Positions 1 to 16,377 of a stretch of 16,377 nt of DNA are shown piece after piece. The stretch lies in assembly GCA_041570315.1 (NCBI GenBank), contig JBFFWJ010000018.1:1-16377 (forward strand). The letters are read 5' to 3'. The translations under genes were made by a program, and so were the position numbers. The notes under the pieces were generated by a model that had not been told where the DNA came from, did no database searches, and worked only from the letters and a program-made list of their open reading frames with translations. This DNA comes from Longimicrobiales bacterium. Lineage in GTDB: Bacteria; Gemmatimonadota; Gemmatimonadetes; Longimicrobiales; Gaopeijiaceae. The number at the start of each line of letters is the position of its first letter. The first letter of the stretch is position 1.

Positions 1-11
1 ACCAAGACCCT

Positions 12-41
12 GGCCCACCCCGTCGCGGCACCGGGTGGGCC
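12..41. terminator. GC-rich perfect inverted repeat GGCCCACCC (12-20) / GGGTGGGCC (33-41) with a 12-nt loop. Possibly a terminator-like hairpin for an upstream gene, or a regulatory palindrome.
   Basis: A 9-bp perfect complementary stem read directly from the sequence. No U-tract follows, which is common in high-GC taxa. Its function is inferred. Confidence 0.3.
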
Positions 42-100
42 CGTCGGGCTCGGGGCTCGGACGTCCGGCCCGGCGCGAGACCCCGAGGACCGCCTGCGGC

Positions 101-129
101 TTGAACTGCCCCGGGCATCGGGCTATGCT
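101..129 (+). promoter_or_regulatory. Candidate sigma70-type promoter for the amt-glnK-glnA genes: -35 TTGAAC (101-106), 17-nt spacer, -10 TATGCT (124-129).
   Basis: Hexamers and spacing read from the sequence, about 48 nt upstream of the amt start. GAGGAA, a candidate ribosome-binding site, lies at 160-165. Confidence 0.3.
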
Positions 130-176
130 GGCGGCCTTTCGCGCCCCGACACCCCGATCCCGCGAGGAACGCCCGC

Positions 177-1484
177 ATGGGGATCAGCGACCTCGAAGCC
201 ACGCTGCTCGCCACGGCGCCTGCCGTCGTCCAGGACGCGCCCGCCTTCGACGCCCTGAGCACGCTCTGGATCCTCATCGCGGCGATCCTCGTGTTCTTCA
301 TGCAGGCCGGCTTCAGCGTGCTCGAGGCCGGGCTCGTGCGGACGAAGAATGCCGGCAACGTGCTGATGAAGAACCTCCTCGACTTCTCGTCGGCGACGCT
401 GGGCTACTTCGTCTTCGGATACGCCATCATGTACGGCTCCGAGGGCCTGTTCTTCGGAACGGAAGGTTGGTTCCTGGCAGGGATCGAGTCGCCGGTCGAA
501 GGGCTCCCGGTCGAGGTGTTCTGGCTGTTCCAGGCCATGTTCGCCGGCGCGGCGGCGACCATCGTCGCGGGGGCGGTCGCGGAGCGGATGAAGTTCACCT
601 CCTACCTCGCCTATTCGTTCGTCCTGTCGGCGTTCATCTATCCGATCGTCGGCCACTGGGTCTGGGGCGGTGGATGGCTGGCCGGCCTCGGCTTCCACGA
701 CTTCGCCGGCTCCACCGTGGTGCACGCCCTGGGAGGAGTGACCGGGCTCGTGGCCGCATGGGTCCTCGGGCCCCGCTTCGGCAAGTTCAACGCGGACGGG
801 TCGCCGAACGCGATCGGGGGTCACAGCCTGCCTCTGGCTTCGCTCGGCGTCTTCATCCTCTGGTTCGGATGGTACGGGTTCAACGCCGGATCCACCCTCG
901 GGATGGGCGAGCCCGACGTGGTCGCGCGCGTCGCGATCAACACGACGCTCGCACCCTCCATCGGGGCCGTGACGGCGATGATCACGAGCTGGGTCCGATA
1001 CGAAAAGCCCGATCTGCTGCTCGCGCTCAACGGTGCGCTCGCCGGTCTGGTGGGGATCACCGCACCGTGCGCGGCCGTCAGCCCCGGAGCGGCGCTGTGG
1101 ATCGGGGCGATCGCCGGCGTGCTCTGCGTCTTCGGGATCGCGTGGATCGACGCGATTCGGGTCGACGATCCGGTCGGAGCGGTCGCGGTGCACGGGATCT
1201 GCGGCGTCTGGGGCACGCTCGCGGTCGGGCTCTGGGGTCGCGAGGAGCTCGGCGCCACCAGCGACGGACTCTTCATGGGCGGAGGCTTCGGGGCGCTGGG
1301 CATCCAGACGCTCGGCGTGATCGCGTGCGTCGGGTTCACCGCGATCGCGATGTGGATCGTGTTCACCGCGATCGACTCGGTGCTCGGCCTGCGGGTCTCG
1401 CACGAGACGGAGCTGCGCGGCCTCGACATCGACGAGCACGGAATCGAGTCGTACGGCGGCTTCCAGATCTTCACCACCGACTGA
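177..1484 (+). CDS. amt: Ammonium transporter, Amt/MEP family
   Basis: 435 aa. It is multi-pass hydrophobic and carries Amt hallmark segments (ILVFFMQAGF...LVRTKN, DFAGSTVVHALGG, GPR.GKF, FGWYGFNAGS, VHGICGVWG). GAGGAA sits 11 nt upstream of the ATG. The gene is followed by glnK, as in canonical amtB-glnK operons. Confidence 0.93.
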   Translation: MGISDLEATLLATAPAVVQDAPAFDALSTLWILIAAILVFFMQAGFSVLEAGLVRTKNAGNVLMKNLLDFSSATLGYFVFGYAIMYGSEGLFFGTEGWFLAGIESPVEGLPVEVFWLFQAMFAGAAATIVAGAVAERMKFTSYLAYSFVLSAFIYPIVGHWVWGGGWLAGLGFHDFAGSTVVHALGGVTGLVAAWVLGPRFGKFNADGSPNAIGGHSLPLASLGVFILWFGWYGFNAGSTLGMGEPDVVARVAINTTLAPSIGAVTAMITSWVRYEKPDLLLALNGALAGLVGITAPCAAVSPGAALWIGAIAGVLCVFGIAWIDAIRVDDPVGAVAVHGICGVWGTLAVGLWGREELGATSDGLFMGGGFGALGIQTLGVIACVGFTAIAMWIVFTAIDSVLGLRVSHETELRGLDIDEHGIESYGGFQIFTTD

Positions 1485-1501
1485 GGGCGAGCGTCTCTGC
1501 C

Positions 1502-1837
1502 ATGAAGATGATCATCGCGGTGATCAAGCCGGAGCAGCTTCCCGCCGTCAAGCAGGCTCTTTTTGATGCGGAGATCCGGCACATGACCGCCACGTCGGTG
1601 TTGGGGACGGCGCCTCGCACCGAGCAGCACATGTATCGCGGCGTGAAGAAGGAGGTGTCGCTCTTGAAGCGAGTGCGCCTCGAAGTCGCCGTCAACGACG
1701 CCAACCTGGAGCGAGCGATCGAGGCCATCTCACGCGGGTGCATGGAGTCGGGCGGGGCCGGAAAGATCTTCGTGACGGAGCTCCATGACGTCGTGACCGT
1801 GTGGACCGGCGAGCGCGGCTCGCGGGCGCTGTACTGA
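1502..1837 (+). CDS. glnK: PII nitrogen regulatory protein (GlnK/GlnB family), 111 aa
   Basis: MKMIIAVIKP...YRG...GAGKIFV...TGE aligns with the GlnB/GlnK fold (MKKIEAIIKPFKLDDV...GDGKIFV). It occupies the 3' end of the spurious long ORF 35-1837 and sits immediately after amt. The T-loop is one residue shorter and has Lys/Glu where the modifiable Tyr51 normally sits. Confidence 0.9.
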   Translation: MKMIIAVIKPEQLPAVKQALFDAEIRHMTATSVLGTAPRTEQHMYRGVKKEVSLLKRVRLEVAVNDANLERAIEAISRGCMESGGAGKIFVTELHDVVTVWTGERGSRALY

Positions 1838-1845
1838 GGCACGCC

Positions 1846-3282
1846 ATGGTGGATCGGCCGACCAGCCCACGCGACGTCGTCAGGATGATCAAGGACGAAG
1901 AGATCGCGTTCCTCGACCTGAAGTTCGTAGACCTGTTCGGGACGCTGCAGCACCTGACCCTGCCGGCCGAGCTCGTCGACGAGGCGCTCTTCCGCAACGG
2001 GATGGCGTTCGACGGTTCGTCGGTGCGCGGGTTCACGCGCATCAACCAGAGCGACATGCTCCTGATACCGGACGCCTCGTCCGTCTTCGAAGATCCCTTC
2101 TTCGACGATCCGGCGCTTTCCGTCTTCTGCGATATCGTCGATCCGAACGGACGCTACACCTTTTCCCGCGACCCCCGGTCCGTGGCCCGGCGGGCCGAGC
2201 AGCTGGTTCGCTCGCTCGGCATCGCGGACACCGCGTTCTTCGGCCCGGAGATCGAGTTCTTCGTCTTCGACGACGTCCGCTTCGATCAGGCCACGCAGCA
2301 CGGCTACTTCTTCCTCAACAGCTCGGCCGCTTCCTGGTCGACGGGAGAGCAGGGGGACCGTGCCAACCTGGGCCACCGGGCCGCGCAGAGGGGCGCATAC
2401 TTCTCCGCGCCCCCCGTCGACCAGTACAACAACCTGCGGTCGAAGATCTCGCACGTGCTGCGGCGCGTCGGCCTGCAGCCGGAGCTCCACCACCACGAGG
2501 TCGGGGCCGCCGGCCAGTGCGAGATCGGATTCCGCTTCGGGCCGCTCCTGCAACAGGCCGACGCCTCGATCAAGTACAAGTACGTGGTGAAGAACGTGGT
2601 CAACCGCTACGGGAAGACGGCCACGTACATGCCGAAGCCGCTCCTCCAGGAGAACGGCTCGGGAATGCACCACAACATCAGCCTCGCGAAGGACGGCCGG
2701 AACGTCTTCTACGAGGCCGGCACCTACGGGGACCTGAGCGAGATCGCGGTCCATTTCATCGGCGGGCTGCTCGAGCACGCGGCTGCCCTCTGCGGAATCT
2801 GCTGCCCGACCACCAACTCGTACCGACGCCTCGTGCCCGGCTACGAGGCTCCGATGAACCTGCTGTACTCGGGGCGGAACCGGAGCGCGTGCGTCCGCAT
2901 CCCGACCATGACCGGAGGACCCAAGTCGAAGCGGATCGAGTTCCGCACCCCGGATCCCTCCTGCAATCCCTATCTCAGCTTCGCCGCGATCATGTGCGCC
3001 GGCATCGACGGCATCCGACGGAAGGTCGTGCCGGCGGATCCGGTCGACGAGGACATCTACGAGCTCGCGGCCGGCGAGGCGGGGCGCGGGATCGAGCGGA
3101 CCCCGGGCAGCCTCGATGAGGCCGTCGCCGCGCTCGAGCGCGATCACGACTTCCTCGTCCGGGACGGCGTCTTCACGCCGGACCTCATCGAGACGTGGGT
3201 CGAGCAGAAGAGGGCGAACGAGATCGATTTCGTTCGGCTGCGCCCGCACCCGGGCGAGTTCACTCTTTACTTCAACGTGTAG
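1846..3282 (+). CDS. glnA: Glutamine synthetase type I
   Basis: About 478 aa. The N-terminal beta-grasp motifs FLDLKFVDLFG and MAFDGSS.RGF match GSI, as do the catalytic-domain motifs FGPE.EFF.FD, KPL..ENGSGMH.N.S and NRSA.VRIP. The ATG at 1846 lies 8 nt after the glnK stop. Confidence 0.95.
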   Translation: MVDRPTSPRDVVRMIKDEEIAFLDLKFVDLFGTLQHLTLPAELVDEALFRNGMAFDGSSVRGFTRINQSDMLLIPDASSVFEDPFFDDPALSVFCDIVDPNGRYTFSRDPRSVARRAEQLVRSLGIADTAFFGPEIEFFVFDDVRFDQATQHGYFFLNSSAASWSTGEQGDRANLGHRAAQRGAYFSAPPVDQYNNLRSKISHVLRRVGLQPELHHHEVGAAGQCEIGFRFGPLLQQADASIKYKYVVKNVVNRYGKTATYMPKPLLQENGSGMHHNISLAKDGRNVFYEAGTYGDLSEIAVHFIGGLLEHAAALCGICCPTTNSYRRLVPGYEAPMNLLYSGRNRSACVRIPTMTGGPKSKRIEFRTPDPSCNPYLSFAAIMCAGIDGIRRKVVPADPVDEDIYELAAGEAGRGIERTPGSLDEAVAALERDHDFLVRDGVFTPDLIETWVEQKRANEIDFVRLRPHPGEFTLYFNV

Positions 3283-3302
3283 CGGCTCCCGAAGGATTGA
3301 TC

Positions 3303-4607
3303 ATGGACCAAGCACAGCTCGTGGGGATCTACCTGGGCGTCGGGGCGCTGGCCGTCCTGGCCCTGGTGATCTTCGTGAAGGCGAACATCGTGATCTGCGC
3401 CCCGAACGAAGTCGTCATCATCTCCGGGCGAAAGCGGAGGACGAAGGACGGATCCGTCGTCGGGTACCGCCTGATTCGGGGGGGGCGAGGGTTCAAGCTG
3501 CCGCTTCTCGAGTCCGCCCACAGGCTCACGCTGACGACGCGCACGATCGAGGTGCGGCCGCACAAGGCGTTGTGTCAGGGGATGATCCCCGTCGACATCG
3601 AGGGCCGGGCGAACGTCAAGCTCGCGGGGAGGGAGGAGGACGGCCTGGAGGCTGGAATCGAACGCTTCCTCGGAAAGGGCGTGGACGCGATCGACAAGAC
3701 GGCGCAGCAGGTGCTCGAGGGCGCCCTGCGCGGCGTGGTCGCCGGAGTGCGGCCGGAGGAGGCGAACGAGCGCCGCCTCGAGCTGGCGCAGGAAGTCGGT
3801 CGGAGGGCTCGGGAGGAGCTGTCCGGGCTGGGCATCGTCCTCGACTTCTTCCAGATCCAGGATCTGTCGGACGAGGCCGGCTACCTGGAAGCGATCGGGC
3901 GCCGGAGAAACGCGGAGGTCCAGCGGGACGCGAGGATCGCCGAGGCCGAGGCCGAGGCTGAAGCGCGGCAGGTCTCGGCCGAGCAGAGGCGCCTCGGGAG
4001 AGAAGCCGAGATCGCGGCCGAGCAGCGGATCATCGAGAAGGAGAACGCCCTGGAGGTGGAGCGTGCCAACCTCGCCGCCCTGGAGAACGAGGCTCGGGAG
4101 CGGGCAGGGGTCGCCGGGCAGATCGCGCGGGTGGAGCGGGAGGTGGACCTGGAGACGAAGCGGGCCGAGCTCAGCGAGAGGCGGCACGCCGCCGACACGG
4201 TCATCCCGGCGCGCGCGCGCTCCGAGGCGGATCGCCTGCACGCCGAGGGGCGCGCCGCCCGCATCCGGGAGGAGGGGCGCGCGACGGCGGAGGCCGTGCG
4301 CGTGATGCGGGAAGAGTGGGACGGGGGCGCGACGCAGGATCTGTTCATGATTCGTATGTTCCCGGAGCTGGTCGACAAGGTCACCCGCGTCGTGGCCGAG
4401 AACCTGAGGGTCGACAAGCTGACGATTCTGGACGGGGGCGGTGAGAGCGGGGGCGACGGATTGCCCAACTACGTGCGCAACCTCACGGGGAGCGCGGTCG
4501 CGATGATGGAGCAGATGAAGAACGCGACCGGCGTCGACCTGGCGCGGCTCGCCGAGCGCGGAGGGGAGGAGCGGACGCGCGAGGGGGTGCCGCGGGAGCT
4601 GGGCTAG
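3303..4607 (+). CDS. SPFH/band-7 flotillin-like membrane protein (YqiK/FloT-like)
   Basis: An N-terminal TM helix (LVGIYLGVGALAVLALVIFV) is followed by an SPFH core (VVIISGR...TLTTRTIEV...ANVKL) and a long EA/ER-rich coiled-coil tail (AEAEAEAEARQ...). GAAGGA sits 8 nt upstream of the ATG. Confidence 0.85.
   Translation: MDQAQLVGIYLGVGALAVLALVIFVKANIVICAPNEVVIISGRKRRTKDGSVVGYRLIRGGRGFKLPLLESAHRLTLTTRTIEVRPHKALCQGMIPVDIEGRANVKLAGREEDGLEAGIERFLGKGVDAIDKTAQQVLEGALRGVVAGVRPEEANERRLELAQEVGRRAREELSGLGIVLDFFQIQDLSDEAGYLEAIGRRRNAEVQRDARIAEAEAEAEARQVSAEQRRLGREAEIAAEQRIIEKENALEVERANLAALENEARERAGVAGQIARVEREVDLETKRAELSERRHAADTVIPARARSEADRLHAEGRAARIREEGRATAEAVRVMREEWDGGATQDLFMIRMFPELVDKVTRVVAENLRVDKLTILDGGGESGGDGLPNYVRNLTGSAVAMMEQMKNATGVDLARLAERGGEERTREGVPRELG
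3939..3956 (+). repeat. Tandem hexanucleotide (GCCGAG)x3 encoding the AEAEAE flotillin EA repeat
   Basis: Read directly from the sequence. EA repeats are typical of flotillin domains. Confidence 0.6.
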
Positions 4608-4641
4608 CGCTCACGATCGCGGACGAGGCCGGGAGCATCGA

Positions 4642-5040
4642 ATGACGGAGAGGGAGTCGGCGGAGCACATCCTCCGCGAGCTGCTGAGCAGCCGCGGCCT
4701 GGGCCGCGACAGCCTGCTGTTTCGCGAGTCCCTTCCCGATTTCCTGGAGACGGACGAGGCGGGCGTCGAGACGCTCTCCGCCAATCCCGATCCGTCGGAA
4801 GCGGTCGTCGACGTGTATGAGGGGGGGCATGTCGCGCTGGCCGCGCACGTGGGGCCCGGACTCGCCTTCTCCGAGCAGCGTGACAACCAGTGGCGCGACG
4901 AAGGCCGCGTCGCGGTGGCGGTGCGGCTCGGTGACGTGCTCGATCAGGGCGGGCTGCCGTACCCCGTCGAGTCGGTGATCACGGAGCCCGTCTGGTACGT
5001 GACCCTGCCCGAGGGCCGTGTTCGCGTGACGCGTCTCTAG
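4642..5040 (+). CDS. Hypothetical soluble protein, 132 aa, no recognisable domain
   Basis: It fills the gap between the flotillin and the Cache-STAS genes on the coding strand. GGGAG lies upstream of the ATG. Codon usage looks like that of its neighbours. I find no family match. Confidence 0.4.
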   Translation: MTERESAEHILRELLSSRGLGRDSLLFRESLPDFLETDEAGVETLSANPDPSEAVVDVYEGGHVALAAHVGPGLAFSEQRDNQWRDEGRVAVAVRLGDVLDQGGLPYPVESVITEPVWYVTLPEGRVRVTRL

Positions 5041-5053
5041 CGGGCGCACCGCG

Positions 5054-6922
5054 GTGATCTCCTCGTTCATGCGCGACCGGTCGATCCGGGTCCGCTTGCT
5101 CGTCGTCTTCGCGATCGTCGCGCTCGTTTCGGTGGGAACCGTGGTCTTCGTGGCCAACCGGCTCGGATCGGTCACGCTGGAGCAGCAGGCCTTCGATCGC
5201 CTCACGTCGGTTCGGGAGCTGAAGGGGCAACAGGTCGAGCGCTACTTCCGCACCATCCGGGATCAGGTGCTGACCCACTCGGAGAACCGCATGGTGGTCG
5301 ATGCGGCGCGGGAGTTCGCTTCGGCGGCGTCCGGCCTCCAGGGCGAGTTGAGGGCGCCCTCGGCCGATGAGCGCGATCTCGCGCTTCGCCTCTACTATCA
5401 GCAGGAGTTCCTGCCGAGGCTGCGGGAGCGCGTCGACGACGCGCGGCCCCTGTCCGAGCTTTGGCCGAGCGACCCCCTCGCTCGGTCGCTGCAATACCTG
5501 TTCATCAGCGCCAGCCCGTTCGAGGTCGGCTCGAAGCACCTGCTCGACGACTCGGGAGCGGGCACGCGGTACGACGTGGTGCACCGTCGATATCACCCGC
5601 TTCTCCGGAGCTTCCTGGAGCGCTTCGGCTACTACGACGTCTTCCTCGTCGACGCGGCCACGAGCCGGATCGTGTACTCGGTGTTCAAGGAGGTCGACTT
5701 CGGAACCTCTCTCGAGCGGGGACCCCACCGGAGCTCCAGCCTCGCGACGGCCTACCGGTCCGCTCGGGACTCGGGGCTCACGTCGTTCACCCGCCTCGAG
5801 GACTTCGAGCCGTACACGCCGTCCTACGGCGCCCAGGCCTCGTTCATCGCGTCACCCGTCTACGACGGAACCGAGATGATCGCCGTGCTGGTGTTCCAGC
5901 TTCCGCTCGATCGGATCAACGACATCATGACGAGCGAGCGGGCCTGGCGGGACGTGGGCCTCGGCGCGTCGGGCGAGGCCTACCTGGTGGGACCGGACCG
6001 ACGGCTTCGGACCGAGTCACGCTTCCTCGTGGAGGCGCGGGAGGAGTACCTTCGTGCCGTCGCAGCCGCCGGCGTGGACGAGGGCACGGTGAGGTCGATC
6101 GAGGCGCTGGGCAGCGCGGTGGGGTTGCAGCCGGTGGTGACGGAGGGCGTCGATCAGGCCCTTTCCGGGCTGTCCGGCGTCGGCCGGTTCCTCGACTACC
6201 GGGACGTGGAGGTCTTCTCCAGCTTCCGGCCCCTGGACATCGACGATCTCGACTGGGTGCTCATGAGCGAGATCGACGCGAGCGAGGCGTTGGCTCCGCT
6301 GACCGCGCAGCGCAGGCGCATGCTGCTGGTGCTCGCGGTGTTCCTCCCGCTGCTGGCCGCGCTCGCCTCGTGGTTCGCGGGGAACCTCGTCCGCCCCGTC
6401 CGGGCCCTGTCCCGCAGGGCGGAGGAGCTCGCCCGGGGAGACCTGGACCGAGAGGTCGACGTGTCCCGGGGAGACGAGATCGGGGAGCTCGCGCGGAGCT
6501 TCGAGGCGATGCGCGTCGCGCTGCGCGAGCTGGTCGATCGGCAGAACCGCTCCATCGAAGCGCTGTCGACCCCGCTCATCCCGATCCACGACGATGTCGT
6601 CGTGATGCCCCTGGTCGGCGAGCTCGACGAGGCCCGGTGTGACCGGCTCCGCGAGTCGCTCATGACCCAGCTGCACGCGAAGGGCGCGCGCTGTGCGATC
6701 CTGGACCTGACGGGGGTGCCGAGGCTGGACGACTCCGTCGCGCGGGGCCTCGTGCGCATCGCGCAGACGGCGCGGTTGCTCGGGGCCCGCGCGATCATCT
6801 CCGGGGTCCGCCCCGAGCTCGCCGCGCAGCTGGCCGACGGGGACATCGACACCCAGGGAATCTCGACCGTACGCACGTTGAGGGATGCCATCGACGCGGC
6901 GACGGCGCATGGACGCAGCTGA
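5054..6922 (+). CDS. Membrane-anchored sensor: TM1, periplasmic double-Cache (dCache_1-like), TM2, HAMP, then a C-terminal RsbR-type STAS domain
   Basis: TM1 is LLVVFAIVALVSVGTVVFV. The Cache modules show GYYDVFLVDAATSRIVYSVFKEVDFGTSL and GEAYLVGPDRRLRTESRF...DWVLMSEIDASEALAPL. TM2 is MLLVLAVFLPLLAALASWFAG. The HAMP domain reads PVRALSRRAEELARGDLDREVDVSRGDEIGELARSFEAMR. The STAS domain starts STPLIPIHDDVVVMPLVGELDEARCDR...ILDLTGVPRLDDSVA...IISGVRPELAAQLADGDID, very similar to the STAS domain of the next gene. The start could be 5054 or the ATG at 5069. Confidence 0.82.
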   Translation: MISSFMRDRSIRVRLLVVFAIVALVSVGTVVFVANRLGSVTLEQQAFDRLTSVRELKGQQVERYFRTIRDQVLTHSENRMVVDAAREFASAASGLQGELRAPSADERDLALRLYYQQEFLPRLRERVDDARPLSELWPSDPLARSLQYLFISASPFEVGSKHLLDDSGAGTRYDVVHRRYHPLLRSFLERFGYYDVFLVDAATSRIVYSVFKEVDFGTSLERGPHRSSSLATAYRSARDSGLTSFTRLEDFEPYTPSYGAQASFIASPVYDGTEMIAVLVFQLPLDRINDIMTSERAWRDVGLGASGEAYLVGPDRRLRTESRFLVEAREEYLRAVAAAGVDEGTVRSIEALGSAVGLQPVVTEGVDQALSGLSGVGRFLDYRDVEVFSSFRPLDIDDLDWVLMSEIDASEALAPLTAQRRRMLLVLAVFLPLLAALASWFAGNLVRPVRALSRRAEELARGDLDREVDVSRGDEIGELARSFEAMRVALRELVDRQNRSIEALSTPLIPIHDDVVVMPLVGELDEARCDRLRESLMTQLHAKGARCAILDLTGVPRLDDSVARGLVRIAQTARLLGARAIISGVRPELAAQLADGDIDTQGISTVRTLRDAIDAATAHGRS

Positions 6923-6923
6923 G

Positions 6924-6946
6924 GGACCGGTTTTCTCGCACGGTCC
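6924..6946. other. Short inverted repeat GGACCG(6924-6929)...CGGTCC(6941-6946) with an 11-nt loop, in the 48-nt gap before the globin-RsbR gene
   Basis: Read from the sequence. The stem is weak and no U-tract follows. It may be an attenuator or an RNA-processing site, or nothing. Confidence 0.15.
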
Positions 6947-6970
6947 GTAACCGCAAAGGGTTGAGTTGAC

Positions 6971-7867
6971 ATGTCGCAGAGACAGATGACGGATCCGGGT
7001 CACATCGACCACCGGGAGCTTCTGGCGCTCTACCGCATCTCCGCCGAGGACCTCCAGCGTATCCGGGCCTTCGGGGTCCAGGCCCAGCAGCGGATGGAGG
7101 AGCTGGTGGAACGCTGGTACTCCTGGCTGGAGGGGCTCCCGGACTACCAGGACTTCTTCAGCGATCCGGAGACGCTGGCGCGCGTGCAGAGGCTCCAGAA
7201 GGACTACTGGAATGTCTTCATGAGTGCCGCGGTGGATGACGACTACGTCGCCCGGCGCGTCCTGGTCGGCGAGGCGCACGCCCGGATCGGGTTGCCGCTG
7301 AACACGTATTTCGCCGGCATGAACATGTTTCAGGAGCTCTTCAGCGAGGTGGTGCGCGACGGCGAGTTCGAGGACTCGGAGCGTCAGGCCGCGCTCGACG
7401 CGGTCGTGAAGCTCCTGCACTTCGACACCGCGATCGTCGTCGACACGTACAACCATCTGGTCGAGCAGACGCTCACCGCTCAATCCCGGGCGCTGATGGA
7501 GATGTCGACGCCGGTGACGCAGATCTGGGAGAGCCTCCTCTTTCTGCCGATCGTGGGAATCATCGATTCGCGCCGGTCTCGAGACATCATGAACGCGACG
7601 CTGAGCAAGATCGCGGAGACGCAGGCGCGGGTGTTCATTCTCGACATCAGCGGCGTCGGCGTGGTCGACACCGCCGTGGCGAACCACCTCATCAAGATCA
7701 CCCGAGCGACCAAGCTCATGGGCTGTGAGACGACGATTTCGGGTGTCTCCCCCGCCATCGCGCAGACCATCGTGGACCTCGGGATCGACGTCGGTGAAGT
7801 CAAGACCACCGCGACCATGCGCGACGCTCTGGCGGACGCCGTGCAACTCGTCGGCCGAGACCGGTAG
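6971..7867 (+). CDS. rsbR: RsbR-type stressosome sensor: N-terminal globin-coupled-sensor (protoglobin-like) domain plus C-terminal STAS
   Basis: The N-terminus carries the globin-coupled-sensor signature, including the proximal-His motif: RRVLVGEAHARIGLPLNTYFAG (compare IG.VH.RIGL.P.WY in HemAT-type sensors). The C-terminal STAS (STPVTQIWESLLFLPIVGIIDSRRSRD...ILDISGVGVVDTAVANHL...ISGVSPAIAQTIVDLGID) matches RsbR. AAGGG lies upstream of the ATG. Confidence 0.85.
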   Translation: MSQRQMTDPGHIDHRELLALYRISAEDLQRIRAFGVQAQQRMEELVERWYSWLEGLPDYQDFFSDPETLARVQRLQKDYWNVFMSAAVDDDYVARRVLVGEAHARIGLPLNTYFAGMNMFQELFSEVVRDGEFEDSERQAALDAVVKLLHFDTAIVVDTYNHLVEQTLTAQSRALMEMSTPVTQIWESLLFLPIVGIIDSRRSRDIMNATLSKIAETQARVFILDISGVGVVDTAVANHLIKITRATKLMGCETTISGVSPAIAQTIVDLGIDVGEVKTTATMRDALADAVQLVGRDR

Positions 7868-7881
7868 CCGCCGGGCCGACC

Positions 7882-8373
7882 GTGACGCCCGAAGGCGGTT
7901 TCAGGATCCCGCTCCAGCTCGCGCAGGCATGCGTGGTGGCATCGATCCAGGTCGACCTGGACGATCGAGTGCTCGCCACCTTCCGCGAGGAGCTGCTGGA
8001 TCTCGTCCGGCGCTCGGGCGCCCGGGGCGTGATCCTCGATCTCTCCGGCGTGGCCGTGATGGACACCGACGAGTTCGGAGCCCTCAGGGACACCATGAGG
8101 ATGGCCCGTCTCATGGGCGCCACGTCGATCGTGTCGGGATTGCAGCCGGGCGTCGTCTCCGCGCTGATCGACCTGGGAGCGGACACGGACGGGGTTCTGG
8201 CGACGGCGACGCTGGACGACGCCTTCGCTCGCATGCGGGAGCTTCAGGCTCCGGAGCCCGCCTCGGATGAGGGCGCCGACCACGCTCCCTCGGTCGCCGC
8301 CGAGCTGGAGGCGACCGCTTCCGACGAGCCCGGACGTCCCGAACCGGAAGGCTCCTCGCGTGACGGCGCCTAG
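7882..8373 (+). CDS. rsbS: RsbS-type single-domain STAS stressosome scaffold protein
   Basis: IPLQLAQACVVASIQVDLDDRVLATFREELL...VILDLSGVAVMD...LMGATSIVSGLQPGVVSALIDLG aligns along its full length with B. subtilis RsbS, including the phosphorylatable Ser in DLSGV. It has an acidic C-terminal tail. The start is GTG. Confidence 0.88.
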   Translation: MTPEGGFRIPLQLAQACVVASIQVDLDDRVLATFREELLDLVRRSGARGVILDLSGVAVMDTDEFGALRDTMRMARLMGATSIVSGLQPGVVSALIDLGADTDGVLATATLDDAFARMRELQAPEPASDEGADHAPSVAAELEATASDEPGRPEPEGSSRDGA

Positions 8374-9466
8374 GGCGGTCAAGCGGATCCGGAGCGACCC
8401 GGACGTCAGCCACGCGGTCATCGCGGCGTCGGACTTCGCGCGCGGCCTCGATTTCAGCGAGCTGGACAGCCGGGCCATCGGCACGGTCGTGTCCGAGCTC
8501 GCCACGAACATCCTGAAGTACGCCGTGCACGGCCAGGTGACGATCGAGGAGGTGGGCTCGGGGGACCGCCACGGCATCCAGGTCACCGTGTCCGATCGCG
8601 GGCCCGGGATCGCGAACGTGCGGGAGGCGCTCCAGGATCACTTCAGCTCGAGCGGCACGCTCGGCCTCGGACTTCCCGGGGTTCGTCGCATGGTGGACGA
8701 CTTCGACCTGCAGTCCGAGGTGGGGCGGGGCACGACCGTCGTCGTGCGAAAGTGGAAGAGCCATGGGGCGTCGCGCACCCGTCGTGCGGGCATGCTGCAG
8801 GGCTCTCCCGGGAGCGCCGCGTTCGCCGAGCGGGGCACCGACCGGGGCAGCGAGACGTTCGAAGCCTCCGGTCACCCCGAAGGAGCGTTTCACGTCGTGC
8901 ACGTGAATCGTCCGTGCAGGGGTGAGCTCGTGAGCGGAGACGGCGTTCTCGTGAGCCGCGTGGAAGGGACCGTGCTGATCGTCGTGGTCGACGGGCTGGG
9001 GCACGGGAGAGAGGCCAACCTGGCTGCCAAGGCCGCGACGCGGCTGGTCCGCAAGGAGCCCATGCTCGACCTGGGGCACCTGATGATCCGGCTGGACGAT
9101 CGGCTCCGCGGCACGGTCGGAGCCGCGGTCTCCCTGTGCTCGGTGGATCTCGCTTCCGGTGCCGTGCGATACGCTGCCGTCGGGAATACGGTCCTGCGCA
9201 TCGAGGGCGAGCGGTCGCACAGGATGGCTGCGGCGGCCGGCACGGTGGGAGCCCGCCTCAAGCCGCCTCGAGTGCAGTCGGCCGCCCTCGGCAAGGGGGA
9301 GGTGCTCCTGATCCACACCGACGGGATCTCCGAGCGCCTGAGCCCGCAGGACTATCCCCAGCTCCGGTATCAGAGCCCGGAGACCGTGGCCGAGACGATC
9401 GTGGCGCGCTACGGGAAGCGGCACGACGACGCCACCGTCGTCGTGGCCAGGTTCGGCGGCGCATGA
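8360..9466 (+). CDS. Single ORF fusing an RsbT-type GHKL serine kinase (N-terminal, about 135 aa) to an RsbX-type PP2C phosphatase (C-terminal), joined by a low-complexity linker
   Basis: The RsbT part is IGTVVSELATNILKYA...VTVSDRGPGI...SGTLGLGLPGVRRMVDDFDL...TTVVVRKW. The RsbX part is LVSGDGVLVSRVEGTVLIVVVDGLGHGREANLAA...AVGNTVL...LLIHTDGISE...HDDATVVV (compare B. subtilis RsbX CGDSF...CAVADGLGSG...VGNVRF...IIHTDG...KDDLT). No in-frame stop separates the halves. The GTG at 8360 overlaps the rsbS stop by 14 nt. The six-frame ORF extends upstream to 8267. Confidence 0.78.
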   Translation: MTAPRAVKRIRSDPDVSHAVIAASDFARGLDFSELDSRAIGTVVSELATNILKYAVHGQVTIEEVGSGDRHGIQVTVSDRGPGIANVREALQDHFSSSGTLGLGLPGVRRMVDDFDLQSEVGRGTTVVVRKWKSHGASRTRRAGMLQGSPGSAAFAERGTDRGSETFEASGHPEGAFHVVHVNRPCRGELVSGDGVLVSRVEGTVLIVVVDGLGHGREANLAAKAATRLVRKEPMLDLGHLMIRLDDRLRGTVGAAVSLCSVDLASGAVRYAAVGNTVLRIEGERSHRMAAAAGTVGARLKPPRVQSAALGKGEVLLIHTDGISERLSPQDYPQLRYQSPETVAETIVARYGKRHDDATVVVARFGGA

Positions 9467-11148
9467 TCGAGCTCGGCACGATCTGGGGAGGAGCGGAGGG
9501 GGCCGTGCGGGACGCCCGTCGGAAGGTGCGGGTGACCCTCGAGCGCCTGACCGCCGACGACATGGTCGCGAGTCGGATCGCCTCGGTGACCTCTCAGCTG
9601 TTTCGCGCCCTGGATCGCGGCGCCGAGCCCGGGAGAATCGATGTCCGGCTCGATGACGCCGGGGCGGCGCCGATGCTCGTCCTCGACCTGGTCGGGGCGG
9701 GCGATGAGCTCGACGACGCCGTGGCCGAGCCCTTCTTCGACCGGATCTCGAAGGTGCTCGTGGACGGAGAGCCCGGCGTACGGCTGGGTCTGTACCTGGA
9801 TCTCGCCGTGGCGTCGGCGCTCTCCGAACGGCGCATCGCCGAGATGCGCGCCGTGATCGAGCAGAAGGGACGGGACGCGCTGATGCAGGAGCTCACGGTC
9901 AAGAACCGCGAGCTCCAGGAGTCGTTCGACAACCTCCGCCGGACCACGACGGCGAAGGAGCGCATGGAGAGCGAGCTCAACATCGGGCGCGACATCCAGA
10001 TGAGCATGCTGCCGCTCAAGTTCCCTCCGTTTCCCCACAGAACCGACTTCGCGGTCTTCGCGACCCTGGAGCCGGCGCGGGAGGTCGGGGGAGACTTCTA
10101 CGATTTCTTCCTGATCGACGAGGACCGGTTCTGCTTCTGCGTCGGAGACGTCTCGGGCAAGGGCGTGCCGGCCGCCCTCCTCATGGCGGTCACGAAGACG
10201 CTCATCAAGTCGCGCGCCACGAACGACTTCTCTCCCGCCAGCATCCTGACGCACGTGAACGACGAGATCTCGGAGAACAACGAGTCGGCGATGTTCGTCA
10301 CGCTTTGGCTCGGGATCCTGGACGTCAGCTCGGGTGACCTGGTGTACACGAACGCCGGTCACAACCCGCCCTACCTGAAGCGGGCGGGCGGCGAGCTCGT
10401 GCGGCTGGACGAGCGGCACGGCCCCGTGGTCGGCGCCGTGGACGGTCTCGTCTACTCCGAGGGCTCGGGCCAGCTGAGCGGTGGCGATGTCCTGTTCCTC
10501 TACACCGACGGCGTCACCGAAGCGATGGATCCCGCTGGACGGCTGTACGACGAGGACCGGCTCGTCTCGGTTCTGCAGTCGACGGACTTCGGCTCCGTGG
10601 ACGAGGTCGTCAAGGCGTCCACGGACGACGTGTGGCGCTTTCAGGCGGAGGCCGAGCAGGCCGATGACGTCACGGTGCTCGCGGTCGAGTTCATCGGCAG
10701 GGCAAGGGGCGTAGGCGATCTGCACGTCCTCGACCTGGGCATCCCGAACCGCCTGGAAGAGATCGACACGGTCAACCGGGCGTTCGACGAGTTCGCGGCC
10801 GAGCGCGGGTTGTCAGAGCGGGTCCGCCGAAGCATGAAGCTCGTGTTCGACGACCTGCTCAACAACGTCATGTCGTATGCCTACGAGGACGAGGCCGATC
10901 ACGAGATCCAGGTCCACGTCGAGCTGTCGTCGGACAGGCTCGCGGTCCGCATCAGCGACGACGGGCGTCCCTTCAACCCGTTCGGGCGAACCGCCCCGGA
11001 CACGGCCCTGACGCTGGAGCAGCGAGAGATCGGCGGGCTCGGCATCCATCTCGTCCAGAACCTGATGGACGAGGCTTCGTACACGCGACGCACCGATCGG
11101 AACGTGGTCGTCCTGGTGAAATACCTTTCAGACAACGCAGAGGAGTAG
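9463..11148 (+). CDS. Output-module fusion: unassigned N-terminal regulatory region, RsbU/SpoIIE-type PP2C phosphatase, then a C-terminal RsbW-type GHKL anti-sigma-factor kinase domain
   Basis: The ATG at 9463 overlaps the upstream stop (ATGA). PP2C motifs are present: ELNIGRDIQMSMLP, GGDFYDFF, CVGDVSGKGVPAALLMA, YTNAGHNPPYL, LFLYTDGVTEA, DDVTVLAVEF. The C-terminal kinase domain shows an N-box (DDLLNNVMSYA), G1 (ISDDGRPFNP) and G2 (GGLGIHLV). Comparable PP2C-kinase fusions exist, for example in the multidomain M. tuberculosis Rv1364c. Confidence 0.85.
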   Translation: MIELGTIWGGAEGAVRDARRKVRVTLERLTADDMVASRIASVTSQLFRALDRGAEPGRIDVRLDDAGAAPMLVLDLVGAGDELDDAVAEPFFDRISKVLVDGEPGVRLGLYLDLAVASALSERRIAEMRAVIEQKGRDALMQELTVKNRELQESFDNLRRTTTAKERMESELNIGRDIQMSMLPLKFPPFPHRTDFAVFATLEPAREVGGDFYDFFLIDEDRFCFCVGDVSGKGVPAALLMAVTKTLIKSRATNDFSPASILTHVNDEISENNESAMFVTLWLGILDVSSGDLVYTNAGHNPPYLKRAGGELVRLDERHGPVVGAVDGLVYSEGSGQLSGGDVLFLYTDGVTEAMDPAGRLYDEDRLVSVLQSTDFGSVDEVVKASTDDVWRFQAEAEQADDVTVLAVEFIGRARGVGDLHVLDLGIPNRLEEIDTVNRAFDEFAAERGLSERVRRSMKLVFDDLLNNVMSYAYEDEADHEIQVHVELSSDRLAVRISDDGRPFNPFGRTAPDTALTLEQREIGGLGIHLVQNLMDEASYTRRTDRNVVVLVKYLSDNAEE

Positions 11149-11156
11149 CACGACTC

Positions 11157-11489
11157 GTGAACATGTCGATGAGCGAGAGCGGCGGCATCACCGTGGTCCG
11201 GTTCGACGGGAACCTGGACACGAACACGGCACCCGAGGCGCAGGAACGGTTCGACGAGCTGGCGGGCCAGGGCGTGGGCAAGGTCCTCGTAGACTTCGAG
11301 AGGCTCGACTACATCTCGAGCGCCGGACTGCGCGTCCTCCTCGCGACCGCGAAGAAGCTGCGCTCGGGCGGCGGCAACCTTCGCCTCTGCAATCTCAACG
11401 AGACCGTCGCCGAGGTGTTCGAGATCTCGGGCTTCAGCACGATCTTCGCCGTGTTTCCCACGGAAGCCGAGGCGCTGGAGGGCTTCTGA
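11157..11489 (+). CDS. rsbV: Anti-sigma-factor antagonist (RsbV/SpoIIAA-type STAS), 110 aa
   Basis: ITVVRFDGNLDTNTAPE...VLVDFERLDYISSAGLRVLL...NLRLCNLNETVAEVFEISG carries the conserved phospho-Ser motif DYISSAGL. AGAGGAG sits 11 nt upstream of the GTG at 11157. An ATG at 11163 is an alternative start. Confidence 0.85.
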   Translation: MNMSMSESGGITVVRFDGNLDTNTAPEAQERFDELAGQGVGKVLVDFERLDYISSAGLRVLLATAKKLRSGGGNLRLCNLNETVAEVFEISGFSTIFAVFPTEAEALEGF

Positions 11490-11497
11490 GCGTCGAC

Positions 11498-12901
11498 GTG
11501 GGCGCGGTCCCGCGAGAGGCCGCGGCCGCGGTTCTTCCGGAGGAGTCCCGCGCCCGGTACTCGTGGGACCTCGTGGTTCTGTGCGCGGTCGTGGCGACCG
11601 GTCTGATCATCCCGTTCCAGATCGCGTTCCTCCGGCGCGTGGACGTGCTGGGCAGCGTCGCGGTGTACGTGCTCGATCTCGTGTTCCTCGTCGACATGAG
11701 GCTGAACCTGCGGACGTCCTTTCGGCGTGGAGGCTCCGAGATCCGGGATCGGTCCGAGATCGCACGGCACTACCGACAGGCAGGTTTCCGTACCGATCTC
11801 CTGGGCGTGATCCCCGTGGACCTGCTGGTCCTGGGATCCGGCGCGGCGTTGGGAGGGGTCCCGCTCGCGCTGCTCTTCCGGGTGAACCGGCTGCTCCGGG
11901 TCGCCCGAGCGCTGAGGGGCTTTCGACGCTGGGAGCGGCTCCGGTGGACCAACACCGGATACCTGAGAATCGCCAAGCTCCTGATCGGGGTCTTGCTGCT
12001 GATCCACTGGGTCGCGTGCGGCTGGTTCCTCGTGGCGGTGCTCGAGGGGTTTCCTGCGGATTCGTGGGTGGCCAAGGCGGGGTTGGAGAACGTGGATCGT
12101 GGCAGCCAGTACCTGCGCTCCCTCTATTGGGGCTTCGTGACCACCACGACGGTCGGGTACGGCGACATCACGCCGTCCAAGAACGCGGAGTACGCCTTCA
12201 CCGTGGTGGTGATGATCGTGGGCGCGTCGATGTACGCGCTCATCATCGGCAGCATCGCGTCGCTGGTCAGCTCGATCGACGCGGCGAAGACCGCGTTTTG
12301 GGAGCGGGTCGACGGGGTGGGTCAGTATCTCCGCGCTCGAGGCGTTCCGGAGCCGCTTCAGGAGCAGGTCCGCGACTACTACGAGTACGTCTGGGACCGG
12401 TATCGCGGGGCGGACGCGCGGCAGCTGCTCCGTGACGTCCCCGACTCGATCCGGCTCGAGGTGCTCTTTCATCTGGCGCACGAGCTGATCGAGCGTGTGC
12501 CGCTCTTCCGTCATGGGGACGTGGCCATGCGCAACGCGCTGCTCGCGGCGCTCGAGCCGCGCGTTTTCGTGGCGGGCAGCCACGTGGTCGGCGCAGGCGA
12601 GGTCGCGGACGGGCTCTATTTCGTGAGCAGCGGGCGGCTGGTCATCGTCGATCCGTCGGGCGAGCCGTCCTCGGGCGAGCTCGAGGCCGGTGACTACTTC
12701 GGGGATCTTTCCCTTCTTCTCGGGGAGCGCCGTACCTGTTCGGTGCGAGCCGTCACCCACAGTGACATCTTCTTTCTGCCCAGCGCGGAGTTCGAGCGCC
12801 TCAAGTCCCGCCATCCCGAGTTTCGCGAGGCGCTGCGTGAGATCGCGGCCGGCAAATCCGACAAGCTCGCGGAGTTGGTGGCGAAGGGCTGCATCCTCTA
12901 G
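11498..12901 (+). CDS. Six-TM S4 voltage-sensor-type K+ channel with C-linker and C-terminal cyclic-nucleotide-binding domain (SthK/MloK1/HCN-like)
   Basis: S4 has a regular Arg spacing (FRVNRLLRVARALRGFRRWERLR). The pore helix and selectivity filter read YWGFVTTTTVGYGDITP, and S6 follows. The CNBD beta-roll shows LYFVSSGRLVIV...GDYFGDLSLLLGERRTCSVRAV. The GTG at 11498 lies 9 nt after the rsbV stop. Confidence 0.88.
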   Translation: MGAVPREAAAAVLPEESRARYSWDLVVLCAVVATGLIIPFQIAFLRRVDVLGSVAVYVLDLVFLVDMRLNLRTSFRRGGSEIRDRSEIARHYRQAGFRTDLLGVIPVDLLVLGSGAALGGVPLALLFRVNRLLRVARALRGFRRWERLRWTNTGYLRIAKLLIGVLLLIHWVACGWFLVAVLEGFPADSWVAKAGLENVDRGSQYLRSLYWGFVTTTTVGYGDITPSKNAEYAFTVVVMIVGASMYALIIGSIASLVSSIDAAKTAFWERVDGVGQYLRARGVPEPLQEQVRDYYEYVWDRYRGADARQLLRDVPDSIRLEVLFHLAHELIERVPLFRHGDVAMRNALLAALEPRVFVAGSHVVGAGEVADGLYFVSSGRLVIVDPSGEPSSGELEAGDYFGDLSLLLGERRTCSVRAVTHSDIFFLPSAEFERLKSRHPEFREALREIAAGKSDKLAELVAKGCIL

Positions 12902-12910
12902 GAGCCTGCG

Positions 12911-15481
12911 TTGAACATCGTGATTGCGGACAGTCTGGTTCGGGAGACGCTGAGCCCGGAGCGGCAGTTCCACGGCATCCCGTCGAACCTGGGGGCCCGC
13001 GAGATCGCCCGGCTGATGGGCAGGGGCCGGGCCTACGGCGAGGGACCGTTGCCGTCCCTGGTCCGCGCGGCGGCGGAGCCGGGGGGGCGCACCGGTCTCG
13101 TGCTGCTACGTGAAGTGGCGTCCGCGGACGCGGCGTCCTCGTCGCAGGACCCGCTGTCCGACTGGGTCGATCCGGTCCGGTCCGTCGTCGACCGGGCCCC
13201 CACCTTGGATTGCCCCCGCGGCCGCATTCCGTCGCGGGCGTTGATCGAGGCGATCGCCGAGGTCGCCGGGGTCGACGAGACCGCCGTGGCGGACGGGCGC
13301 GCCGACCTCGGGTTCCTCGTCGTCGGCTGCCAGACGGAGAAGCGGATCCAGGCGATCGCGACATTCCTGCGCGTGGTGCTGGGCTTCGAGCGCGTCGCGG
13401 TGAGCCCTCACCTCGTCGGCAGCTCCACGGCCGAAGCGCACTACGCCGCCCTGCGGCACAACCTCCCACGCTCGGGGGTGCGCGTGCTGCTGGATCTGGC
13501 CGAGGCGGCCCGCTGGGTCGACCTCGACCCGGATGGCGCCGGGCTCGCGGGCGGCGCTCCCTGCGTGATCGATCCGGCCGAAGCGCGCGAGCAGATGGAC
13601 GACGACGCGCAGCGGATCGTTCAGCTGATCTGCATGCACTGGACGCGGGCGGAGCTGCGGGCGCTTGCCGGCGGCTTCAGCGGGAGCATGCTCTTCATCG
13701 CGGACGGGTGGAAGGGAGAGGCGCGTACCGAGCCGATGGTGCTCAAGATCGACGACTTCGCGCAGATGAGGCGCGAGCTCGATGGCTACCACCAGGTGAA
13801 GGACTTCTTCGGCAAGCACGTGCCGACGTTCGGGTACCCGGTGCGGCAGGGCGGTCTGCTCGGCGTCGGCATGGAGCTCGCGGCGATGGAAGGCCGTCCC
13901 ATGACCCTGCAGGATCACTTCGAGAAGGCGGAGACCGAGGGCGCGGTGGCCCATTTTCTCGCCCGACTCGAGAAGTCGTTGGACCTGCTGTCGGGAAAGC
14001 TGTACGGGAACACCCTCGAGCGGAGCAGCGTGGCGCCTTTTCGCAGCTTCGGTCTCCACGTGGAGCAGCAGCTCACCTGGCTGCGCGAGAACGCCACGAT
14101 CATCCTCGGCTACGTCGCGGAGATGGGGCTCTCCCTGGAGCGCGTCGACCTCGACCAGCTCGAGAACGTGGTCCGGCTGGTGAGCAGGAATCCGGATGCC
14201 GTGGAATCCGAAGTGTGTCTGCAGCACGGGGATCTGAACTTCGCCAACGTCATCTGCGACGATGGGGACAACGTCTGGTTCATCGACTGGACGCACAGCG
14301 GCGTGCACCCGCTGGAGCTCGACTTCGCGAAGCTCGAGAGCGACGCGAAGCTCGTCATGAGCAAGGACTTCGACCCCGACGACCTGCCGAGGCTCCGCGT
14401 CTTCGAGGAGTACCTGCTGAGCCAGAAGATCCCGGCGACGGCCGACGAGCTTCCCGACGCGCTCAAGTTCGCCAAGTGGGATCTGCGCTTCAGGAAGATC
14501 CTCGACGCCGTGCGTCTGATCAGGCGGTGTTGCTTCCGCCTCAAGAAGGACGACGACTGGCTGGTCTACCGGGTCGCTTTGCTGCGCTACGCCATGCATA
14601 CCCTCAGCTTCGACCAGCGGAGAGGCCGGGGGGAGTGCGACGAGACGCAGCTGATGTACGCGCTGTACTCGTGCGAGTCGCTCTCGCTGACGCTCGTCGC
14701 CGACGACTTCCACCTGAAGATCCGGGCCGAGCGGCCGGCGTCGTATCCCGAGCGGCAGCGGATCTCGATCGACGAATCGCTGTGGGTTCTGGACTGCGAG
14801 GAGTACGACCCGCCGTACCACGTCGATCCTGCGGTCCTGGAGGCGGGGCGCGACCGCCGCGACGACGGATGGGCGGATCCGGAGGACATCGATGCCGCCG
14901 CGCTCGCCGAGCGAGCGGCCCGGTTCCGCGACGGCGGCGGGCGCCCGCTCAACCCGCGTGGGCGGACGGGGATCGCGGGGCGCGGCCTGCTGGGGCTGTG
15001 GGGCGCCAACGCTTCGGTCGTGGGGGTGGTGCTGCGGACCAGCCGGATCACCGGGGAGCTGCAGATCCTGCTCGGGTCCCGAGAGGACGACACCGCGCTC
15101 GCGCTGCCCATGGGCTTCGTGCTGCCCGACGAGGAGCCGGAGCACGGGGTGCTGCGGGTGATGGAGGTCGAGACGGGATGGCGGCCGGGGAGCACGCCGG
15201 TTCCGCTCAGTGAAGGGTACGCCTACGATGCGCGCCAGACGGATCACGCCTGGGTCGAGCGTCGGGCGTACCTCTTCGATCCGGCCGAGGAGGAGGCCCC
15301 GGATCTCTTCGACCCGGCTGGCGACCTCGAAGAGGTGTCGTGGTGGCCGATGAGCATCGAGACCATGACCCGGGTTCCGGCGGGTCAGGCGCCGGTGATC
15401 CACGAGGCGCTGGGGGCGGCGCGCGCGGCCGGGCGAATCGACGCCGAGCTGGCTGAGCAGCTGATGCGGAGGGCCGTGTGA
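12911..15481 (+). CDS. 856-aa three-domain protein: an unassigned N-terminal domain of about 215 aa, an APH/choline-kinase-like (protein-kinase-like fold) phosphotransferase domain, and a C-terminal NUDT9-homology (ADP-ribose pyrophosphatase-like) Nudix domain with a degenerate Nudix box
   Basis: TTG start, with GGAG 6 nt upstream. Kinase motifs are present: a Gly-rich loop (ALAGGFSGSMLF), a Lys (MVLKID), a catalytic loop (LQHGDLNFANVI) and an Mg-binding IDW (VWFIDWTHSG). The NUDT9 signatures are LNPRGRTGIAGRGLLGLWGANA (compare NUDT9 [22 protein letters not shown]), GYAYDARQTDHAWVERRAY (compare GYVDDPRNTDNAWMETEA) and a C-terminal VSWW...APVIHEAL. The Nudix box reads GFVLPDEEPEHGVLRVMEVETGW, that is RE-x-x-EE changed to RV-x-x-VE. 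Confidence 0.8.
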   Translation: MNIVIADSLVRETLSPERQFHGIPSNLGAREIARLMGRGRAYGEGPLPSLVRAAAEPGGRTGLVLLREVASADAASSSQDPLSDWVDPVRSVVDRAPTLDCPRGRIPSRALIEAIAEVAGVDETAVADGRADLGFLVVGCQTEKRIQAIATFLRVVLGFERVAVSPHLVGSSTAEAHYAALRHNLPRSGVRVLLDLAEAARWVDLDPDGAGLAGGAPCVIDPAEAREQMDDDAQRIVQLICMHWTRAELRALAGGFSGSMLFIADGWKGEARTEPMVLKIDDFAQMRRELDGYHQVKDFFGKHVPTFGYPVRQGGLLGVGMELAAMEGRPMTLQDHFEKAETEGAVAHFLARLEKSLDLLSGKLYGNTLERSSVAPFRSFGLHVEQQLTWLRENATIILGYVAEMGLSLERVDLDQLENVVRLVSRNPDAVESEVCLQHGDLNFANVICDDGDNVWFIDWTHSGVHPLELDFAKLESDAKLVMSKDFDPDDLPRLRVFEEYLLSQKIPATADELPDALKFAKWDLRFRKILDAVRLIRRCCFRLKKDDDWLVYRVALLRYAMHTLSFDQRRGRGECDETQLMYALYSCESLSLTLVADDFHLKIRAERPASYPERQRISIDESLWVLDCEEYDPPYHVDPAVLEAGRDRRDDGWADPEDIDAAALAERAARFRDGGGRPLNPRGRTGIAGRGLLGLWGANASVVGVVLRTSRITGELQILLGSREDDTALALPMGFVLPDEEPEHGVLRVMEVETGWRPGSTPVPLSEGYAYDARQTDHAWVERRAYLFDPAEEEAPDLFDPAGDLEEVSWWPMSIETMTRVPAGQAPVIHEALGAARAAGRIDAELAEQLMRRAV

Positions 15482-16284
15482 CGGGTTCGCTCCTGCCCGC
15501 GGAGCGCGACGCGCTCGAGCGCTTCCGGGCCGACCTCCTCGAGCCGGCGAGGCCGGACGCCGACGAGCGCGCGACGCTGGCGAGCCACGGGGGCGATCCG
15601 GCGCTCGAGGAGCGCGCGTGGACCACCTTCGTCCTGCGGACCGTGCTCCTCGCGGGACGACGGGTGCGAGCCGGGACGCCGGCGCTGCTGCGGTTGAAGG
15701 GCGATGGCTCGCCGTCGACCGAGCTGGAGCGGCAGGTCGAGGAGGAGATCGGGGCTGCGCTCGGGGCATTCGCGCCGGAGGCGGTGCTCGTGGGTGAAGA
15801 GACCGGTGGCCGCCTGGGCGCCGCTCGTTGGGCGCTCAGCGTCGACCCCATCGACGGGACCTGGGCGTTCCTTTCCCACACGGAGACGTTCTCCGTGGTG
15901 ATCACCCTCTTCCGGGATGGGCGGCCCTACCTCGGAGTCGTCGGGAGTCCCCTGCTCGGTGAGGTCGGATACGCCGTTGCCGGCGGGACCACCCGGCTGG
16001 TGCGGCTGGACCTCTTCGGTGAGGGCGACGAGGCCTGCTCCCTCCCCCTCGCGGATCGCGATCCGCAGAAGGTGCTCGTTCACCTGCACCCCTCTCCGGC
16101 CGGCTCGAGGCTGATGGCCGCGATGTTCGGCGCCTGGGCCCGAGGCCGCGTCCGTATGGTGCGCGCGCCGGGCGGGTCGCCGTCGTGGGGCCTGCTCGAG
16201 GCGGCCCGAGGGCACTTCACGTACGTGAACGAGTGGGCCAGATCCCCGGCGGATCCCTGGGATCTGGCCGCGGGGGTCCTGCTC
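15478..16284 (+). CDS. Inositol-monophosphatase-family phosphatase (IMPase/SuhB/CysQ-like). It appears truncated or joined at its C-terminus.
   Basis: The GTG at 15478 overlaps the upstream stop (GTGTGA). IMPase motifs are present: GDGSPSTELERQVEEEI, VLVGEETGG, WALSVDPIDGTWAFL...FSVVITL...PYLGVVGSP, and GGSPSWGLLEAARGHFTYVNEW...PWDLAAG. The ORF has no stop inside the window, so it is absent from the supplied ORF track. After WDLAAGVLL the homology switches to MscS (next feature). Confidence 0.72.
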
Positions 16285-16377
16285 GCCATGTTGCGTCCGT
16301 TCAAGCCCGGGGACTACATTTCGGGCGCCGGCACCGAGGGTAGCGTGCGCGAGATCGAGCTCTTTACGACCTTGCTC
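16264..16377 (+). CDS. MscS-family mechanosensitive channel fragment (end of TM3 and start of the beta-domain). It is in frame with, and fused to, the IMPase-like ORF.
   Basis: DLAAGVLLAMLRPFKPGDYISGAGTEGSVREIELFTTLL aligns residue for residue with E. coli MscS [41 protein letters not shown]. The upstream hydrophobic TM1/TM2 that MscS requires is absent. This stretch has more T-ending codons (ttg, cgt, att, ggt, ttt) than the rest of the window. Confidence 0.55.
   Translation, partial: MAAGVLLAMLRPFKPGDYISGAGTEGSVREIELFTTLL

Follow-up and report, generated by a model that had tools for sequence, protein, structure and literature searches.

A portable Vibrio-type stressosome cassette that probably ends in a STAS phospho-switch rather than a sigma factor in cis

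Six closely spaced plus-strand genes at 5054–11489 of a 16,377-nt window (the whole stretch of Longimicrobiales bacterium DNA that was analyzed) probably constitute a self-contained, portable “Vibrio-type” stressosome that ends in a STAS phospho-switch, not in a sigma factor encoded in cis. We put the probability of this reading at about three in four, a figure that covers the identity of the cassette and the flow of signal down to RsbV, the terminal partner not included. Published precedents exist both for stressosomes that lack sigB and for PP2C-kinase fusions binding a sigma factor in trans, and the layout of the cassette is known in outline. Its added value over known layouts is the RsbT-like domain with which the output protein begins. 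Beyond Bacillales, stressosomes lack sigB and the route from RsbT to the output is obscure in most of them; the cassette supplies a concrete candidate link.

Gene order and packing

The genes are ordered dCache-HAMP-STAS RsbR, haem-globin RsbR, RsbS, RsbT::RsbX, PP2C-RsbW fusion, RsbV:

5054–6922, plus strand: membrane-anchored RsbR paralogue with TM1, periplasmic dCache-like domain, TM2, HAMP and RsbR-type STAS (Pfam, hydrophobic segments)
6971–7867, plus strand: globin-coupled RsbR, Protoglobin plus STAS (Pfam; match to Vibrio vulnificus RsbR)
7882–8373, plus strand: RsbS, a single STAS with an acidic C-terminal tail (Pfam STAS; RsbS structure matches)
8360–9466, plus strand: RsbT::RsbX fusion, 368 residues (Pfam HATPase_c/HATPase_c_2 and SpoIIE; PDB matches)
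9463–11148, plus strand: output protein, the PP2C-RsbW fusion (Pfam SpoIIE, E = 5e-51, and HATPase_c_2, E = 1.5e-24)
11157–11489, plus strand: RsbV-type STAS protein, phospho-acceptor Ser55 (Pfam STAS, E = 3e-25)

Codon-position GC backs the coding status of all six. Spacing between the cassette genes runs from −14 to +65 nt, with overlaps of 14 nt between the rsbS stop and the GTG start of rsbT::X and of 4 nt between rsbT::X and the output gene, which indicates operon-like packing. The longest ORF of the output gene would start at 9136; this start was dropped in favor of the ATG at 9463, which overlaps the upstream stop and is where all homologues begin. Throughout the cassette proteins the motifs for catalysis and the phospho-acceptor residues are preserved, except in the N-terminal domain of the output protein. 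A promoter scan returned no sigma-70-like promoters and a terminator scan only matches lying within genes, both scans being uninformative for an organism of 68% GC.

An earlier note on this DNA had claimed an RsbR/RsbS/RsbT set with two different RsbR sensors, a PP2C-RsbW fusion and an RsbV. Pfam and PDB sequence matches find all of these, the two sensors being, per Pfam, a membrane dCache-HAMP-STAS and a haem-globin-STAS protein. Two of the assignments needed amendment. RsbT is indeed a kinase with intact motifs but is fused to an RsbX-like PP2C instead of free-standing, and the “RsbU-RsbW fusion” does hold a PP2C and an RsbW-like kinase in one chain but has no RsbU_N and starts at 9463, not 9136.

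Sensors, RsbS and the RsbT::RsbX fusion

The membrane RsbR matched dCache_1 (E = 4e-8, under the gathering score), HAMP (1.5e-17) and STAS (2.7e-13) in Pfam, and has hydrophobic segments at residues 9–40 and 420–446. Its STAS domain matched Listeria RsbR (E = 3e-20), with Asp560 and Gln592 occupying the two Thr phospho-sites, aligned to Listeria T175 and T209. The globin RsbR (Protoglobin 1.3e-30, plus STAS) matched the O2-sensing RsbR of V. vulnificus (7o0i_B) at E = 2e-97 and ∼58% identity, counted from the alignment; it retains the proximal-His motif GEAHARIGLP, and its phospho-sites are Thr234 and Thr266. Two proteins of the cassette, then, join a variable N-terminal sensor to an RsbR-type C-terminal STAS, as expected in a stressosome.

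RsbS proteins were the best PDB matches of the third gene product, at E = 4e-17 for V. vulnificus RsbS and 1e-16 for Listeria RsbS. This single STAS presents a phosphorylatable residue, Thr62, at the phospho-Ser position: its MDT aligns to IDS in Listeria, and chain 9o4r has IDA there.

Directly after rsbS comes a GHKL kinase with intact boxes, RsbT, fused to a PP2C of the RsbX feedback-phosphatase type. The RsbT Ser/Thr kinase occupies residues ∼9–134 and the RsbX-type PP2C residues ∼181–365, with a linker between. The RsbX half matched Moorella MtX (3zt9, E = 5e-22) and B. subtilis RsbX (3w40, E = 1e-9); SpoIIAB was a further match of the fusion in the PDB sequence search. Across eight orthologues the N-box (E46, N50), G1 (D79, G81, G83) and G2 (G99–G104) of the RsbT part are invariant, as are the metal-binding residues D194, D211, D321, D356 and D357 of the RsbX part. 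RsbT and RsbX were fused in 120 of the 120 best homologue clusters. Literature searches found no prior description of an RsbT-RsbX fusion.

Among the closest known systems is the O2-sensing stressosome of V. vulnificus and V. brasiliensis, an rsbRSTX module with D1/D2 output. The globin RsbR is ∼58% identical, VvRsbS is the best PDB match of RsbS, and both systems have an RsbX-type phosphatase directly after RsbT, no sigB, and an output without RsbU_N (PMC9237108). Unlike the Vibrio system, the window has RsbT and RsbX as one polypeptide and adds a second, membrane-bound dCache-HAMP RsbR; the Vibrio output is a hybrid histidine kinase plus a REC-HD protein, whereas here it is the PP2C-RsbW fusion plus RsbV. 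With the RsbRST-RsbUVW-sigmaB pathway of B. subtilis and Listeria the cassette shares the STAS core, RsbT, RsbX, a PP2C for RsbV, an RsbW-type kinase and conserved phospho-acceptor residues. It differs from that pathway in lacking sigB and RsbU_N, the latter replaced by an RsbW/RsbT-like N-domain; in fusing RsbU with RsbW and RsbT with RsbX; and in its sensors, a haem globin and a periplasmic dCache-like domain.

Output protein and RsbV

The output protein is divided as follows:

9463..9858, plus strand: N-terminal RsbT/RsbW-like pseudo-kinase domain, residues 1–132
9859..10044, plus strand: conserved coiled-coil linker between N-domain and PP2C, residues ∼133–194
10045..10704, plus strand: PP2C (SpoIIE-type) phosphatase domain (Pfam SpoIIE, E = 5e-51)
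10738..11148, plus strand: RsbW-like Ser kinase/anti-sigma-type domain (HATPase_c_2, E = 1.5e-24)

In the structure model the linker forms a helix at residues 137–181; its invariant residues include R137, L140, E143, N148, E150 and L151. Also invariant are the PP2C metal-binding motifs (GGDFYD, GDVSGKG, YTDG, ADD) and, in the kinase domain, N-box N468, the G1 motif DDG and the G2 motif GGLG. The kinase domain matched RsbW in the PDB (6m36_A, E = 5e-9) and also SpoIIAB by sequence; NCBIfam RsbW models matched below their cut-offs. The Rv1364c PP2C-kinase structure (3ke6) matched the output protein both by sequence (E = 1.4e-14) and by fold.

As in SigB-type modules, a PP2C, an RsbW-type kinase and an RsbV-type phospho-serine STAS occur together, here with PP2C and kinase in one chain. 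Sequence matches of the STAS protein were SpoIIAA and RsbV, and its S54 and S55 are invariant in eight orthologues. For the kinase domain the adjacent RsbV would be the natural substrate, its Ser55 aligning with SpoIIAA Ser58.

Other bifunctional proteins offer partial parallels. SypE has the order kinase-REC-PP2C, and Rv1364c is PAS-PP2C-kinase-STAS in one chain. The likeness of SypE-SypA (Vibrio fischeri) and Rv1364c (Mycobacterium tuberculosis) to the window is a kinase/phosphatase layout acting on a STAS domain, which in those systems is itself the output (PMC8256260); by contrast, their domain order and input domains differ, and neither is coupled to a stressosome. The closest characterized PP2C-kinase fusions are HsbR (Pseudomonas aeruginosa, with HsbA) and CrsR (Shewanella oneidensis, with CrsA), which sequester RpoS encoded in trans; both enzymatic domains set the phospho-state of the STAS antagonist (PMC6482189). 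Like these, the cassette has PP2C and kinase/anti-sigma domains together with an input domain in one polypeptide, an adjacent STAS antagonist, and no sigma factor in cis (PMC6482189). Their input, however, is a receiver fed by an Hpt protein, whereas the window has an RsbT-like pseudo-kinase following a stressosome module. Partners in the HsbR/CrsR systems include RpoS, FlgM and HsbD.

An RsbT-like domain heads the output protein

The first ∼130 residues of the output protein have an RsbW/RsbT-like (GHKL-like) fold by structure comparison but have lost the ATP-binding motifs, namely the Asn of the N-box together with G1 and G2. Two other inputs were considered and rejected: an RsbU_N-type four-helix RsbT-binding domain was found neither by Pfam or NCBIfam nor by fold, and Response_reg had no Pfam match, the GHKL-like fold standing where HsbR and CrsR have their receiver.

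The N-domain is tied to stressosome genes by position. In every locus with upstream DNA its ORF begins at most ∼130 nt from the end of the RsbX-type ORF, and in most of them it overlaps that ORF by 4 nt; most of these loci were reached by way of output-protein homologues, and part of the context they share is therefore due to common descent. The domain is missing from all of 45 unrelated PP2C-HATPase fusions. It also stands at the start of histidine kinases, PP2Cs, one GGDEF-HD protein and one cyclase, and one of these histidine kinases directly follows rsbS-rsbT-rsbX.

Seven loci of cultured bacteria, picked independently through RsbR (Deinococcus radiodurans pMP1, Sphingomonas, Phaeobacter, Salipiger, Xanthomonas, Streptomyces), have the layout R-S-T-(RsbT-like::RsbX)-output. 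All seven fuse an RsbT-like domain to an RsbX-type PP2C, and in five a further RsbT-like domain begins the output protein. Unlike the window, which has no separate RsbT, they keep one, and their outputs are mostly histidine kinases. Most of the N-domains of these outputs retain the ATP-binding motifs, whereas that of the window cassette is degenerate.

Most downstream proteins of stressosome modules are reported to lack RsbU_N, and an interaction between VvRsbT and VvD1 could not be demonstrated (PMC9237108). A Vibrio D1-like kinase shares with the window the linker motif R-x2-L-x2-E-x4-N-x-E-L, which there precedes a PAS domain. The N-domain itself, recognizable in the window, is not significantly so in the Vibrio protein (residues 1–118, best E = 0.03). 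This weighs against the proposal, the Vibrio D1-type protein being the output with experimental work behind it.

A profile search for N-domain homologues returned only four fragments, its word index being ill-suited to so divergent a domain; tblastn of the histidine-kinase-type N-domain against plasmids gave no match. A published description of an RsbT-like output N-domain was not found in literature searches. From its fold, position and gene order, we regard the domain as a candidate for the missing link from stressosome to output, and as a candidate for a previously unremarked kinase-like docking domain on the output enzyme.

Proposed signal flow

The steps beyond domain make-up (contacts, complex assembly, phosphorylation) we infer from sequence. 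O2/haem state and a periplasmic ligand would alter the STAS core. RsbT::RsbX would phosphorylate RsbS Thr62 and RsbR Thr234/Thr266 and later reset them. The RsbT-like N-domain would receive the signal for the output protein; it may either pair with the RsbT domain or replace RsbT on the STAS core. The linker would toggle the enzyme between PP2C and kinase modes, as RsbT does for B. subtilis RsbU, and the outcome would be the phosphorylation state of RsbV Ser55.

The terminal step is the least certain part of the proposal. By analogy with HsbA and SypA, RsbV in one phospho-state may act on a lineage-specific, non-sigma partner, a tentative suggestion to which we give somewhat less than even odds; candidates here would be the co-operonic ion-transport and nucleotide-signalling proteins. 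A broader reading, which we think rather unlikely, is that the RsbT-like N-domain might be a general coupling device of many stressosomes without RsbU_N, RsbX and outputs each carrying a copy, with the endpoint here a free phospho-controlled STAS acting on ion-transport proteins and not on transcription. If so, RsbX and outputs would be either sequestered directly on the STAS core or paired with RsbT, and this would account for the control of PP2Cs, histidine kinases, diguanylate cyclases and nucleotide cyclases by a single sensing core.

Distribution and the missing sigma factor

The earlier note's claim that no sigma gene lies in cis holds by Pfam across the window, and a search beyond the window end turned up none in the next 5 kb, giving ∼5 kb upstream and ∼10 kb downstream of the cassette free of one. 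Those 5 kb (47.7-kb contig, same organism) encode IMPase, TrkA_N, LemA, DUF2207 and prephenate dehydrogenase. Nor was a sigma gene found within 10 kb in roughly ten independent related loci, or in the stretches read around the Flammeovirga cassette (∼15 kb). The cognate sigma gene of a SigB-type operon is accordingly absent from the window, the 5 kb beyond and the related loci. The earlier framing of this absence as unusual is weak, since rsbRSTX modules that lack sigB and feed diverse output modules are reported to be widespread (PMC9237108).

Globin RsbR, RsbS, RsbT::X, output protein and RsbV form a five-gene core that is found across lineages. Output-protein identity is 50–100% in relatives of the window's organism (closest named: a Planctomycetota MAG) and in Halieaceae-type Gammaproteobacteria, and 36% in the cultured Bacteroidota Flammeovirga kamogawensis. 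A metagenome scan with the N-terminal alignment yielded only ∼14 true orthologues, mostly on short contigs. A genome-contig scan with the full-length alignment and the generic patterns EVGGDFYD and TDG[VI]TEAM returned 80 unrelated PP2C-HATPase fusion loci; these are mostly Firmicutes, match the window protein only from about residue 140, and served only as a baseline.

The RsbW-like domain could instead sequester a sigma factor encoded elsewhere and free it when dephosphorylated RsbV binds. A PP2C-kinase fusion with an adjacent STAS gene is the layout of CrsR and HsbR, both of which bind trans-encoded RpoS (PMC6482189), and the kinase domain resembles RsbW and SpoIIAB by sequence. Lack of a cis sigma gene also looks usual for such proteins: among 54 neighboring ORFs around 45 unrelated PP2C-HATPase fusions, Sigma70 was missing from the 25 most frequent of 58 Pfam families. 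Against this, none of the loci has a sigma gene nearby, and the cassette spans relatives named as Planctomycetota, Gammaproteobacteria and Bacteroidota. These three groups are not known to share an RpoS or SigB-type sigma factor, and for that reason a common sigma target is not obvious. On balance we consider sigma sequestration in trans unlikely.

Downstream neighbors

Two neighbors outside the conserved cassette follow rsbV, the first after 8 nt:

11498..12901, plus strand: cyclic-nucleotide-binding K+-channel-type protein (Pfam Ion_trans and cNMP_binding)
12911..15481, plus strand: APH/TCAD9-type kinase fused to a NUDT9-like NUDIX domain (Pfam; NUDT9_N match)

Next comes an IMPase gene, from 15478. 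The earlier note had proposed a downstream protein as target of the RsbW-like domain; as a general target these genes are improbable, because they vary by lineage and are not conserved with the cassette. The channel directly follows rsbV in L089, L098 and L175–L179 and is absent from L087, L090, L005/L006 and Flammeovirga. The kinase-NUDT9 gene is conserved only within the window's own lineage. The gammaproteobacterial lineage has a Na/Pi cotransporter downstream, and L090/L091 and Flammeovirga have nothing comparable.

RsbV might nonetheless regulate the adjoining transport protein directly (CNG-type channel here, Na/Pi cotransporter in Gammaproteobacteria), as a detachable, phosphorylation-controlled version of the STAS domain that SLC26/SulP transporters contain as an integral part (PMC8256260). 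Beyond the channel loci above and the 8-nt gap, the Na_Pi_cotrans start overlaps or abuts the rsbV stop in L005, L006 and L172, the same gene directly follows rsbV in L102, and transport-related neighbors (TrkA_N, ammonium transporter, SPFH) recur. Yet L087 lacks the channel while keeping the remaining array, rsbV has no adjoining transporter in L090/L091 and Flammeovirga, and adjacency within a lineage may be mere inherited synteny. Our searches found no published free STAS protein that regulates a CNG channel or a Na/Pi cotransporter. Direct regulation of this kind seems improbable to us.

The neighbors may instead be bystanders, an autonomous cassette having been inserted into a conserved array so that channel, kinase-NUDT9, IMPase and amtB-glnK-glnA reflect lineage-specific synteny only. 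This is possible, with the balance somewhat against it. The cassette does stand alone in L090/L091 and Flammeovirga and beside a transposase in L101, and neighbors vary between lineages. However, the array amtB-glnK-glnA-SPFH-cassette-(channel)-kinase/NUDT9-IMPase persists at output-protein identities as low as 54–56%, and the intergenic gaps are very short or negative. Moreover, genes for an ammonium transporter, a glutamine synthetase and TrkA_N lie near the cassette of L101 in a different order, which is not expected from inherited synteny alone. The recurring ion-transport and nitrogen-assimilation neighbors are a correlative hint of a possible post-translational role for the stressosome cassette in ion or nitrogen homeostasis.

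The cassette has a cultured carrier in Flammeovirga kamogawensis YS10, and the related R-S-T-(RsbT-like::RsbX)-output layout has cultured carriers such as Deinococcus radiodurans (pMP1).

Gene content of the locus

All 14 genes of the window lie on one strand, separated by −14 to +65 nt; GC content is 65–73%, and codon-position GC favours + strand frames throughout. Genes were named from Pfam; for the first three, the basis was their translations and the contig's Pfam table. We call the six stressosome genes at 5054–11489 the cassette.

Genes of the window (coordinates, strand, product, basis)
177–1484, +, amtB (translation, Pfam table)
1502–1837, +, glnK (translation, Pfam table)
1846–3282, +, glnA (translation, Pfam table)
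3303–4607, +, SPFH/flotillin gene (Pfam)
4642–5040, +, 132-residue ORF without a Pfam match
5054–11489, +, six cassette genes (Pfam), as follows
5054–6922, +, gene 1, membrane RsbR paralogue with dCache-like, HAMP and RsbR-type STAS domains (Pfam)
6971–7867, +, gene 2, globin RsbR (Protoglobin-STAS)
7882–8373, +, gene 3, RsbS (best PDB matches V. vulnificus and Listeria RsbS)
8360–9466, +, gene 4, RsbT kinase domain followed by RsbX-type PP2C (PDB sequence matches)
9463 onward, +, gene 5, output protein; ATG start overlaps the stop of the upstream gene
11157–11489, +, gene 6, RsbV (Ser55 aligned with SpoIIAA Ser58)
11498–12901, +, ion channel, cyclic-nucleotide-binding (Pfam)
12911–15481, +, APH/TCAD9 kinase fused to a NUDT9-like NUDIX domain (Pfam)
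window 3' end, +, inositol-monophosphatase-family gene, start only (Pfam)

The earlier note described a stressosome locus with no sigma-factor gene in cis. This was borne out: none lies within 5 kb upstream or ∼10 kb downstream of the cassette, in the window or on the same organism's 47.7-kb contig, which runs on through TrkA_N, LemA, DUF2207 and prephenate dehydrogenase genes. In particular, that contig has no sigma gene immediately outside the window in the same operon. Nor was one found in the stretches read of relatives (window lineage, gammaproteobacterial lineage, L090/L091, L101 and Flammeovirga; L-numbers denote loci fetched for comparison).

Such an arrangement has precedents. Only Bacillales have the eight-gene sigB operon, the sigB-less four-gene rsbRSTX module is widespread, and modules with globin-coupled RsbR have eleven kinds of downstream architecture, PP2C phosphatases among them (PMC9237108). 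HsbR and CrsR each join a receiver, a PP2C and a kinase/anti-sigma domain, partnered by a STAS antagonist, and both bind RpoS, whose gene lies elsewhere; HsbA can change partner as well, to FlgM or the cyclase HsbD (PMC6482189). SypE/SypA is a further non-sigma case (PMC8256260). The headline of the earlier note is therefore an already known situation. With its domain content, its intact motifs and acceptor residues, its tight gene packing and no sigma gene in cis, the cassette is real and well formed, and its main interest lies in the adaptor-domain lead developed below, not in the missing sigma factor.

Sensor and core proteins

In the membrane RsbR, hydrophobic segments at residues 9–40 and 420–446 flank the dCache-like domain, whose Pfam match (E 4e-8) is under the gathering score. 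Its STAS domain matches Listeria RsbR (E 3e-20), and in the alignment Asp560 and Gln592 replace the two phospho-threonines of RsbR. Judging from these substitutions, this could be a permanently 'phosphorylated', non-resettable subunit. The globin RsbR aligns over 283 residues with the solved V. vulnificus RsbR (E 2e-97, ∼58% identity by hand count of the alignment). It keeps both phospho-site threonines, Thr234 and Thr266, and the AHARxGLP motif, within which we take the proximal histidine to lie. Alignment places Thr62 of RsbS at the phospho-serine position.

The earlier note listed RsbT but did not mention that, in gene 4, an RsbX-type PP2C is fused to it. Among PDB entries, Moorella MtX (E 5e-22) and B. 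subtilis RsbX match the PP2C half best. Eight orthologues of distant lineages show no variation in the N, G1 and G2 boxes of the kinase or in the metal-binding aspartates of the PP2C, and the fused architecture, RsbT::X, recurs in 120/120 of the best homologue clusters. Two loci carry broken cassette copies that may reflect assembly frameshifts or decay: L174 (8916–11939) has RsbT and RsbX as two split ORFs and a STAS protein truncated to 75 residues, and in L175 (340–1838) RsbT::X is disrupted.

An RsbT-like domain opens the output protein

The output protein has 561 residues: an N-domain (residues 1–132), a linker (∼133–194), a SpoIIE PP2C (E 5e-51) and an RsbW-type HATPase_c_2 kinase (E 1.5e-24). 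Every catalytic motif is invariant among 15 homologues, as is RsbV Ser55 among the orthologues aligned. Residues 1–130 match no Pfam or NCBIfam model. In the AlphaFold2 model of residues 1–192 (mean pLDDT 85), an alpha/beta domain precedes one long helix, 137–181. The N-box Mg-ATP asparagine is missing in 23/23 aligned members of the N-domain family, and the window protein also lacks the G1 and G2 glycine motifs; the N-domain is therefore an RsbT/RsbW-like pseudo-kinase. An identity as RsbU_N was considered and ruled out. RsbU_N is missing from most downstream proteins of stressosome modules, leaving the step from RsbT to the output unexplained (PMC9237108).

When 1.84 billion cluster representatives were searched with an N-domain profile, 423 proteins matched at E ≤ 1e-3 (198 at E ≤ 1e-10). 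Among the best 150 of the 423, the match starts at residue 1 or at most a few tens of residues away. We counted architectures in 80 long representatives: HisKA and HATPase_c follow the N-domain in 66, and of the 80, 32 also contain a receiver domain and 11 an Hpt domain; SpoIIE follows in 10, and HATPase_c_2, as in the window, is present in five of the 80. Single cases were a GGDEF-HD protein and a nucleotide cyclase. The N-domain occurred in 0/45 unrelated PP2C-HATPase fusions. Wherever a fetched locus included upstream DNA, the ORF that carries the N-domain starts at or near the end of an RsbX-type ORF, mostly with a 4-nt overlap; one hybrid kinase with the N-domain lies directly 3' of rsbS-rsbT-rsbX, overlapping by 4 nt.

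For a less biased sample we examined seven loci of cultured bacteria chosen by RsbR similarity alone (L185–L191: Salipiger, Chondrinema, Sphingomonas, Phaeobacter, Deinococcus radiodurans pMP1, Xanthomonas vasicola and Streptomyces). Every one has the order R-S-T-(RsbT-like::RsbX)-output. The output protein opens with an RsbT-like domain in five, its ATP motifs being intact in four and degenerate in Chondrinema. Up to three successive RsbT-like domains were seen in these loci, which span four phyla.

Vibrio sp. THAF191d (L184, 9219–13515) has a D1-like hybrid kinase after rsbX, with 160 N-terminal residues lacking Pfam assignment. Compared with the N-domain, its residues 1–118 align in register but show no significant similarity (best E 0.03). 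It shares 6/6 invariant linker residues with the window output protein, in the segment SEKTRDDLMHELQIKNRELA.

We found no description in the searchable literature of the RsbT::RsbX fusion, of an RsbT-like N-domain on output proteins or of a cassette association with ion-transport genes; earlier priority is possible for each.

Proposed signalling and terminal partner

In the scheme we favour, a membrane-tethered STAS core would assemble, and RsbT::X would phosphorylate and reset it. The RsbT-like N-domain and the linker would relay the signal to the paired PP2C and kinase, and the read-out would be the phospho-state of RsbV Ser55. By analogy with HsbA or SypA, the terminal partner may be a non-sigma protein, at a tentative probability of about 0.4. 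A sigma factor acting in trans, for which RpoS binding by HsbR and CrsR offers a model, seems rather unlikely; other or mixed outputs take the remainder.

The cassette and its neighbours in relatives

Homologues of the output protein number in the thousands; among the best 120, coverage is 72–100% of its length and identity 50–100%, the shorter-coverage ones being fragments, and those with organism names are Planctomycetota and Halieaceae MAGs. The cassette is kept across at least three phyla. In the window lineage (output 54–100% identity) the order is amtB-glnK-glnA-SPFH-dCache RsbR-globin RsbR-RsbS-RsbT::X-output-RsbV, then the CNG channel, missing in L087, sometimes a GAF-PP2C gene, then kinase-NUDT9, IMPase and TrkA_N. 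The gammaproteobacterial lineage (output ∼50% identity) has a five-gene core without the dCache RsbR, and a Na/Pi cotransporter gene (PF02690) whose start overlaps or abuts the rsbV stop (L005 11712–13633, L006 11724–13645, L172 11679–14742, and L174); L172 and L174 then have a PAS-STAS gene in convergent orientation.

These junctions bear on one form of the non-sigma reading, in which the transporter or channel encoded next to rsbV would be controlled directly; we consider it improbable. In L090/L091 the six-gene cassette has none of the neighbours seen in the two lineages. Flammeovirga kamogawensis YS10 has globin RsbR, RsbS, RsbT, RsbX (unannotated, ending at the record's origin), output protein (36% identical, with 99% of its length aligned) and RsbV, then an unrelated gene on the opposite strand.

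The amtB-glnK-glnA-SPFH genes (177–4607) lie directly 5' of the cassette on the same strand, also in L087, L089 and L179, and stay with it down to 54% output-protein identity. In L101 the cassette lies next to a transposase; genes for TrkA_N, a type-III glutamine synthetase and an ammonium transporter are also nearby, in a different order. These neighbours hint at a connection with nitrogen or ion homeostasis. The 132-residue ORF at 4642–5040, flanked by the SPFH and dCache RsbR genes, is called as a gene on L002 and is missing at that position in L087, L089 and L179. In L087, a free-standing 153-residue HATPase_c_2 (RsbW-like) gene (408–869, − strand) and a bacterial globin gene lie 5' of amtB, with no counterpart in the window. 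A conserved 3' array (window 11498–16377; L002 15777–18010) comprises the CNG-type channel, APH/TCAD9-NUDT9_N-NUDIX, the inositol-monophosphatase-family gene and a TrkA_N membrane protein, several of these genes sharing overlapping stop and start codons. The channel gene beside a NUDT9-like gene is, in our view, reminiscent of eukaryotic TRPM2.

What the first reader, a model, noticed from the sequence alone, without database searches (positions are those of the whole stretch)
11498..16284. Candidate signalling module downstream of a stressosome: CNBD K+ channel, kinase-NUDT9H protein and IMPase-family phosphatase, all translationally coupled
Three genes follow rsbV with gaps of 9 nt, 10 nt and a 4-nt overlap (GTGTGA). 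They are therefore almost certainly co-transcribed with the partner-switching module. Together they look like a ligand-making or ligand-sensing set: an ion channel with a nucleotide-binding gate, a kinase fused to an ADPR-binding domain, and a phosphomonoesterase of the IMPase/CysQ family, whose members dephosphorylate nucleotide or sugar phosphates such as pAp and inositol-1-P. One reading is that a stress input (stressosome) controls formation and removal of a phosphorylated ADPR-like or other nucleotide signal that gates the K+ channel. The logic resembles eukaryotic TRPM2, where channel gating depends on NUDT9-H, but here it is split across separate genes. No nucleotide cyclase is present in the window. 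The channel's phosphate-binding cassette is FGD...GERRTCSVRA rather than the canonical FGE...PR[AS]A, so the ligand may not be cAMP or cGMP.
Basis: inference. Interest (0 to 1): 0.75.

Follow-up and report, generated by a model that had tools for sequence, protein, structure and literature searches.

The report
Bacterial ADP-ribose-sensing kinase module with channel
Behind a bacterial stress-sensing operon sits a gene set, conserved across about ten phyla, built around a kinase fused to an ADP-ribose-binding domain like the one that gates the human TRPM2 channel; it looks like an undescribed NAD-derived signalling pathway that often includes ligand-gated ion channels.

Summary
After rsbV come a CNG/HCN-type K+ channel (11498-12901), an 856-aa kinase-NUDT9H protein (12911-15481) and an IMPase-family phosphatase (15478 onward). 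The gaps are 8 nt and 9 nt, and the last two genes overlap by 4 nt.

The kinase protein has three domains:
- a nicotinamidase/isochorismatase fold that lacks its catalytic Cys;
- an intact APH-like kinase;
- a NUDT9 domain whose Nudix box is degenerate in the same way as in human TRPM2, while the ADPR-contact Asp and Arg are invariant.

In 66 related loci from about ten phyla:
- the IMPase follows the kinase directly in 43 of 53 informative loci;
- RsbV and/or PP2C-RsbW is present in 47 of 66;
- a CNBD membrane protein is present in about half. It is usually this K+ channel, once an MscS-CNBD protein and once a SulP-CNBD protein.

A HopF-like ADP-ribosyltransferase (window 4642-5040) and an amtB-glnK-glnA-SPFH block also recur.

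Best reading: a partner-switch-controlled, NAD/ADPR-linked kinase/phosphatase signalling cassette, with CNBD channels as frequent effectors. That a phospho-ADPR-like ligand gates the channel is not excluded, but it is unproven.

The last 92 nt of the window are foreign (MscS-like) and truncate the IMPase gene. A sibling contig shows the complete IMPase and a fourth coupled gene (TrkA_N).

The parts
11157..11489 (+). RsbV-like STAS protein (anti-sigma-factor antagonist type) carrying the DYISSAGL phospho-serine motif. It lies immediately upstream of the module.
   Evidence: Pfam STAS, E 3e-25; sequence. An RsbV gene lies directly upstream of the kinase-Nudix gene, or of the channel that precedes it, in 24 of 49 loci with at least 2 kb of upstream flank.
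11498..12901 (+). CNG/HCN-type K+ channel of 467 aa: six TM segments, a TTVGYGD selectivity filter, a C-linker and a CNBD with the PBC FGD...GERRTCSVRA.
   Evidence: Pfam Ion_trans + cNMP_binding. Full-length match to LliK 5v4s (E 8e-69), SthK, CNGA and HCN. PBC comparison across 28 locus channels.
12911..13642 (+). Kinase-Nudix protein, domain 1: isochorismatase/nicotinamidase fold without the catalytic Cys. The T-D-x-C-V motif reads T-E-K-R-I here, so the domain is probably a pseudoenzyme that binds or regulates.
13643..14710 (+). Kinase-Nudix protein, domain 2: APH/TCAD9-type protein-kinase-like domain with all catalytic residues intact.
   Evidence: Pfam TCAD9 80.1 bits and APH 40.3 bits. 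K279, D441, N446 and D459 are conserved in 113 of 113 homologues. PDB relatives are only weak: macrolide and spectinomycin phosphotransferases and RIO2.
14711..15481 (+). Kinase-Nudix protein, domain 3: NUDT9-homology domain (cap + core) with a degenerate Nudix box, GFVLPDE-EPEHGVL-RVMEVETGW.
   Evidence: Profile against PDB: NUDT9 1q33 at E 1e-24 and TRPM2 from several species at E 1e-23 to 1e-17. The Glu of the RE pair is present in 0 of 113 homologues, and the first Glu of the EE pair is variable. D773 and R775 align with hTRPM2 D1431 and R1433 (PMC6759353).
15478..16285 (+). IMPase-family phosphatase, first 269 of 316 codons. The GEE and DPIDGT metal-binding motifs are present, as is the start of WDLAAG. 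The gene is cut short by the foreign tail.
   Evidence: Pfam Inositol_P. The complete gene is in L001 5522-6472. Best PDB relatives are IMPase, HisN and SuhB. It lies within 400 nt downstream of the kinase gene, on the same strand, in 43 of 53 loci.
16286..16377 (+). Foreign tail, not part of the module. It encodes an MscS beta-domain-like peptide fused in frame to the IMPase. It is either an assembly chimera or a strain-specific rearrangement.
   Evidence: Identity with L001 ends at 16285. Pfam MS_channel_2nd, E 8e-6. No source was found in any fetched locus.
9463..11148 (+). PP2C phosphatase fused to an RsbW-like serine kinase (HsbR-like, without a receiver domain). It is the presumed writer and eraser of RsbV phosphorylation.
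   Evidence: Pfam SpoIIE + HATPase_c_2. A 561-aa gene is called on the sibling contig L068. It is conserved next to RsbV in most loci.
5054..9466 (+). Stressosome-type input genes: dCache-HAMP-STAS (5054-6922), protoglobin-STAS RsbR (6971-7867), RsbS (about 7933-8373) and an RsbT kinase-PP2C fusion (8360-9466).
   Evidence: Pfam and gene calls on L068. The same block is present in about 15 loci, including Armatimonadota and deltaproteobacteria. Other loci carry dCache-PAS-PP2C sensors or hybrid histidine kinases instead.
4642..5040 (+). HopF/AvrPphF-ORF2-like ADP-ribosyltransferase-fold protein of 132 aa. It is a candidate NAD+-consuming enzyme of the system.
177..4607 (+). amtB (177-1484), PII/glnK (about 1502-1837), glnA (1801-3282, start uncertain) and an SPFH/Band-7 gene (3195-4607, start uncertain). 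This block is linked to the kinase locus in many phyla.
   Evidence: Pfam. Co-location occurs in Gemmatimonadota, Acidobacteriota, Gamma- and Deltaproteobacteria, Planctomycetota, Bacteroidota and Myxococcota.

Best explanation
The three genes are the conserved output end of a partner-switching signalling operon.

The hub is the 856-aa protein. An active APH-like kinase is flanked by two ligand-binding pseudoenzyme domains that together mirror the two halves of NAD+:
- a nicotinamidase-fold domain without its catalytic Cys;
- a NUDT9-homology domain that keeps the ADPR-contact residues but has lost the Nudix-box glutamates, as in human TRPM2.

The IMPase-family phosphatase that almost always follows it is the kinase's antagonist. 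All characterised members of that family act on small sugar or nucleotide phosphates. The pair therefore most likely writes and erases a phosphate on a small NAD-derived (ADPR-like) molecule, or the kinase is switched allosterically by such a molecule. A HopF-like ADP-ribosyltransferase encoded in the same operon is the likely NAD+-consuming source.

Variable sensors (a stressosome here; PAS/dCache-PP2C proteins or hybrid histidine kinases elsewhere) act through RsbV and PP2C-RsbW on this cassette. CNBD-bearing membrane proteins (here a K+ channel, plus a TrkA_N membrane protein in Gemmatimonadota) are frequent accessory effectors. They couple the signal to ion flux, in a genomic setting tied to ammonium assimilation (amtB-glnK-glnA).

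Shown: domain identities, residue conservation and loss, gene linkage.
Inferred: the substrate, the direction of control by RsbV, and any gating of the channel by the product.
For: - Tight coupling of the genes. A fourth coupled gene is seen on the sibling contig.
- The family is full length and highly conserved: 347 hits, with more than 50% identity over the whole length, and 87 representatives at E<1e-30 in the 1.84-billion library.
- In 66 genome loci from about ten phyla, the IMPase lies within 400 nt downstream on the same strand in 43 of 53 informative loci and is nearby in six more. RsbV and/or PP2C-RsbW occurs in 47 of 66. RsbV lies directly upstream of the kinase gene where the channel is absent, in 12 loci.
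- In one locus the IMPase is replaced by a DSP-PTPase, so a phosphatase partner is kept.
- Kinase catalytic residues are conserved in 113 of 113 homologues. The Glu of the Nudix RE pair is present in 0 of 113.
- The alignment with NUDT9 and TRPM2 shows R-V-l-x-x-E opposite REFGEE and RILRQE. It also shows an invariant D-x-R opposite hTRPM2 D1431 and R1433. Proteins carrying the TRPM2-type Nudix box bind ADPR but do not hydrolyse it (PMC4974056), and D1431 and R1433 contact ADPR (PMC6759353).
- Three different membrane scaffolds carrying a CNBD sit beside the pair: a Kv/CNG-type channel, an MscS protein and a SulP protein. In all, 30 of 66 loci hold a CNBD ORF.
- Input modules vary while the output end stays constant.
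- No cyclase and no sigma factor appear among the conserved neighbours.
Against: - No biochemical evidence exists for any component.
- The kinase has no close characterised relative, so a protein substrate cannot be excluded.
- The IMPase cannot be assigned to a substrate subfamily.
- About a third of the loci, including several with full flanks, lack RsbV/PP2C-RsbW.
- The ART is found in only 14 of 66 loci, and a large soil clade of ART homologues has no conserved neighbours.
- The channel is missing from about half of the loci. Its PBC keeps the canonical Arg-Thr, and its closest solved relatives are LliK and SthK, known from the literature as cAMP-gated channels.
- Shared synteny within Gemmatimonadota inflates the raw counts.
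Confidence: 0.5

Rival explanations
1. This is an operon of convenience. The channel is an ordinary cAMP/cGMP-gated K+ channel used for K+ homeostasis under stress. The kinase-NUDT9H/IMPase pair does something separate, such as control of the NAD/ADPR pool or of nitrogen metabolism. The proteins share a promoter but not a ligand.
For: The channel is a full-length homologue of LliK and SthK and keeps the PBC Arg-Thr. It is absent from about half of the kinase loci. Channel remnants in L015 and L023 show that it can be lost while the pair is kept.
Against: Three unrelated membrane scaffolds that share only a CNBD recur beside the pair. The Glu of FGE is replaced systematically in this clade. No cyclase appears among the conserved neighbours. 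The channel occupies the same slot, between RsbV and the kinase gene, in several phyla.
Confidence: 0.25
2. The 856-aa protein is an ADPR-regulated protein kinase, or a kinase of ADP-ribosylated protein. It phosphorylates a protein target such as the channel, RsbV, GS or PII, or it phosphorylates the ADP-ribosyl group that the HopF-like ART attaches to a protein. The IMPase acts on an unrelated metabolite.
For: The protein-kinase-like fold gives weak RIO-type hits as well as APH hits. An ART that in its known relatives modifies proteins lies in the same operon. Partner-switching systems work through protein-protein and protein-phosphate switches. The cassette is linked to GS and PII, which are regulated by covalent modification in other bacteria (established knowledge).
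Against: The gene is almost always adjacent to, and often translationally coupled with, an IMPase-family enzyme, and no member of that family is known to be a protein phosphatase (family knowledge). The best Pfam and PDB similarities are to small-molecule kinases of the APH type.
Confidence: 0.15
3. The genes encode housekeeping enzymes: an active ADP-ribose pyrophosphatase that removes free ADPR, and an inositol- or histidinol-phosphate phosphatase. The genes merely happen to lie next to a stress operon.
For: JGI annotates the family as 'ADP-ribose pyrophosphatase'. The IMPase gives partial NCBIfam hits to HisN and CysQ.
Against: The Nudix box lacks the Glu of the RE pair in 113 of 113 homologues and the first Glu of the EE pair is not conserved. 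That pattern abolishes hydrolysis in TRPM2 NUDT9H chimeras (PMC4974056). The NCBIfam scores lie far below the equivalog cut-offs. Fusion to an intact kinase and conserved synteny with signalling genes across phyla do not fit housekeeping.
Confidence: 0.05
4. The cluster is an anti-phage or conflict system that depletes or signals through NAD+, as suggested by the TCAD9 label and the ART-fold protein.
For: The Pfam TCAD9 hit comes from a family defined in NTP-dependent conflict systems (PMC7159879). ART-fold and Nudix domains are common in NAD-linked defence systems (PMC7159879).
Against: PADLOC gives no hit for the ART, kinase-Nudix, IMPase, TrkA_N or SPFH proteins. The chromosomal context with amtB-glnK-glnA and stressosome genes is stable across phyla. 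No mobile-element or ternary-system partners were seen. The protein sequence is highly conserved rather than diversifying.
Confidence: 0.05

Closest known systems
Human TRPM2 NUDT9-H domain (an ADPR-binding, non-hydrolytic Nudix domain that gates a fused cation channel)
   Same: It has the NUDT9 cap + core fold (profile E about 1e-21 to hTRPM2). The Nudix box has lost the same glutamates (RILRQE against R-V-x-x-x-E). The adenine-stacking Asp and the phosphate-binding Arg (D1431, R1433) are conserved. It is used as a sensor attached to an effector.
   Different: The domain is bacterial. It is fused to a kinase and a pseudo-nicotinamidase, not to a channel. The channel is a separate gene, is K+-selective and carries a CNBD rather than MHR or NUDT9H sites. 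ADPR binding has not been tested here.
Partner-switching systems with non-sigma outputs (Pseudomonas HptB-HsbR-HsbA; stressosome RsbRST with alternative output modules)
   Same: It has an RsbV/HsbA-type STAS protein and a PP2C + RsbW-type kinase fusion like HsbR. Upstream lie a stressosome or hybrid histidine kinases. There is no sigma factor in the operon.
   Different: The genes that follow are not a sigma factor, FlgM or a diguanylate cyclase. They are a kinase-NUDT9H protein, an IMPase and CNBD transporters. This output was not found in the literature searched.
Bacterial cyclic-nucleotide-gated K+ channels LliK and SthK
   Same: The architecture matches over the full length: six TM segments, a TVGYG filter, a C-linker and a CNBD. 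E values are 8e-69 and 9e-62. The PBC Arg-Thr is kept.
   Different: The FGE glutamate is Asp here and is L, V or H in orthologues from other phyla. The Ala after the Arg-Thr pair is Cys. The gene is embedded in a partner-switch and NAD-linked operon, and the ligand is untested.
Bifunctional NAD kinase/NADP phosphatase MJ0917 and CysQ-type 3'(2'),5'-bisphosphate nucleotidases (IMPase-family enzymes acting on ribose phosphates of adenine nucleotides; from established knowledge)
   Same: An IMPase-family phosphatase is paired with a kinase that handles an adenine dinucleotide. This is a precedent for a write/erase pair on the ribose of an NAD-type molecule.
   Different: The kinase here has an APH/PKL fold, not a NadK fold. 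The IMPase scores far below the CysQ and HisN equivalog cut-offs. The substrate is unknown.
HopF2/AvrPphF ORF2 type III effector ADP-ribosyltransferases
   Different: It has only 132 aa, no secretion signal region and no chaperone gene. It is encoded in a chromosomal signalling operon of environmental bacteria, so its role is presumably intracellular.

Membership tests
CNG/HCN-type cyclic-nucleotide-gated K+ channels (LliK/SthK) | Six-TM Ion_trans core with a K+ selectivity filter T-V-G-Y-G | tested here: met
   Pfam Ion_trans, E 8e-32. TTVGYGD at residue 217, conserved as TVG[YF]GD in 27 locus orthologues.
CNG/HCN-type cyclic-nucleotide-gated K+ channels (LliK/SthK) | C-linker plus C-terminal CNBD, alignable over the full length | tested here: met
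   phmmer to 5v4s covers residues 16-451 at E 8e-69; SthK covers 24-464.
CNG/HCN-type cyclic-nucleotide-gated K+ channels (LliK/SthK) | Canonical phosphate-binding cassette F-G-E ... R-[ST]-A | tested here: inconclusive
   The Gly, Arg and Thr are present, but the Glu is Asp and the Ala is Cys. In orthologues the Glu position is D, L, V or H, and it is F in the MscS-CNBD protein of L032.
CNG/HCN-type cyclic-nucleotide-gated K+ channels (LliK/SthK) | Binding of cAMP or cGMP, and gating by it | not testable with these tools
   This needs ITC or DSF and flux or patch-clamp assays.
NUDT9-type ADP-ribose pyrophosphatases | NUDT9 cap + Nudix core fold | tested here: met
   Pfam NUDT9_N + NUDIX. Profile against 1q33: E 1e-24 over positions 14-243.
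NUDT9-type ADP-ribose pyrophosphatases | Catalytic Nudix box GX5EX7REUXEEXGU | tested here: not met
   The box reads RVMEVE. The Glu of the RE pair is present in 0 of 113 homologues (V in 100, I in 8). The first Glu of the EE pair is variable, and the second is E in 85 and D in 12.
NUDT9-H type ADPR sensor domains (as in vertebrate TRPM2) | Degenerate Nudix box with the ADPR-contact residues kept (hTRPM2 D1431, R1433) | tested here: met
   R-V-l-x-x-E aligns with RILRQE. D773 and R775 are invariant and align with D1431 and R1433 (PMC6759353, PMC4974056).
NUDT9-H type ADPR sensor domains (as in vertebrate TRPM2) | Covalent fusion to the channel that it gates | tested here: not met
   The domain is fused to a kinase. 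The channel is a separate upstream gene.
APH/protein-kinase-like phosphotransferases | ATP-binding Lys, HGDxxxxN catalytic loop and a metal-binding Asp (IDW) | tested here: met
   K279, H439-G-D441, N446 and D459 are conserved in 113 of 113 homologues. Pfam APH scores 40.3 bits against a cut-off of 23.2.
Pfam TCAD9 (ternary-complex-associated domain 9 of NTP-dependent conflict systems) | Score above the Pfam gathering threshold | tested here: met
   80.1 bits against a cut-off of 40. The best stretch covers only profile positions 300-429 of 429.
Pfam TCAD9 (ternary-complex-associated domain 9 of NTP-dependent conflict systems) | Genomic context of a ternary conflict or defence system | tested here: not met
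   PADLOC gives no hits. The neighbours are RsbV/PP2C-RsbW, an IMPase, CNBD channels and amtB-glnK-glnA.
Isochorismatase/nicotinamidase cysteine hydrolases | Three-layer alpha/beta isochorismatase fold | tested here: met
   [not shown]
Isochorismatase/nicotinamidase cysteine hydrolases | Catalytic Cys in the T-[DE]-x-C-V motif | tested here: not met
   The motif reads T-E-K-R-I. The position is Arg in 106 of 113 homologues. The mapping is by motif, not by structural superposition.
IMPase superfamily (Mg2+-dependent phosphomonoesterases) | Pfam Inositol_P match plus the metal-binding motifs GEE, DPxDGT and WDxAAG | tested here: met
   Pfam 89.1 bits for the complete L001 copy. VGEETG, VDPIDGT and WDLAAG are visible in the translation.
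IMPase superfamily (Mg2+-dependent phosphomonoesterases) | Assignment to a substrate-defined subfamily (SuhB, CysQ, HisN or FBPase) | tested here: not met
   All NCBIfam equivalog scores (59 bits or less) are far below the cut-offs of 228-379.
RsbV/RsbW/PP2C partner-switching modules | STAS antagonist with a phosphorylatable Ser, an RsbW-type HATPase_c_2 kinase and a PP2C phosphatase | tested here: met
   STAS with DYISSAGL. SpoIIE + HATPase_c_2 fusion.
RsbV/RsbW/PP2C partner-switching modules | A sigma factor as the sequestered partner | tested here: not met
   No sigma factor gene is in the window, and none was recognised among the neighbour clusters shared by many loci. Not every cluster was annotated.
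HopF/AvrPphF ADP-ribosyltransferases (small protein at 4642-5040) | ART fold closest to AvrPphF ORF2, with the functionally required Arg and acidic residue | tested here: met
   [not shown]

The most novel reading that the evidence does not exclude
The kinase-NUDT9H protein phosphorylates ADPR, or a related NAD-derived nucleotide made with the help of the HopF-like ART. The product is a previously unknown bacterial second messenger that the IMPase removes. It is read by the atypical CNBDs, which lack the FGE glutamate, on K+, MscS-type and SulP-type membrane proteins. This would be a split, prokaryotic counterpart of ADPR/TRPM2 signalling that links stress sensors and nitrogen status to ion flux.
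Probability: 0.15. Interest if true: 0.92.

Novelty: new variant of a known kind. Interest (0 to 1): 0.72.

Why it matters
ADPR sensing through a catalytically dead NUDT9 domain is so far described in the vertebrate TRPM2 channel. This family is a widespread bacterial protein that shows the same degeneration of the Nudix box. It is wired to an active kinase, a pseudo-nicotinamidase, a dedicated phosphatase, an ADP-ribosyltransferase and ligand-gated transporters, all under stressosome or partner-switch control.

If the biochemistry follows the genomics, three things result:
- a new NAD-derived signalling route in bacteria;
- a defined non-sigma output for stressosomes in many phyla, which is a long-standing gap;
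- testable candidate ligands for CNBDs that lack canonical cNMP contacts.

The recurrent linkage to amtB-glnK-glnA also suggests an unexplored connection between NAD/ADPR signalling, K+ flux and ammonium assimilation.

Tried and rejected
- A profile of the kinase domain against the PDB gave only marginal APH and RIO hits, so no substrate can be inferred.
- The TrkA_N membrane protein has no PDB relative by sequence.
- The IMPase could not be placed in a substrate subfamily.
- PADLOC found no defence-system membership. The channel CNBD alone weakly resembles the CNBDs of Pycsar effectors.
- Literature searches found no description of the fusion or the cluster. The terms were TCAD9; NUDT9 + partner-switching; stressosome + cyclic nucleotide + K+ channel; NUDT9 + isochorismatase + kinase; and anti-sigma antagonist + Nudix + IMPase + CNBD. 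The eLife paper on ternary conflict systems mentions neither TCAD nor NUDT9 in its main text.
- The promoter and terminator scans found nothing in the gene junctions.
- Seeding a metagenome scan with the ART protein showed that only the closest ART relatives sit in kinase loci. A soil clade of 38 loci has no conserved neighbours, so I rejected the idea that the ART is an obligate core component.
- I looked for the origin of the foreign 92-nt tail among all fetched loci and within the window, and found none.
- I considered reading the first large ORF cluster (26 loci) as a new gene. I set it aside as probably antisense or overlapping ORFs of conserved GS and SPFH genes in GC-rich DNA; this was judged from coordinates, not tested.

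Full report
**1. The observation**

The window is about 68% G+C, and its + strand is packed with genes.
- rsbV (11157-11489, Pfam STAS) is followed after 8 nt by a 467-aa gene (GTG at 11498, ending at 12901).
- After a further 9 nt comes an 856-aa gene (TTG at 12911 with GGAG 6 nt upstream, ending at 15481).
- A third gene starts at a GTG at 15478 that overlaps the preceding TGA by 4 nt.

Everything else in the description is correct.

Pfam gives Ion_trans + cNMP_binding for the first gene. For the second it gives APH/TCAD9 + NUDIX, with NUDT9_N in the precomputed hits. For the third it gives Inositol_P.

The window holds no cyclase. Its other genes are amtB, PII, glnA, SPFH, a small ART-fold gene, dCache-HAMP-STAS, protoglobin-RsbR, RsbS, RsbT-PP2C and PP2C-RsbW. 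The scan of 4400-16377 found no promoter-like site. Its six terminator-like sites (3.2 expected) all lie inside coding sequence, so none falls in a junction.

Two corrections matter.
- Position 16284 is not a gene end. The third ORF is open to the end of the window.
- A Logan contig (L001) that is 99.92% identical over window 9957-16285 diverges from the window exactly there. The last 92 nt of the window encode an MscS beta-domain-like peptide fused in frame.

In L001 the IMPase is complete at 316 aa. It is followed, with a 4-nt overlap, by a 428-aa membrane protein with TrkA_N domains, then by LemA and DUF2207 genes. Related Gemmatimonadota genomes show the L001 arrangement. The tail of the window is therefore a chimera or a strain-specific rearrangement. 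Its source contig appears to be JABAOE010000396.1.

**2. The three proteins**

*Channel.* It aligns over its full length with the bacterial CNG-type channels LliK (5v4s, E 8e-69) and SthK, and with CNGA and HCN channels. It has a TTVGYGD filter, a C-linker and a CNBD. In the phosphate-binding cassette the Arg-Thr pair is canonical, but FGE reads FGD.

Across 28 channels from related loci the Glu position is Asp in Gemmatimonadota and several other groups. It is Leu, Val or His in Planctomycetota, Myxococcota and deltaproteobacteria, while the Arg is always kept. At the level of the clade it is real.

*Kinase-NUDT9H protein.* It belongs to a tightly conserved full-length family. There are 347 hits, mostly of about 860 aa and 50-84% identical. 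The 1.84-billion-protein library holds 87 representatives at E<1e-30, and it also holds two-domain variants without the Nudix part.
- C-terminal domain. It is NUDT9-like: a family profile matches NUDT9 1q33 at E 1e-24 and TRPM2 from four species at E 1e-23 to 1e-17.
  - The Nudix box reads GFVLPDE-EPEHGVL-RVMEVETGW.
  - Over 113 full-length homologues the Glu of the RE pair is never present (V in 100, I in 8). The first Glu of the EE pair is variable, and the second is E in 85 and D in 12.
  - In the alignments this R-V-l-x-x-E lies opposite REFGEE of NUDT9 and RILRQE of human TRPM2.
  - Proteins with the TRPM2-type box bind ADPR but do not hydrolyse it (PMC4974056).
  - The D-x-R that stacks the adenine and binds the alpha-phosphate in hTRPM2 (D1431, R1433; PMC6759353) aligns with D773 and R775, which are invariant.
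- Middle domain. It keeps every kinase catalytic residue in 113 of 113 sequences (K279, HGD441, N446, D459). Its only relatives in the PDB are weak APH-type and RIO-type matches.

The protein is therefore an active kinase flanked by two probable ligand-binding pseudoenzyme domains. Their ancestral ligands, nicotinamide and ADP-ribose, are the two halves of NAD+.

*IMPase.* It has the GEE, DPIDGT and WDLAAG motifs. It cannot be assigned to the SuhB, CysQ, HisN or FBPase subfamilies.

**3. Conservation of the neighbourhood**

A scan of one genome per GTDB species returned 66 loci. They come from Gemmatimonadota (the closest, at 84% and 81% identity), Acidobacteriota, Acidimicrobiia, Planctomycetota, Alpha-, Gamma- and Deltaproteobacteria, Myxococcota, Desulfobacteraceae, Bacteroidota, Verrucomicrobiota and Armatimonadota. 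I searched them by tblastn with the window's proteins.
- IMPase. It lies within 400 nt downstream on the same strand in 43 of 53 informative loci. It overlaps the kinase gene's 3' end in one more and lies within about 2 kb in five others. In one locus without an IMPase (L065) a DSP-PTPase takes its place.
- RsbV and/or PP2C-RsbW. They occur in 47 of 66 loci. In 12 loci from several phyla RsbV lies directly upstream of the kinase gene with no channel between them.
- Channel. It sits between RsbV and the kinase gene in at least 20 loci and occurs elsewhere in others. An HMM of the CNBD finds a CNBD ORF in 30 of 66 loci.

The other CNBD carriers are informative. L032 encodes an MscS channel with a CNBD (FGF...PRRES) next to the IMPase. 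L040 encodes a SulP-STAS-CNBD transporter directly after the IMPase. Three unrelated membrane scaffolds thus share only the CNBD.

L015 and L023 keep mere remnants of the channel gene. TrkA_N follows the IMPase only in Gemmatimonadota.

Inputs vary. Some loci carry a full stressosome block, some a dCache-PAS-PP2C sensor, and some giant hybrid histidine kinases with SBP, PAS or GAF domains. Variable inputs with a constant RsbV-kinase-IMPase end argue that this end is the output of the partner switch.

Clustering of all other ORFs in the loci found no cyclase and no sigma factor among the recurrent neighbours. It did find amtB, PII, glnA and SPFH genes in 13-19 loci from seven or more phyla. It also found a protein of about 133 aa in 14 loci.

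**4. The small protein**

The window copy is at 4642-5040, between the SPFH gene and the dCache-HAMP-STAS gene. Elsewhere the gene lies directly after the IMPase or directly before the kinase gene.

The invariant R28 aligns with the Arg of the SVYR motif of 1s21. The nearly invariant E110 lies within one residue of an Asp of 1s21 in the HMM alignment. If the deposited chain is numbered two residues ahead of the native protein, these are AvrPphF R72 and D174. HopF2 ADP-ribosyltransferase activity depends on R71 and D175 (PMC8150971).

A reciprocal metagenome scan seeded with this protein gave a mixed result. The closest relatives lie in kinase/IMPase loci. A more distant soil clade has no conserved neighbours. 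The ART is therefore an associated component, not an obligate one.

**5. Mechanism**

*Shown:*
- a conserved cassette of RsbV, PP2C-RsbW, the kinase-NUDT9H protein and a phosphatase;
- an intact kinase;
- a NUDT9 domain with binding residues but without the catalytic glutamates;
- a Cys-less nicotinamidase fold;
- an ART-fold protein and CNBD transporters that recur nearby.

*Inferred:*
- The kinase and the IMPase form a write/erase pair on a small phospho-ester. IMPase-family enzymes are known to act on small molecules only, and the closest families to the kinase are small-molecule kinases.
- The molecule is NAD-derived and ADPR-like, or else such a molecule switches the kinase allosterically.
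- RsbV~P/RsbV controls the cassette.
- The CNBD channel is an effector.

I put 0.5 on this general model. The evidence is consistent with it but does not demonstrate it, and I put about 0.15 on it.

*Rivals:*
- The channel is an ordinary cNMP-gated channel that merely shares the operon (0.25).
- The protein is an ADPR-regulated protein kinase or a kinase of ADP-ribosylated protein (0.15).
- The genes encode housekeeping enzymes (0.05). The Nudix box and the synteny contradict this.
- The cluster is a defence system (0.05). PADLOC gives no hit, and the chromosomal context beside nitrogen-assimilation genes is stable.

**6. Comparison with what is known, and novelty**

The system works most like vertebrate TRPM2 NUDT9-H sensing and like partner-switching pathways with non-sigma outputs (HsbR/HsbA type). 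It is a member of neither. The NUDT9H domain is fused to a kinase rather than to a channel, and no sigma factor, FlgM or diguanylate cyclase output is present.

It fails the catalytic tests for NUDT9 and for isochorismatase. It passes those for APH-type kinases and for the IMPase superfamily. It passes the Pfam TCAD9 threshold, but it lacks a conflict-system context.

Full-text searches found no description of the fusion protein or of the cluster. I rate it a new variant of a known kind: a partner-switch signalling operon with a new, NAD/ADPR-linked output. It could prove categorically new if a new messenger is demonstrated.

**7. Verdict**

Interest is 0.72.

Noticed in passing
window 16286-16377: The last 92 nt do not match the otherwise 99.92%-identical sibling contig L001. 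They encode an MscS beta-domain-like peptide fused in frame to codon 269 of the IMPase. This is either a chimeric assembly of JABAOE010000396.1 or a strain-specific rearrangement. One related locus (L032) carries an MscS-CNBD gene next to its IMPase.
   Followed up: partly
[not shown]
   Followed up: yes
window 177-4607 (+); also L004, L009, L035, L037, L043, L047, L048, L058, L062 and L064: An amtB-glnK(PII)-glnA-SPFH block lies next to the kinase-NUDT9H locus in at least seven phyla. This hints at a functional link between the cassette and ammonium assimilation.
   Followed up: partly
L001 6469-7755 (just beyond the window end in the sibling contig): A fourth translationally coupled gene encodes a 428-aa membrane protein with TrkA_N (RCK/NAD-binding) domains and no recognisable K+ filter. 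It is conserved after the IMPase only in Gemmatimonadota and has no PDB relative by sequence.
   Followed up: partly
window 8360-9466 and 9463-11148 (+): Two consecutive fusion proteins carry the same two domains in opposite order, and their genes overlap by 4 nt. The first is an RsbT-like kinase followed by PP2C. The second is PP2C followed by an RsbW-like kinase. The operon also encodes both a dCache-HAMP-STAS protein and a protoglobin-STAS RsbR-type protein.
   Followed up: no
L065 6631-12353: In a Chromatiaceae MAG the kinase-NUDT9H gene (37% identity) is preceded by a protein with a major-vault-protein shoulder domain in place of SPFH. It is followed by a DSP-PTPase ('Swiss Army Knife' type) in place of the IMPase. 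These are non-homologous replacements in the same positions.
   Followed up: partly
L015 2991-3269; L023 9544-9939: Short remnants of the CNBD channel gene lie between RsbV and the kinase gene. This suggests that the channel gene decayed recently while the rest of the cassette stayed intact.
   Followed up: no
L009 12552-14918: In an Acidobacteriota MAG the IMPase position is taken by a 788-aa paralogue of the kinase protein. It shows 24% identity over residues 110-569, which cover the isochorismatase-like and kinase parts. Stand-alone two-domain variants of about 600-650 aa also exist in the representative library.
   Followed up: no
L040 13644-15203; L032 5207-7234: Transporters other than K+ channels carry a C-terminal CNBD in kinase loci. 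They are a SulP-STAS-CNBD protein (its PBC region reads TGELGAF...RSPYTA) and an MscS-CNBD protein (FGF...PRRES).
   Followed up: partly
kinase-Nudix protein residues 140-141 (window about 13328-13333): A Cys-His pair (G-C-H-T) just before the lost catalytic-Cys position is conserved in 109 and 98 of 113 homologues respectively. It may form a new ligand or metal site in the pseudo-nicotinamidase domain.
   Followed up: no

Follow-up and report, generated by a model that had tools for sequence, protein, structure and literature searches.

The gene at positions 12,911 to 15,481 of the window (the whole 16,377-nucleotide stretch that was analysed) encodes a protein of three domains, in which a kinase with intact motifs is flanked by a nicotinamidase-like domain and a NUDT9-homology (NUDT9-H) domain that have both lost catalytic residues family-wide. 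From its sequence, the central kinase is predicted to be the sole catalytically competent domain. Within a stress-sensing operon the gene occupies the output end, and STAS, cNMP-gated K+ channel, kinase and inositol-monophosphatase-family (IMPase) phosphatase genes form a conserved operon (Table 1). The explanation that we favor, and hold tentatively at somewhat below an even chance, is a kinase under partner-switching control that would carry a non-hydrolytic module for an ADP-ribose (ADPR)-type nucleotide and take part, together with the IMPase, in a phospho-metabolite cycle.

Table 1. Coordinates of the kinase gene, its domains and motifs, and the neighboring genes in the window.
Feature	Position	Strand	Details and basis
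132-aa protein, HopF/AvrPphF-ORF2 ADP-ribosyltransferase (ART) fold-related	4642..5040	+	profile of 110 homologues; PF09143
Three STAS-domain sensor/scaffold genes, stressosome RsbR/RsbS-like	5069..8373	+	Pfam; gene calls in near-identical contig L033
dCache-HAMP-STAS gene	5069-6922	+	Pfam
Protoglobin-STAS gene	6971-7867	+	Pfam
STAS gene	7933-8373	+	Pfam
HATPase_c_2 fused to PP2C (SpoIIE) domain	8360..9466	+	Pfam; gene call in L033
PP2C (SpoIIE) phosphatase fused to RsbW-like HATPase_c_2 kinase domain	9463..11148	+	Pfam; gene call in L033
Single-domain STAS protein, anti-sigma-antagonist type	11157..11489	+	phosphorylatable Ser motif DYISSAGL; Pfam STAS 3.3e-25
Six-TM K+ channel with C-terminal cyclic-nucleotide-binding domain	11498..12901	+	TVGYGD selectivity filter; Pfam Ion_trans 8e-32, cNMP_binding 1.8e-17
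Kinase-fused pseudo-NUDT9 gene	12911..15481	+	856 aa; pseudo-nicotinamidase, kinase, pseudo-NUDT9 (NUDT9-H); ORF, GC3, homologues
Isochorismatase/nicotinamidase-fold domain	12911..13645	+	aa 1-245; nucleophile Cys replaced by Arg145, metal ligands lost
VVGCQTEKR, Arg145 at nucleophile Cys position	13319-13348	+	transitive alignment
ELK/APH-type kinase domain	13646..14713	+	aa 246-601; Pfam, conserved motifs, Foldseek
Gly-rich loop LAGGFSGS	13664-13687	+	kinase domain motif
Catalytic loop HGDLNFAN	14225-14248	+	aa 439-446
Mg-binding IDW	14282-14290	+	aa 458-460
NUDT9-homology domain	14720..15478	+	aa 604-856; NUDT9_N cap (about 604-700) and Nudix core; phmmer, family profile, Pfam, Foldseek
NUDT9 signature block NPRGRTGIAGRGLLGLWGAN	14951..15010	+	aa 681-700
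Degenerate Nudix box Gx5Ex7-RVMEVE-xGW	15113..15181	+	first two catalytic Glu both Val; columns counted in 113 homologues
NUDT9 block YDARQTDHAWVE	15224..15259	+	aa 772-783; alignments; holds D773, R775
Inositol-monophosphatase-family gene, 5' part	15478..16285	+	GEE, DPIDGT, WDLAAG motifs; Pfam Inositol_P

The open reading frame begins with a TTG codon at 12,911, with AGGAG 6 nt 5' of it, and ends at the stop codon at 15,479-15,481. Its GC3 is 0.91 and its GC2 0.45, compared with about 0.68 overall, and therefore the frame is coding. The N-terminus, MNIVIADS, is common to the product and its homologues, and the frame is a real gene. With E ≤ 1e-5 as threshold, 347 clusters of the 90% database were matched in a homologue search; of the best 120, 113 were full-length members, and the column counts given below are over these 113 homologues. 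The architecture is thus uncharacterised yet widespread in bacteria, not rare. The sequence-only reading knew of no characterised bacterial protein that joins a kinase to NUDT9, and literature searches for the pseudo-nicotinamidase/kinase/NUDT9-H architecture turned up none either.

Sequence comparison assigns the C-terminal domain to the NUDT9 clade and to no other Nudix clade. The last 250 aa matched human NUDT9 (1q33) with an E value of 2.4e-11 by phmmer; for TRPM2 NUDT9-H domains the values ranged from 6e-9 to 4e-5, while the family profile matched cap and core of NUDT9 at 5.5e-23 (chain residues 13-271) and those of vertebrate TRPM2 NUDT9-H at about 1e-17. Pfam NUDIX was found at 2e-7, PF25969 (NUDT9_N) and NUDIX are both entered in the precomputed Pfam record, and Foldseek matched the C-terminal part of the model to the TRPM2 chanzyme and to NUDT9 1qvj. 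Human mitochondrial NUDT9 (1q33/1qvj) is the best match for aa 604-856 in both sequence and structure. The NUDT9 identity given in the sequence-only reading is borne out by these scores, whereas its extent of about 180 aa was too short, since the domain covers about 250 aa with cap and core. In the AF2 model the cap region (aa 602-700) is of low confidence, with a pLDDT of 33-65. Like NUDT9, this part of the protein is built of two subdomains and carries the NPxGRTGxxGRGxLGxWGxN and DxRxTDxAW blocks; unlike NUDT9, it has no long insertion following the Nudix helix and is one of three domains. Each motif quoted earlier (NPRGRTGIAGRGLLGLWGAN, WGANASVVG, RVMEVE, YDARQTDHAWVE, HGDLNFAN and IDW) was located in the sequence, and WGANASVVG does stand where NUDT9 has WGPNHAADP.

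The canonical Nudix box, Gx5Ex7REUxEExGU, is degenerate in this protein. The active hydrolase NUDT9 carries the canonical REFGEE, whereas two of the three Glu are missing from the window protein: its box GFVLPDEEPEHGVLRVMEVETGW (aa 735-757) reads RVMEVE at 749-754, and the alignment agrees with the earlier statement that both are replaced by Val. Among the 113 homologues, the second position is Val in 100 and Ile in 8, the fifth is variable, and the sixth is Glu in 85 and Asp in 12. REUxEE is absent from every kinase-fused representative, and RE[FL]xEE is kept by most other NUDT9-like representatives with an aligned box. Judged from these columns, the loss is fixed and ancient in the whole kinase-fused clade. 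The pattern resembles vertebrate TRPM2 NUDT9-H, which is homologous to NUDT9 across cap and core, is likewise fused to a signalling effector, and has the first Glu hydrophobic, the second lost and the third kept (RILRQE in TRPM2, RV[LM]xxE in the kinase-fused family). Unlike in TRPM2, the effector is a kinase, the K+ channel (six-TM K+/CNBD, no TRPM) is encoded by a separate neighboring gene, and catalysis was lost independently, in a bacterial clade.

Two residues of the second NUDT9 block, D773 and R775, align with D271/R273 of NUDT9 and D1431/R1433 of hTRPM2; the Asp is kept in at least 90% and the Arg in 100% of the sequences. Their counterparts contact ADPR, the Asp by stacking on the adenine and the Arg at the alpha-phosphate (PMC7612441, PMC6759353). 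A vestigial Nudix box combined with these retained contacts is the constitution of a TRPM2-type NUDT9-H. NUDT9 carrying the RIL substitution loses hydrolysis and still binds ADPR at about 16 nM (PMC7612441, PMC6461439), and by analogy the C-terminal module may bind an ADPR-type nucleotide without hydrolysing it. The signature blocks and D773/R775 vary little or not at all, in contrast to the drifting catalytic Glu positions, and this pattern is the one expected if binding, not catalysis, is selected. D172 of NUDT9, which contacts the ribose-5-phosphate, is replaced by a hydrophobic Val or Ala in the kinase-fused family, which also sets the pocket apart from that of TRPM2. This replacement and the altered WGPNHAADP block imply a terminal-ribose pocket unlike the one in NUDT9, and with a hydrophobic D172 equivalent the module may bind something other than plain ADPR. 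The equivalent of hTRPM2 Y1485 is unaligned. The observations of the sequence-only reading were confirmed, and its interpretation was partly supported.

It is very improbable that the protein is a bifunctional enzyme whose Nudix domain still acts as a pyrophosphatase on ADPR or a related compound through non-canonical catalytic residues. Some Nudix enzymes do have catalytic residues outside the Nudix box, and Glu741 of Gx5E and Glu754, the last of the box, are conserved among the homologues. Many family members are also named 'ADP-ribose pyrophosphatase' by JGI, but this name seems to have been carried over automatically from the Nudix/NUDT9 match. No constraint is seen at the position of the second Glu, the Mg-coordinating first Glu is hydrophobic in 113/113 homologues, and both NUDT9 with RILGEE and hTRPM2 with RILRQE are inactive (PMC6461439, PMC7612441).

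The fusion of kinase and Nudix domains had been recognised from the sequence, but the protein is not limited to two domains, because aa 1-245 form a third folded domain. It has the isochorismatase fold and lacks both the Asp-Lys-Cys triad (Cys in GxxTxxC) and the Asp/His metal site. Compared with nicotinamidase PncA and the isochorismatase superfamily, the nucleophile Cys is replaced by the nearly invariant Arg145, as placed by transitive alignment without structural superposition, and the DxH segment with the Asp/His metal ligands is deleted in the clade of the window protein; the equivalent of Asp8 is kept as D7. With nucleophile and metal ligands gone, the domain is therefore no amidase.

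The central domain has a kinase fold in the AF2 model, with a pLDDT of about 81-96 in most 10-residue blocks and 66-76 in a few, and Foldseek matched it to mycobacterial maltokinase 4u94 (1.7e-8), glucosamine kinase 6hwk and APH(3'). Pfam identified TCAD9 (PF19974) at 2.5e-22 (80.1 bits, cutoff 40), with the best stretch at model positions 300-429 of 429, and APH (PF01636) at 3.9e-10 (40.3 bits, cutoff 23.2); both belong to clan CL0016 of ELK/APH-type kinases. The beta3 Lys279 and alphaC Glu289 were identified, and G254-G255, S257-S259, K279, E289, H439-G440-D441, N446 and D459 are invariant in 113/113 homologues, with the remaining positions of the Gly-rich loop, catalytic loop and IDW conserved or conservatively substituted. 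Motifs and model thus agree with the earlier description of an intact APH-type kinase, and the domain is predicted to be active. It shares fold, Brenner motif HGDxxxxN and downstream Asp with maltokinase, glucosamine kinase, APH(3') and TCAD9, at only 13-19% sequence identity; the flanking pseudoenzyme domains are unique to the kinase-fused family. The ELK fold and HGDxxxxN motifs are also found in atypical protein kinases.

The GTG start of the IMPase gene overlaps the kinase stop by 4 nt (GTGTGA), and the gaps between STAS, channel and kinase genes are 8 nt and 9 nt. No promoter-like site was found between 11,000 and 16,377, and the few weak terminator-like matches there each lie within coding sequence. 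The IMPase assignment rests on Pfam Inositol_P (3.2e-19 for the window fragment, 2.2e-30 for a full-length homologue). An IMPase gene lies directly 3' of the kinase gene in 25/25 informative loci from at least 6 phyla, and a STAS gene lies no more than 2.6 kb upstream in 20/25. Of the 25 loci with upstream DNA, 14 have the channel gene next to the kinase gene, as have 2 further, partial loci, and the channel gene is missing at many, including that of the second-closest homologue (L002). Members of a deep sister clade with the same architecture (P0192, P0141) are without IMPase or STAS neighbors, and therefore the operon logic is limited to the clade of the window protein. IMPase-family proteins can also serve in non-enzymatic roles, as SuhB is present in the PDB as a Nus factor. 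The linked IMPase gene, the adjacent K+ channel, the partner-switching context and the RsbW-like fusion described below were not mentioned in the sequence-only reading.

These neighbors bear on whether the kinase acts on proteins. An ADPR-gated protein kinase, with the K+ channel, the STAS protein or glutamine synthetase as possible targets and the IMPase as a metabolic or accessory neighbor, is unlikely though by no means negligible. RIO1 (2.4e-4) and Bud32, both atypical protein kinases, are weakly matched by the catalytic-loop region, TCAD9 belongs to a protein-kinase clan, the cluster is a protein-phosphorylation cascade, and the channel gene is often adjacent. However, small-molecule kinases are the top matches by structure, phosphorylation and dephosphorylation of STAS are already accounted for by the HATPase_c_2 and PP2C genes, the channel is absent from many loci, and the most strictly linked partner belongs to the IMPase family, which acts on small phospho-sugars and nucleotides.

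The upstream genes are those of a partner-switching system, comprising a STAS protein with a phosphorylatable Ser next to RsbW-like HATPase_c_2 and PP2C domains, and synteny of the three STAS sensor/scaffold genes with the kinase gene is seen in several phyla. Related contigs also contain a TrkA_N membrane protein gene. In one lineage (P0124/L035), the RsbW-like HATPase_c_2 domain is naturally fused to the kinase/NUDT9-H protein (1014 aa), within a minimal operon ordered FHA-PP2C, STAS, fusion and IMPase with overlapping starts. The cluster resembles stressosome and partner-switching modules (RsbR-RsbS-RsbT and RsbU-RsbV-RsbW) in its globin- and Cache-linked STAS sensors, the small STAS protein upstream, the RsbW/RsbT-like HATPase_c_2, the PP2C phosphatases and the RsbV-like STAS with its conserved Ser. 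Unlike those modules, it has no sigma factor, its apparent output consists of kinase, IMPase and ion-channel genes, and that one lineage has a direct fusion of the RsbW-like domain with the kinase. Described stressosomes include ones with a haem-globin RsbR and with downstream modules other than SigB, for example in O2 sensing by Vibrio (PMC4976288, PMC10436020).

The profile of the 132-aa protein had a single match, 1s21_A (E=3e-6), which places the invariant R28 on the functional Arg, and PF09143 was matched in 6/10 members of its family. Its gene adjoins the kinase/IMPase pair in L012, L016 and L020, and it is tentatively taken as a member of the system. This gene bears on two further alternatives. 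The flanking pseudoenzyme domains could be ligand-free scaffolds for oligomerisation or docking around a sugar, osmolyte or antibiotic kinase whose product is recycled by the IMPase, with no involvement of ADPR. This is quite unlikely, even though the metal ligands and the D172 equivalent are lost, the cap is poorly modelled, the kinase is similar to maltokinase and glucosamine kinase, and the K+ channels and AmtB-GlnA beside the cluster are compatible with osmolyte metabolism. The near-invariance of the NUDT9 blocks, D773 and R775 against drifting catalytic Glu positions and the co-occurrence of the ART-fold gene with the kinase/IMPase pair argue against it. A component of an anti-phage or conflict system using NAD+-derived signals is a remote prospect. 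ADPR derivatives are defence signals in Thoeris-type systems, an ART-fold gene is in the cluster, and the best Pfam match, TCAD9, is named for vWA-MoxR-VMAP ternary conflict systems. However, the TCAD9 match is mainly to the C-terminal third of the model, no vWA, MoxR or VMAP gene was found in the window or in the near-identical contig, and kinase, IMPase, STAS and 132-aa proteins (the last labelled hyp132) had no PADLOC match. The locus also keeps stable synteny with the housekeeping genes amtB and glnA in different phyla, which a mobile defence island would not be expected to do.

Most of the functional interpretation is carried by the IMPase, the K+ channel and the partner-switching context. 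In the partner-switched kinase that we favor, the NUDT9-H module would bind ADPR or a close derivative without hydrolysis, in parallel to vertebrate TRPM2 NUDT9-H, and the bound nucleotide would either gate the kinase or serve as its presented substrate. A small metabolite of sugar or nucleotide type, in the most plausible case an ADPR-like nucleotide, could be phosphorylated by the kinase and dephosphorylated again by the translationally coupled IMPase in a cycle. An NAD kinase paired with an IMPase-type NADP phosphatase is found in the archaeal MJ0917 fusion. By analogy only, this pair also couples a kinase to an IMPase-family phosphatase, and the MJ0917-type substrate is of adenine dinucleotide type; unlike here, its kinase has a different fold, and NAD or NADP as substrate is unsupported in the window system. 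The protein would be the regulated output of a stressosome-like cascade, in which Cache, protoglobin and STAS sensors would signal through PP2C/RsbW-like modules to the STAS protein, and the cascade may act on the kinase via an RsbW-type domain, alongside the cNMP-gated K+ channel and, in related contigs, the TrkA_N membrane protein. We infer the ligand, the phospho-acceptor and a small-molecule rather than a protein substrate of the kinase protein from this arrangement. Together, the kinase gene and its stress-sensing operon point to an unexplored ADP-ribose/NAD-linked signalling route in bacteria.

The window is about 68% GC and all of its convincing genes lie on the + strand. The kinase gene, which has AGGAG 6 nt 5' of its TTG start, shows a GC3 of 0.91 and a GC2 of 0.45. 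A sequence-only reading had described its product as a kinase fused to a degenerate NUDT9-homology (NUDT9-H) domain predicted to bind ADP-ribose (ADPR), and all of the motifs it quoted were found in their places in the 856-aa protein. Pfam matched TCAD9 (2.5e-22, protein-kinase clan), APH (3.9e-10) and NUDIX (2e-7), and PF25969 NUDT9_N was also present in the precomputed Pfam record of a near-identical database protein. With the motifs in place and these Pfam matches, that observation is therefore confirmed. A phmmer search of aa 1-630 against the PDB returned no match, and NCBIfam gave kinase matches only, all of them sub-threshold. Literature searches on TCAD9, on NUDT9 with kinase, STAS, isochorismatase or IMPase, and on bacterial NUDT9-like sensors turned up no description of the family. 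Members are named in databases as 'NUDIX domain-containing protein', 'phosphotransferase' or 'ADP-ribose pyrophosphatase', the last of which is probably wrong.

Features of the cluster and motifs of the kinase gene product (window coordinates unless a residue range or another contig is given)
Feature	Location	Strand	Remark
amtB, glnA, SPFH (Band-7) gene	177-4607	+	start of gene order; 132-aa protein gene next
dCache-HAMP-STAS, protoglobin-STAS, STAS	5069-8373	+	after 132-aa protein gene
HATPase_c_2-PP2C then PP2C-HATPase_c_2		+	after three STAS genes
STAS, 110 aa, DYISSAGL Ser motif	11157-11489	+	before K+ channel
six-TM K+ channel, TVGYGD, cNMP-binding domain	11498-12901	+	before kinase gene
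kinase gene, 856 aa	12911-15481	+	TTG start
IMPase-family gene	15478-16285	+	after kinase gene; 5' part; metal motifs intact
membrane protein, 428 aa, two TrkA_N (RCK, NAD-binding-type) domains	L033 13515-14801		3' of IMPase gene
LAGGFSGS	aa 252-259		kinase gene product
HGDLNFAN	aa 439-446		kinase gene product
IDW	aa 458-460		kinase gene product
NPRGRTGIAGRGLLGLWGAN	aa 681-700		kinase gene product
Nudix box GFVLPDEEPEHGVLRVMEVETGW	aa 735-757		kinase gene product
YDARQTDHAWVE	aa 772-783		kinase gene product

The last 250 aa of the protein matched human NUDT9 (1q33, 2.4e-11) and after that only TRPM2 NUDT9-H domains. A family profile of 63 members matched NUDT9 over cap and core (5.5e-23) and TRPM2 proteins at 1e-20 to 1e-15, and the AF2 model of the protein resembled the TRPM2 chanzyme and NUDT9 (1qvj). 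The earlier placement of the domain in the NUDT9 clade thus stands, and its size is corrected from about 180 aa to about 250 aa. Alignment to NUDT9 also bore out the loss of two of the three Nudix-box glutamates: REFGEE corresponds to RVMEVE (R749-E754), with Val in place of E230 and E233, and E234 retained. Box columns were counted over 113 full-length homologues of 52-84% identity. At position 2, 100 of the 113 have Val, 8 have Ile and none has Glu; position 5 is free to vary (A, G, S, R, V and others); at position 6, 85 have Glu and 12 have Asp; and both the Gx5E Glu and the box Arg are near-invariant. Neither NUDT9 carrying RILGEE nor hTRPM2 carrying RILRQE is active (PMC6461439), and ADPR binding persists in NUDT9-RIL with a Kd of ~16 nM (PMC7612441). 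The adenine-stacking and alpha-phosphate contacts of the ligand in hTRPM2 are D1431 and R1433 (PMC6759353), equivalent to NUDT9 D271 and R273, and these are conserved in the kinase family as D773 and R775. At the position of NUDT9 D172 the family has a hydrophobic residue. Frozen binding blocks with released catalytic positions are the pattern expected of a ligand-binding pseudoenzyme. Near the terminal ribose, the predicted ligand may not match ADPR exactly. Beside these column counts, a still-active, non-canonical Nudix hydrolase has only a very slim chance. The cap (window 14714-15010, aa 602-700) is strongly conserved in sequence (ERPxSYPxRQRISIDE..W..Y.PPY.V...GWADPE) and has a pLDDT of 33-65 in the full-length AF2 model; like the labile NUDT9 cap, it may fold only upon binding a ligand or partner.

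A full HMMER scan with the NUDT9-H domain searched 1.84 billion representatives and found 1259 relatives, the best 150 of which were compared, with Nudix boxes read as HMM-anchored columns (a regex search had missed most of them). Among these best 150 of 1259, every kinase-fused protein had a degenerate box and a variant block, YDxRQTDHAW or DDYRNTDHAW, and the other NUDT9-like proteins with an aligned box mostly carried RE[FL]xEE and DDPRNTDNAW. The exceptions were short proteins with the kinase-clade box and repeats inside very large multi-repeat proteins; some of the short ones are fragments of kinase-fused genes, as in P0127 and P0144, database relatives that have a TCAD9 tail.

A third, N-terminal domain was absent from the sequence-only reading. 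Two distant three-domain relatives, P0192 and P0156, still match Pfam Isochorismatase, and P0192 matched nicotinamidases by sequence (3s2s, 6e-5; 5zn8, 3e-4). Its N-terminal region retains the metal-site motif PHNxKGxxGAD, and the nucleophile Cys of TDIC aligns with an Arg. The window protein, which matched P0192 at 3e-33, has the same, near-invariant Arg (R145), and a deletion in it removes the Asp/His metal ligands. Both flanking domains are therefore read as pseudoenzymes, descended from enzymes that handle the NAD+ cleavage products nicotinamide and ADP-ribose. The kinase between them had been said to keep an intact catalytic loop. In all 113 sequences its Gly-rich-loop catalytic residues, K279 and E289 are unchanged, as are the catalytic residues of HGDLNxxN and IDW. 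The nearest structures to the full-length model (pLDDT 83) were a mycobacterial maltokinase (1.7e-8), a glucosamine kinase and APH(3'). The central domain is predicted to be an intact ELK-type kinase, and the protein as a whole a single active kinase between two pseudoenzymes.

The context survey covered 32 related loci, drawn from one-genome-per-species contigs, and a few further contigs. The loci are mostly from Gemmatimonadota, the others from Planctomycetota, Acidimicrobiia, Thermoanaerobaculia, Akkermansiaceae, Fimbriimonadia, Desulfobacteraceae and Myxococcales. The Myxococcales locus L032, which is interrupted by masked N runs, was left out, and its reading as a truncated architecture was rejected for the same reason. 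The IMPase gene lies directly 3' of the kinase gene in every one of the 25 loci whose downstream DNA was usable. Of 25 loci with upstream DNA, 20 have a small STAS gene at most 2.6 kb upstream, and in 14, as well as in 2 partial loci, the K+ channel gene adjoins the kinase gene. In locus L015 a 77-aa channel remnant (9544-9774) stands alone between the STAS and kinase genes, and L002, a close homologue locus, lacks the channel altogether; gain or loss of the channel gene within the operon is therefore easy. Around the kinase gene, neighbouring genes are separated by 8 nt and 9 nt or overlap by 4 nt (GTGTGA). A scan of 11000-16377 revealed no promoter-like site, the terminator-like sites in that interval were weak and all within coding sequence, and an Rfam scan of the window gave no match. 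These results show that the kinase gene is translationally coupled to a gene for an IMPase-family phosphatase and genetically tied to the STAS/RsbW/PP2C switch.

The window and the metagenomic contig L033 are 99.86% identical over 2911-16285. The IMPase stop overlaps the start of the TrkA_N protein gene, which is beyond the window's reach and was also found in L002, L004 and 12 other loci; it lies 3' of the IMPase gene in 14 of 20 informative loci. The TrkA_N membrane protein is a second ion-transport-related partner. The last 92 nt of the window (16286-16377) diverge from L033; the IMPase frame there enters MscS beta-domain-like sequence (Pfam MS_channel_2nd, 8e-6), and homologous IMPase matches all end at aa ~270. 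Either an assembly junction or a rearrangement specific to the strain probably accounts for this divergence. At the other end, the amtB, glnA and SPFH/Band-7 genes are syntenic with the STAS/partner-switch/kinase cluster in several phyla (the window and loci L002-L004, L013-L015, L030 and L031), which suggests a connection with the homeostasis of nitrogen or K+-glutamate. In a deep sister clade with this architecture (P0192, P0141), IMPase and STAS neighbours are missing, and the operon logic is therefore limited to the window's clade. On contig L036 (8001-13264), the P0192 three-domain gene, which has no IMPase or STAS neighbour, sits just 5' of NuoF-like (Complex1_51K, NADH-binding) and NuoE-like genes, an arrangement that may reflect another setting, one related to NAD(H).

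The upstream genes of the window resemble RsbR/S/T and RsbU/V/W of stressosomes, but without a sigma factor. The protoglobin-STAS and dCache-HAMP-STAS proteins resemble RsbR-type stressosome sensors, and an RsbS-like STAS comes next. In Vibrio, stressosomes have been described that combine haem-globin sensors with outputs other than SigB (PMC4976288, PMC10436020). If the window's proteins are such sensors, the cluster would be a stressosome of Gemmatimonadota that takes gas and small ligands as inputs and has no sigma-factor output. Contig L035 (GCA_039817085.1) carries a minimal four-gene operon (1726-7154) with all starts overlapping, in the order FHA-PP2C, STAS, P0124 and IMPase. P0124 (1014 aa) has an RsbW-like HATPase_c_2 at the N-terminus of a pseudo-nicotinamidase-kinase-NUDT9-H protein, which makes it the most informative variant; the fusion argues for the kinase as the target of the partner switch.

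We propose that the NUDT9-H domain would bind an ADPR-type nucleotide uncleaved and either gate the kinase or present the nucleotide as phospho-acceptor, that the kinase would write and the IMPase erase a phosphate on a small molecule, and that the STAS phosphorylation state would control the kinase via the RsbW-type domain. This whole package is tentative, and we place it slightly below an even chance. The kinase also has weak RIO and Bud32 matches, which favor the main rival, an ADPR-gated protein kinase; we consider it unlikely. The nearest solved relatives of the kinase domain act on sugars and aminoglycosides, and an ordinary sugar kinase surrounded by ligand-free scaffolds is distinctly improbable. 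The least probable rival is a defence system: PADLOC gave no match for the kinase, IMPase, STAS or 132-aa proteins, and its Pycsar/TIR effector models matched nothing but the channel's generic CNBD.

The conserved 132-aa protein (4642-5040) has a family of small proteins around it that numbers at least 638. Used as a profile, 110 homologues matched a single PDB entry, AvrPphF ORF2 (1s21_A, E=3e-6, two colinear stretches), which has a HopF-type ADP-ribosyltransferase (ART) fold, and a subset of the homologues has a precomputed PF09143 match. Its invariant Arg28 falls opposite chain position 74 of 1s21, an Arg that we take to be the functionally essential R72. The gene adjoins the kinase/IMPase pair in L012, L016 and L020, loci without the rest of the cluster. 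If the protein consumes NAD+, it would, speculatively, supply ADPR and nicotinamide, matching the ancestry of both pseudoenzyme domains. Extending the proposed kinase/IMPase cycle, the cluster could be a complete bacterial ADP-ribose second-messenger pathway, a prokaryotic counterpart, in function, to ADPR-gated TRPM2 signalling but assembled from separate genes. The ART-fold protein would cleave or transfer from NAD+ to give ADPR (or an ADPR adduct) and nicotinamide, and the pseudo-NUDT9 and pseudo-nicotinamidase domains would read the two halves. The kinase would turn ADPR into a phosphorylated messenger that the IMPase erases, the messenger or the kinase would control the neighbouring cNMP-type K+ channel and the TrkA_N membrane protein, and the stressosome-like O2/ligand-sensing partner switch would govern the entire pathway. 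We regard this joint reading as highly unlikely.

To our knowledge, non-hydrolytic ADP-ribose-binding NUDT9-homology domains have so far been known as the vertebrate TRPM2 ligand sensor. All of the domains here are of known kinds, and their combination is new. The kinase family lost the same Nudix-box positions as TRPM2, fixed independently in a large bacterial family, which points to an independent, family-wide conversion of NUDT9 to a TRPM2-like non-catalytic module in bacteria. Whereas TRPM2 is a channel, the bacterial module is attached to a kinase, together with a second, nicotinamidase-derived pseudoenzyme; also new is the inferred place of the kinase as output of a partner-switching cascade. 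If this holds, free-living bacteria would use ADP-ribose or a phosphorylated derivative as a physiological signal outside phage defence, a concrete enzymatic output could be assigned to stressosome and partner-switching cascades that have no sigma factor, and the family would offer a tractable soluble model for ligand-to-effector transmission by NUDT9-H.
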